64,000 bases of DNA from Novakomyces olei (GCA_016906335.1 JADEYG010000007.1:2542001-2606000); one strand, 5' to 3'. Shown: positions 1 through 64,000, counted from the first letter of the stretch. The notes: generated by a model from the sequence alone, not told the origin. A program made the numbers and translations.

Positions 1-2
1 AA

Positions 3-269
3 GTCACGCAAAGTACTGCGATTGCCGCAGACAGTACTGCTACTCTGGACGGAACATTAATTTGGGATGAAAGCAAGATAAAGAGCACAGATCGACCTGC
101 TCTGAGAAAGTGGCGCCAGCGTTTAACTGACGGTGCCTCATTGCTTGGAAGCATAGACCATCAGTTGGCCAGGCAGGTCGCTGCAGAAACTGTAACTGGC
201 GTGCCTACAAGCTTGGCAGCACTACGGCTGCGTGGGCTACGAGAGTATGCCTTGCCTCCTCCAGAATGA
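3..269 (+). CDS. Probable 3' end of a CDS entering from the left edge (unknown product)
   Basis: Frame 3 is open from the window start to TGA at 267-269 (VTQSTAIAADSTATLDGTLIWDESKIK...YALPPPE*), followed by AT-richer sequence. Confidence 0.4.
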   Translation, partial: VTQSTAIAADSTATLDGTLIWDESKIKSTDRPALRKWRQRLTDGASLLGSIDHQLARQVAAETVTGVPTSLAALRLRGLREYALPPPE

Positions 270-586
270 AAAATTGCTAGATCAAGCCGGCATTAGGTTT
301 TGGATTTTACGTATTGTAGTATAGAATGTTTATACGGCTATAGCGCGATTGAATGGGTTGATTTCGTCAAGGAGTTTCTTTATTTGGCTTTAAATAATCA
401 AAAGTGTGAAACGTGGACTTGTATCAGTATGTATTTAAATTTGAAATTACACACGCCCGTACGTACAAACTTGGATTGTAAACGCATATATAGTTTGAGC
501 ATCTCGAGCCAGTTTCGAATGTGAGTGGCAATCATATACGCACGCGGACGCGCTGCCTTCCGATCATTCAACATGTAAATTCGGTA

Positions 587-674
<88 letters not shown>
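587..674. repeat. (TAT)n microsatellite, about 29 units
   Basis: Perfect trinucleotide run seen directly. Confidence 0.98.
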
Positions 675-1742
675 TACGATACAGAACTGTATAGATTTCC
701 AGTAGAAGCAAAATATATAATACTTGAACCAGACTTATATTCAAATCCCAATCCGGTAACGCGCCCTGTCAGCCTTGGACAGAGTCCGGCCGTTCGAGTA
801 AACGTGCTGTGATTCACGTTGGAGCTGTCAAAATAATGCTTTTTCCAAACGTGTAATCGTAGATTTTTTACCCCACGTATCAATGGATCTGTTTACGGGG
901 TAAACAGACCCGTTTGCGCTATGTAAATCCTTATCTGTCACCCTCAATCTGCTTTTCGTGTCACTCTGCAGCAGGCATCAGGCACTACGCCAAATCAATG
1001 CCCCTGAAATGAGCAGTAAGAAATTGATGGGCAAATTTTACACGTAAATGCACGCAAAGTTTATTGTACATAGGGCGCGGATCTCGTACTTGGCACGGGT
1101 TTCACGTGCGTCGCGTTCCCACGTAACATTTAGCCTGCACATTATAAACTACCGTGTTCCTGGAGCGGTACCGAATTTCTTGGAAACTTTTCAGGCTTAT
1201 AGATATTCGGCCCCGACATTGGAGTGTCAGCTTGTAATCTGCCTTTGTCCGTCCAATTGCTCTATTTTCTATTCTCTCCCTCTCCCTCTCCCTCTCTGTG
1301 TCCCTCTCCTTACTTTTTTCCCACTCTCCTCAAATACTTCGAATACTTGTAGAAAAACTTTGGAAAACACATACAAGCCCGCTATTTCTTACAGCCGTAA
1401 TTTTGGTTTAAAATTGTCACAAGCCCACACATACAATCGTGTGGCGCCAAGATTTGCGAAAAAAAGCACAGTCATTCCGTATCGGCGTCTATTCCGCCTT
1501 AACGACAACAGATCGGTGCAGAAACAGACTACCTCCGCTCGTTCTTTGATCTTTTGGTTCTTTGGCCTTTTCGCGCCCTCAATTGCCGGATACATATCGG
1601 TTTATTTGTCTATTTATCTCTCTCTGTATTTGTCCCCTGAACAGTGTCACGCGCCTCAACGTGGGCGCCACAACCGTCCCTTCGTGCTTGGATTTACAGG
1701 ATTTTCTTTCACTGCTTTACCCTCCATTGCCGCCGCTCGCTC

Positions 1743-3505
1743 ATGTCAAAACTGCTCGACGCGACAGAGGCCAGTTCGTCTATAGTCGCAGTATCGGCCG
1801 CTAATGGACTCGCCTACGGCCCCTCCGGAATCCGCGGAGTCTTCCATTCGCGGTACGTCGCTGCCTGTGCGATATTCGCGGCTATTGGTGGTCTTCTCTA
1901 CGGGTACGATCAGGGGTGTATATCCGTGATCCTTGTTATGCCCACGACCCGCGCGTACATGCCCATCCTTGACCAAGGCAGTATATACAAGGGAATCCTG
2001 ACTGCGCTTATTGAGCTCGGCGCACTGATAGGAGCCTTCAATACTGGCTGGCTGGCGGACAGGTTTTCGCGAAAATTGACCATCAGAATCGCTGTTGTCT
2101 GGTTCATTATTGGATCTGTGCTGCAGACTGCCGCTCAGGACTATGCAATGCTTGTGGTCGCTCGCTTCATCGGCGGTATCGGCATCGGCATCCTTTCTAC
2201 GGTTGCGCCACTGTACATGTCGGAGATTTCTTCTCCGGAAATAAGGGGGTCTTTGCTCGTGCTGGAAGAGTTTAACATTGTGCTGGGCATTGTCGTTGCT
2301 TACTGGATCACGTACGGAACCCGGTACTGGGAGACGTCAAATTGGTCTTGGCGGCTTCCTTTTCTACTGCAAATCTTACCCGGTCTCTTACTGGGCCTGG
2401 GGATTATGGTCTTCCCTTACTCACCCCGCTGGCTGGCTATGAAGCATAGAGACCAGGAATCCCTGAGTGCCCTTAGCCGTCTGCGAGAACTGCCTCCCTC
2501 TGATTCACGGGTGCAACAGGAATGGCTAGAAATCCGGGCAGAGACGGCTTTCCAGCAGGAAATGCAGATGCTCAGACACCCTAAGTGCTTTAAGTCGGGA
2601 AGCGGAGAAGCCAGAGCAATACGGCTAGACTTTGCTCTTTGGGCTGATTTGTTTAGACGCAAAACGATCCGTCGTACAATGGTCGGGGTTTTGCTCATGG
2701 CAGCACAGCAATACTCGAGTATAAACGCCCTTATTTACTATGCCCCTACTTTGTTTGAGCAACTAGGCTTTAATTATGATATGCAGCTTACTATGTCGGG
2801 TGTTCTCAACGTCCTCCAGCTGGTCGGAGTGGCACCGTGTATATTTTTCATGGATAAAATAGGCCGTCGGAAACTGCTGCTTTGGGGGCTTCTCATTATG
2901 ACGTTCAACTTGGTGGTTGTTGCTGTACTCGTTGGACTTTATAGCGATGCGTGGCAGCAGCATCAGGATAAAGCTTGGGCTTGTGTAGCCATGCTGTTTA
3001 TGTTTATGGTGTAAGTTGGGCACAAAATTATTTCGAAAACGCATCTTCATTTTTAACTTTATTAACAAATAGGACATTTGGTATGAGTTTGGGTCCCGTT
3101 GGCTGGGCCATGCCTGCAGAAATATTCCCTTCATCATTGCGGGCAAAAGGCGTTGCCATCTCCACGTGCTCGAATTGGCTAAATAATTTTGTGGTTGGCA
3201 TAATAACGCCTCCGCTTATCTCCAATACGGGCTATGGAACCTATGTCTTTTTCGGTACTTGCTGCTTCATTTCACTGATTTGGGTATATTTTCAGGTGCC
3301 GGAGACGGCACGTCTCACGTTGGAAGAAATCGACAAGGCTTTCGATGATCATTCAGGCCAACAAGACGAAGAACGCAAGAACGAGATTATGGCTCATTTG
3401 CTAAAGGACGCTGGTCTGATTGTTCGTCGTACTTCTGATGACCAACTTGTCTACGAAAGATGTGATTCTTCTGTGTGTGCCAGTTCGACACAGGATGCTT
3501 CTTGA
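1743..3505 (+). CDS. MFS sugar porter (hexose/quinate/polyol transporter-like), 1 intron (3011-3072)
   Basis: Motifs GGLLYGYDQG, ADRFSRK, PLYMSEIS..RG, PYSPRWL, QQYSSINALIYYAP, DKIGRR, GPVGWAMPAEIFP..LRAKG, VPET. Intron GTAAGT...TTAACAAATAG restores the frame. Confidence 0.95.
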
Positions 3506-3962
3506 GCAGCAGCATTTAAACTCGGGATGCTTTTCGTAGTTCAATGGATCAAGTCGGCAAGCAAGGGACTGCGTGATATAATTTGGCGCCGTTGCATATT
3601 TAATCACAGCGCGAATAGATGTATCGGGCTTGTACAACATGTGGTCGATAGGGAACGATACTAGATGGTCTGACTACCAAACAAAAAGAAGGATTAATGC
3701 TCTGAATTAATGGTTGAGACGAGCTGATTAAGCCGAGGCAGGGCTGAAGACAAGACCAGAATCGCTAGTGTCAAGGTATTTTAAGGCGTTTAATTACAAT
3801 GTCTATAATTCAATGTCTACAACGGCATTCAAATCAGTTGATGACTACCGCAATATGCGCATATTTTATTTTCACCGGGAAAAGCTTTGCTCTGATTGAA
3901 GAGTGAGCAAAGACAGTACGTATATTATAGGAATACCCCCTTTAGACGTGAAGGTATTATTT

Positions 3963-4004
3963 AATTAATAAATTAAAATTAATAAATTAAAATTAATAAA
4001 TTAA
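3963..4004. repeat. AT-only 14-bp tandem repeat (AATTAATAAATTAA x3)
   Basis: Three exact copies seen directly. Confidence 0.85.
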
Positions 4005-4350
4005 TAAACAACGGAGTTTATAATATTGACGGGTAATCATAATTTACATAGTATTAAAGTAACCGTCGGATAGTGTATATAATATGCACAGCTGAGAAGT
4101 CGGACAATGACTAGAGCGATTACTTTCCAAGTAATCATGCAGAATATGAAGAGAGGGCGGTACTGTGGATTAGTAATGCGAATATGTAAGACTCGGAGCT
4201 GTATACGTACCGATGGAATCCCCCGAGAATAGCGTCCCACCTCCGCTGTAAACCCTAATATTTATACCTACAGCGTATAATTATCCCAGGCGAAGAGCGC
4301 TTCTGTCCCAGTTTTCTTGTTCAGCTGCATTTTCCGGCACCAAACTCAAT

Positions 4351-4762
4351 ATGGCATCTGCCGCCCGCTCTACGTCGGTCTTTTCACGCTTTTGGAATTC
4401 ACCAGCTGGCCCTAAAACTGTTCATTTTTGGGCTCCAGTGATGAAGGTACAACGACCATTTGTTGAGTAGAAATTTAAGGCTGATCGTTGTTTAGTGGGG
4501 TCTCGTGTTGGCGGGTATTGGCGATTTTGCCCGTCCAGCGTCTGCGCTTTCTGCATCACAGAATGCAGCGCTCACTGCTACTGGTGCGATTTGGACACGG
4601 TGGAGTTTTGTGATTCGTCCCAAGAATTATTTGCTGGCCACAGTGAACTTCTTCCTCATGTGCGTGGGATCAACGCAGCTAGTTCGTATTGCCCTCTATC
4701 AGCGTGAGCAGAAAAAGCTGCTGGCTCAAGAGAGCACGACAAGGACAATCGCAAGCTCGTAG
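4351..4762 (+). CDS. MPC2: Mitochondrial pyruvate carrier subunit (MPC2/MPC3 type), 1 intron (4447-4495)
   Basis: Spliced protein ...FWNSPAGPKTVHFWAPVMK|WGLVLAGIGDFARPA...ATGAIWTRWSFVIRPKNYLLATVNFF, the MPC2 signature. Confidence 0.93.
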
Positions 4763-5357
4763 AGATTGGAAGAGTGCTATTTAATGACCCATTTGGCTGC
4801 CCGCGTTGGAGGTACTATGTGCCGGATCACATATTGCTGCGATAGTGTATCGTTTTGCGCCCAAGAATGAGAACAAGGCCTATTATTTACACGACATGGA
4901 AACGATTGTTTAGCCAGAATTATGGGCGTAAATTCGTGACGCTCTAAACCATGCAGTAAACATGCTTCAGCGCGCGGCAAGTATGTACCAAGTTTTGTTT
5001 ATCATTTATAAACGTGTTGCGAATCAAGTCAGATTTTCAAAATATAATGCAATCCCATAAGAGTCTATAGTCCCCACATTGTGTCAGACTGCACTTTTGA
5101 TTACGGAAACGGCCACAATTCAAGGGTAACAAAGGTTCAAAATCTGTATTAGCACACAAGTCTAGTAAATCCAAATGGTCCACTGACGACCGCGCACACA
5201 AATGAGCCTGAGCGATCATAATCATTGAAGTAGGGTAATATTTTGTTTCGTGTATGACACTCATTGTCAATGTGAGGATAAAAAGTCTCAAATTTAACAT
5301 GAAAGCCAACTATCATGTCCAGTCTCTAAAGACAATGCCACCATTTCGTAGCCTAAT

Positions 5358-5808
5358 TTACATAATGATTTTGGACAACTCAGTCTCGATCTCCTTGTCA
5401 GACTTGTTGTCGATATCAAGTTGCTGCTCCTTTCCGAACTCTGTGCACAAATTGTTAGTCAACGAAATAACAGATCTATAACCTACCGAAACGAGCAAAT
5501 GCCCTGGCCGGAGTGCCAAATGCTTCCCGGACCAAAATGGGAACATTCGGGTTGTGCTTTTTCATGGTCGGATAGCTGCGAGATAGGAATTCACGGGCGC
5601 CTTGGCTCGCAGATCCAGTCTGGCACAGAAGAAATCGTATCTGTATACCATGTTAGTAACGAAGCAATGAATTACACTGAATTCTGGCGGTCTTTGGACA
5701 GCTAGCAGCCTGCCCGAAGAGTAAAGTCTAAACAATATTTTGCCATTTCGGCCGCAAGACGCAACTTACTTCCTTCAAGCCTTGTGCAAATTTATATTTG
5801 GTCGCCAT
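5358..5808 (-). CDS. NDUFA2: NADH:ubiquinone oxidoreductase B8/10.5 kDa subunit (NDUFA2/NI8M), 2 introns (5641-5769, 5441-5486)
   Basis: Spliced protein MATKYKFAQGLKE|IRFLLCQTGSASQGAREFLSRSYPTMKKHNPNVPILVREAFGTPARAFARFE|FGKEQQLDIDNKSDKEIETELSKIIM*. GTAAGT/GTAGGT donors with CTAAC branch sites. Confidence 0.92.
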
Positions 5809-7152
5809 TGTGTTTGCTGCTTGTCAGCGTGCCTGCCAATAGTAAAGAAATCAAAGCTGCTTCGCTGATAGCTGATAGAAAACCCTACATGAGTGTACTG
5901 GAAAACCCTATAAAAATAGAGCTGTAGTGGGCTTCAAACCAGGCTCGTAACATTACATAGAGGATCCTGCTTGACGGATAAATATATTACGTAACATTAC
6001 ATCACGGGAATGTTTGAATATCATACGCCCGACAACATTAAAAACTAATTAATACATCGGGCGTGAAACTCATTGAACTGCTACAACATTCATTCTTGCG
6101 CGTAACCTACAGTAGGAAGGAGAATGGAATCCTTTTCGCTTTATGAGGCACCACTGGATTTTGTCTCAATCGCAATATTTGATTAGCCAAAGGGTACGCC
6201 CATAAGCAGCCACAAATAGAATTATTCTGATTGATAGAATAGCGCTGCAACTATCCAGCCAAAAATAAATTCATGTATGAACGAACAAATGATTGTAAAA
6301 AAAGTCGCTGAATGCCGCAACGAATAGACGTACTATCGGAACGGATTTTTGACACGTGGGTTTTTCCAAAGCAATCGCCACAAAAGGACAATGGCGGGAA
6401 AACAACGCTGTATGTAGACGGGTGTCTAAGTGATGTCGAAATAATCTATAATTCCTCATTACATTAAGCAATGGTATTATAGATGGTGAGATAGATATTC
6501 ACGTTCTTCCCTGAGCTTCATACGTATAGGGATCTCATTATATTATAGGGACAAGCCGATCGATACCGGAAATGGAAGCAGAATCACAAGCCAATGATAA
6601 TATTGGGCAATGCTGCTTTTCGTTGAACGAGCTTCTTTGTGAAAGCCTTCTTGACTTTTGAGAACAAATGGAAAAATTGCAGTTTGAAGGACAAAAGCGC
6701 CTAAAAGACTAACAGAGGTTTGTGAGCGATACGGTCTTCTCCACATCCAATGATTCTTTTATGTTTATTGGTATTATTTGCCGCTCGAGATAGTCGCATT
6801 TAGCCTAGTAGAACGTGTGCAATTAATAAATAGAAATATGAATTGAATGAAATTATAAAGCAAATTAGTATACCGTATCATAGAGCCCCTATAAAACAAT
6901 ATTGGGCACACACAGGCATATGCAAACAACCAAACGGAGGTGAGAAAGTTCGGAGGCACTGAGATCCGGATAAGTCTTTTTGGCACTGTGAGTCTCATAA
7001 AAAATAGGTTCCTTTAACGTACACAAAGCTATCAGACTCATTACTTTGCGCATAGCCGATCAGAGCTCACGTTCTTGGCCAACTTAATCCTTTCCCACTC
7101 AAAGGGTCACGCACTATCCACACGTGCCGTTATCTGAAATCTTATTTCAATC

Positions 7153-8239
7153 ATGGTGAACAGCGGAAAAAAAGGCTCGAACAGCGAGCCGACTTCGAAC
7201 AGCAAAGCGCTGTCGCGGATCGCTTCTTATCCTATGGTATCTGCCGCGTGTGACTATGTCTCGCAGAATCATAGTAAAACTGCGGAATACATTTCCCGCG
7301 CTTATGCCAAGTCAGCAGAGCTGGCAAAGGTATCGCTTTTTTAATTTAATTTATTTTGATAAATTAAATTAAATTCAATTAAATTAATTAAATTGATTTT
7401 TTCATTTATTTTTTTATTTATATTTAGATCTGTTTTTGTTTCTTTATTCCTAACCTATTTCGCGACTGCTTGGACTGAGCCTACCTTTGAGATATCTTTT
7501 GTTCCTGATTCTACCTTGTTCCACCCGCTATTCCGTGCAACCAGATTTTATATTAACCCTCTAGCCTATTTCTCCTTATGTCGCTAAAATGGACGGCGTG
7601 GCTGATTCTGTACTGGCAAAAGCCGAAACGTTTGTGCCCGTTGTAAAGGAGGACACGGCGACTCTGCGCCGCCGTGTTCGTGAGCCTATTGAACAGTACC
7701 ATGCTGCAGTTGACCAGGCCAAGACGAGTGCAGCAGATACTCGTGCAAAATATGTTGATCCCGTTTTGCACGATAAAGTTGACCCAGTTTTGGCACCTTA
7801 CAATGACAAGGCGGAAGAGGTTTTGGATCGCCAGCTGCCACTTAAAGTAAGCTATGGAAAGGGCAAACAAAACGGAACCGCGAAGCACGCAACATCGAAC
7901 GGGTATACAGAACCTTCTCAGATTGTTCGCTCGTTTTTGTTGCTTTTCTCTCTTCTTCCTCGTCTGCAGCAACGATTTTTGAACCCTGACCGACCTAATT
8001 CCGTTGCCGCAACAGCTTGTTCTTCCATGGATTATGTTCGTGGTCTCTACAACTCCGAGTACTCCGCCGCAGGATCACCTTCTTCTCTGAAAGGTTATGC
8101 TGTAGTTTTTACAAATACGCTTGTCGCCTTGGGCCAGGCTTCGTTTGCCCGACTTAGAGGTCAAAATTCATCTTCGGCTCCATCTTCCTCTGCTCGCAAG
8201 GACACAAAGACACCGGATAGTGCCAAAAAGCACGCCTAG
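7153..8239 (+). CDS. Fungal perilipin (CAP20/Mpl1/Pet10-like lipid droplet protein), 1 intron (7330-7564)
   Basis: N-terminal SKALSRIASYPMVS...PISPYVAKMDGVADSVLAKAETFVPVVK resembles the fungal perilipin PAT-like region. Confidence 0.78.
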
Positions 8240-8845
8240 AGATTTGGATGTTGAAGAATGGATATTCGGATTTTGGTGCGAGGATTTTATTTATTTACAA
8301 CTTGGAGATTATGATGTCATGGTGGATACTTTTGTTCCCGAGACGGAGACCATTATTCTAATTTATGGGTTTCTTGAATTTTCTTTATTGTTATATAGTT
8401 TTCTAATATTTTTTTGTCCCAATGTTTATTACCATTTTGCCTCTTCTATGCTCTATTTGTTTTGCCTTGATTTGATTTGGCTTGTTTTTTCTGTTGCTCA
8501 TTTTTTTCGATTAATAGCTTCCAGTTGATTGAATCGAGTGTAATGAGTTCATCTTTATTTATCGCAACGGTATTCGTTTAGACTGCAGCTTTGATAGTTC
8601 AAGTAAGCCAATTTTGGGTGACCCATCCTTACAGGCTGAATCTGCCATCAACCGTTTGGTCATAAAAAAGAAGTTGACTAACCCATGAAAAGATAACCCT
8701 AACCCTAACCGATATTAAATTATCGTAAAAAGCGTAGTGTGTTAAGCCATGTAAATAATAACCGTGTACACACGTTGTATTTTTTAGATTGTTAGCTGTA
8801 CGCCTTTCGTGTTTGCGGGGAACTCTATCCCGGCTTCTTTTAGAA

Positions 8846-10627
8846 ATGGACGCCGGTTTAGAAGAAGAAGACGAATACTTACGTAAAAGGCGACGAATAT
8901 CTATAGCGTGCAGACTCTGTCGTGAGCGTAAAAGACGCTGCGATGGCGAATCGCCATGTGACAATTGCCGAGCGCTCAAGGTACCGTGCGAATACCCCGA
9001 CCAAAATCGTTATATTAAAGGCAAACGTACAAAATTGGACGAAGTTCTCGATCATATAGGGGCAATTGAAGAGCGGTTGAAGGCAATTGAACCGACTACG
9101 AATGGGGGAAAACCCTACCGTGGACCAGGACCAGGTGGCGCAGCTGGGAGTGGATCTGGAGCGGGCACTAGTGCCGCTGGATCTCATGATGCGCATGACT
9201 TTACTGACGATTTTATATTGGCCCGTATACCGGTGGGACACGAAAGCTCTACGGAGCAAGTCATGGAGTGGAAAACGGCACGCAAGTACCTTGAGCTCCC
9301 CCAGTGTTATCGGCCAGTATTCGTACTGGAAAGTACCCGTGAGACTTTGGCTTTTAGTACTGATTTAGCAGCGGCCCCGAGTAGAATAACGCCTCTGGAA
9401 GGTGAAGCGCTGTTGCAGCGATACGAGATGTCTGTCAACTATTGGTTCCCGGTGGTACGTCATTCGTCCGCACTTTTTTATGTACGGGCTGCTTGCCGGT
9501 ACGATGGTAGTGTCCCGCCGACTTATGATGTTTTGTTTGGCCGACTATTGTGTACGCTGGGACTGGCTTCTCGGCAAACAAAGGCCTATTACTCCCCATC
9601 GTCCGCTACTAGTGCTAGTAAAGAGTTTTGGGACAAGACTAATGTTACAATGATGCAAGTCTTTGATTCCACCCGACCTCTCGTCGCCATGGCGCTTGAT
9701 CTGTTTGACTCAAGCTCGGCTTCCTGCTTGTTTCTAGTGGCAATATGCTTTCTGTACTTGCAGCGTCCGCTGCAGGCCTGGACTTTTATCAATCATGTGG
9801 CGACCCGTGTAATTTTCCTACTGAACCAGCAAGATGCTGATGCTGAAGTACTGCGCCGATTGTTCTGGGCCTGTTACAACATTGAGGGCGATCTAGTTTC
9901 GGAGCTCGGCCGGCTTCCGCAAAGCGGTGTTGCCGAACTCGAAGCTAGCACTCCGCTGCCTGGTGAATTGGAAACTCATTCAACACCAAAGCAGTCACAG
10001 GAGGTCACTGTATATTTCTTGGCGTGCATTTCCATTCGACGCTTGCTTAATCGTGCTCATTTCCTATTGTTTGGAACAAAGGAAAGATCAAACACGCTCT
10101 CGCCTAATATTGTGGTTGAATTGGAACACGAATTAATTCAATGGCGAGAACTATTGCCACCTTGGCTCCAGTTTACAGAGGATTTAGAGCCACCGCAAAA
10201 CGAGCACGCCGGGTTTATTCGACAACGATTTCTCACCTGTAAATCGCTGATTTTTAGACCGTATTTTTACACCTTACTGCGGTCTCCTTCCGGTACAGTG
10301 GTGGGCGATGCTTTGGAGTGTTGTGGGGACTGTTTGCGTGCAAGTTGCCTACATATTGCAAACTTGCAGAGTTACGAACAAACCGTTTTTATCGATAGTT
10401 GGATTTGTGCTTTATCCATGACGTCGACCATGCTAATCTTAGTCTCCGCAATTGATCGGGCCGAGACAAAGAGTTATGTGCCCCATTATGCTGCCGATTT
10501 TGGCCGTAAGCTTACTCGTTTTTTCCATGATTGCATATCCTTGACTCCGGAAAAATCGCCTACTATTATACAGTGCATACGGGTCATTGAGCGTATCGGG
10601 TCCATTATAGAGATGACAGGTGTATGA
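8846..10627 (+). CDS. Zn(II)2Cys6 transcription factor
   Basis: ACRLCRERKRRCDGESPCDNCRALKVPCEY zinc cluster plus middle homology region (RRLFWACYNIE). First ATG at 8846. Confidence 0.93.
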   Translation: MDAGLEEEDEYLRKRRRISIACRLCRERKRRCDGESPCDNCRALKVPCEYPDQNRYIKGKRTKLDEVLDHIGAIEERLKAIEPTTNGGKPYRGPGPGGAAGSGSGAGTSAAGSHDAHDFTDDFILARIPVGHESSTEQVMEWKTARKYLELPQCYRPVFVLESTRETLAFSTDLAAAPSRITPLEGEALLQRYEMSVNYWFPVVRHSSALFYVRAACRYDGSVPPTYDVLFGRLLCTLGLASRQTKAYYSPSSATSASKEFWDKTNVTMMQVFDSTRPLVAMALDLFDSSSASCLFLVAICFLYLQRPLQAWTFINHVATRVIFLLNQQDADAEVLRRLFWACYNIEGDLVSELGRLPQSGVAELEASTPLPGELETHSTPKQSQEVTVYFLACISIRRLLNRAHFLLFGTKERSNTLSPNIVVELEHELIQWRELLPPWLQFTEDLEPPQNEHAGFIRQRFLTCKSLIFRPYFYTLLRSPSGTVVGDALECCGDCLRASCLHIANLQSYEQTVFIDSWICALSMTSTMLILVSAIDRAETKSYVPHYAADFGRKLTRFFHDCISLTPEKSPTIIQCIRVIERIGSIIEMTGV

Positions 10628-11491
10628 GGGTATTGATGATTTATGATTTATGATTTATGATTGATTGTAAATAATATATGTTAAATAAAAAAATGTACTA
10701 TATAGGAATAAGAATAGAAAAATAGAATACAAAGAATTTTAGGCGTAAATCAATAATGATAATTACAAATAAAAGAAATGCTACCATTCTAGGGTTAATT
10801 AGGGTTTATAATATTTTATTTAATAGTCTCGATATAATTATTATACTATGTGCGGGGTCAAAAACGGACAGAAAATCGAGTTTTATCGCAAACACATGAA
10901 TCCAGCAGAGCCTGGGCCCGGCTTATAACACAACATGCCTAGCTATTATTGCGTAAGTCTTTGCGACTAGCGTATGGCTAATATATAGCTATGCTCTCAG
11001 TTTGTGCTGTCTTCGCAAACTGAATTAGATCGGCTTCCAAAGCGAAAAGCCGACAATGCTTACGTTCTTGATCCACGCGTGGTCTCGGTTGCGCCGAGCA
11101 ATGCGCTTGAAGAACGTCGCTTTGTCATGAAATGGTATTCCAGTAAACTTAAGACGAAGAGCAGAAAGAAGGAAATTGCTGTTTTATCACAGAGATCAAA
11201 ATTTTAATAAAAAGGCCGGATGGGTACGAAACGCGAACAGCACGACGGTGCCCTCGTTGCCGTCTTGATATATTTTACCGACTGGAAGATCAGCCTTACA
11301 TTTACATTTGTGAAGGTGCGGTTGTAGATCACACTCGGGAAGCCGTCCAATCACCAAAACTGCCTTCTAATTCGGCAGTTTCAACTTGATTAGGACGAAT
11401 ATTTAGGTGTTTATTAAATGGCGCAAGGTGGGGGTTTCTCTGCTATTGAAGTATTTGAAGTTTCTACTGCCTGTTCCATCGCGCTCTCCTG

Positions 11492-13033
11492 CTAGTCCAC
11501 ATCAGCCCTTCGACCAGATAGGAGATCGGCTTCGTGTGAACGAACAAAGCGAGTACGGAATACCATCTTGTAGACAATGTAAATAGCAAAAAACAAGGGA
11601 AGCAAAATGTAAGCATCCACAAACTCACCAGCATTAAAAGGACTCAGGGTAGTCCAACCCTGGACAAGAGCGAGAAAAGCATTGGAAAATAGACCAAAAT
11701 AAGCGCTGTAAGGATAAAACAGAGACTGGAAAGGCAACTGTGTAACAGAGTAGCCTTGTGCAGCCCAAGCTTTGCGGAACCGTAAATGCGTAAAAGCTAT
11801 TGAGGCCCAAACGAGAAACGTGGAAACACCAGACAGATTAACGATATACGCGTAAGCTTTGGAGGCACCTGTACTAATATTCATCAAAGCCAGAGCTCCA
11901 AACAAGTTAGCCAGTACAACAGCGGCCACAGGGACTCCACGGCCGTTCGTCCTGCCTAAAATCATGGGGGCCATACCATTTTGACCCATGTATAGTAGAG
12001 TACGAGACCCGATATAAATTGAGCTGTTAATCGCAGAAATGCACGTGACCAGGATGAAAGAATTAACGAGATGTACGCCACCTTTGCTCCACCCCGCATT
12101 TTGGATGGCAATAGTGATCGGCGACATGAGAGCACGTGACGATCCTCCGGCCAAGCGGTCATCTTTGCTGCTAACGGTGAGGCCGAAAAAAAACGCGGAG
12201 CCGAGGTAGATAAAAACAATACGGAAAAGTACCTGTCGAATGGCTTTTGGCACGGCCACACTCGGATTACGTAATTCGGCGCTCGCGATACTAACGGACT
12301 CGCATCCAGAGTAAAATGTGGCGCAGTACACAAACACTTGTGCGACGCCACGGAAGCCGTGGGGAAAAGCACCCGGATTGTGCCAGTACTGAAACCCGAC
12401 AGCGTGGGCCTGCCCACGGATGCCACCAGACACATAAATGAGAGAGAAGATAAAGTAGGCCAGCAATCCCAGGATCTTGACTAAAGCGAGCCAAAACTCG
12501 GCCTCGCCAAAGGCTTCTACGCCCAGGAATTGGAAGGCCAAGAAAGTACTCCACAAAATCAGCCACCACCCCCAAATCGGCACGGCACCCGTCCAGAACG
12601 TGAGGATGCTACAAATAGTATTGTACTCATTTGACAGGACGGCAGCCCACACGACAAAGTAATTCCATCCCACGGCACAGGCAAAGGCCACATCTACGTA
12701 ATCTTTGGCGTGCTTTATAAAACTACCCGCGGGAGCTGCGGTGGATAATTCGCCCAGGCTGTTCATCATACTCCAGGCGATTATACCAATTGAACCAAAG
12801 CCAATTATCAAGGCAGCAGGGCCACCACTACGCAATGCTCCGCCGGCACCAACGAGCAAGCCGGGACCGATAATTCCTGCCAGACTCAGCATTGATAAAT
12901 GCCGAGTACTTAGACCGCGTTTTACCCCAGATTCTGGGTCTAATTGCGGTAGATCATTTTCGCTGGCTGCACTGGAACAACTGGTACTCTGAGTCAGCAC
13001 AGCCTGCTCTTCTTCTACCTCTGGCTTCCCCAT
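11492..13033 (-). CDS. Amino acid permease (APC superfamily, yeast YAT family)
   Basis: KRGLSTRHLSMLSLAGIIGPGLLVG, FGEAEFW, ELRNP..AVPKA, NSSIYIGSR and 12-TM pattern. First ATG at 13033 (the ORF track starts on GTG). Confidence 0.95.
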   Translation of the reverse strand: MGKPEVEEEQAVLTQSTSCSSAASENDLPQLDPESGVKRGLSTRHLSMLSLAGIIGPGLLVGAGGALRSGGPAALIIGFGSIGIIAWSMMNSLGELSTAAPAGSFIKHAKDYVDVAFACAVGWNYFVVWAAVLSNEYNTICSILTFWTGAVPIWGWWLILWSTFLAFQFLGVEAFGEAEFWLALVKILGLLAYFIFSLIYVSGGIRGQAHAVGFQYWHNPGAFPHGFRGVAQVFVYCATFYSGCESVSIASAELRNPSVAVPKAIRQVLFRIVFIYLGSAFFFGLTVSSKDDRLAGGSSRALMSPITIAIQNAGWSKGGVHLVNSFILVTCISAINSSIYIGSRTLLYMGQNGMAPMILGRTNGRGVPVAAVVLANLFGALALMNISTGASKAYAYIVNLSGVSTFLVWASIAFTHLRFRKAWAAQGYSVTQLPFQSLFYPYSAYFGLFSNAFLALVQGWTTLSPFNAGEFVDAYILLPLFFAIYIVYKMVFRTRFVRSHEADLLSGRRADVD

Positions 13034-13618
13034 TGTATTTGCCGCTCGCTCTTGAGAGCTTCTAAGTTTACTCTTGTCAAAACCTAGTTTTGTCTGCCCC
13101 CCGTCATTTATCGCCACAAGACTTTTCTTGTCTTAAGCGCGTTTGTACGTGATCGTTCCTCTATATAACGTCATTGATAATAAAGGGTTCGATAACGGCT
13201 CGCTCAGTTGTTTGCGAGCTGTACATAAAACATTGAAAAACATGAAGAATAAATAAATAGAGTAAAATAAAATAATATAAAATGGAACTGAATAAAACGA
13301 AACGAAGCGAACCGTGGCATTCATCAAGCAGGTAAATGCTTCTATACAAGTGCTTGGCGCACTTGATTTGCTCTATCCAAAAAGATTTTAATTCGGAATA
13401 ATACTTGCGCCAATAGAAATTCAAATCAATACTTACCGTCAACACTTGAACTAAAAGACGGAGCTATGACAGGGAGCTGGTAGCCTTATTTTTCAATTGC
13501 ATATTAATATAAACTTCACACTAGATCACTATCAAACGAAACTAATCACAATCTTTTATATTGAAAAATCAAATCCAAAATCACTTTGGTTTTGTGAACT
13601 GCGCACACGAAAATTTCT

Positions 13619-14252
13619 TTACATGTCCACGTAGCAGATTGCCGTCTGCACATCACCGAACGGCTCAAATTTGTTGGTCTTGCCGCATTGGTCCATGTCC
13701 TCTCCGGTGTTGTATCGTGTGCCATCGTGTTCGAAGCTGATGTAGCAAACACCAGCAACAGAAGCATACACGGCAGTGACCTCCAGATCAGATGGAATCT
13801 CATCATCAGAAAAGGTGCAGACCTCGGTCCATCCATTGTTTCCTCCAGGCTTGCATTCGGATGGTGTAACTTGACGTCCAGACTTTGTAGTTATTTGGAC
13901 ACCGCTATTCTCAATAAGATCGCCTCCTTGAAACGCATAGCCCGGAATCACGACTAGAAATTAGAAATATGAAGCGAGAAAGGCGACCAATCAATTAAAA
14001 TAGTTAATTCAAATATGATTCGAGGGAAGAGTAAAATTTGAAGATTCGATTGTTAAAAAATTTTAAACTCTGAATAACTTTACAAAGGAAGAGAAGTAAA
14101 TTCGCTTGAAAAAAACAGTTCCACTTACACTGCTCGCAACGGAAAGCAACCTTTGTGTTTCCTGAGGTGTCCTTAGGCTCGGCCTGGCAGAAAGTAGCAA
14201 GGCCGGCGATACCGGTCAAAGCGATTGCAGCAAGTGTCTTCAGAGTATACAT
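13619..14252 (-). CDS. Small secreted cysteine-rich protein (152 aa), 1 intron (13954-14128)
   Basis: Signal-peptide-like MYTLKTLAAIALTGIAGLATFCQA, GTAAGT...CTAATTTCTAG intron joining in frame to the 13619-13951 ORF, six Cys in the mature part, TATAAAT upstream. Confidence 0.82.
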
Positions 14253-15874
14253 GATTTTGATTGATTTGCTTAATCTGACAAATAAACAATAATAAGTTTG
14301 ACTCAAGATACGATTCTTGCAGCTTCAGGCAAAAAAGCAGTCTATTTATACGCTATTGAATCGTGACCCGCAAGGTCATGGCTCGCGAGCGTGAAACAAC
14401 TGTTTCGGAGTAGAGCGTGCAAGCGAACAGTATGACAACATAAAAGGCAAGAGTGGACTGACGGACGGACGAGCCTCAGTCGACAGTTAAGAGTGAGAAT
14501 GTAAAAACGAGGCTCTTATTCGCGCTGTCATTCGCTAACAAATTTCCCTTCGCTCAAACAGGGTGTATCCCCACAAAGACGGAGCAGTGGTTTTATCTAA
14601 CGGGAAGGTGGATAGATCGTCGACGGACGTCGAAATTACCGCCTGCCGCCCGTTTCGAAGCAACTTTGATTATCGCACATTGTTCACGGGATCAGATGAT
14701 TGGACACCGTGGGATCAAGTCTCACAGAATACAACTTTATCTAGAAATAGAAGTCTAGCATTAATTTCCGATGGTCTTCGAGGACGCATACTTATTTACG
14801 TGATTACTTGTTGCGGAATACCGCCGATTAGGCTTCATTTAGCGACCTTTCGGGTATCAGGCTGTGCGAGCCACGCGTCAGGCATTTACCGAAATTTGTG
14901 TCACCACACTTACGTCATACTTTTGCCTATTCATTCTTACATCCCGCGGAAATCCAACGTCTGGTCAGCATTGGAGGTTAAACCCACAAGTTGTGCTGCA
15001 ACAAGGTCGACCCACCCAACTGTTCCCGTGAGTCAATCTTTACTCCGTGATCAAGGCTAGACACGGATTTCATAAGCCACATCTTTGGCACTGCTAAAAA
15101 CGGTATTATCTAATAGTCGTCGTTATGTGTGATGAATTGATTGACAATTGAATATTTTGCAATTGTATTTGCCAGCGATCTTATGGTTCCATTCAATAGG
15201 CAGCAATGAAACCAAACTAATAAGTAATCGGGTACCCGTCTGCGTACTAGAAGCCGTGAAGGAAATGTTAAAGTTGTTGTTCTTATTTTGTGTAATCACA
15301 GATTTACGCAAATTCCAAAGACTATGACAGATATCTTTATTCCAAGCGAGTACAATTTTAAGACGGACGAGTTCCGCTGCTTTCAAAGAACTCTCTTTAA
15401 TTGGGTCAAGGACAGAGCAGACTGGAGCTGATATTCTGCCACAGTATAAAAGCCTTTTTGAATTAGATTTGTAAAGAATTCCTGGCAAGGGACAATCATA
15501 TGGCAGGCGTATCACGGGATCATCTCGTGGTATTTGTTATATAGTGTTCCTCAGAATTATATGTTACTTATAATAAAGTAAGTGGACTTCCTGATTTTAG
15601 ACTCCATATATACTCGGTTGATCTGATAATTAACAAAGTTTAAACTATCTTTGACAGAATTACTTGGCTAGATTTGCACATATTGCGCTAGAGTTCGCTT
15701 AAAGATGACTAATCGCTGACAAACGCTCACGCGTTTGATTTCCTATGACGATGAAAGCTTTAAAAGACAGTAGTCGCGCCAAGTGTCTCGTCAAATCCCA
15801 GCTTTTGCATTTCGTATTGTCTGAAGATTATCTATTTACTCCACCATCAAGTAAATAGTTAAATTGACTGCAAA

Positions 15875-16717
15875 ATGACAAGCGTTGCGGTATACGGCAC
15901 TGACGGATTTCTTTTTTCTCCAGTATTTAAAGCTCTCACGCTACCAGCGTTTCGAAATCATTTCAAATTCCCTGTACGCGCAATTACGCGGAATAAAGGA
16001 GATAAACAGGATACTGCCGATCTCGAATACGTACAGGCAAACGATGAGCCGTCGTTGCTTCAGGCTTTCAAAGGATATGATGTCATTGTATCTTTGGTTG
16101 GTGTGAAGGCAGATTTGGATTTGTTGGCAAGGGTCGTTGTCGAAACACATCCGAAATTGTATATCCCCTCACAGTTCGGTGTGGATGTCGACACTATTTC
16201 TCTCGACATTCTCGGCTTCAAAAAGGCACATTCACAAAAAGTACGGGAAGGCGGTGTGAAGACTGTCGACGTCGCCACTTCGTTTTTCTTTGCACCGGGG
16301 TCCTGGAATGATAGCAAAGACTTGAATTTGGTGTTTAACCTTGAAGGCGAAAAGGCGGTAATTTTGGGGTCGCCCGATACTCAAGGCGCTTACACTTCTC
16401 TCGAAAATGTTGGAGAAACAGTGGCCTCTTTGGCTGCCTTTAAGGACCCGCAAAAGATCCCAGACAAAGTGAGAGTTGCATCATTTAAACAAACACTCGA
16501 GGAACGAGCAAATGCGATATTGGGGAAAAATTTTGCCAAGGAATATGTGCCATACACGGAAGCTCTTAAAACTTCGAAAAAGTTGTTGGAAGATGGCCAG
16601 GCTGATTTTATGTATTTTCTGAGAACGATATTTGCTTCAGGTGCTTTGAACTGGGATTGGGATTCGAACGAGCTGCTCAACCCGAAAGAATCGCTATTCA
16701 AATGGACATCACCGTAG
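15875..16717 (+). CDS. NmrA/isoflavone-reductase-like (CIP1-like) NAD(P)-binding protein
   Basis: N-terminal VAVYGTDGFL Rossmann-like motif, DVIVSLVG, KLYIPSQFG, YTSLENVG. Confidence 0.85.
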   Translation: MTSVAVYGTDGFLFSPVFKALTLPAFRNHFKFPVRAITRNKGDKQDTADLEYVQANDEPSLLQAFKGYDVIVSLVGVKADLDLLARVVVETHPKLYIPSQFGVDVDTISLDILGFKKAHSQKVREGGVKTVDVATSFFFAPGSWNDSKDLNLVFNLEGEKAVILGSPDTQGAYTSLENVGETVASLAAFKDPQKIPDKVRVASFKQTLEERANAILGKNFAKEYVPYTEALKTSKKLLEDGQADFMYFLRTIFASGALNWDWDSNELLNPKESLFKWTSP

Positions 16718-17425
16718 ATATTATTCAATTTTCAAAATTGGAGCCAGATTATAAATAAAAGTCAGTTGAAGTATGATTAATTTGTAAAATATTTGGTAGT
16801 TTGATGTGCGACGCTGAAATTAATCTCTTTTCATTACGGTAGTGTAGTTATCTCCCAACAAATAACACTTTACGTGGATCAGCTATAGTTTTTGCTTGAT
16901 AATGGGTTGCACCAAAATGATATTATTCTTTGGACACCGCTCCCGACAGTTTCTGCTCTATGTTGATCAAAGAAGCGGCTACTCATAATACTGTGATAAC
17001 ACTTGATAAGAAAGAATTTGTCAAAAATATTAAGAAACTGTCGTCTTGAGTAATTATGTTCAAACAGATGTCAAAACGTGTATCCGCGATTTATCATCCT
17101 CCACTAATTGAGCTTATTTGAACTCTTGTGTTTACTGGCTCATTTCATATGAAATAACCCCGCAACAAAGCGTACCAGATTATACTTAATTTTACGGATC
17201 GATAGATCAAGCCCACGTAAGATAGGCGATTAATATAGCCGTTATAGCCGAAAGTATTCTAAATTACGCATTTGACACGAATAGACCATTGGAGAAAATA
17301 GAAAAGGAAGGGTGGACGCAGAAAGCGCAGATAAATCTCTAACTGCAGGCAAAAAAGCAGCTTCAAACTCTTCGAAAACAACTCAGAATTATCTCAAGTC
17401 AATAAAGAAAGAGAAGAAAGCTGAA

Positions 17426-19242
17426 ATGGATTTTGACGAAGTTCCCGGCACTATTAAACTTGTGGATGTCAGCCATAACCTCAGCAGCCTAGCGCATAAC
17501 AGCCATGGAGACCACGATATTTTGCTACACCCAGTTCCTAGCACGAATCCTGAAGACCCGCTTAACTGGCCGGACTGGAGAAAAAATCTTTCAATCGCGA
17601 GTGCCTTAATATACGTAATTGCTATCGGCATTGCAACAGCAACTATATACTCTGTGCTCACCCCTATATCAGAAGCCACGGGACTAACATTATCAGATTT
17701 GAACAACGGAACAGGGTTTCTGTTTCTTTTTCTTGGTATTGGAAATCTTTTTTGGCAGCCAGTTGCACTTACATTTGGTCGACGAGGGGTTTATTTAATT
17801 TCATTGCTTGGATGTACCGGATTTACCATATGGACACCGCATGTTGACGGGTACCAGCAGTGGATAGCTAACAGGATTTTAATTGGTCTTTTCTCTGCAC
17901 CAGTTGAAAGTCTGGCAGAGGTCTCGATTGCAGACGTAACATTTGCTCATCAAAGGTCAACTTATATCGGTATATACATGCTTAGTTTACTGGGCTCCAA
18001 CTACTTTGCTCCCATAATAGCCGGGTTCATTGCAGACGGTCAGGGTTGGCCTTGGTCACTATACTGGGGAGGAATCATTACCTTTGGTGGTTTTATTATT
18101 CTCTTTTTCACCATGGAAGAGACCAAGTTTGATCGACGTGCCTATATTATTGAAGGTGATACTGCACCAGAGTCAATCGTAGCAAAAACTTCGAAAAGCG
18201 AAACGCTACCGTCGAAAGAAAAAGCCGATGAGAACCAAGTACAGTGTAATAAAGATGGTACAGCAACAGAAAACGGAATCGTTTATACTCGTAAATCATA
18301 CCTTCAAAAGCTATCATTCTTCACTTTTGACAAGAACTCCAAAGTTAATTGGATTCGGCTTTGGTCTCGACAGGTTGAGGTGTTGTTTTTCCCGGTCGTC
18401 TTTTGGAGTGGATTTATGTATGGCGCCAGCATTATTTGGTATTCTGTACTCAATGCTACTGCTTCAAGTGTGTTCTCGTCACCGCCTTACAACTTTTCTC
18501 CTGCAATGGCTGGTGTTACGTACGTTGCGCCTCTAATTGGAGCTTTACTGTCAAGCCAAATTTCCGGTCGTATGGGTGACTGGCTGGTTTTAATACTGGC
18601 CAGAAAGAATCGTGGTGTGTTTGAGCCGGAGCAGAGGCTTTGGCTTTATCTTATTTCAGCGCTAATTTGCCCTGCGGGATTGATTTTATGGGGTGTTGGA
18701 GCAGCTCGAGGGGTGTCTTGGGGCGGACTTTGCGTGGGATTTGGAATGATTGCTTTCACCTGCGTTATGGGAGGCACATTGCCTCTCACATATTCTATCG
18801 ACAGTTTCAAAAACATATCGGGTGACGCTGTGACTGCAATACTTCTAATACGGGTTAGATTATAATATTTTTTCAGTCATTTGTTTTTCAGGTTTATGTG
18901 GTTAAATATTGTTTGCAATCTATTCAATCCACAATGCCAACTTCATTTCATTCTATCTTTTGCGTTTACCGCGTACTCCCATATTTTTATTCTATGTATA
19001 AACGTGTCCTTATCTAAATATATTTCAGCAATAGCTAATTACAGAATTGCATGACCTTTGGCATGAACTATGGCATTACTCCGTTTATTGAGAAGTGTGG
19101 CTACCAAAATACGTTTGTAGCTTGTGCATTTATGTCTCTGGCTTTTTTCATGAGCTCGGTGCCGATGATTTATTTCGGAAAGCGGCTGAGAAAATTCAAC
19201 AAGCACCAATACATCCGTCTGTCAGAGACATCTATACATTAG
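17426..19242 (+). CDS. MFS transporter (DHA1/HOL1-like), 1 intron (18854-19044)
   Basis: VPGTIKLVD, LLHPVPSTNPEDPLNWP, FGRRGVYL, IADVTFAHQR, FEPEQRL, IR|NCMTFG. Confidence 0.92.
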
Positions 19243-19536
19243 AGCAGCTAGAGTTTGGGTTATTTTGAATTAGTAATTATTATTTCTTCGTATCTATATC
19301 CGAATTTTTCGTTAATTTGAAAACACTAACTAAGCCTCAGATAGTGGCGACAGCATTGCGACTGATATAATTATTATATATATTTTCTTAAAGTCTGATT
19401 GGATAATATATCTGGCGGTTATTCCAAACGTGGGATGAATCGATAAGAGGGAGCGGGAAATCTCCGAAACTTTTAATACAAGTGAAAACAATTCTCTACA
19501 TTGAAATAAATATTATACTTGTTCATAAGAACTAAA

Positions 19537-20930
19537 ATGGCATCGAGTCGACTTGCTCAACGCTGTAGAGCTTTGAGTAGGCATATAAACGGTGACGAGC
19601 TTTTTTCGGAGATTAACTCAACTGCCCAATTAGCTGGAAGTCTGCCTGAAGGTGGAGTTGAGCGGCTGGCATTAGATCAGCATGATTTAGTCATACGAAA
19701 ATGGTTCGCATCACAAGCTGCTCAGCTTGGATTACAATATTCTGTGAATGATATGGGATGCCAGCGAATTAGTCTTCCCGGCCTTGAAAACAATAGTCCG
19801 CCAATAGGTATTGGGAGTCATTTTGATACTACGCCAAAAGGCGGAAAGTTTGATGGCGTACTCGGTATGCTGTGTGGGCTGCAGGTGTTGCGGGCGTACA
19901 AATTAGCCGGCGTCGTTCCCCGATTCCCAATTTCTTTAATAAATTGGACGGGTGAGGAAGGATCGAGGTAATCCCGTTGAAGAGTAAATTCAGCCAGATG
20001 TTGTAAATTCAAGCTGGCTTACGACATAGATTTGGGCAAGGTTGTATTGCGAGCATGGTCTGGTCTGGAGTGACACCTATGGAAAGTGCTTGGAAGCAAA
20101 CAGATAATAAAGGAAATAGCTTATTGTCGGTATTGAGGCATACAGGATATTTGGGATCCGTAAAAACTGATCCATTCGATGATCCTCTGAGATGCCATTT
20201 TGAAGTACATATAGAACAAGGCAGCAGACTATCAGCAATGAACATTCCCTTAGCAGTAACTTCCTCAAATCAAGGAAGTTGCTGGTCTAAAGTTTGGCTG
20301 GAGGGCGTCAGCCGGCATTCTGAAACAACACCGTTTGTGGTAAGAAATGAGTATTATCTTTATATTTTTATTCCCTAATCTAATCTATTTTTGAAGGAGC
20401 GGCACGATGCACTTTGCGGTGCGGCCAGAATGATTTTGGCTATTCGGGATATATCGCGAGATTGTTATGGCGTTGGAACAGTTACTATAATAAACTCGCT
20501 ACCACAATCTGGCGCAAACATCCCTGGAAATACTGCATTTCTTTATTCCGTTCTGAATGAAGATAAAGCAATGCTTGATTTACAGAAAGCAAGAGTGGCG
20601 CAAGTGTTGGCTGAAATAGCTAAATCTGAAGGACTGAAGATTAAAGTTGAAAAGCAAATGGATATAGATCCATTTCAATACGATAAGAAGGCAGTCGAAA
20701 GTGTGCTTTGTGCTATGGACGAGCTTGGGTTACCACAAACCTCTTTAGTAAGTCATACAATGCACGACTCTTCGTTTACAAACAAAAAAGTACCGTCTGC
20801 TGTAATCTTTGTACGGTGCAAGGACGGAATTTCTCATAATCCGCTTGAGTATGCCTCATTGGAAGACTGCGAAATTGGTGCAAAGGCGCTATTGTATGCC
20901 GTAGAACATTTTTCGATTAATGCCGAATAA
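19537..20930 (+). CDS. M20-family Zn amidohydrolase (beta-ureidopropionase / N-carbamoyl-amino-acid hydrolase-like), 2 introns (19968-20029, 20340-20396)
   Basis: GSHFDT..GGKFDG, NWTGEEGSRF, HFEVHIEQG, HDS, GISHNPLEY metal-ligand motifs. Confidence 0.9.
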
Positions 20931-21698
20931 AGCTGCGCGAGGAGTACTCTTTATCATGACGCGCACTAAATTTAGCTTTATTGAACACGCACAGTAAACT
21001 GCCTAAACTCCACGTAAATGCGGACTCACATTGAGGATCAAATTTTCTAATGAGGGGCCAAAAAGATTTTAAAATTGACGCTGATAAACATAATTCGCAA
21101 TAGTTGAAATTAATATTTATTATAATTTTTTTGAGTTCTAGTCAATCTACAATTAATTCCTACTGGTCTAGTAGTTGTTCGCTTGATACTTTGATCTGAA
21201 CAATCAATGCAATCCAGATTATTATAAATCGCACAGATATTAAATTGTGAGACACACGCTCTTTAAAATTGAAGCAAGGAAATTTAAGATTAAAAGAGGA
21301 ATATATATTATAGAGCTTCATAGATACATAAACATTTATATATCTCTCCTTCCTCCCATCTCATGAAGAACTCATGAGCCCTAACATATGAGCATGATGG
21401 GGACATTTATTCAAGTTACAGGTATACAATATCGACCAGTGACAAATTTCAGCTAGAATTATGGACAAGTTTAATCTCAATCAGCCATTTATGCGTTGCT
21501 ACTAATATAATCGTCGAGAACACAGTTGCTACGGCACCAATGTACCGTGGTTTGGTGTGTCTCGTTTATTATAGAATACGGATCACTTTTACTTTAATTT
21601 CAGGCCAGAAAACTTTCGCTCTCTTTTGCTTATATCTAAAGTCTCCTAATATTAAATAGTACCAAGTTGCCAATAAGCAGATAGAGTTTCTCGCGGCA

Positions 21699-24600
21699 AT
21701 GCACGTGATAGACACGACAAGAGACCTGTCGGCGTTGCTCGAGGATCAGGTTCGAGCTACGCCAGAACTGATTGCGTTGGAGGACGGCGAAAGGGTTCTG
21801 ACTTATGCGCAGCTCGACCATGAAGTCTCAAAATTGGCTTCGAAATTGCGTCAGTTTGGCGTTGGACGCGACAGCTTAGTCGGGGTTCTGATGGGCCGAA
21901 GTGCGGACTATGTAATATCTTGCTTGGCAGCTCTTCGTGCTGGTGGAGCTTTTCTTGTTCTTGAACTTGCGTATCCGCCGCAAATGCTGGCTGATGCTAT
22001 TCGCTATGCTTTGCCAAAAGTTTTGGTTTCTCAGGCACAGCACATAGGACAACTGAAGACGAATATTCCTATCATTGCGATTGACGAGCTATCGTTACAA
22101 CCTAATGGTGAGGCAGTGGAAAGCTTGAAACGTACAGGAGAAAAGCTGAATGGGCACAATTTGCTCAACCACAATTCGGACCCATTGAGCGGAAGCGTTT
22201 CGAACGGAACTTGTTCTGAAACAGACACGATAAGTGCAAACGATCTGGATAGACTTGCGTTTGTCTCTTACTCCTCAGGAACAACAGGAAGGCCCAAAGG
22301 TATTGCCAATCCTCACAGAGCACCTGTTCTTTCGTATGATTTGCGCTTCAAATTGAGCGATTTACATCCCGGTGACCGTGTGGCCTGTAACGTGTTTTTC
22401 ATTTGGGAAATAATACGTCCTCTTCTGCGCGGAGCTACAGTGATAACTGTACCAGACGAGAAGAGTTACGATGCTACGGGACTGGTAGAATTGCTAAGGG
22501 CAAAGCGTGTCACTGAAACTCTAATGACTCCCACGCTATTGGCTACAATTTTAGCCCGTTATCCACAATTGGGAGAGCGCCTACCCCATCTAAGAACATT
22601 GTGGTTAAACGGGGAGGTCGTAACCACGGACTTAGCCCGTAGAGGCTTAAAAGCAATGCCAAAAGTCAGATTGCTCAATTGCTACAGCGCCAGTGAAACT
22701 CACGAAATTGCCTGTGGTGACATCCGAGAAATGTTTGATCCGGAAGCTCGGGTTGTTTCTGTTGGACCTCCAATGGACCCAAAGCATGCTTATATTTTGG
22801 ACAAATATGGGAAGCAAGTCGCGCTGGGCGACAGTGGGGAATTGGTTATCGGTGGAGATATGCTGGCCCGGGAATATTTAAACCTTCCGGAAACAACAGC
22901 GGAAGCTTTTCGCCCGGATCCCTTTGATGGAAGAGTCGGAGCACGGATGTACAGAACCGGAGATACTGCCCGCATTATTCCGTCATCAGGACTTTTGGAA
23001 ATTACGGGACGCGTTGGTACAATGATAAAAATCAGAGGGTACAGTGTATGGCCTGGAGCAGTAGAAAATGCTATTCTCGCACATTTAGCAGTCGCACATT
23101 GTGCAGTTGTAGCTCATGGCGAAGAGCTGGATCGGAAGCTGGTAGCGTATTTCGTCCCCGAAAAGGAAGGGATAGAAGAGGAGAATGAAAACAGTGAGAA
23201 TGTAGTTGGTAAAAACGGACAGCCAGAAGCGAACAACAGAGAGCTCAAGAGGCCATCAATTTCCATTGATAAACAGGGACTGAGTCCGTCAGCCCGAAGA
23301 GTCTTGTCTGCACATTTAGCTCATTATATGATCCCCACGCTTTGGGTGGAAATGGATCAGCTGCCTACGCACGAAGTATCAGGAAAAGTGAACCTTAAGG
23401 CTTTGCCTCCTCCTCAAGCCAGATATTCGCACACGAGTGCAGAAGAAAAATCGGAAAAGGATCAAAAAATAAGCCTTCAAGATATCGCTGCTATGTGGGC
23501 TGCCTCTCTAAATATTCCGTACAATGTTATTATGCAACAGGAGCATGATTTTTTCGATCTTGGAGGCCATTCGTTGGCGCTAGTTAATATCGTCACTCAG
23601 CTGACTTCCCGTTACGGGTTCCCTGTGCCACTGGCCGGTCTGGCCGGAAGTCCTACGCTTAAAGGCCATTTGCAAGTCATTTGCAACGCCCGTGATGGCC
23701 ATACTGCAGCAGTGCAGGCAGATTTGCCGCAAGTGCTGAAATCGGATGTTGTTTTGCCAGAGGATGTTTTTCCGGTAAAGCAAACTTTGTTTACTCGGCT
23801 GAGTGATGCCAAAGTCGTTTTGCTTACCGGTGTTACTGGATTCCTGGGGCCTTTTATACTCAACAGTATATTGGAAACGACTGACGCTCGTGTTATTTGT
23901 CTTGTACGCTTTGCCGATATTGCAAGCGATAAAAAGGCGGCTGGAATGGCTCGGGTTAGGAATACTCTATTGGATTTGGGTCTCTGGAAAGATGCAATCT
24001 TGGACAGAATAGAAATTTTACCAGCTAACCTTGGTCGCAGCCATTTGGGCCTGCCTACTGAACTTTACGAGGAAATCGTTGCTAGAGTAGAAGTTGTTAT
24101 TCACTCTGCTGCCTCTGTTAATTTATCCTATCCATACGCGGCCATGCAAGGCTCAAACGTGGTTGGCACACGAGAAATATTACGGTTTTCTTGTTTAGCT
24201 GGTGCAACACTGCATCATATATCAACGAACGGAGTTTTGCCTGGGTCGGTTAGTGGCTGGACTGAGGAGGCAATGGTACCCATTGATAAGGTGCCCACGG
24301 AGATTTCCGGGGGCTATGGCCAAACCAAATGGGTAGCGGAACAACTTGTTTTGGAGGCCGGCAAACGTGGGTTGCCCGTCCGAATCTACCGGCCGGGAAC
24401 CATAAGTGGGCATAGCCGGTTTGGATCAAGTAACACGTATGACTTACTGAACGCATTAATCGTGGAATCATTGCAAATAGGCTGTGCGCCGAAGGTTGAT
24501 GGATGGTACGCGGAAATGACACCTGTTGATTTTGTGAGTAGCGCAATCCGGGGGCTTGGGGATGTGCAAGAAACCGGCCAACAATTCGTTTTTCACATTG

Positions 24601-24938
24601 GTGATCCCAGACCGATAACCGCAAAGCACGTGTTTCAGATTTGTTCCGAACTAGGATATCCCACGCAACCACTTGAGTGGGATGAGTGGGTTAAAGTATG
24701 GACAGAGTCGCGTAGCAAAAGTGGGGACAATATTTTTACTATTGATATCCTCCGTCGTGGGATGCCTCAAGTTGAGAGTTTACGAGAAACGACGGTGCTT
24801 AATGATGCACTGACCAGTCCTTTTTTCAAACAATTGCATTTGGAAAGGCCGAGTGTAGATGACCGTCTTTGGCAGGTTTATCTGAGGCATTTTTACGGCA
24901 GAGGCTGGCTGCCCAGACTTCCACAGCAGAAAAAGTAA
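21699..24938 (+). CDS. NRPS-like A-T-R protein, homolog of glycine betaine reductase ATRR without the terminal R2 domain
   Basis: A domain (YSSGTTGRPKG, NCYSASETHE, YRTGD, KIRGYSV), T domain (DFFDLGGHSL), thioester reductase (LLTGVTGFLG, GYGQTKW). The N-terminus IDTTRDLSAL and IANPHRAPVLSY..RVACNVFFIWE match ATRR as I recall it. Confidence 0.9.
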   Translation: MHVIDTTRDLSALLEDQVRATPELIALEDGERVLTYAQLDHEVSKLASKLRQFGVGRDSLVGVLMGRSADYVISCLAALRAGGAFLVLELAYPPQMLADAIRYALPKVLVSQAQHIGQLKTNIPIIAIDELSLQPNGEAVESLKRTGEKLNGHNLLNHNSDPLSGSVSNGTCSETDTISANDLDRLAFVSYSSGTTGRPKGIANPHRAPVLSYDLRFKLSDLHPGDRVACNVFFIWEIIRPLLRGATVITVPDEKSYDATGLVELLRAKRVTETLMTPTLLATILARYPQLGERLPHLRTLWLNGEVVTTDLARRGLKAMPKVRLLNCYSASETHEIACGDIREMFDPEARVVSVGPPMDPKHAYILDKYGKQVALGDSGELVIGGDMLAREYLNLPETTAEAFRPDPFDGRVGARMYRTGDTARIIPSSGLLEITGRVGTMIKIRGYSVWPGAVENAILAHLAVAHCAVVAHGEELDRKLVAYFVPEKEGIEEENENSENVVGKNGQPEANNRELKRPSISIDKQGLSPSARRVLSAHLAHYMIPTLWVEMDQLPTHEVSGKVNLKALPPPQARYSHTSAEEKSEKDQKISLQDIAAMWAASLNIPYNVIMQQEHDFFDLGGHSLALVNIVTQLTSRYGFPVPLAGLAGSPTLKGHLQVICNARDGHTAAVQADLPQVLKSDVVLPEDVFPVKQTLFTRLSDAKVVLLTGVTGFLGPFILNSILETTDARVICLVRFADIASDKKAAGMARVRNTLLDLGLWKDAILDRIEILPANLGRSHLGLPTELYEEIVARVEVVIHSAASVNLSYPYAAMQGSNVVGTREILRFSCLAGATLHHISTNGVLPGSVSGWTEEAMVPIDKVPTEISGGYGQTKWVAEQLVLEAGKRGLPVRIYRPGTISGHSRFGSSNTYDLLNALIVESLQIGCAPKVDGWYAEMTPVDFVSSAIRGLGDVQETGQQFVFHIGDPRPITAKHVFQICSELGYPTQPLEWDEWVKVWTESRSKSGDNIFTIDILRRGMPQVESLRETTVLNDALTSPFFKQLHLERPSVDDRLWQVYLRHFYGRGWLPRLPQQKK

Positions 24939-25305
24939 GAATTTTTGAAGTGAGCAGTTGCATATTTTGGCTGAAGCAATATGATTTTAGAGATTTAGAA
25001 AAAATGCACACAATTGTTTAGCTGTTGCATTTCTTGTCATAAGATGAAAGGTTTTCTCGTGGTATATGAGAACTGCGTATGGTATTTATGTGTTAAGTTA
25101 ATACAAATGGGTTGGAAATTTAGAGCTTTAGTGACAGAGAATCTAATAATCTACTACATTATTTTGAGCCGTAGCAGGTAAAATGCTTTTCTTAATACGT
25201 TTATTCATATTTTTATTTATTTATCTGGACTATAAGTTATTAATCCACTTTATAAACACGCAACTATAAGAAAGTGCCCCTTTACTCTTCTAGTCCCTTG
25301 TTTAT

Positions 25306-27458
25306 TCAAAACAAACCTGTAGAGCTCAATTTTTTGACGTTTATGTTTTTCCAAAACATCAAACAAATAACACAGAGCGGAATAAATGCAACACCAGTAA
25401 TAACCATTTTTCTCTGCACATCGGCATATGCCATAACGATTGCATCACGGATAGGACTTCCATCCGGATAAGATTGCTGTACAATAATACTGCCATATAT
25501 GGACGCCGCCAAATCTTTGCTATCGTCAGGCAAATTGTTATAGAGCTCGCGCGGGAAAATATTGGTCCATAATGCTCCAGATACGGCAATTCCAATTGCT
25601 GCTCCAAGCGAACCAAAAAGGCCAAAAATTGCCAAGGCTACAGCGATTTCCTGGTGTGTAACTGAGGACATTATTGCCAGTTGCCCTGTTAGTGCCCAAG
25701 TACCGCTATAAATACCATTAAAAAGTTGACACATTACGAGATACCCGACATGTGAATCGGGAGTACGAAATTGAATTAGTAACGCGGTACCGAGGACGGC
25801 AAACGGTATTACTGCAATAGATACATATTTGTAAGTTCCAGTGTAGCGGATAAGACTAAACCATCAGTGACATGCAATATTGAAATCAAATTATAAACAA
25901 AAATAAAGCACGAGGACAAATAGTAGTATTTATCAATCAAAGCATCACTTACAGTCCCACAAACGGCCCAATAAACGATGACATTAGGGAAAACGAATTG
26001 AGTACGTAACCAGATACGGTAATACTTTGACGATGGACGACTTGAAGATAAGATGAATAATACGTATCCCAGCAGCTATATAAAGTCAGCAATCAAAATA
26101 CGAATATGTAGTGAGTTCTTTTATTTTTCTTTAATTAATTGGCCTTCCTTCTATTTTAGCTTTTATTTTAATCCGGCAGTCCAACTTACTAAATTGACAG
26201 GAACATGATTCCGTAGACCAAACATGCGGACAAAATGGTTCTGTCTTTTAGAAACTTGAAAGGTGCATAAGGAACAACAGAGAACCATTTCTCCCAGGCA
26301 GCAAAGGCGACGAGCAGCACAACACCCACAACAATCATTGCGATAATATATCCAGTTCGCCAACCATTCGGTGCATAGTTTACTAGGTTAAATGGCAAAA
26401 GGAGAATAGACCAACCCGCCACAGTGAGAAACATGCCGACAACTGGCTGTTAACATTGACTGACTAAAAATATTTTAAAGCTGCGTCTCAAGATACCAAT
26501 ATAAACAGAACGAAGCCTCTTACCATCGAATTGTACAAAGTAGTACTTGAAAGTTTGCCAGTAATTCCCAATGTGCGGTCTCTCAGGGTAAATGCCGCGT
26601 TTAATCGCCTTCTGCTTGCTGAGCATGAAAAGGGCAGCTACAGGAATGCTGAACACGACCAGAATAATAATAAAGGCACCAAATGCCCAACGGAAATTGA
26701 CATTTGTATAAAACAGATCAGCAATTCTTGAACCTGCAAACACGGTTGCAATAGTCGGGGTTGATTGAATTCCAAAAAGTATAATGCGATTGCGCAAGGA
26801 AGTGGTATCAGAAAGAATTACACTAATAATGTACTGTAATCCAAGATGACCGATCCAGTAAAGCGTATGAGCGGCCGCATAAGTCTGCACATTTCGACAA
26901 GCGGCCTTCATAATCATTCCAATCACAATCAAAACAACCATAAAAATGAAGCCTTCACACCGGCCCCATATATCAATTATTTTGGAAATAGTGAGGTTGC
27001 AGACTCCGCCCATAATTGTAGCTACAATACTAGTAGTAGCCAAAAGACCATGTTCGTTAAAAGCCGATGTAATGTATGGTACCAAGTTTCCTTGAACTGC
27101 CTGCAGAAGCATATCGACAAAAGTCACAAGATAAAGCCTGTAAATGATTAGATTATAATTACACTGATTATAGCGGCCTATATGAATTCATACGCCTATA
27201 CTATTCTTCTTGAAATAAGAGCACATACAAGACAAACATAAGAAAGAGAACATTTCGATCCCAAACGGCAGTAATAGCTTCAACTCGTTTGACACCGTCC
27301 TGCTTGTTTTCCTCCTCATTTTCTTGGTCATCAAGATGACTGATTTCTTTCACTTGCTCTTCACTACCGGATAATTCTTTTTCTGCCTCATTGCCGCGTT
27401 GTGTAAAGTCTGCGGCCGCTTTTTGAGCCATAGTCACATCTATTTGGGGAGTCGCCAT
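25306..27458 (-). CDS. Siderophore-iron transporter (SIT/ARN/MirB-like MFS), 4 introns (27138-27228, 26443-26523, 26076-26189, 25856-25952)
   Basis: QDGVKRVEAITAVW, PYITSAFNEHGLL, KIIDIWGRCEGF, DTTSLRNR, WRWAFG-like FRWAFG, YPDGSPIRDAIVMAY. All introns GT-AG and frame-restoring. Confidence 0.93.
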
Positions 27459-27798
27459 CACTGATTATTTTTGTCGCACAGGCTTTTTGGAGAGACAAAA
27501 CGTTTCCCGTCCTGCAAAAATAGAGACCAAAAAAATATGAAGGCTGTCTTCTAAAATATTTTTTCTTCTTGCCACAACTTGGGCTATTTAAACCTTAGCG
27601 GGACATCGCCTTTAATAAGCGAAATATCAGGGCGGAATCCGCTTGACCAAAACAGTCGATGTGCCATTGTATGTGTCTTTGTGTCACCCGCGGCATGCGT
27701 GGTGTGTGCGCGAAACGATTTCGTATTGAAGGCGGTCTCTCATTGGCTCTTTATTCGCCTCGAATAGGCATTTGACGAATTTTTTGTCTCGCTAAATA

Positions 27799-27920
27799 TT
27801 ATCTGATCATTCTAGCAGCCAATTAAAATAGGCCAGGGTTGGACCCTTTACATAGAACCAATCAACGCCAATCAACGTACGAGAGGGAACTTTTTTTCCG
27901 AGTGACCGGCTTTATCAGAT
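27799..27920 (-). promoter_or_regulatory. Two ATCWGATAA iron-repressor (SreA/Sfu1-type GATA) sites plus CCAAT boxes upstream of the siderophore transporter
   Basis: TTATCTGAT at 27799-27807 and TTATCAGAT at 27912-27920 (reverse complements ATCAGATAA and ATCTGATAA). CCAAT at 27819 and a tandem CCAATCAACG x2 at 27859-27878. Confidence 0.7.
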
Positions 27921-28038
27921 TCTGAATAGATCTCGTTCAGAGTCAGAAATAGATAAAAGTATGGTCAAGTCTAGAAACGCTTTTGTTCCGAAAATTTTCA
28001 AAAAGGCATGCTGCCATTAGACAAAAGGATACAGAGGA

Positions 28039-28174
28039 TTTTGGCATTTTGGCATTTTGGCATTTTGGCATTTTGGCATTTTGGCATTTTGGCATTTTGG
28101 CATTTTGGCATTTTGGCATTTTGGCATTTTGGCATTTTGGCATTTTGGCATTTTGGCATTTTGGCATTTTGGCA
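28039..28174. repeat. (TTTTGGCA)17 perfect tandem repeat
   Basis: 136 bp, 17 exact 8-mer copies. Confidence 0.98.
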
Positions 28175-30232
28175 TGTGACCTGATTTTATGTGACGTGAT
28201 ATGGAAGGCAAACGAGGCTTAAAAAACAAAAACGATACATGACAAATGACACATAACATACACCATACACAAAATATATATTCAAATACTGTTGTCTATC
28301 AAGAAATTGAATTTACGGAGTCTTCGAAACAAAAAAGTCTGGAGCAGGTACGACGGCGATAGCGCGTTTTCGTTTTGATAGAACATAATAGCACAATTCG
28401 ATCTAATGCTGTTTTACTCTATGCATTGTGTCCATTTTCTCTTACAGTTACTCCTGGTTTTATTTTGACATTTTCTTTACCAATCGCTCGCGTCGCACAG
28501 GCTATTTGCACCAAAAGATAAGACGTATGTATCCAATGCTGGCAGCATGCTGAATCATTCGTTTCCATACGATAAACGATATGATTGACCTACATGTCTG
28601 TGCCTACCTTGTTCTATCATCGTTCACGCGCCAGTAAATCGTGATTCACCGTAATAGGCTGAGCGAACCATTGTTTAAATGATTAATCTCTGTGCTGGCA
28701 ACCCTGTTTATACGTTTTGAACGATAGCCAAAAAAATACAGCCTTCCGTTTACTAATCGGAACTTTACGACCAACAGGACAACTTGCCTTGAGATTGGTT
28801 CTAGCTTTTCAATAGCTGCACGCTCTAATGGCTCGACATCATTGCCACTTGCAATTTCCTGAAGTACTAGCTGTTCATAAGAGGCGGAGGGCGTTCCCAA
28901 AAAACCAAATCTGGCAGGCAGGCGAGACTATATCATACACTTTGCATCTCGTAGCCCAAACCGTAGAACCACCATTTTCGTCTGGTGTTTAAAGTCAAAC
29001 AAAAAATTGTATAGTCATTCGGAACGGAATTCCAGTATTTCGAGTGTAATAGCACTGTGTCAACATTTTTTGTTGCTTTGGTTGGTCTTCCGTAGGCGAC
29101 CAGCAAAATTCTGCTCATCTTGTTCCGAGCTGATGACACTGGCCTCATCGTGTTCAATTCCAAGTCAGCTTCCATGTCTAGCAACAGTATCAATATATAA
29201 TTTTGATGAAGCCGGTTTTCGCAATAGCCTTCCTATCTCTTAGGCCAATTATTTTGCAGTCAATTGATGAGACCGTTTGATTTAGGTAAGAAGCCAAGAA
29301 CTTCTCTATAAATTGGATTGCAAGCCATGCGAAATGTCACGACCTTTTTCTTACTGGTCATTTTGAGATCACTTAGCATTTCTTCTGTATTAGTACTTCT
29401 CTCAAGTCGCGTGTGGAGATTTTAAATCAATGACGGGAGTAACGCAGAACAAAGTAAACTTATTCAGTATATCTTTATTTTTCTTGTGGCGTATTGAATT
29501 TGCGATGCGACCTTTGTTACTTTGAGTTCGGTTGCTTATATATATAGTTGCCATGGGTCAGATCAATGAAGCTCATCGACACAGGCTGCCTTAGACTCTA
29601 TAAGAAAGATTCAATACACGACCGACTCAAATGTCTTGATATGAAGACATTGGCGAAAGCTTGCGTTACATAATAGCACATCATTGACATCTTGCAGCTT
29701 GATTGAAGCAGCTCTTATGAGCCATCCCGCGCCCTATAATTGTGCGGGCTGCAGTGGGCCATCTAGTGCCATAATATGCACAAGTATATTATAAACAATT
29801 CAAACCGTCTCGTCGCTTTCTATATATTCAGGAAGCTCCATAGAAACGGGCTAATACGCGCAATGTTTATTACAAATCAATGGTAGCAGAATGAAAAATG
29901 CTCTTGATTCCATTCAAATTCCATACAAATAAATAAGCAACAAGAGGAGACAATTATCGCCCAATGGCGGAGAATAATGTCGATTATCGTTAAAATGCAA
30001 ATTTACACAAATTCTACGTGGTCCGGGGATCAACGCCAAGCTATTAAGGTAATAAGGCTACTTGATTATGGCTGCCCTTACCAAATATCGGGAAGAAATA
30101 GTATCAACTTGTTCCCGACTTGGATCACCCGACCGTCTATAATATTACTTACAGCTTAGAGCAAGTGGTATTGTAGTATTATGTACCGATAAGCGACTAA
30201 TGTCAAACAGTCGAGGCCGATAGTACAACATT

Positions 30233-32305
30233 ATGACGAAGGAAATGCAGAAAATAAAGCATGTAAGGAACCGAAAACAAAGGCCATGCGACCAATGCAG
30301 ACGAAAAAGATCTAAATGTGAGTTCCGGACCAATTTAGCGAATTGTGCTCGCTGCACATTGCGCGGTCAAACTTGCAAGTTCGAACTGGGTCCGACAGAG
30401 AGAAACACACAGATTGCCAGAGCCGATACTTCACCTGATTTGTCTTTTGATCAGCAAGGAGAAACAGCCTGGTCTCAAATTGTACAGAATGGTGCAAGTA
30501 CGGCGCGCTTAGACGAAGAAGTGCCTTTTTACATTGAGCTTGTAGGCTCGACGATGGTTGACCAGGATACTTTGATTGTTGATCGACTTCGGTTCCCTCA
30601 AAGTGGGATATTGGGTATTTCTGATAAAGTTGCTCTCCGCAAAGTAGGACCCAACGTGTACTTTATGTTAAACCGCGATGACAGGAATAAGAGGAATGAG
30701 CAAAGCATTCGTGACATTGAGAAAATTGTTGCACCGTTCCAGAAAGACCTATTTGATCTGTACTTCAAATTCGTGCATTGCTCTTACCCACTCGTTTCTG
30801 AATCGGTTGCCTCTGATTATTTTGACAAGCACAAGGCATCTCCCGCTTTACTGGCAGCAATTTTTAGTGTAGCTCTTCACTGGGCGCCTTTCAATGCCGA
30901 CATCCCTTTAGATAAATTGGCTCGCGAGGCCAGTGCTCTGGATAAAATAGCTTACCAGTTGATTCAGGAAGATTTTCATAGATGCGATATATCCTTGATA
31001 CAGGCTGGTCTTCTTTTATTACAACGGAAACCTGATGACAATGCAAGTCCTATTCTGAGGGGAAATACACATACGTGGGCCTTTACTAGCCAATTATTAG
31101 GGGCTGCTCAGGCACTAGGTTTGCACTTAGACTGCAGGTAAGGAGCATCTAATTTGACTGTATATGTACTTAACATTAGTTGCTGGTCTATACCGGAACA
31201 AGAAAAGAGCCAAAGGCGAATTGTGTCCTGGGCCCTGTTTATCCAGGAAAAATGGCAAGTGAATTAGGGCTGACTTCACCGATACGTTCATGTTTCTAAT
31301 AAATATAGGACTGCGGCTAGTCATGGAAGACAGTCGCGTATCAATATTCATGACTGGAATATCCATATGCTAAAGCAAAGCGATATCTGTATTAAGAGCA
31401 ATGATCAATTTTCTCCCTATTCTTTTGTTTTCTTCAGCAAGACGATAAGTCTGACACTTATTTTGTCGGATGTTATTGACTACTTTATGTAAGAGAAACA
31501 TGGCAAGCATTATTTCACTGACCTTAAAGGTCCACTTATTCAAAAGCCAGCGAAATCAACACAGAATCAAAACTTGTTTTCCGCGTTGCTAAGCCGCTAC
31601 AGCTCAGGCTTGAATCCTGGAAACTCAGTTTGGTTAAAGAGCTCGATTTCAACGGGAATTTCGAGGAACTAATCATCAAGTTCCCGCAGCTAGGTAAGAT
31701 TTCTTCATGCTACTCATTTAACATCTAGCATACTTGCAAATGCTTTTTCATGCTTGCGAAACAGAGCTATTTCGGTACATTATCCGGCTTGTAGATGGCT
31801 GTGACGACTTATCTCTTGTTCAAACCTGCCGCGATGCGAGCAAGAGACGCATATTTAACGCAGTTGCTCATTTCAAAGATATGACAATCACTCATATGGA
31901 GGGGTTTTGGATACATGGTAAGCCGATTGTCGGAACTAAAAAAAAATATTACGAATACTGATTCCAACTTTATAAGGCTCTAGGAATGCTATTGTTGGTA
32001 TTGGCTCTTTTATTGCTCTCCTTGAAAGCACGTCAACAACGGAAGAAGAGGCTCTAATCTTCAAATCTTTGAGATCTGAATTCAAATTTAGCCTGCAATC
32101 TTGGTCTCGAGCATCTTGGATAGCTGCGTATGCTCTTAGAAAGCTGTCTTCGAAGGCATGGGCGACTGCGGATCTCCTGAACTCTTTTGTCTCATTTCCT
32201 CTGGACTTGGGCGAATGGCTTTCTTTTGATGACTCAAATTTGCTCGAGCAAATTGAGCCCATCAATCTTGATTCGTGGTGCGAGGGAAACATATTTAATG
32301 AATAA
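30233..32305 (+). CDS. DAL81/TamA-like Zn(II)2Cys6 transcription factor, 5 introns (31138-31179, 31255-31308 GC-AG, 31489-31529, 31694-31728, 31918-31976)
   Basis: RPCDQCRRKRSKC...CARC..RGQTCKF, LYFKFVHCSYP, IQAGLLLLQ, LGLHLDC, WALFIQEKWTAASHGR, AKPLQLRLESW. Confidence 0.85.
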
Positions 32306-32463
32306 ATGCCACACAATTTACACTTGCAACTTTTTGATCAATTTTCCTACGTTTCGACAGAAATGCTTTTTGCTCATTCTACTTGCTACAATTTAGCAAA
32401 TTGTTGATTTGCTTAGTGACGCTGACATAAATGTGTGGCATGACACAATTGTCTGTCATAAAT

Positions 32464-34294
32464 TCAATGTGTCTGTGCTAAGGTTTCTGTTTGCAGATTA
32501 TTCAACGCGTCAAGAAATTGATTCATAATGAAACATAATTTTTCTTCTTCGAAAGATTTTGCAATAATCTGTAAACCGACAGGACAGCCCTTTTCATCGG
32601 CCGGGTTGTCTAGTATTAGTTAGTCTTAGCCATTATTTTTTATTGTTTTGTCGAAACTCACATTCGTCATAACAAAGTTTGTCTGCTTTACTGAGAAATG
32701 AGGACCGGTAAATTTTTGCGTCAAGTTTCTCATCGACTTTGCATACTGGGATGACCCCGACGGAATAATCACACATATTCCAAAGGCCCGTATACGCAGC
32801 ATAACCACCGAGTTCAGATTCGATTCTAGCTGCAGAAAAAGGCGATATAGGGCTGATTACACAATCTAAGTCGTATGATTTATAAATATGAGCAACACAC
32901 TCTCTGAAACTCAAAATTTTTGCGTCTTGCTGGTACAATGTTTCCAAACCTCGTTTGCAATTACGGAATTCCTTCAAGCATCGCGGCCAAGGCTCGTCAG
33001 AGTTGGCAAACAAAACCTCGAGCGACTCTGTGGTCAATGTTTGCAAAGTTTCCTCTGCAATTGACGCTCCTTGTAAAAGAAGCTTTTCGGGAAACACGTT
33101 GTCTAGTGCAATATTATGGTCTGAAAGAGCCTGCACAAGTGTTTCTATTGCCCTTTGCACGGCCGGGACTGGCAAAACCTGGCCATTGTGTCGGATAACT
33201 CCCACCCTGAGCGGAGAAGACTTTTCAGTGAATTCAGTCCAGTATGGGCAGAAAGCATCGTTTTCTGGTTTCCTTTTAACCACTGCTTTCAACAATTCTC
33301 TTATCAAACCTATATCACGACTCATAGGCCCAATTGAAGACGGATGCAGCCCATATTCTGGTATGATGGAAGATACGTCGTCTTTAAATATACGTTCAGA
33401 TGTTGGCTTTAGCCCGACTAGCCCGTTGTATGAGCAGGGAAATCTAATACTTCCTCCTCTGTCGCATCAGTCTTTGCTCATTTCTTGGAAAAGGCTAAAT
33501 GGTCAAAAAAGCAAAACATACAGATCAGATCCAATGCCAATGAAAGATCCATATTGGGCTATTAAGGAAGCTTCGCCACCAGATGATGCACCGACTATCA
33601 TTTCAGGATTGTGAGGATTCACAACAAATCCATGTAAAGCACTTGTCATATCCCAAGACATCATGGCCGGGCTTGTTGCTGTTTTGCAGTAGATAATACC
33701 GCCTGCCTCTTCAAAAGAAATTAGTGCTCCATCGAATCGTAAAAAAATTTCTTTTTCTTGTATTTTTCCATTTATCTTTAATTGGATTTAGGTTTAAATG
33801 GCTTTTCTAACCATTTGCAAGACCAACGTACCCTCAATAAGTGTAACAATCTCCGAATCTTTAGGGTACCTTTGGCTCGCGAGTGTTACAAGACCCATTG
33901 CGCTGCTAGTACCCTGAAGACGTATGCTGTCTTTAAGCGAAACCGGAAGGCCGTGAAGGGGCCCGTATGGCTGGCCATTCTCGAGAAAGTAGTGATCTAG
34001 CTCTCGAGCTCGCCGTAAAGCTTCCTCGAATTTGATGTCGGAAAGACAGTTTGCAAGCTGATGCGCGACTGAAGCCGCGTGACAAATTGCAGATGTAACG
34101 GAGAGAGCTGTGATTAATCCCTTTTTCAGACGTCGCAGAATTAAACTTCCCGGAGCCGACACAATATCGTATTCTTCAGGCGATAAATAATCTTTAACGC
34201 TGCCTCGAGTAGAATCACAAAGCCACTCTTCCGGAATTTTTGTCAGAATTTCTTTCCGGTATTCAAAAGCTTGCGCTTGCCATCCGAGCGTCAT
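32464..34294 (-). CDS. Amidase signature (Ser-cisSer-Lys) family amidase, 3 introns
   Basis: [52 protein letters not shown]. Exons join in frame. Confidence 0.92.
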
Positions 34295-34365
34295 TTTCTG
34301 ATTTGCCTGAATTCATTTCGCTCCATCGCTTTTATCTAACCTGCTCACCACTAGAAGGGTCCTGC

Positions 34366-34534
34366 AGATAAGGGAGGGTAAACATATCCCTCTAACAAAG
34401 AATCAATAATAAAATAATAAAATATATGGAGATAAAGAAAAATATTATACCCTATGACTTTACCCGCCATGTTCATAACTTCTTACCCGCCGGCGGGCCG
34501 CTGATAATAAGATAAAGCGTTTTCCGTGCTTATC
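34366..34534. promoter_or_regulatory. Divergent amidase/NCS1 promoter with clustered GATAA(G) (nitrogen-catabolite GATA) sites and CCCGCC/GGCGGG motifs
   Basis: GATAAG, GATAAA, GATAATAAGATAAAG and CTTATC within ~170 bp. CCCGCC at 34463 and the palindrome CCCGCCGGCGGG at 34486-34497. Confidence 0.6.
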
Positions 34535-34610
34535 AATAACCTCATAAAAAGCAACGTCAAAAGCTGATGATGGACAAAGTTAAGATTGGTTTTTTGATCG
34601 CGAGCTCACA

Positions 34611-36335
34611 ATGGCACCAAAAGCACTGTTGAAACTAAAATCACGACTTGAATTGCATCCAGAGTCAGGAACATTTATCAGTAGCAGCCAGGAAACAGCT
34701 CGATGGTCTAACCGTGATCTCGATCCCATAAAGTTCAAAAATCGCAAATATGAATGGTACCATATTGCGGGGTTCTGGATCTCTGATGGCTTTGCTGCCA
34801 TCAACATGGAGAATCCGTCTAGCGCATTCTCGCTCGGGCTGAATCCAGGTTTGTCTGTGCTCGCCTGTTTTATCGCAAACTTGTTTGTTGTCGCGCCGTG
34901 TATGATATCTGGTTACATTGGTACGAAATACGGGATAAATTTTTCGGTCTTGATGCGAGCAAGTTTCGGAATGTGGGGGTCTTATTTCGCCATCATTATT
35001 CGCGGTGTTGTCTGTGTTATATATTACGGCCTTTTGTCGTCTTTAGGGGGTCAGTGCTGTTACCTGTGTATTACTGCTATCTTCCCACAATTTGCAAATT
35101 GGCACTTGAATGCTTTTCCAGAATCAGCATACACAACTCCGCCAGAGCTTGTTGGATTTGTCGTGTTTTGGCTTGGCTCACTCCCGTTTTTGTTTATTCC
35201 AATGGCAAAGTTACGGTACATCTTCTCAATCAAAACCGTTCTCGTGCCTTTATTCTATGTCGGTCTGCTTACGTGGGCCGTCACTGCATCAGGGGGATGG
35301 CCAAAACATATCTGGCAGGCTAAAAATAACGTCACAAATGGATTCTCTGCGGCGTATGTCTTTTTCTATGCTGTCAATGCTACAATCTCCGGAAATGCGA
35401 CTTATTGTTTGAATATGCCTGATTTCACTAGAAACTCGAAAAAGGCAAAAAGCACAATGCTTGCTCAGGCTGTTACTATTCCTGTACTGATGACACTAAC
35501 TGAGCTTTTAGGCACAGTTATTGCTGTAGCCTCGGTAGCAGTTTACGGAGGAGATATCGTGTGGAATCCTGTTGAAGTACTCATGCTCTGGCATGATAGA
35601 CCAGCGAAGTTTTTTGTGGGAGCCTTTTTGGCCTTTTCGATGTCTGTAACAAATATTATCGGTAATTCCGTTGCTTTTGGGAACGATCTCACCGCGATCT
35701 TTCCTAAGTATATAAACATTCGACGGGGCCAGCTTATTTGTGCTATCCTTGCATTTGCTATTACGCCTTGGAATATGTAAGACTTGGCCTTGTTTTTTTT
35801 AACCTTTTTTGTCTGTTTAAACTAACTGGCTAACCTGATATATAGTCAAGCGAAAGCCACACGATTTCTTTCGTTTCTTAACGGATATACAATTTTTCTT
35901 GGACCGATCCTGGGAATTATGCTCTGTGACTTTCTTTTTGTACATAGGCAGGATCAAATCGGCCTAGTCCAGCTTTTTCAACCGCAAGGCGTTTACAAGT
36001 ATTATAAGGGATTTAATCTCCGAGCGATTGGTGCTTTTTTTATGGGATCTGGAGTGCTTTATCCTGGGCTTGTATATAACATTGGTGCGAAGGTATCAAA
36101 CAAGCCAATCATCGAAATCTTCTCAATGGCTTGGCTTTTTGGCGCCACAGTTTCTGGTCTCTTCTATTATTTATTTAACCGTATCTGGCCTCTTTCATCT
36201 CAATTTTCGGATGCGATTTATAAAGATCGCGACATTGCTGCTTCTTATCTGTACGAGGCGGATAATGCACCATATTTGGATGGGTTTGCCCAAGAGCCGA
36301 TTCAGCAGGCTGTTATTACTGAAACCAAGAGTTGA
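34611..36335 (+). CDS. NCS1 nucleobase/allantoin/hydantoin permease (FUR4/DAL4-like), 1 intron (35777-35845)
   Basis: WSNRDLDP, FWISDGF, YGINFSVLMRASFGMWG, NMPDFTR, NSVAFGNDL..IFPKYINIRRG, PWNI. Confidence 0.94.
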
Positions 36336-36607
36336 ATAGATACATAGGTTTTTTCACTATTTCGTTTTAGGTCTGAAGTCTTCTATCCATTTTAAAATTT
36401 AAATCATAATTAAGTCATTTAAGTACGTAAAAACCTTTGGCTATCCATCGGTATGATATGTGCATCGTCTAATTTTTCAAATTGTGTATAAATAAATTAA
36501 AGACTCTTGGAATAATATTATCGCTTTTATGCCATGTGCTTATCATTAATTTTGCATTACTTAGACCAAATGCTCAAGTTTAGATATGTTCCGCGCTTAT
36601 GATTGGC

Positions 36608-36639
36608 TGGCGGGCCTAGGCGGCATATTGGCGGGCCTA
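36608..36639 (+). promoter_or_regulatory. Direct repeat TGGCGGGCCTA x2 upstream of the racemase gene
   Basis: Exact 11-bp copies at 36608-36618 and 36629-36639. Confidence 0.55.
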
Positions 36640-36812
36640 CGTGGGCTGTAGCCATGATAAAAAATGCAAATAAATGTACAAAGATGAAGGAAATCAAATG
36701 TTCGATTCTTCAAAATTTTGTCTCAATTTGAACCTGATTCCTAAAAACCTAAACAATACAGCGGCATTTAATTTTAGCTTTCAGGCATACACTGCTTCCT
36801 CCAGCTTCACAA

Positions 36813-37721
36813 ATGGTTATCAAAATTCTATTACTTAATCCGAACAGTTCACAAGTAGTCACTTGCGCTTGTGATGAGTTGGTGCGGCCCACTCTTCCTA
36901 ACGACGTCAAACTAGACTCTTTATCGGCACCTCAGGACAGTGTCCCTGCTATTGAAACATTTAGCGATATCATTACCAGTGCATCTGCTACAGCAAATCT
37001 CGCAAAAACAAAACTCGATGAGTATGATGCTTTCCTCGTTTGCGGCCACTGTGATCATCCGCTGATCTACATACTCCGTGAAGCCACAAACAAACCGGTT
37101 TGTGGAATAATGGAGGCTTCGCTGTATTCTGCTCGGACTCTTGGAACAAAGTTTGGTATTATATCTATTACTGAGCAAATTGCGGCTGCTCAGCGACAAG
37201 GTGTCACTAATTATGGATTGGACAAGTTTTGTGTTGGTGTGAGAAGCACCGGGCTTGGCGTGAAAGATCTGTCTAATTTACCGTTCGATAAAGTAATAGA
37301 TTTAATGGCGGTAGCAGGGAAAGAATTGGTTTCGTTGGGAGCTGATACCTTAACTCTTGGGTGTGCAGGAATGTCCGGGATGCAGGACGCAGTAGAAAAA
37401 GCTACTGGACCAGGAATCCCTGTGATTGATGGGTAAGTAAAAATAGAGAACCAAAAAAATAAAAATTATAAAAGAAAACACATTATAGCGCCGATAAACT
37501 GTGACATAAAATAATATGTAAAATAATATGAGGAAAAAGAAAGTCAAGAGAACATTTCGAACAAAGAACTAGAATATGTGTTTAAAATCCAATTGAGAAA
37601 TAAAGCAATTTAAAATTCAGACTAATTAGATAGCGCTGTTTGTGGAGTTCATCATCTAATTGGACTCGTCCGAGCAGGTCTCTACACTGCGAAAAGGGGC
37701 TGTTATGGTGTTAAGAAGTAG
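36813..37721 (+). CDS. Asp/Glu/hydantoin (allantoin) racemase family protein, DCG1-like, 1 intron (37433-37633)
   Basis: ILLLNPNSS, DHPL, PVCGIMEAS, TLGCAGM, PVIDG|AV. Confidence 0.9.
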
Positions 37722-38588
37722 AGTCTGCACACAGCTCGACAATTCTCAAATAGAGAGCTGAAAAACAGTCTTGAGGTTGATGTAATTGAGGACTGAAATT
37801 ATTTGCATTCGAAACCAATTGATAACTGAATAAGCGCAGTTGCCACTTTGTATACAAGTCTTTTCTTATCCAGACATTTCCATTTATGCAGAATTCATAA
37901 ATTATAATGGCTATGGTTTCATTGTTTATTTAAATGTACAAATACAAGAACTGAATTATATGTTTTTGATAATGTAATCACATTTGTAGCAAATCTCGAT
38001 TAGCTAGCTTATTTACAACATTACGGTGGTTTAGAGACAGAACATTTAACCGCTGTCCTACCTTGCAGATCAGTGTATGTCTTATTTTACGCAATAATTA
38101 AACTCCCAATCAGACAACTATTCTTAGATTAATTGAATATATTCGATGATTCAAGCCCGCAAGTATGTCACGAAACTACTACGCAACTTTTGAGGGCATA
38201 TTTTTCCCACAAGGACTGTAAAAGCGGCAGCACCAATAGCCTGAGAAGGTTGTTAAAGGTTGTGGCTAAAGCAACGAGTCACGTTATAACGGCCCGTCAG
38301 AAATGGTACAACTGTCACTTACAAATAATATAGTACTTGAACAACATGTGAAATAACTTAATGATCTTGGATGACATGATAGCCTGATTAACCCTAATAT
38401 CCGAAACAAGCGGCATCTACATTCGTGTATTCGGAGATTAAAATGACGTGGAAGGCGTATATACGAGATTAAACGTTGTAGCTTGGCCAATCGGATTTAG
38501 GTTTCGGAGATCCATTCTGGTGACCTGAGCTTGTATAAAAAAAGTGCGGGGTGACGGGCCGCTCTTTTCAAAATCATCATTAAAAGAA

Positions 38589-39597
38589 ATGGCTGGAGAT
38601 TTGGTACTTGTAACAGGAATTTCGGGCTTTATTGCCCTTCGATTGGCAGATGATCTGTTGTCTCATGGTTTCAGAGTCAGAGGGACAGTAAGATCAGCTA
38701 ATAAGGCAGAAAAAGTACGCGGATTATTTCCGCGCTACGATTCTTCGCAGCTGGAATTTGCGATTGTGCCGGACGTTGCCTCGGAAGGCGGATTGGATGA
38801 AGCAGTGAAAGGAGTCAAATACGTTTGCCATACAGCGTCGCCTGTCAATTTTTCCATAAAGGACAATGAAAAGGATTTGCTGATTCCGGCTTACAAGGGA
38901 ACGACCAATGTTTTAGCAGCGGCGGCCAAGGAGCCTGGCGTCAAACGGTTCATTGTGCTGAGCAGTTTTGCGTCAATTATTGATCTCTTCAAGGGTTACC
39001 GCAAGGGCTATACTTACACGGAAGCCGACTGGAATCCTGCCACTTATGACGAAGCAAAGGTTTCAGACAACCCTGGATTTGTGTATTGAACTTCAAAGAC
39101 AGTAGCAGAGAAGGCAACTTGGGAATTTATTGAGCAGAAAAAGCAAAACTTTGACTTGGTCGCGATTTGCCCACCATTGGTTTTTGGACCACCTCTGGAA
39201 GGATCGGCGGAAGACAAGTCTCATCTCAACGTATCTACCGCCGGTGAGTGGGCCTTGTTTAATGGATCATTTAAAAAGACACCATCTGTGGCCTTCCCTG
39301 TCTGGGTGGATGTCCGTGACGTCGCAAGGGCCCATGTTTTGGCTCTGACAAGTGAAAAGGCTAGCAATCAGCGATTCTTGCTCATAGCTAATGAGTTCCA
39401 CAAATCAGCAGATTGTGGATTGTGCACGCAAGCATTTTGCGAACGATAGCCGGATCAAATTGCCCGAAGAGCGATCAGACGAACCTGACTTGTCCGAATT
39501 CTACGATGTTGATGCCTCCGAGGCACCGCGCTTACTCGGGTTTGAGTACACTGGTCTTGAACAGAGTGTCATTGACACAATTAAAGTGCTTGCTTAG
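38589..39597 (+). pseudogene. GRE2/ARI1-like NADPH-dependent aldehyde reductase (extended SDR) with in-frame TGA and a frameshift
   Basis: VLVTGISGFIA, VRGTVRS, HTASP. The catalytic YxxSK motif reads Y*TSK (TGA 39087-39089). A 1-nt insertion near 39399 shifts the C-terminus. No intron signals at either lesion. Confidence 0.85.
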
Positions 39598-39738
39598 TAG
39601 GACACTAAGGTTAGAAATAAGATACAACATGCTGCAGTGTTTTTAGATTTCAGAAGAAAGATTTTACATAAGAAATAAGAAATTTGTTTTTGTTAGCTGG
39701 CGTGAATAATACAATTTGGTTCCACTCTGATGTACTTT

Positions 39739-42276
39739 TTAAACGGCTCCATATCCAATTTTTTTAGTTTCTTGTGCCTTCAACGCAGCCTGGCAAGTCT
39801 TTGTGACCTCTAATAAGTATTCTTCGCACAATCGCCGCTTGACCAGCTGTACCGTTACAGGACACCCGTCCATAGCCTCGGGGCAATCTGTTATTCGTTA
39901 ACCCTAAAGTTTGCTATTAGTCTTACATTCTTGCCATATCGTGGCTTCCAGATCGTTGCGTCCGCGATATTCGACGTTTTGGTCCAGAGAGGGCGTTACA
40001 CGAGTAACGGGAAGCGTTGTGGCACAGTAATCGAGCACGTTCCATAAACTGCAGTAATTATCGTAAGAGAAAGCGTACCTTTGACATTAGAAACCAAATT
40101 CATTCTAAAGACAAGATTGTAGTAAAATATTAATACGCAGAAAACACCGTAAATTGAAGAGTAAGTTCATTCAAATCAAAGATTAAATTAGACAATGAAG
40201 AAGCTTACTGTGAACATGCAGGCCATGGAGTACACGGCATCAGCAGTGCGTCAATCTCTCGTCCTGTCCCCGTTCTTGACCGGGTTGTATCCCAAGATTC
40301 CATCATTGTTTTCGCAAATGCCGTGCGCTTCGTCTGAGCGCTCCACAAGTCGAGGACAGAGGCAGGAGCCAGCCCATCGCTCTCAGTCAGATTCTTTAGC
40401 ATGTCAAAGCCTCGAGGCCACGGCTCTTTTGTATAGCTGAGAGTGTTTTTTATCAACTCTGCCGCAGCAGAACGATACAGCTCGTGCTTCAAGCTGTTTG
40501 GGTATAGAGGATCATCGCTTGCCAAAGTGTCAGCGTAAATGAAATTAAAGAAGAATCGAAGAACAAATTGATCTATTTATAAAATTAAACACATGATGAC
40601 TGCAGAAACAATCAAGATTATTCATTTTTGTTGTAGAAAATGTCTTGTTGATTGCCGATAATTACATTGAAAACTCAATCACTCGGTGGCCCTGGCTTTC
40701 AAGGGCTTCTCTCAGCCTTAAAAGCGCCCTCTCAACAGGCGGCAAAGGGCGCACAACACCGTCGTCAACAAGAATTCCTGCAAAAAATTAGTGCGAAAAA
40801 CCCAGGGCAACAAACCAAAACAAAGTCGCTCAGGAAGGCTAATATTACGCCATGGGATCGGCAAACATTCCGGATCAGCTATTATCCACGGCTGACTCTC
40901 TACCACGGTTTTGCTCCACAACTCAACCGCCGTCAGCGACGTTGACATAGGGCCTATCGTATTGCGAACGGCCTCGGACCCTTCCATACCGTCCCGTAAT
41001 CCCGACGTCGGGAATCGTCCGGACGAGGGTTTGAGCGAGTATAATCCGCAAAAAGAGGCCGGAATTCCTAAGAGCTCTATCAGCTTGCGTAAACATGATT
41101 ATTATCCATACGAATAGAGCCGCCGACATCGGTGCCAATGCCGAGAGGTGATCCTTTCAGCGCAAGGAGCGCGCTTTCTCCGCCGGAAGAACCGCCGCTC
41201 GAAAGACTGCGGTCGTAAGGATTGCAAGTGTAGCCGTAAATGGCGCTAAATGTCTGTTTGCAAACAGATTAGCATTTAATAGATAGCAGAATAAATCAAA
41301 TAGAACTAAATAATTAAAAAATTAAAAAATTTTAAACAAAATCTAAATGCAAAATTAAACAAACGAATAAATATTTAATAAAACACCAAGAGTCCATACT
41401 TCACCAGCCATTAGTCCAGGAGGCACCGCAGTCTTGCAAAACAAAATAGCTCCGCTTTCGCGCATAATGCGCGTAATTTCGGATTCTTCATCAGGTCGTG
41501 TCGGCTGCTGCATCGCGAACGCAGTAAACCCGATGGCTGCATCGGTGTCTCGTACCCGAAAACAATCTTTCAAGGAAACCGGCAGACCATGAAGAGGCCC
41601 GCGGACGGTATTTGTATCCGCATACTCGATATCTAGCTGCCTCGCCGCTTGGAGCGCGGCTTCAAAGAAAATCTCCGATAAGCAATTGACCTATTTGTTA
41701 AAAAGTCAATTTGACCTATAAGATAAAGATGTCAAACCCCGGATTCTTTCTTGGGAATAGTGGAAAAATTAAACAGACAGATTATCCGATAAGTATAAGA
41801 ATAGAAAAAACTGTCAAAATTGAAGTGCCAAGTAATGCAACTGTCTTTGATATTTTATTGAAAAACAATTAGTTACATAAATGCCGAGAAATAAAAAACA
41901 AATTTGAAAATATTTGCTTACAAGCTGTTGTGCAATGGCAGCGCGTTTGCAAAATGCCAGAGTCACCTTTATAAATTTGTGTTAGAGCAGCTAGCAAATA
42001 AACATGCGATAATACTTCGTATGCGCTGTACTTTCTTTCAGCTAGTTTTTGCACCAGAATAGGGGCCTCTGTCTCTGTAATTTCCGTTTCTCGAGACGTC
42101 AAGATACCGCAAGCAGATGGGACATCTATAACATTGCGCTGCGTTTCCGGAACTCGACCATGAGCCAGCTGCCATTCCTCTGGGATTGCTGCGTCTCTCT
42201 CGGTCCGCTTAGCTCGGGCAATTGTCTCCCATTTTTGAATTGCTATTTCCTCATTACTCGTCCCGTAGTCCGGCAT
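39739..42276 (-). CDS. Amidase signature family amidase (acetamidase-like), 8 introns
   Basis: [77 protein letters not shown]. All exons join in frame. Confidence 0.92.
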
Positions 42277-42760
42277 TTTTCTGTCCGCTAGTTGTGCATC
42301 AAATGTAGCGCGTACAGCATTTGCTTATTTTTGAACAGGCATAAACAAATATAATGCATAGCTTCATTACAAACCCCACAGTAGCATTGCAGGCAAATAG
42401 ACCACATTGGACTCTTAAATTTGTTGAACGCACCCCCGATGCACTCCGACACTTTAGGGAACGGAAGCTTATCGCTCAGTTTCGGAATTTCCGATACTAT
42501 ATCGGCAGTCCCGGTAGAAATACTTGTTATCAGCCGATACCGGTCAGTGCCACCTGTCAGCTACTGCGAACGTTCGCTACAAATTTGCGTGACCTTTTGA
42601 TATCGGGGCGCGAACGGCGGGCGATTTAGCTCATTAAAATTCGCCACTCAGCGCACTCTTTTGTTCACGGACAGACATTTAAAGCCTTGCTCGTTTCACT
42701 TTTACAAACAGTCTCTCCTGCGAAACGTATAGTATTGCGATAACAAAAGGCGCACTGGAT

Positions 42761-43948
42761 ATGTCTGCAGCTGAACAAGATACGGCTAAAAGCTCGTCGG
42801 CAAAGACGAAGCTTCGAGATGGTTATGCCGTTGTTGGCAGCAATGGCGTCGGTGACGACGATGCGGTAATACAAGTCGAGCGTCACGACTATGCGGACGT
42901 AGCCCCTACAAAGAGACCGCGTGTCCAATCTCTCGAGGGATTCGATGACGTTTACACGGACATTGTGGACTATATTGTGCGCTGCACACACAAAATCTGG
43001 GACGAACGGGACATTGGCTTGATCTACACGCACTATACGCACAACTGTGTGTTGTACGGTACGATGCGAACGGTTTATGATCGCGAGTCCGTCGTTCGGG
43101 ACACGATCCAGCGCCTTGTGTCGTTTCCCGAACGGCGCGGGATGGCGACCCACGTTTTATGGCGCGGAAATGACAAGGATGGGTTTTACACTTCTCACCT
43201 TGTGACTGGCTCTGGCCGGCACACGCAATACGGTCATTTTGGCCCACCCACAGGCCGTGCCTTTGTATCTCGCACTATAGCGGACTGCATGATTTACCGA
43301 AACAAAATTTACCGCGAATGGGTAGTGGCCGACAATATGGCCATTGTTAAACAGCTCGGCTTGGATCCGAACCCGATCGCCCTGGAATCAGCACGTGACT
43401 TGTACACTCGCGGCATGGAGACCATTGATATTGGTGAAAATCGGCGAATTGTCGGCCAACAATTGCCGCCGGACGAAGTCGATACCTCGTTTGCTCACAA
43501 CGAAATCGAGGTCGAAACTTTGAAATGGCTGCATGAAGTATGGAACCGTCGTATGTTTGGTGGCATTCAAAAGATTTATGCTGTAAACGCTCAGTATCAC
43601 GGACCTAATATGGTCGAATTGTTTGGATCAGCGGCTGTTCTGCATCAACATTTAGCCCTGCTCGGATCTCTTCCGGACGGTGTCTATATGCCGCAGCATA
43701 TCTGTTCGAACCCGTGTGACGAAGGCGGGGTCAAAGTAGCCGTCCGCTGGATCATTGAAGGTCACCTCCTGGGTTACGGAATTCTAGCATCTCTCGGAAA
43801 ACCCGAAGGTCAACGGATCCAGATCATGGGCATGACGCACTACCATTACAAGAACGGACGCATTGTGGACGAATGGAATGTTTATGACGAGCTCTCGATA
43901 CTCATGCAAATTAAACTTGCTGAGCTTGTTCGGCAAGGCAAAGATTGA
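42761..43948 (+). CDS. Tandem SnoaL/NTF2-like (ester cyclase family) protein, intronless
   Basis: Two related halves (KIWDERDIG...FPER...GRHT..GHFGPPTG...KIYREW and EVWNRRMFG...LPD...GHL.GYG..GKPEG...GRIVDEW), typical of double SnoaL-like proteins. Confidence 0.8.
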   Translation: MSAAEQDTAKSSSAKTKLRDGYAVVGSNGVGDDDAVIQVERHDYADVAPTKRPRVQSLEGFDDVYTDIVDYIVRCTHKIWDERDIGLIYTHYTHNCVLYGTMRTVYDRESVVRDTIQRLVSFPERRGMATHVLWRGNDKDGFYTSHLVTGSGRHTQYGHFGPPTGRAFVSRTIADCMIYRNKIYREWVVADNMAIVKQLGLDPNPIALESARDLYTRGMETIDIGENRRIVGQQLPPDEVDTSFAHNEIEVETLKWLHEVWNRRMFGGIQKIYAVNAQYHGPNMVELFGSAAVLHQHLALLGSLPDGVYMPQHICSNPCDEGGVKVAVRWIIEGHLLGYGILASLGKPEGQRIQIMGMTHYHYKNGRIVDEWNVYDELSILMQIKLAELVRQGKD

Positions 43949-44844
43949 AAATAAAAGTAGGACAGCAAGAACCCAATTGGAGTCGAGTAGATTAATTTTA
44001 AACTGCAGTTAATTACATTATTTTTACCGGCACTAGTATGCTTGGACAATTTGGTATGGTAGAATTTTAGTTGCACGTACTGTTTAGCGTCGTTGCTGTT
44101 ATTCTGAGTTTGTGGGCCAAATGCTAAATTTTGGAGTTGGCAACTAATGTTCCGACCACGTAAATTTAGACTAATGCTTGAGAGGGTATTTTGGTTTGTC
44201 GAATTGGTAAATTCGACTCGTATCTTAAATCACTCAACGTTTTGCGTGGATTCTTAATGCAGCAGTTTTTCTCATAAGAAAAATATAAGGTTGAGGTCTA
44301 CGTTCAGAATTTTTAAGTGGAACTTAAAATTTATTTTAAAAAATGCCAACTTGAAGACTGCCACCTTATATTGGAAACCAATACTTTTGATCTTTGAAAC
44401 TTATGATAAGCCTCCTTAACAGAATGTATTCATCCACTGCCCGCCTTGTGCTTGACAGCTGGTTGATTGTATTACTTTTTCCGATACGGATCTTATCACA
44501 GACTTGGATATCAATTCAATCTATGAAATAATTATTCTTGTTTTTATCTTGTTCTAATTATAATTGTACCCCACCCGCCCTTTGCGCTGTAGCAACTCTG
44601 TGATTGGTCAGATCTCATTTACTATCAATATTGTGTCTTGCCAAATTAATATGAGAGACTCTCAAGGGACGGCTTTGCCGATGAAGCCGTGTCGGGCACG
44701 CTACGTGGGATCCCGCTTATCGTGCCCAAGCCGGTTGATAAAGACATGCAAAAAGCTATTATATTGTGTGCAATCGGCCAAGGAGCCACTTTCCTCAGCT
44801 TTGCTCTCAGCTAGTATCAAAACTTCAACAATTAGCAAAGTGAA

Positions 44845-46571
44845 ATGGCCCATCCTGACGTGGCCGGCTCCCATGTACTTCATCGCTCGTTTGCCGATCG
44901 CCCACTTAAAGTCGTAGCGGCGCGTGGCATTCGACTTATTCTTGAGTCCGGTGTTGAGGTTTTAGATGCTTCCGCTGGTCCCTCGGTCTCCTGTCTTGGC
45001 CATTCGAGACCGGACGTAGCTGAAGCAGTTGCTCAGCAGCTGTCGGCCGTGCCTTATGTTTATTCTGGCGCGAGATTTACGGCATCTGCAAACGAAGACC
45101 TGGCCGAGCATGTCCTTCGAGAGCGTCCTGGCGGGCTGACTAAGGCAATTTTTGTGAATTCAGGCAGCGAGGCCACTGATGCTGCACTCAAGCTTGCGTT
45201 CCAGTACTGGCGCGAGTCGGATGAACCACAAAAACGGTTCGTTATAGCGCGAAAGCAAAGTTACCATGGAAACACGATCGGTGCACTCTGCGTGTCGGGC
45301 CACGAATCGCGTCGTGCTTACTATAGCGATTGGATGTCAAACAACGTACGATTCGTTGACCCTTGTTTCGCTTACCGGTTCAAACGCGCCGGAGAATCCG
45401 ATGATGCTTATGTAGCGCGATTGTCAAATCAATTGGAGCGCGAAATCTTGCAACTTGGACCGGAGAATGTTGCTGCTTTTATTGCGGAAACCGTGAGTGG
45501 TACCACACTAGGCTGCGCTGCTGCTGTGCCGGGCTACTTTAAAGCCGTTCGAGCTCTTTGCGACAAGTACAATATCCTTCTCATCTTGGACGAGGTATGC
45601 TTGATTAATGAGATAAATTACATTGAACTAGGATCTAATATTTCTAGATTATGTGTGGTATGGGTAAAACTGGGACAATGCATGCCTGGCAGCAGGAAGG
45701 CATTCGTGGACCAGATATCCAAACTATTGGCAAAGCATTGGGCGGTGGATTTATCCCTCTGTCGGCCGTTCTTTTGCACGAAAAGATTTTCAATGTCTTG
45801 GCATCAGGAACCGGCACACTTGCGCATGGCCATACATTTCAGGTATGATCATTTCATTTCCTTTAATTTGATTCCTAATTAATTTAAACCGATTGAGTAC
45901 CCTTTGTTCACTTTTGATATTTCTGTTTTATTTTAAATTGTTCAGCTAGCTATTTATTTGTCTTTAAATCGATTAACTGTACTTTTATGTGCAAATCGTT
46001 TCTCACATGTCAGGCTCATCCAGCGGCATGCGCTGCGGCACTGGCGGTTCAGAAGGCCGTTGCTCGAGAAAATTTGATAGAGCGAGTCGGTAAAATGGGC
46101 GAAGTTCTAGGTCGCCTACTGCAAACCCACATTGCACCTCTTCCTCTCGTCGGAAATATTCGCGGCCGTGGCCTCTTCTGGGCTGTTGAATTTATGCTTA
46201 ACGGGCCGAGCCGAATCCCGCCCCCACGGGAGGCTAAATTCTGCGATCGGGTTGTAGACAGAGCTCTACGTCTTGGCCTCAATATTCTGGGGAATTTGGG
46301 GGTGACTGGGCAAGTTTATGTGGACCATGTTATTGTGTGCCCGCCTTATATTGTGACAGAAGAGGAGTTGCAAAGTATCGTCATACTGCTCGCACAAGCT
46401 ATTGAGCAGGCCTCTGATGAGCTGCGCCATTGGACTATGGGCAACATGGACGCGCCCGTTGAGGAAAAGCAGTCTGCCAATGTTAATGGCTTCGCAAAGA
46501 CTAATGGCTTCGCAAAGACTAATGGGCTTGCCAAAATCAACGGGTTTACGAGCCAAGAGACTGCTTTGTAG
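44845..46571 (+). CDS. Class III PLP-dependent aminotransferase, 2 introns (45595-45647, 45843-46013)
   Basis: LDASAG..VSCLGH, NSGSEATDAALK, SYHGNT, LILDE|IMCGMGKTG, PDIQTIGKALGGG (PLP lysine), HGHTFQ|AHP, IRGRGLFWAVE. Confidence 0.95.
46485..46556 (+). repeat. 18-bp coding tandem repeat (NGFAKT-type x4) in the aminotransferase C-terminal tail
   Basis: AATGGCTTCGCAAAGACT x2 exact, followed by two diverged copies. Confidence 0.85.
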
Positions 46572-46858
46572 ATCAGACTCATTGTTTATATTCGAATAAA
46601 TAAATAATTAATACATCGTTGCTTTTGATATATTTAGTTGGAGCTGATTATTCGCTTCTCTACCCCTCAATAAAAAAAATTTAATTATATCAACCGTAAC
46701 TATGTTTACGCTAAGGACCAGATTTCAATCATATTAGTTTTTCATTTATTTCATTTATTTGTTTGCACGTGACCGTGCAGAGCTTGATCGCAAACTAATG
46801 CGCCCTAGGGTTTATGACCCTAACCCTAAATCTAAACTTGTCTTAAAGTGATCGCGTG

Positions 46859-47431
46859 CTAGCGCACGAACTGATCCGCAAACCCTGCGCCCAGTCCGAC
46901 CGCCTCGTAGTGTTTTCTGGCAGCTTGTAATTTACTGAAAACATCCTCGACACCAACGGGATTGCCGTCCGGGTCAACGTAAATGTATGCTCCAGTGACG
47001 TGGAAAAGGGTTACCATCTCTTCCACGTCATTTGGAACCTGCAGTGTATGAATATCGCCTGGAGGCTCAAACGCGTACCCGCCTGGAGTGGCCCACCAGT
47101 CGTGCTCGAGGTAGTGCCAGCGTCCACGCAGTACAATAGCGTGCACGGGTCCGGCATGTCGGTGACGCGATAAAATGCCCGACTTTCTGACACGCAAAAT
47201 ATTGACAAAATAGCCCTGGGAAACGCTGAAACAGAGTGGTCTGAAATGGACTCCAGGGCTTTGCGGAACCCACAGCCTTTCATCGCACTCAATATCCATT
47301 GCACCTGGCACAACTAGATCTTCAAGTACATTGGGCAGCGGATCACCTCTATACGCAATGGCTTTACTATCGCCGCGGGCCGATGCCGCAGCATTTTCGG
47401 CTTGAGAAACAGTAGAATCTGCCAAAGTCAT
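46859..47431 (-). CDS. Cupin dioxygenase, 2,4'-dihydroxyacetophenone dioxygenase (DAD)/ChrR-cupin family, intronless
   Basis: WVP..PGVHFRPL, RHRHAGPVH..VLRGRWHYLEHDW.A..G.YAFEPPGDIHTL with the three-His metal site, F.VTG.YIYVD.DG. Confidence 0.88.
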   Translation of the reverse strand: MTLADSTVSQAENAAASARGDSKAIAYRGDPLPNVLEDLVVPGAMDIECDERLWVPQSPGVHFRPLCFSVSQGYFVNILRVRKSGILSRHRHAGPVHAIVLRGRWHYLEHDWWATPGGYAFEPPGDIHTLQVPNDVEEMVTLFHVTGAYIYVDPDGNPVGVEDVFSKLQAARKHYEAVGLGAGFADQFVR

Positions 47432-47779
47432 TGTGTAACGAAATGCGGCGGCAGCTCATTGATGCGCTACGTCTGGTTTTTGTACCCATACTTTTCTGCT
47501 CTTTTCTCTCGCTACCGGTTCCTTCCTTGCAGCAATTGAACCGTTGATCAGTTTCTCCAATAGAATTGCTTCAATTACAAAACAGTGCAAACACGCAATC
47601 TCGGCCCCGCGCCACAAGCGCTAACAAGTAATCAACGCTATCGCGATGTCAGCAACCTGTCAATCTAGTTTTCGGCAAAGCCGAACTAGATATCGGAAAA
47701 CCGGTAAAGCCGACATCACCCGATCTTGACAACATCTTATCCCACGGATTGGATTCTGGAGAAAAGTACCAAACAATTA

Positions 47780-49428
47780 ATGGCTCTCGCGGTGCCAGCC
47801 AAGGGCGGCTATACTCGACAGCGTCAAGGATGCTTGACTTGCCGTCAAAGGTTAGCAGCCTTGCTTTACTCATCCTAAACTGTCTTGAAGGAAAAAAAAA
47901 TGCGATCGACGGTACCCTGTTTGCGGTCATTGTGTACGATTGAACTTGGCTTGTGAACACGAAGAACCAAGGCGCGTTGTTTGGCGGAAATCTGACGCTA
48001 CTAAAGAACCAATTTGTTCGGCTGGACAGCCGAGCGAACGGTCCCAGGTCCATGTGGCTCGAATTTACAATGCTGTTGATGACGCAGTATGGCATGGACT
48101 TGAAGGCGATTTGTTAGCCAGCCGCCGAGCCATACTGCGCTACTACACGACTGTATTTGTTTACATGCTGTCTACAAACTCGGAAAATAACAGTTTTTTG
48201 TCGGGTAAGCCTTTTTACAGACGAGAATTTTATTAAAATTATTATAGTAATGGTGCCGATGGCATTTGAGTGCCAGGCGCTTATGCAATCTCTGGTTGCA
48301 TGGGCGGCTTCACATTTAGCAGCACGGGACCCTGTGCTTGAGCCTTTAGCGCTGCAACACCGTGGAACAGCTCTACAAGCAATGAAGGTAGCAGTCGAGG
48401 CCAATGCGTTATCGGCAGAGATGTTTCTCGCCATTGCTATGGCGCTCTGCTCTATGGAGTGTATTTCCGGTGGCGGTGGCTCATGGTACTGCCATTTACT
48501 GGGTGGAGCAGTTGCCCTCGGCTTCCTCGGTCGGGATACCGAGGCCGTTGTCGGCCCGGCCACGACTACACGCCGGTCTATCGTACGACTGCCCACGTTT
48601 GAAGGGGGATGGCTGCTCCGCAACTTTGCCTATCACGATATTCTTATGAGCATCACGCTTGATTCTGGGCCTTTAGTATCAGGGTATTACTGGACGGCAG
48701 ACGACGGAGAAGACGGGTCATGTGGTACCGGAAAAGCCGACGCGTACTTTGGACTTGCTTCCCGAATATTGTACCTGACAGCACAAGTCAGCGAGCTGAA
48801 TTATAGTTTTGCTGAGCAAAGTGGTTTTCGCAGTGGGAGGAAAAGCAGCGGCTCGGGGAATCGATCCGTTTGCACAGCGCAACGGGTTCCGCAGGGGCTT
48901 GTCTTAAGCTGCACACCGAAAACCACACAAGAATCGGCTTCACTTAGCAGAGCCCGGGAGATTGAGACGGAACTGCTCTTATGGAGCTGCCCGGCCGAGT
49001 ACAATGAAACCGCGCTTCAATTACTGGCTTTTTCGTATCGCAGTGCTGCACTTTTGCATCTTTATCGGACACTGAGGCGCTATTTTCCCGATTTAAAGAC
49101 AGAATTGGAGACAAAGATGGCCCAGCATGTAACGCACATCTCTGAAATAGTTTTGCAGATGAGCGAAGGCTGCTTGGCAGAATGTACTTTACTTTTTCCG
49201 CTCTTTATGGCCGGCGGCGAGGCGGAAGACCCAGAGCAGGTGCGGGTTATCCGTGAAAAGCTCGTCTCTATTAATAAATGGCGGCGGTTCCAGAACGTTG
49301 ATCTTGCTCTTGAAGTGCTGGACGAGCTTTGGCGGCTAAGACGGGCCGGGTCACTGGGGCCAGACGGCACTAGACTGGATTGGCTACACATTACAAAGTC
49401 TCGCAATATTCAGCTGGCTATTTCTTGA
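47780..49428 (+). CDS. Zn(II)2Cys6 transcription factor with Fungal_trans_2 domain, 2 introns (47851-47890, 48205-48247)
   Basis: Spliced N-terminus GCLTCRQR|KKKCDRRYPVCGHCVRLNLACE. C-terminal FAYHDIL, YRSAALLHL, LLFPLFMAGGE, L.VLDELW. Confidence 0.9.
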
Positions 49429-49630
49429 AAGTCTCAATAGTATAGTGACATTTAAAAGCAAATTCAGCAAGGAGTATTAGGTGCGCATTAATTCTCATGT
49501 TTATTGGTGCGAGTAATTGAAGGTTCAGTAAGTGTGATTAATATGTTCTAGATTTTTATTGGTTCAGGTCTATGTTTAGCTATTCTAATCTCAAACTTAT
49601 CCCCCTTTAACAGATCTGATAGATATTGCA

Positions 49631-51426
49631 TTATGGATTAACAAGGTATACACGGCCCTCAAACGGAGCCAATGAATCTGACTTGTTATCCCGTACCGTA
49701 GACATAATCTGCTGCAGATCCACACTCGCACCACTGGGCAGAGTGAGCTGTTCCGCGCTAGGTTTTTGAAAAGGTAAATGCTTTGCGGTAAAGTTCAGCA
49801 CAACCAGAGCTTTGGATCGTGCAAAAGACTCCTTAACAAAAATGTGCAAGTCTGGATGTTCTGGTGCAACATCCTGATAGTCGCCATAGACAAAAAAATC
49901 CTTGTACTTGCGTCGTAGTGCAATAGCCTTTCGCCAAAATGCAAATACGCTATCCGGATCATCAAGCTGGGAAGTCACATTGATTTCCTTTGCTAGAGGA
50001 TGGGGCTTCATCCACGGCTCTTTGACCTCCTTGCCTGCTGCCTCGGCTGCTTCGGAAAAGCCGCCATACTTTTTATCGGACCACGCCACCGGGATTCGGG
50101 TATGATCCCGGGCAAAGTAGGCGAGCGCATTAAAGGCCTTGTCCAGTGCCAGCGCATTGTCGGCACCGTACTTTTCCTTGATTGAAGTAATGTGTCCCAC
50201 GCTCCCGATATCCAGATAGTTTTCCAGCGGGTATTCTGCCTTTGGCGCGTTTATACTCCCAATTTCCTGGCCCTGGTAGATGTATGAGTTCCCGTAAGAC
50301 AGGCCTGCATGAGCGCCAACAGTTTCGCACTGCGGGCGCGGAATTCTGGACTATCATCCGCGAAGCGGCTGACGGACCGGGCCTGATCGTGATTTTCGAG
50401 AAACACGGTACTCCACCCGTCCGTATTGCGAATAAGCGATTGTGTCGCATCGATGGCGCGTTTAAACACGGGCAGTGTAAAGTCGTGCGGCTCGGCATCG
50501 TACGTTATAGCCTTGTTCATGCCGACGGAAACGACGTCAAATTGAAACACCATATTTAAAGCGTTCGCTTTAGCGCTTACATACTCGAGAACATGTCGCG
50601 GATCCGGTGTAGTGGAAAGTTCTCCGACAGTTATGGCGCCGTACGCGTTTAAAACACGGCTCATTTCTTCCAGGTATTCAAACATGCGAGGCCCATTGCA
50701 CACAAGTTTCCAAGCTGGCTGATAAGGAGCGCCCACGTCTACAATGGGCGCATCGGGAAACGTGGGCGGTTTACTGTACATGTTTACCGTATCCACACGG
50801 AACCCGTCAATCCCACGTTTGAGCCAAAACTCCATAGCCGATGCGTAGATTGCCTGTCGGGTTTCGGCATTGTCCCAGTTCAAATCTGGCTGCTCAATGG
50901 CAAACACGTGGAGGTAGTACTCTTGCGTGGCTTCATCCCACTCCCAGGCACTGCCGGGTCCCCAGGCGGCCCGCCAGTTATTCGGCGGCAGCCGTTCTCC
51001 GGTGGCGGAGTACCGGGCAGGACGCCAAATATACCAGTCACGCTTCGGGCTGTCCTTACTGCTCCTTGACTCCTTGAACCAAGCGTGCTGGTCGGACGTG
51101 TGATTAATGACAAGGTCCAGCATAACCTTGATGCCCCGTGCATGAGCCTCGCGGACAAGATCGTCCACGTCCTGAAGGTCTCCGTACAGCGGATCGACAC
51201 GTTCGTAATTCGAGATGTCATAGCCCATATCGACACGCGGACTCTCGTACATAGGGCAGACCCATACGACGTTGACGCCGAGCGTTACGAGATAATCGAG
51301 CTTGCTCGTAATACCGCGAATGTCTCCGACCCCATCGCCATTAGAGTCGTAAAACGAGGACGGGTAGACCTGATACACTATCGCCTCTTTCCACCATTGC
51401 CGCGTGTGAGTGCTAAAGGCCGACAT
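49631..51426 (-). pseudogene. GH13 alpha-glucosidase (maltase/oligo-1,6-glucosidase type) with a 1-nt frameshift at ~50285
   Basis: WWKEAIVYQVYPSSF, DLVINHTS, QPDLNW, DGFRVDTVN, TVGE, LENHDQAR. The conserved GTxYIYQGQEIG motif is restored only by adding one base (GGA ACT C-A TAC ATC TAC CAG). Confidence 0.82.
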
Positions 51427-51998
51427 GTCGGTGGCAGCGGCAGCAACGCGGCCAAACCGTCGGGAACGCCATGCCTTAAATTCGCGCTCGTTATCGCTGC
51501 CACTCGTAAATCTCTAGCCAATCAACATATACAGCGTATAGGGTTAGGGTTAAATGTTTTCAATATTCGGTAAAACCGCAATTGTTTCCCGATATAGTCT
51601 CGGCCATCGCAGAATATATGAGCGATAAGGCGCGAAGGGCGGTGCCCACGCAGCGCTGATTGCACCTGTCAAAAACCAGCCAGGCTAATGTGAGATAACG
51701 TATCTCACGTCAGCCGAGTGCTGACGTGTACAAAGCGTCTCTATCTCGCGGCGCACATTCGAATGGCGTATGCCCACTTATCGCGCGCGACACACCTGGC
51801 CAATCGCGTTCCATCGGCATTGCCGATGAAGCACCGGGTTCTCTTATCCACACGTTATCAGGAGAAAATAATGGGGAGATAAGAGTACTTGCAGGAGAAA
51901 ATTCAACATGACAGGTGAACTGCGCGCGGCTTTAAATTGACGAGCAAAGACCGCATTGTACGACAACTTTTAGAGATCGCTATACCTTTTATTACAAA

Positions 51999-54111
51999 AT
52001 GTCTACTTCAACAGCTGACGAAATTTCCGGCACTGCTCTTGGGCAAAGTTTTTCTTCGGAAAAGAAAAGCCCGAAGTCGAAGACGAGCAGGCCAAGGCCA
52101 ACGTAGTCTACGGCACCGTCCATGTTGCCGACGAGTCTGAACTCTCGTACTTTGAACGCAAAGCCGCATTGATCAATGAGTGAGTGTTCCAATCTTGGTT
52201 CAAAATTTTACCAGCTTTTTTGGCCAGAGTTATTATTCTTTTTTATTTTTTTTTCCTTAGCCTTCAATCAAGCCGAACCTTTGATTCTTGAAATATTGTC
52301 TATGTCTATTCCTATCGAAGCTTTCGGCTAACATGTATAGCGAGCTCGACAAATTCGGGTTTGGCAGGTACCAGCAATGCATTTGGCTGCTCTGCGGATT
52401 TGGGTATTTTTTAGATCTTGCCTGGTCACAGGGCGTTGGCCTCATGGCAACGGCCGTATTGTAAGAAAACCGTTGTTAGCTTTTACTTACGCATTTGAAA
52501 GCCAGGAAATGAACGTTCCGGCTGGCCGGCAAGGCCTCATCTTCACCTGCGCAAATGCCGGACTAGCGTATGTTAACCCTAACCCTCGATTAAAAATCTT
52601 AACAGTATTAGGATTGGTGCCTTTTTCACAGGTATTCTCACAGACATTGTCGGGCGCAGATGGGCTTTCAACATTACGTGCCTCATTACTTCCGTATTTG
52701 GCATGCTTCTTGTAAGTTTATACCCAAACCAATTTGAACAACTTGCTAACTTTTCAAGGCTGCCAGTAAATTCAACTATGGAGCTATTTGCGGCATTTAT
52801 TTCTTGTCCTCTATCGGTCTTGGTGGAAACATTCCTATTGACGCTACAATCGCCCTTGAATTTATGCCACCTAGCCGCCGGTACTTGGTATCCCTGCTGA
52901 GCATGTGGCAGCCAATTGGCGTCGTTGTTGCTTCGGCTATTGCTTACGGCACGGCTGCCCGGTACCGATGCGGGGCCGATCTGCCTTCTTGTCGGGCTGT
53001 GAGCGAAGGCGAAGCTTGCTGCTCTGTCGCCAGCAACATGGGATGGAGATATATGGTTATTGTGATTGGTGCAATGACTCTCTTCATTTTTTTTGCTCGC
53101 TTCCTAATTTTCCGATTTTACGAGTCGCCAAAGTTTCTTGTAAGCAAAGGCCGCGAGCAAGAGGCAATCGACGTTTTGCACAAAATCGCTAAATTCAATC
53201 GTGCACCGGCTCCTACTCTCACTATGGAACATTTCTACGAAATTGATCGCGCAATGGGTATTGACCGTAATGCCCTTAAAGCCACAGTTGATGCCAAGGG
53301 AGCTTTTACGCGCGCCGTGAACGACATCAAGTTTCTTAAGGGTCTTTTTGAAACGAAAATGACGTGTTTTCTTTTCGTTCTTCTCGCTTTCACCTATATG
53401 GTAAGACTTGATTTAGTTTCCACGCCTTTTTACAAACGTTGTGATTCACAATTTCGTTTAAATTAATATTAAATCCAGAAACAATTATCTGCTCTTTTAT
53501 TTCTAAATTTGTCAATATAATGTCGTTATTATTATATTTTGTTTAGCTTTATTATACTAACATCCCAGGGCAACTACTGGTCCTTTAATTTGGCCGGGTC
53601 TTTCCTTCCAATTATTCTGCTTCGCAATAACGTGAGCTCAGGCGCTACAACTGTCACTGAAACGTATCGTGAATATGTGTATATTTACTTGCCCGGAATT
53701 ATTGGTGCAATTATCGCTCTTTTCTCTGTTCAGCTGCCTTTGATTGGGAGAAAATGGTCGCTCGTTATTTCTGCTGCTTTACAGGGTCTGGCAATGGCCA
53801 TGTACACACAAGTGAAAACTACGGCAGGCTACGTAGGGCTCAACGCTTTCGAGTACATTATGCAGACTTATTTTAACGCTGTACTTTACGCATCGGCACC
53901 GGAGCTTTTCGATACGCCATACCGTGCCAGTGCTAGCGGTATGTTGTCCTGCCTTGGCCGAATTGCCGGGATTGTGGCGCCTCTGGCAGGACAGCGATAC
54001 ATTGGACAAGGCAGCCAGGGAGTCTTGTGGCTCGGTGCTGGCGGTATTTGGCTGTCCAGTATTCTCATGGTATTTTTGCCCATCGAGATGCGAAACAGAC
54101 AGATGTATTAA
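51999..54111 (+). pseudogene. SV2-like MFS transporter, 5 introns, apparent frameshift in exon 1 (~52065-52070)
   Basis: FERKAALIND|ELDKFGFGRYQ, DIVGRRWAFN, GGNIPID, GWRY, ESPKFL, LYASAPELF..YRASASG. The ATG 51999 frame stops at 52104-52106, and the conserved frame has no upstream ATG. Confidence 0.65.
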
Positions 54112-54651
54112 GGCTGTGCTTATAATCTTGTTCAAACGCTTTTACAGTAGATATAATAAAGAATTTTTTGATTTAGCGTAATTAATTGAAATTGTGTAGA
54201 TTGGTAAACCTTGTAAATTTTTTATATATAAACAATTACATGATTGTGTAATCTTGATCAAGCGAGTCGAAAGACTGCTAAATAATTGGAATATGTTCAA
54301 AAAACAATTAATAGTAAATGAAAAACTGCTCTAAAAAATATAAAATTATAAAATAGCCGCACAAATGATCTTGAGTAATTGGTACAAATAACAGTTTTGT
54401 TCATTGGGCAACTCAAGCTTAGAGGTAGCAAAGACTTTTATGACTTTAGGTGAAAAAAATCGCATGTCCCTTACACAAGAATTCCAGCTAATTAAAAAAT
54501 AAACACGATGCACCGATGAAAATATTACCATAATCAAATAACAAAGTAAAAGAACTGGTGATAATATATAGTCAAATATACAAACATGTTTCCCACATTC
54601 AAACCATTAGCCATAAGCAAGAACATAAAAGCAAATACGCAGACGGAAATT

Positions 54652-57430
54652 TTACGCGGGTCGTGCATTGTCAAATAAACTTGACCAATCAATCGGCTCT
54701 AAGCCTGCCTGTTGCCACATATCCCACATATCGCCTCCCAGACTAGCATGTAATTGCTCACTTAAATTGGCGGCGTCACCAGCTGAAAGAGCTCCTGCAT
54801 CGATACTGCCTTCTTGGGTATGAGCGCTTTCTGACACTATTGTATTCATCATCTCGTGTAGAAGCGGAACATAGCGGCGGGCCAGATGACCCTGAGGAGG
54901 ACTAGCGGCTTCAAGCGTACAAGCAGCCAGCTTTACCAGCTTGTAAAGAAGACTTGTTTCGGGTTGCTGTCCAGGTGTCGATAGTTGGGTATATTTTAAA
55001 AGATTCACTGCAACGATTAGTTTGAAAAGCAACCAATTAAAAAAGCACAAATACGGATATTGAATATAAGAATTAAAATTAAACAAAATATAAACTGAAC
55101 TTAACATTAAAAAACAAAATAACTATTATAATAACCAATATTGAAATTGAACAAAGCAATGAATAAACAGGCCGAGGTCAAACTTACGGTCAATGTACTT
55201 TCTGAGCCAACTGTTCAAAAGGAAAAAAGCCGCGTATGTTATAACCACAAAGTAGTGATCGATAGCAAACGACATCACACTGATCACTTTGGGATCAGGT
55301 TCCAGTCGAATATCATCAGAGGGCAAAACCATCTTTCCACCAAGTGTGGGTCGTGATAAGTGCAAAAGAATTTGACGAGCCCAATCCACAGCCCACATTA
55401 AAGCCTGTTTGGTCCATTGGCTCTGATCAGTGTTACCGAGAAAAGTGCAAGTATATGAAAGCCGATACCATCGAAGCGAGGTGAAAGGAAAATGCTGGCT
55501 CATAGTATCTGATCTTTGATTATCTTGACAAGACGTGAAATTCCATTCAACCTGCTGCACTTGCCTGTCAAACTCCTCAACGTCTCCGATGCTTGTTGGC
55601 CTGCAATTGGTGAGGTGAGTGAAATGGGCGACTTGAAACAAAGACGTCAATCGTATGTCAGTGGTCTGCGTGAAACGACACCGGCTAAAATTTGCTAGAA
55701 CCTCGCTAACCGAATTTGTGTTTAAAGAGCAAGGTCTCCTAGATGAAAGAGCAAGACTAAAGATAACAGTCAGAAACGCTAAATAAAACAGATATGGTGA
55801 CAAACTTTTAGAAAATAAAACCAAAAGAGTAAAAACAAATCACAAATAAAATAAAAACTAGATTGAATTAAATTAAAATTATCGATACTGAAAACAACAA
55901 CATACTAATGGTCACTTTCTATAAGGTAGAGCATCGTCCGAAACTTGCGAGCATCCATTCTGGCAACTATGTCAGGGTTTCGAAAGCTAGCACAGCAACT
56001 TTTTTCCAGTTCCAAAGATGTCGCCCACCGAATAGCCAGGCTCAAGTAATGCCAAGCACCGGCCTCGGAAAATCTCGAGCGAAACTTTTCGCGATCAATG
56101 CACACGTCAAGAGGCATCCAATGAGCGCACAGTATGAGGGCTTGCACGGTCTCAAGCATATGATCCTCCAGTCTTGGACGTAAAGTAATCCGCATTATTT
56201 CTGCATCCAGTAGACGAACTAGATCAGGGTATCGAGGGTGAAGCCAGCAAGAAGATCTGACTATTAGCAGTGAAATAATTAGCCATTTAATCGAAGCATA
56301 CTTCGACGGAGCGCTCCAGAAGCGCGCACCAATACAGAGGATAGCGAGGAAAAGCAGCATACTCCTCCCACGGACACTATCAGCATTAAAATCGATCTCT
56401 TCGTCCAAAAAGGGAGCGTTAGGATGGCCGTAGGAAAAGAACCTGTTTAGTTTAGATTGGAATCATTGATATATAAAGAGAAGGAAACCAACTAAAATGT
56501 AATTAAAAGATAAGCAGAGCAAATATTACAGCTTGAACATGACTTGCGCCTCTGCATGCGTCAAAACGGATTGAGCAATAGGATCATCCATCTCAAACTC
56601 GAGAGGATCATCCGGCTGAAAACGGTGCAAAGTCCGGAGAGGCCCGTCCGTCATAACTGCACCCGAAGAGGCGGCAAATGTACTTGTCGACGCAGTCCGA
56701 TTAATTCGGGGCGCGGGCCTTATCAAAAGCAATGGTCAGCAGAAATAAATTTTTAAATATTTGCATTACGAGACTGGTATAGGGGGCAGATAGTCCTGCT
56801 GCCGTGAACTGGGCGCTATATTGTTCCCGAAAGATTGCTTGTTCGTGAATCCCGAGTCTGACTCGGTGGAAATCGGGCTCGGCCGCCCAACGTGCTGTGA
56901 TAATTCCAGCCTTTTCTCCAATTCACCAACCCTATTCGCATTAGTCAGCCGCGAGCCATTAATAGTCTAACCGTTGAGCAAGCAGTTGAACCTGCCTGGG
57001 CAAATCTCCATCACCGTTTGCGATTGGCTGCTGCGACGCATCGACTTTTATCCGGCCAGACCAATTGCCGTCTTCACTTGCGGCCATTTGTGGCATTTGT
57101 GGGGCCATAGTCCCTTCCACCGTGCGGAGAAGGCCTCCGTGACAGGTACTGCCTTCTTCAACTGGCGTCGATTTTGGCAGGTTCATATGGGCAAACGGAC
57201 TGTGCCGCAAGTCCATCACCTCGTTCTGAAAGCTGCACTGCACCCTGCGCGCCATACAAGGCCGGCAGATAATACTAGTCGTGAAGCCACCGCACTTTTG
57301 TTTTCTTTATAAAGTCAGGTCTTTCTGTGCTATTGGAACAATCTCACCTCTGCCGACACTGCGCACACGAATGTATCGTGCGGCCCGACGGTAGCGAATA
57401 TGGGACCCGACGCGATTCCCGAGGAGGCAT
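54652..57430 (-). CDS. Zn(II)2Cys6 transcription factor, 6 introns
   Basis: Spliced SCAQCRQR|KQKCGG...CRPCMARRVQCSF, DPIAQSVLT..EAQVMFKL|FF...HPNAPFLD, ETVQALILCAHW. Exons join in frame. Confidence 0.85.
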
Positions 57431-58190
57431 TAAAAGCTTTGCTGCTTTACTTTTTTCTGCCCTCTCGCAGCATTGTTACTGCAATGCCGATCGACCCGCT
57501 CTCAGTTTGTGATTACAGTTTATATTCTTTGTTGTACTTCGTCAGTCTGTCTACACAGTTACTGATAACAGTTATCTGATAGATTATCAACGCTATGAAA
57601 TGGAAATTTAAATAATAAAAACTCCTATAAATAAAGGTTTTTTTAATTTATGGAAGTAACAATATGGCCATTGACAGCTCCATTAGCGGCACGAAAAAAG
57701 TAGCCCCCACCACACCTCGCGTTCTACCTAAAACCAATGCGCTTTTCTCGACTCAAGCACGCTGTTCCTGAAGCCAGTAAAATCATTGATTCAAGTTGTA
57801 AAAATCCATGTCCCGATTGTGATTCCCCAGCGTCTGGCTGCGATTTGATTGGCCAGCTCGTTAAAAACTAGTATTACAGCAAGACTGCTTTCACGCTGAA
57901 TCAAGTCATCTTTCCAGTATCTGCCTTTTGGAGCATTCTCAAAAGAAAACCCTGACAGAAAACCCTGTACGTCAGTTTATGCTAACGTTTATCAACTTCC
58001 CCTAGACCATCGCTCGCAAGGTTACCTTTACTAAAGACCCCACACTTGCGCAATCACTTTGATTTATTCTTGCAATTTATGACCAACGCTAACTAATTCG
58101 AATAACGAAATGTCTGAACAATGTGACGGGTCTATACCCGTCATGGACTCGTATTCATACAATACTATACAACTATACACACTCGTAACC

Positions 58191-60470
58191 TTAGGGCTGA
58201 TGAGCATTCCCGACTTTGACGGTTTTTATGATAGCGTCAACGATATTTGAATCAGCCAACTATCAAACAGATGTTAGTGTTTGCTTTGCCATATATTTTT
58301 TTCTTGTGCCTACCGTTGAAATATCGCCTAGGCTATCCTCCTCCCCATTCAGGATCTTTCGCAAAATTCGCCGCATTATTTTGCCGCTCCGAGTCTTTGG
58401 CATGTCTTGAACAAAATATACCTTCTTCAAAGTTGCAAAAGGCCCAATAGAAGTACGAACTTGAAGTATCAATTCCTTTGACAGCTGGTCTGTCTCTGTG
58501 GTAGCATCGAAGCTCTTGAGCGAAACAAATGTGTGTAAAGCCTGACCAGTAAGGTCATCCGCTACTCCAATGGCTGCAGATTCGGCAACACGTGCTGATA
58601 AAGACTCAGTGACGAATGAAACAAAAACCAGTATATTCTTACGATGTCCAGACAATGCCGCTTCCACTTCAGCCGTAGATAGTCTGTGGCCGGATATATT
58701 TACCAGATCGTCAATTCGGCCACGAATCCAATAATATCCGTCATCGTCGCGATAGGCACCATCACCGGTAAACTAAAACAAAAGTTTTTGTTAGCAAAGC
58801 TGGCAGATCAAAAACATAACACTGATTAAGTTCAAGACTTACATAATAACCCGGGTACACATTGAAGTATGTTTCCATATATCGATCATGACTCTTCCAG
58901 ATACTCCTTGCCATGCTAGGCCAAGACTTTTTTATAGCAAGAATGCCCTCAACATTACCTCCTTTTAGTTCTTTGCCAGTGACAGGCTCAATAATAGCAA
59001 GTTCGATTCCAAAGAATGGCAATGACGCACTTCCAGGCTTCATTGGGGTAGTTCCAACCACAGAGGCAACTGTAGGAGATCCAGTCTCAGTTTGCCAAAA
59101 TGTCTAAAGCACGAAAATTAGCCCAACTCCTTTAAGTCAAAAGCGACTCGAAATTAAGCTCCCTTACATCAGTCAATGGGACATTTTGTCTTCCGATAAT
59201 ATTAAAATACCAGGTCCAAGCGTCCGGCGAAATAGGTTCTCCAGCTGATCCTAACACCCTTAAAGACGGCATTTCAGGGATGGTAGCGTCGTCTTCAAAT
59301 CGCTTGAGTAGTCTCAATGCCGTTGGAGCAGTATAAAAATGGGTAATTTGATACTTGTTGATTACATCCCAATATCGACTTCGAGTAGGGTAAATTGGTG
59401 TACTTTCAAACACCATAGTACAACATCCAAGAAGTAATGGAGCATACACCACATATGTGTGTCCTGTAATCCAACCAACATCAGCTCCGCAAAACAATTT
59501 GTCGTATTCGTGAAGATCAAAAACATATTTGGCCGATACTGCAGCACCAAGTAAATATCCCGCTGTCGTGTGTATAAGACCTTTGGGTTTCCCGGTTGAT
59601 CCGGACGTATATAGAAGAAAAAGAGGATCTTCTGAGTTCATTGGCTCTGGAGGGAAATAAGCTGGGTGCTTTTCCAGCTCTTCATTCCACCAGAGATCTC
59701 GACCTGTCGTCCAAGGTGTCGTAACATTTTTTGATCGGTTGTAGACAATGACGTTTTGAACACAGTTGCATTGCTCAATCGCCTGGTCCACAATCATTTT
59801 CAGTTTAGTTGATTTTCCTCCTCGAAAGCCTTCGTTTGCAGTAATGACCACGCGAGAGTTGGAATCGAGAATGCGATCTCGAACAGACTCCGCCGAAAAG
59901 CCAGCAAAAACAACGGAATGGATGGCACCAATACGTGCGCATGCCAGCATAGAAATTATTGCGTTTGGAATCATGGGCATATATATTGTGACAACGTCGC
60001 CTTTCTTGACACCGAGAGCTTTGAGAGCCCAAGATAAACGACAAGTGTCTTCAAGTAACTCGCCATAGGTGATGACTCTGCCTTCATTGGGTTGATCAGC
60101 TTCATATATCATAGCTATTTTCTCCGGTGATTTGGCAGCATGTCGGTCGATACAATTGTAGGATGCGTTCAGTTTCCCACCAGCAAACCAGGCACTATTG
60201 CCTTCAAGCAAAGAGCCGCTGTAGGTAGTATGAAAAGGCGTGTCAAATGAAAGCAAATCATTCGCCATTCGAGCCCAAAAATTATCGGGATGCATGATTG
60301 ATTCATTGTAAAGCCTTCGATATTCATCCACTCCGCTGATATGAGGGGTTGAAGGGTGTTTCGAGCGGAAGGCCTCTGGCGTGAGAACCGAACGGCCAGC
60401 ATTAGGCTCTTCCTAAGGCCATTAGGCGAATTGATCCAGATCAGTGCTCCTTTTCAAGCTGTCATACCAT
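58191..60470 (-). CDS. ACS: Acetyl-CoA synthetase (AMP-forming), 5 introns, first coding exon is ATG only
   Basis: [85 protein letters not shown]...CTAATGGCCTTAG intron at 60413-60467. Confidence 0.93.
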
Positions 60471-61722
60471 GGCGAGCCTTTACTGTTACAGTAATATGTG
60501 AGGATAGCTCCCGCGTGAAAAGACCTTACAGCCTTTCTAGCTGGGGTCCAGACAAAGGTTTGTACGTGTGCCTGGCTGACTCCCGGCCCGAAAATAAATC
60601 GGCGGATTCGGCCTATCGGATTTTACTAAATACTAAATTATCAGAAATAGAGCACTGCTTGAAGTATTGCAAGTATTGCTGCTAAACATGGAAAAGGACC
60701 AAATAACTATCGTGACTTGGCATGAGCGGATATCCACACGTGTGCTGCATGCCAGTACAGTAAAAATTCGGTGGCATGTGGGTATATATGCCAGCGAATG
60801 TGCCAGATGCGCGTAACTACTGTCTCAAGTCGAGCAAGAAAACAGAAAGTCTATCGTGTATCTATTGTGCAAGCTTAGGCGATAGCGTAGATAACCAAAT
60901 TTACGCGATATCTTGGATAACCAAATCGGGCGCAAACCCAGTGAGAAAATCGCGAATAATTGGGCGCGTGCCTGCGACCTTGCTGTCATTTTATCGGATG
61001 TCGGTAACAATAATCGACTAGAGCACGAGAAAATTGCTTACCAACTGCCGGCTGGATTTCTGCGCGTCAAGCGAGTTTTTATTCATGACTATTTTGGACA
61101 AGTTCATTCGACATTTAGGAAACCCTATGCATTATATCCAAAAATTACGGTCGTTCAGATACTTGACTACTAAATACTAACCTCATCCTTGTATACAAAT
61201 AACATTTATATCCTTTTCCTATCGATTGAATATGCTAGCCCCACTCTATTGACCATGTCTTCACAATCACCGGTTCAGACTTAACCATATTGATTATTTA
61301 TTATTTTATCTTGCATAAATACAAGATTTATTGGCCGAAGTCACCAGACTACAGTACAATTAATACTAAATAATTTATCATTATAATAATTTATAAGTGT
61401 AATTTACATAATAACATATACCAACTCCACTACCCACCACAAATATTGCACAGGCTGTATGGTCACTCTCCGTGTCCATATAGCCATATAACTCTAAGAT
61501 GCTCCATAACTAACTTACAATCCATTTCAGCTTCTTGCCCTCATCCCGTTTCTTCGAAATCTGTCAGTTCCCTTCCATTCCCTCCTAATCCTTAACATCG
61601 TAGGATTCTCTCCCGATTAATAATATCTGCCGATTCTCTAGGGGTATAAAACTAATTATAGGCCTTTCAGCTGAGGGTCTGACCGCCCAATGACCAACAG
61701 TCTCTTAGGCTTGAACGTTGTT

Positions 61723-63468
61723 TCAAAAGCTCCACAAAGCCAAATCAAAGGAATCCCAAAATTCAGAATTCAGCGAGTTTATCTGATCATCTGAAAGCAG
61801 AGGTATGCCATTCACGATAGAAGACTGCGAGGCTCTATCGTGCAAAGAGATGTTAGTTTTCTCTCTTGAATCATTATCGCTCGGCATGCCGCACTCCTCA
61901 AGAGTGTCAGCTGCTGCGTCTTGGCCATTGCTTTTCTGGTGATCGATTTGCCATTCGTCAACCATCCAGATCAACTCAAAAAAATGACTTGCACCGAGTC
62001 GCGACTGAAACCCGTTTTGTGACTTAAGAACATGTTCTAGTTGATTCGTTGCCAGCCAATGATTGATAGTCTCTATCACGCGTTTGGCCCGAAACCCTAG
62101 TAAGTTCCTCAGCGGATTTTCACGCTCAAAAAACCTATAGGCCTCTGAGATCGCGCTGTGCACGAAATCGAGGTCGACGAAAATGCTGTATTTTGAGAAC
62201 AGTAACTTATAAAGAAACAAAGCACTGCTACCTACTGAATAGGTTGGCCAAAGTGGCCACGATTCGGTGCCGTATTTGCCTTGCATCTGCGTGGCCAAGC
62301 GTATTATTTCATGGCAAGTTTTGGAGGACGATAGCGATAGTTCTGCCAACAGGCTTTCGTTTAGTTCCGAAGCAGTAAATACCAATCCCGCCTCCTGCAG
62401 TGTAGCCGAGAGAAGCATCAGGCGCACAACGCAGGAAGTCTCTGCCTCTAGTTGGTCAGATGATAATTCGAATTCAGTGCGTAACGAAGTAAGCATAGAT
62501 TGTAGAAGTTTGTGAGTGTGAAGCGATATTTTGACTTTTTCTGGGCTTGAGTTGTGAAGAATCTGCTCCTCGAGAACGAATTGGGTGTTCTGCTCTAATC
62601 TGCGAGCTATGGCGGCATACCAATACATGAGCTTTGGCACACCCGTAGCATCGCCTCTCGAAGCCAGAAACTTGAGAATGACAGGATCTTGGTTGACCGT
62701 GGGCGGGAATCCCTTAAAGCAGGCTACGTACTGATTAACCACGTAGCATGCTATCCAGGTACAAAGGCGCTCACTTTCCACCGTCAACGAAACGTATCCG
62801 GGCGCCAAATATTCGTCCGGATAATTTGGCCGGTGCAGCCCAATGTTTTGCGCCAGATGAATGGCAGTCCCACAATAGATCCAAGAGAGATTACGTGAGC
62901 TCGTAAGCTTTGATGATTTCCATAAGGCAAGCAGGAGCAGAGCCTGTACAGCAAAAATAGCGGTCCTGTCTCTTTCTAGTGCCTCAAAAGACTCTTTAGC
63001 CGTAAGCCGTGTAATCGAAGCATCAATCTTCTGTCCGAGTTCAACTTCGGAGCACTTGGCTGCTATCATACAGATGCTCCAGAACAAGAGCGGAGATTTC
63101 ATAAAAAGCACCTTTGGCTCTGCATCACTCCTGACAATAGGCAGATATCTACTAGGACCTTCGAAGAAAATCTTGAAGAGATTGGAAGCGTCGGCCAGAC
63201 TAAGGGCAACGTGCTCCAGAGAAAAAGCATCGTCAGAAAAGGGCGCAGACGAATCTCTCTCTGCAAAGGCCCGGGCAGTACCATCTGGTAGAGCAAGAGG
63301 CTCTGCTGGTTGATAGCCTTGCACGTCATAGACGCACTCCAGTTTTCTTCGCCGGCACCGCAAGCATGGTTTTCCAGGATCTCTAATGCAGCGCATTTTG
63401 AGCTGCCTGCAGCGATTGCAGGCACTGTGTCGACTCTGTCGCCGAGGCTTTATCGCACGACCAGTCAT
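61723..63468 (-). CDS. Zn(II)2Cys6 transcription factor
   Basis: SACNRCRQLKMRC..DPGKPCLRCRRRKLECVY, SPLLFWSIC, AVQALLLLALW, AQNIGLHRP, RLCTWIACY. Confidence 0.92.
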   Translation of the reverse strand: MTGRAIKPRRQSRHSACNRCRQLKMRCIRDPGKPCLRCRRRKLECVYDVQGYQPAEPLALPDGTARAFAERDSSAPFSDDAFSLEHVALSLADASNLFKIFFEGPSRYLPIVRSDAEPKVLFMKSPLLFWSICMIAAKCSEVELGQKIDASITRLTAKESFEALERDRTAIFAVQALLLLALWKSSKLTSSRNLSWIYCGTAIHLAQNIGLHRPNYPDEYLAPGYVSLTVESERLCTWIACYVVNQYVACFKGFPPTVNQDPVILKFLASRGDATGVPKLMYWYAAIARRLEQNTQFVLEEQILHNSSPEKVKISLHTHKLLQSMLTSLRTEFELSSDQLEAETSCVVRLMLLSATLQEAGLVFTASELNESLLAELSLSSSKTCHEIIRLATQMQGKYGTESWPLWPTYSVGSSALFLYKLLFSKYSIFVDLDFVHSAISEAYRFFERENPLRNLLGFRAKRVIETINHWLATNQLEHVLKSQNGFQSRLGASHFFELIWMVDEWQIDHQKSNGQDAAADTLEECGMPSDNDSREKTNISLHDRASQSSIVNGIPLLSDDQINSLNSEFWDSFDLALWSF

Positions 63469-64000
63469 GATAATTTGAAGACTGATGTTGAGCGTCAAAG
63501 ATTGGGCCTGCTGGAATTAGATGGTCCTCTCCTGAAGCAATAGTACGACCGCATCAAAAGCTATAATGCTGCTTTAGCACCATAGACTTCAGACAAGGCA
63601 GCGAGGTGGAGAAAATCCAACATTTGCCAGCTGTGCAAAGCAAAAATTTGATCCACGGCCTAGTTCTACGATCCTATAATGCGCCGATCCGCCCAACACA
63701 TATAGATCCTGTTGCAGAGTTGAGTTTTACAAGTCAGTAAATTAGCTTGAATGTCACCTAAATCTGAATCTATAGTTTTCTATCTAAATCACCAAATGTA
63801 GATCACCTGTTTATACTATGAAAACAACAAAGAACAAAGTGAGCAAAAAACAAGGTATTACTTAAGAACAAAGGACAAGGCCTTATCACAAGGAGCAAAG
63901 TGTCGTCCTTGTCCAAGGTCAGTATAGGAAGTAAGGCAGCATTCTCTTTGGGTACGTATATTATACATTGTTAGGACCCAACCCAATATTTGATTTAAAA

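Follow-up and report, generated by a model that had tools for sequence, protein, structure and literature searches.

Two conserved gene modules, one nested within the other, unite an amidase, a tandem SnoaL protein, an aminotransferase and a DAD-family cupin in Novakomyces olei

Five neighbouring intact genes at positions 39739-49428 of a 64,000-nt stretch of Novakomyces olei DNA (the whole of which is designated the window) encode an amidase (minus strand), a tandem SnoaL protein (plus), a class III aminotransferase (plus), a DAD-family cupin (minus) and the Zn2Cys6 factor TF1 (plus). These genes are parts of two conserved modules, not a single unit. M1 comprises the amidase, the tandem SnoaL protein, an MFS transporter and a second factor, TF2; M2 comprises the aminotransferase, the cupin and TF1. 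M2 is nested inside M1 in the window, an arrangement suggesting that M1 probably feeds M2, and we hold at about even confidence that the locus is a composite catabolic cluster built from the two modules with flux from the first into the second.

Gene content of the locus

A sequence-only reading of this DNA had described five intact genes that include two divergent pairs. The gene models and Pfam domains bear this out, as do the spacers of the pairs, 484 bp for amidase/SnoaL and 348 bp for cupin/TF1. All five genes are free of indels against a 21-kb contig of DNA run X1 (which may be the source of the assembly) that spans 39962-58500. The features are as follows.

42276 to 39739, minus strand: M1 amidase, amidase-signature family, 570 aa, 9 exons, Pfam PF01425 on two exons
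42276-42016, 41966-41922, 41690-41400, 41253-41112, 41067-40816, 40777-40666, 40517-40209, 40078-39927, 39887-39739, minus strand: amidase exons, splice model with full open reading frame
42277-42760: divergent amidase/SnoaL promoter, with CGGAATTTCCGATA at 42483-42496, CGGCAGTCCCG at 42503-42513 and 3 HGATAR sites
42761-43948, plus strand: M1 tandem SnoaL protein, two NTF2-like domains, 395 aa, single exon, PF07366 twice and PF12680
44478-44680: motifs upstream of the aminotransferase, TTTCCGATA at 44478-44486 and CGGCTTTGCCG at 44670-44680
44845-46571, plus strand: M2 class III (omega-type) aminotransferase, 500 aa, exons 44845-45594, 45648-45842 and 46014-46571, PF00202
47431-46859, minus strand: M2 DAD-family cupin (Cupin_7), 190 aa, single exon, PF12973
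47432-47779: divergent cupin/TF1 promoter, with CGGCAAAGCCG at 47673, TTTCCGATA on the minus strand at 47691-47699 and CGGTAAAGCCG at 47702
47780-49428, plus strand: M2 Zn2Cys6 factor TF1, exons 47780-47850, 47891-48204 and 48248-49428, PF00172 (Zn_clus) and PF11951 (Fungal_trans_2)
49631-51513, minus strand: GH13 alpha-glucosidase, between M2 and the MFS gene, PF00128
52339-54111, plus strand: M1 MFS transporter, SV2/sugar-transporter-like, PF00083 and PF07690
54655-57309, minus strand: M1 second factor TF2, Fungal_trans domain PF04082, Cys-rich N-terminus

Motifs and domains assign each protein to its family. The spliced amidase combines PF01425 with the amidase-signature motifs GGSSGG and GGSIRIPA, and we take the residues of its Ser-cisSer-Lys triad to lie within GGSS(G/A)G and GGS-I-R. 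PF00202 matches positions 11-232 and 293-403 of the aminotransferase, on exons 1 and 3, as expected of class III, and exon 2 encodes an IGKALGGG stretch, presumably the site of the Schiff-base lysine. Its best NCBIfam match is PRK07483 (290 and 97 bits on the two parts, cut-off 485), and its C-terminus carries NGFAKT-like repeats; a Penicillium lagena orthologue is annotated as 'secondary metabolism biosynthetic enzyme'. Splicing of TF1 yields the six-cysteine Zn2Cys6 pattern CX2CX6CX6CX2CX6C, and PF07366 matches two stretches of the SnoaL protein (E 2.1e-22), a duplicated SnoaL domain.

The GH13 gene is a doubtful member of the cluster and is absent from the fungal contig L081 when this is compared with the window. 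Its seeming frameshift is an assembly indel, as DNA runs carry one additional base at 50284 and at 51444; in the MFS gene the window is one base short at 52750 relative to DNA reads. Further off, at 21660-24935, is an NRPS-like A-T-R gene, 15 kb from the cluster and separated from it by unrelated genes.

Conservation of the modules and shared promoter elements

In Colletotrichum, Verticillium, Mariannaea and Penicillium brevicompactum the members of M2 lie next to each other or 1-3 genes apart. Cupin and aminotransferase are ACHAQA_006179 and ACHAQA_006181 in Verticillium albo-atrum, N7452_005331 and N7452_005329 in P. brevicompactum, and KAI5458961 and KAI5458960 in Mariannaea; in six Colletotrichum species they are adjacent or at most 3 accession steps apart, with a C6 transcription factor between them in Colletotrichum noveboracense. 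Among the matches listed, seven proteins are fused aminotransferase-TF gene models (from Mariannaea, two Dactylonectria, two Fusarium, Colletotrichum gloeosporioides 23 and Pleurostoma, the last without a TF domain match). M1 recurs on L081, where a contiguous 9.2-kb block is collinear with its four genes of the window (identity 40-72% for the amidase, 61-88% for the MFS transporter at L081 7411-9153 and 51-64% for TF2 at L081 11529-13879), with a gene order that differs from that of the window. The SV2-like MFS gene, which the sequence-only reading had linked to the locus together with an acetyl-CoA synthetase (ACS), is thus syntenic with the amidase and SnoaL genes on this contig; the ACS gene is not.

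Proximity of the two modules also recurs. One gene separates SnoaL and aminotransferase in Cordyceps javanica, two do so in Aspergillus floccosus and three or four in 7 Pseudogymnoascus assemblies, fungi that the SnoaL tree places in three distinct regions; among the matches listed, the two genes are close in 3 of the 4 named species common to both hit lists. M2 is conserved in at least 5 genera and M1 recurs on L081, and the two modules adjoin each other in 4 lineages. Because other fungi keep the arrangement, these genes have not come to lie together by chance, and aminotransferase, cupin and TF are conserved as a trio. The proposed five-gene cluster proves real and conserved, but consists of two modules that occur apart in P. 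brevicompactum and on L081.

That M1 and M2 are independent pathways for unrelated substrates with no flux between them, brought together by rearrangement or by a shared neighbourhood of niche genes, is possible if rather doubtful. The modules lie on different contigs in three P. brevicompactum assemblies, and on L081 neither an aminotransferase nor a cupin occurs within 10 kb of M1. Fusarium, Colletotrichum and Verticillium, for which the aminotransferase/cupin pair is named, are without a SnoaL match among the 120 listed. Each module has a factor of its own, which, like the separate occurrence of the modules, counts against one composite cluster; the unrelated GH13 gene inside the block and the variable M1 order point the same way. 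Against independence, SnoaL and aminotransferase lie 1-4 genes apart in the window, C. javanica, A. floccosus and Pseudogymnoascus, and two sequence elements, TTTCCGATA and CGG-N5-CCG, are found in promoters of both M1 and M2.

All 3 copies of TTTCCGATA in the 64-kb window fall in the three cluster promoters. CGG-N5-CCG occurs 23 times in the window against 6.8 expected, 15 of the 23 copies between 41 and 52 kb, although many copies of the element fall within coding regions where GC content is slightly raised; on L081, M1 promoters hold 4 of the 6 copies. The signal from shared 9-mers is weak: random sets of non-overlapping regions share 2 or more in 4.8% of cases. GATA sites, which the sequence-only reading had pointed out in the amidase/SnoaL and aminotransferase promoters, do exist, with 3 HGATAR in the former and 6 in the latter, but are no more frequent than chance would give, as 27% and 14% of same-length window stretches, respectively, hold at least as many.

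The cupin and the tandem SnoaL protein beside their relatives

DAD is the 2,4'-dihydroxyacetophenone dioxygenase of Alcaligenes sp. 4HAP (PDB 4p9g), and the structural account lists Phe43, Ser49, Trp61, Asp63, Trp137, Phe148 and Tyr153 for its ring and entrance pocket (PMC4219425). The window cupin matches this structure at phmmer E 5e-31 over residues 33-184 (~45% identity) and PF12973 at E 3.5e-18, which places it in the DAD family, and it shares with DAD the Cupin_7 fold, a length of about 180-190 aa and the three-His iron site. DAD iron ligands His76, His78 and His114 align with His90, His92 and His128 of the cupin, and DAD Tyr93, Val82, Glu108 and Phe129 with Tyr107, Val96, Glu122 and Phe143; iron-ligand and catalytic positions are conserved in 119-121 of 121 sequences. 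Where DAD holds the 4-hydroxyphenyl ring by stacking or hydrogen bonding, the cupin has other residues (Phe43 to Gln57, Trp61 to Phe75, Asp63 to Asn77 and, in the polar pocket, Ser49 to Phe63 and Tyr153 to Lys167), and these five replacements are invariant in 120-121 of the 121 sequences; the pocket changes Trp137 to Tyr and Phe148 to Glu are likewise invariant in the 121-sequence subfamily. Judged from these residues, the cupin belongs to the DAD superfamily but would not be isofunctional with DAD itself. Because the DAD catalytic residues are kept, O2-dependent cleavage of an alpha-hydroxy-carbonyl is its likely chemistry, and a sequence from amine through alpha-hydroxy-carbonyl to O2-dependent C-C cleavage would still be reasonable for the aminotransferase/cupin pair. 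The fungal cupin differs from DAD in its aminotransferase partner; DAD acts after hydroxylation of 4-hydroxyacetophenone and not after transamination. Bacterial cupin relatives (51-62% identical) adjoin SDR, GMC and ALDH genes, not aminotransferases; at 1 of 13 bacterial cupin loci an aminotransferase relative lies about 7 kb off, at 28% identity.

The AF2 model of the SnoaL protein comprises two alpha+beta domains, each a helix with a curved sheet. Confidence in the model is limited to its C-terminal half, with pLDDT of about 80-88 from residue 245 onward, whereas residues 1-125 score below 50. Foldseek retrieves SnoaL-like folds at E 1e-6 to 1e-4 with TMt 0.6-0.78, the nearest being the polyketide cyclases/hydroxylases IdmH, AclR, SnoaL2 and ChaU. 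The two-domain NTF2-like protein Lsd19 (PDB 3rga) also comes up, with a poor fit (rmsd 18.7). Similarity in sequence to solved structures is marginal (best 8ysb, E 8e-5). PF07366 and PF12680 on both halves ally the protein with the cofactor-free SnoaL/NTF2 enzymes (SnoaL, AknH, IdmH, the AclR/SnoaL2 hydroxylases, limonene epoxide hydrolase and Lsd19), from which it differs as a fused tandem and in its setting, catabolic-type operons and not polyketide clusters.

The search returned 1867 SnoaL homologues, 66-81% identical among the 120 listed, and proteins at bacterial genome loci are 62-75% identical; among the 120 matches listed, the bacterial tandem SnoaL is often fused to an alpha/beta-hydrolase. 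The bacterial orthologues reside in LacI-regulated operons with sugar-type ABC transporter, HisD-like (HisD/HpsN-like) dehydrogenase, SDR, RraA-like and bicupin genes, from which a class III aminotransferase and a Cupin_7/DAD-like cupin are absent. This bacterial regulon resembles fungal M1 in its orthologous tandem SnoaL and an amidase-signature amidase, the latter present at 35 of 80 bacterial SnoaL loci. It differs in that its amidase is just 26-37% identical to the fungal one and in that fungal M1 lacks the HisD-like, SDR, RraA-like and bicupin genes. The M2 cupin accompanies none of 160 SnoaL-centred loci and an aminotransferase relative (33% identity) accompanies one, so that the SnoaL reaction appears independent of M2. 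SnoaL-centred loci without this cupin, and bacterial cupin relatives mostly without an aminotransferase, run counter to a composite pathway.

These comparisons bear on two further readings. In the first, the genes form a small tailoring cluster of secondary metabolism whose SnoaL-like cyclase, aminotransferase, dioxygenase and amidase would decorate a scaffold that comes from elsewhere, as the polyketide enzymes among the closest structures, the name of the P. lagena orthologue and the NRPS-like gene might suggest. We consider this quite improbable: a core synthase is absent from the cluster and from L081 (no PKS, NRPS or terpene synthase in either), the A-T-R gene is remote, the operons around bacterial orthologues are of LacI/ABC catabolic type, and conservation of 63-81% across kingdoms is unusual for tailoring enzymes.

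The second is the route put forward in the sequence-only reading, in which an N-acyl aryl-ethanolamine, for instance N-acetyl-octopamine, is deacylated by the amidase, transaminated to an alpha-hydroxy-aldehyde, isomerised by the SnoaL protein to a 2-hydroxyacetophenone and cleaved by the cupin to a benzoate and formate. The cupin is indeed homologous to DAD and keeps the catalytic core intact, the aminotransferase-cupin and amidase-SnoaL pairings and the MFS transporter are conserved, and SnoaL is close to the aminotransferase in Cordyceps, an insect pathogen that encounters N-acyl catecholamines. The route is nevertheless highly improbable, given that the DAD ring-binding residues are all replaced, invariantly so, that M2 occurs without SnoaL or amidase nearby, and that the 63-75% identical bacterial SnoaL proteins belong to operons without an aminotransferase or DAD-like cupin. 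The ACS gene is not syntenic on L081, and no octopamine-dihydroxyacetophenone link emerged from the literature searched. As the aminotransferase/cupin pair is named in genera without SnoaL among the 120 matches listed, SnoaL is no obligatory isomerase between the two enzymes.

A proposed composite catabolic route

For the composite cluster, we propose that the M1 transporter would import an amide-containing compound and the amidase would hydrolyse its amide, with the tandem SnoaL protein catalysing a cofactor-free isomerisation, ring-opening or dehydration on its NTF2-like scaffold. The M2 aminotransferase would then strip a primary amino group beside a hydroxylated carbon, as in a vicinal amino alcohol, and the Fe(II) cupin would use O2 to split the resulting alpha-hydroxy-carbonyl into a one-carbon-shorter acid and formate. 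The two dedicated transcription factors and the transporter, as well as the LacI-regulated transporter/dehydrogenase operons that hold the bacterial SnoaL orthologues, argue for a catabolic character.

The literature searched contains no description of this gene set, in keeping with the sequence-only reading, which knew of no described fungal pathway of this make-up. The pairing of amidase-signature amidase with class III aminotransferase also occurs in the omega-amino-acid/lactam regulon of Aspergillus nidulans (amdS, gatA, gabA and lamA/B under the Zn2Cys6 regulator AmdR) and in the bacterial nylon-oligomer genes (NylA amidase and NylD aminotransferase), where the amidase frees an omega-amine that the aminotransferase then deaminates. 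Neither system is known to be clustered like the present genes or to include a SnoaL protein, and in both an aldehyde dehydrogenase, not a cupin dioxygenase, follows the transaminase. In N. olei, both gene sets together probably serve to import and degrade a nitrogen-containing compound, whose identity as a 4-hydroxyphenyl compound the cupin pocket makes improbable.

Gene content of the 39739-49428 block

Spliceosomal introns, Zn2Cys6 factors and closest protein matches in Hypocreales mark the window as fungal. Pfam recovers at 39739-49428 all five families named by the sequence-only reading, including a cupin related to 2,4'-dihydroxyacetophenone dioxygenase (DAD) and a transcription factor (hereinafter TF1). 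The gene models use canonical GT-AG sites chosen to hold conserved motifs in frame.

Gene models of the five-gene block
42276 to 39739, minus strand: amidase (PF01425), 9 exons, 570 aa, GGSIRIPA motif present in the predicted protein
42761-43948, plus strand: tandem SnoaL, single exon, two SnoaL stretches (PF07366 and PF12680)
44845-45594, 45648-45842 and 46014-46571, plus strand: class III aminotransferase (Aminotran_3, PF00202, in two blocks), 3 exons, 500 aa, containing DEIMCGMGKTG and IGKALGGG
47431-46859, minus strand: cupin (Cupin_7, PF12973)
47780-47850, 47891-48204 and 48248-49428, plus strand: TF1 (Zn_clus and Fungal_trans_2), 3 exons, six-cysteine cluster complete

The ends 39739 and 49428 coincide exactly with the outermost stop codons, and contigs of two DNA sequencing runs (X1 and X2) span the block with no indel within any of the five genes, which together confirm the five-gene observation.

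Several predicted introns are very short (38-44 nt; 41111-41068, 40815-40778 and 39926-39888 in the amidase, 47851-47890 and 48205-48247 in TF1) and, judged from sequence, carry good donor, branch and acceptor signals. The aminotransferase owes its 500 aa, compared with 454-488 aa in orthologues among the matches listed, to a C-terminal repeat of an NGFAKT/NGLAKI motif (NGFAKTNGFAKTNGLAKINGF) at about 46460-46568. Over 39059-39918, at the amidase 3' end and downstream, X1 depth approximately doubles and a second variant appears with 8-13 differences per 110-240 bases, which may reflect an allele or an additional copy. One X2 contig joins 46754 to 55104 across 33 letters of other sequence, although the list of joints contains none. 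A structural variant of the related strain could explain this, as could a misjoin mediated by a repeat. Elsewhere the window holds a possible separate catabolic set (30224-37436), followed by a reductase, and an NRPS-like protein.

Other genes in the window
21660-24935: NRPS-like A-T-R protein of carboxylic-acid-reductase type, single exon, 1092 aa (AMP-binding, PP-binding, NAD_binding_4)
30224-31138, plus strand: Zn-cluster gene
32636-34312, minus strand: second amidase-signature amidase
34584-36335, plus strand: NCS1 purine/allantoin-type permease
36753-37436, plus strand: Asp/Glu/hydantoin racemase
38529-39449, plus strand: NAD-dependent epimerase/3beta-HSD-like reductase

Two modules, one nested within the other

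Homologues were searched with the SnoaL protein, the cupin and aminotransferase exon 1 as queries, and gene order in other fungi was inferred from locus tags and sequential accessions. Neighbouring cupin and aminotransferase genes occur in Verticillium albo-atrum (ACHAQA_006179 and 006181), Penicillium brevicompactum (N7452_005331 and 005329), Mariannaea sp. (KAI5458961 and KAI5458960) and six Colletotrichum species (e.g. EQB54387/88); in Colletotrichum noveboracense the order is cupin, C6 transcription factor, aminotransferase (CAI0649541, 542 and 543). At least seven gene models among those listed have a length that would accommodate both the aminotransferase and its neighbour. Five of the seven carry a Fungal_trans_2 domain (Mariannaea, two Dactylonectria and two Fusarium), and those of Pleurostoma (685 aa) and Colletotrichum gloeosporioides 23 (878 aa) have no transcription factor domain on record; these models fit an aminotransferase(+)/cupin(-)/TF(+) layout such as that of the window. 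Aspergillus nanangensis, with distant tags (FE257_000827 and FE257_002653), is a counter-example. The neighbouring pairs and fused models across fungi bear out the proposed co-location of aminotransferase, cupin and transcription factor, and we designate the three genes M2, a conserved unit.

The remaining two genes belong to a different unit. By tblastx, four window genes are collinear with an uninterrupted stretch of 9.2 kb on L081, the one fungal contig from the metagenome scan (46% GC) whose SnoaL is nearly identical in the tree to that of Penicillium hetheringtonii. This block defines M1 as amidase, tandem SnoaL, MFS transporter and a second transcription factor (TF2).

Window genes collinear with L081 (tblastx)
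39766-42294: amidase
42854-43948: SnoaL, 76% identical
52339-54111: MFS transporter, 61-88% identical
54670-57307: TF2, 51-64% identical

No aminotransferase, cupin or TF1 lies within 10 kb of M1 on L081. In the window, M1 encloses M2 together with a GH13 alpha-glucosidase. Among the matches listed, SnoaL and aminotransferase are near neighbours in three of the four named species found in both lists: the genes separating them number one in Cordyceps javanica (V2A60_005139 and 005141), two in Aspergillus floccosus (KAL5360769 and KAL5360766) and three or four in seven Pseudogymnoascus assemblies. The exception is Penicillium brevicompactum, three assemblies of which place them on different contigs. 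The sequence-only reading had treated the five genes as one unit; their conserved co-location stands, but the unit resolves into two modules. That M1 and M2 are simply independent, as L081 and P. brevicompactum might suggest, is a minority reading that we nonetheless consider a serious one, to be set against the nesting and the recurrent proximity of SnoaL and aminotransferase in other fungi.

Both DNA runs carry one extra base relative to the window at 50284, 51444, 52064 and 52750, so assembly indels, rather than broken genes, probably explain why the alpha-glucosidase (ORFs 49631-50350 and 50251-51513) and the MFS gene (52583-52900 and 52750-53466) look frameshifted. An acetyl-CoA synthetase gene (58266-60412, minus strand; ACAS_N and AMP-binding) adjoins TF2. 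It had been put forward as a cluster partner; it is absent beside the M1 block on L081, and synteny therefore lends its membership no support.

All three copies of TTTCCGATA in the 64-kb window sit in the amidase/SnoaL, aminotransferase and cupin/TF1 promoters. Five random non-overlapping regions share at least two 9-mers in 4.8% of control trials (p ~0.05), so the shared 9-mer signal is only suggestive. CGG-N5-CCG occurs 23 times in the window against 6.8 expected, a count reached in none of 100 shuffles; 15 of them fall in the 41-52 kb interval, seven of these intergenic, and four of the six copies on L081 fall in M1 promoters. GATA sites are present in the amidase/SnoaL and aminotransferase promoters as described earlier (three and six HGATAR), but they are not enriched, since 27% and 14% of equal-length window stretches hold as many.

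A cross-kingdom SnoaL protein and a divergent DAD-like cupin

The SnoaL search gave 1867 database matches, the best 120 of which are 66-81% identical to the query; those listed include Ascomycota of four classes, one basidiomycete yeast, Rhizobium, Sinorhizobium, Mesorhizobium and Devosia. Across Enterobacteria, rhizobia and Ascomycota, identity is 63-81%, and the protein is ~70% identical to that of an orphan regulon widespread in bacteria. In a 45-row tree built from the window, L081, 13 named fungal proteins and 30 of 80 bacterial loci picked for spread, with unnamed matches excluded, a branch with SH-aLRT 99 separates the 15 fungal rows from the bacterial ones, a topology compatible with a single transfer between kingdoms in either direction.

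The genes around the bacterial homologues are largely different. Kept neighbours in the 80 bacterial loci, which represent the orphan regulon, are a HisD-like dehydrogenase (58), LacI (52), an SDR (43), an amidase (35), an RraA-like protein (33) and a bicupin (32), plus a sugar-type ABC transporter. Bacterial-locus amidases are only 26-37% identical to the fungal amidase, and proteins of the bacterial clusters match the window only through SnoaL and, weakly, the amidase. Neither cupin nor TF1 was found in any of 160 SnoaL-centred loci (159 bacterial), and one holds an aminotransferase, at 33% identity. The bacterial bicupin, considered as a relative of the window cupin, has no significant similarity to it. 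In many bacteria (L001, L021, L013 and others) an N-terminal alpha/beta-hydrolase is fused to the tandem SnoaL, giving ~640 aa; at other bacterial loci it is a separate upstream gene, and the enterobacterial loci L071 and L072 have an additional, shorter SnoaL-like gene ahead of the tandem SnoaL.

The AF2 model of the SnoaL protein has a mean pLDDT of 63.5 and is good only for the C-terminal half, the N-terminal 125 residues scoring below 50. Foldseek matches are SnoaL-like cyclases, cofactor-free hydroxylases and limonene epoxide hydrolase, with a weak match (rmsd 18.7) to Lsd19, a two-domain protein, and a protein atlas search returned only 'ester cyclase' clusters. At the level of the predicted model the SnoaL fold is confirmed, which concerns fold and does not imply function.

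The cupin is ~45% identical to DAD of Alcaligenes sp. 4HAP (E 5e-31). Residue roles, including iron ligands and the ring-holding and entrance residues as modelled, were taken from the structure paper (PMC4219425) and transferred through the sequence alignment with DAD. On those assignments the window cupin retains the iron ligands His76, His78 and His114 (DAD numbering), as well as Tyr93, Val82, Glu108 and Phe129, and substitutes residues modelled around the 4-hydroxyphenyl ring and in the entrance patch (Phe43 to Gln, Ser49 to Phe, Trp61 to Phe, Asp63 to Asn, Trp137 to Tyr, Phe148 to Glu and Tyr153 to Lys). The substitutions are invariant in 120-121 of 121 aligned sequences, comprising the window protein and the best 120 of 2471 database matches (67-85% identical, fungal and bacterial). 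By these sequence criteria the cupin is a distinct, tightly conserved subfamily, predicted to perform DAD's chemistry on a different and more polar substrate. None of the 18 DAD papers listed by our literature search is fungal.

Actinobacterial cupins (Nonomuraea, Rhodococcus) are ~75% identical to the window protein. In a sample of one phylum, presumably Pseudomonadota, relatives 51-62% identical occur in 12 of 401 genomes at 13 loci; an SDR adjoins the cupin at seven, an adjacent aminotransferase at none of the 13, and Sinorhizobium medicae has the row GMC oxidoreductase, cupin, SDR, Zn-ADH and ALDH.

A candidate composite catabolic pathway

The best-supported view, to which we give roughly an even chance, is that the block is a composite catabolic cluster. 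M1 would take up and de-amidate a compound and then carry out the conserved SnoaL reaction; M2 would remove a primary amino group adjacent to a hydroxylated carbon and then cleave the resulting alpha-hydroxy-carbonyl with O2. By our own stoichiometric reasoning, alpha-hydroxy-aldehyde and alpha-hydroxy-ketone isomers would yield the same products, so M2 alone would suffice, in keeping with the finding of M2 in the absence of SnoaL. The sequence-only reading had run N-acyl aryl-ethanolamines through the four enzymes. Although the five families it invoked are all present, the residues that hold the ring in DAD are replaced and M2 occurs without SnoaL, making this route very improbable. A biosynthetic role is hardly more probable.

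A more specific version of the composite catabolic view, which we put forward tentatively, places an amino-alcohol pair inside the second module. The aminotransferase and DAD-like cupin would form a two-enzyme route, so far undescribed, that handles vicinal amino alcohols and in which transamination gives an alpha-hydroxy-aldehyde or alpha-hydroxy-ketone and a polar-pocket Fe(II) cupin converts it with O2 into a one-carbon-shorter acid and formate. In some fungi the pair would have been captured inside the amidase/tandem SnoaL/MFS/TF2 module, with the tandem SnoaL as that module's key enzyme, and the two modules jointly would form a cross-kingdom pathway for an abundant amide-masked amino-alcohol compound.

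All the protein families are already known, and the cluster type (transporter, enzymes and Zn2Cys6 factor) is standard and not categorically new. A literature search outside supplementary expression tables found no paper describing this gene set. To our knowledge, catabolic clusters are scarce in fungi, and new enzyme chemistry has come from every one described. The trio of aminotransferase, DAD-like dioxygenase and transcription factor is widely conserved, the tandem SnoaL is conserved across kingdoms, and the nesting of the modules makes metabolic coupling between them a hypothesis open to test. With the substrate in hand, thousands of 'ester cyclase' (1867 matches) and 'DAD family' (2471) genes could be annotated; it could also reveal an O2-dependent C-C cleavage route for amino alcohols.
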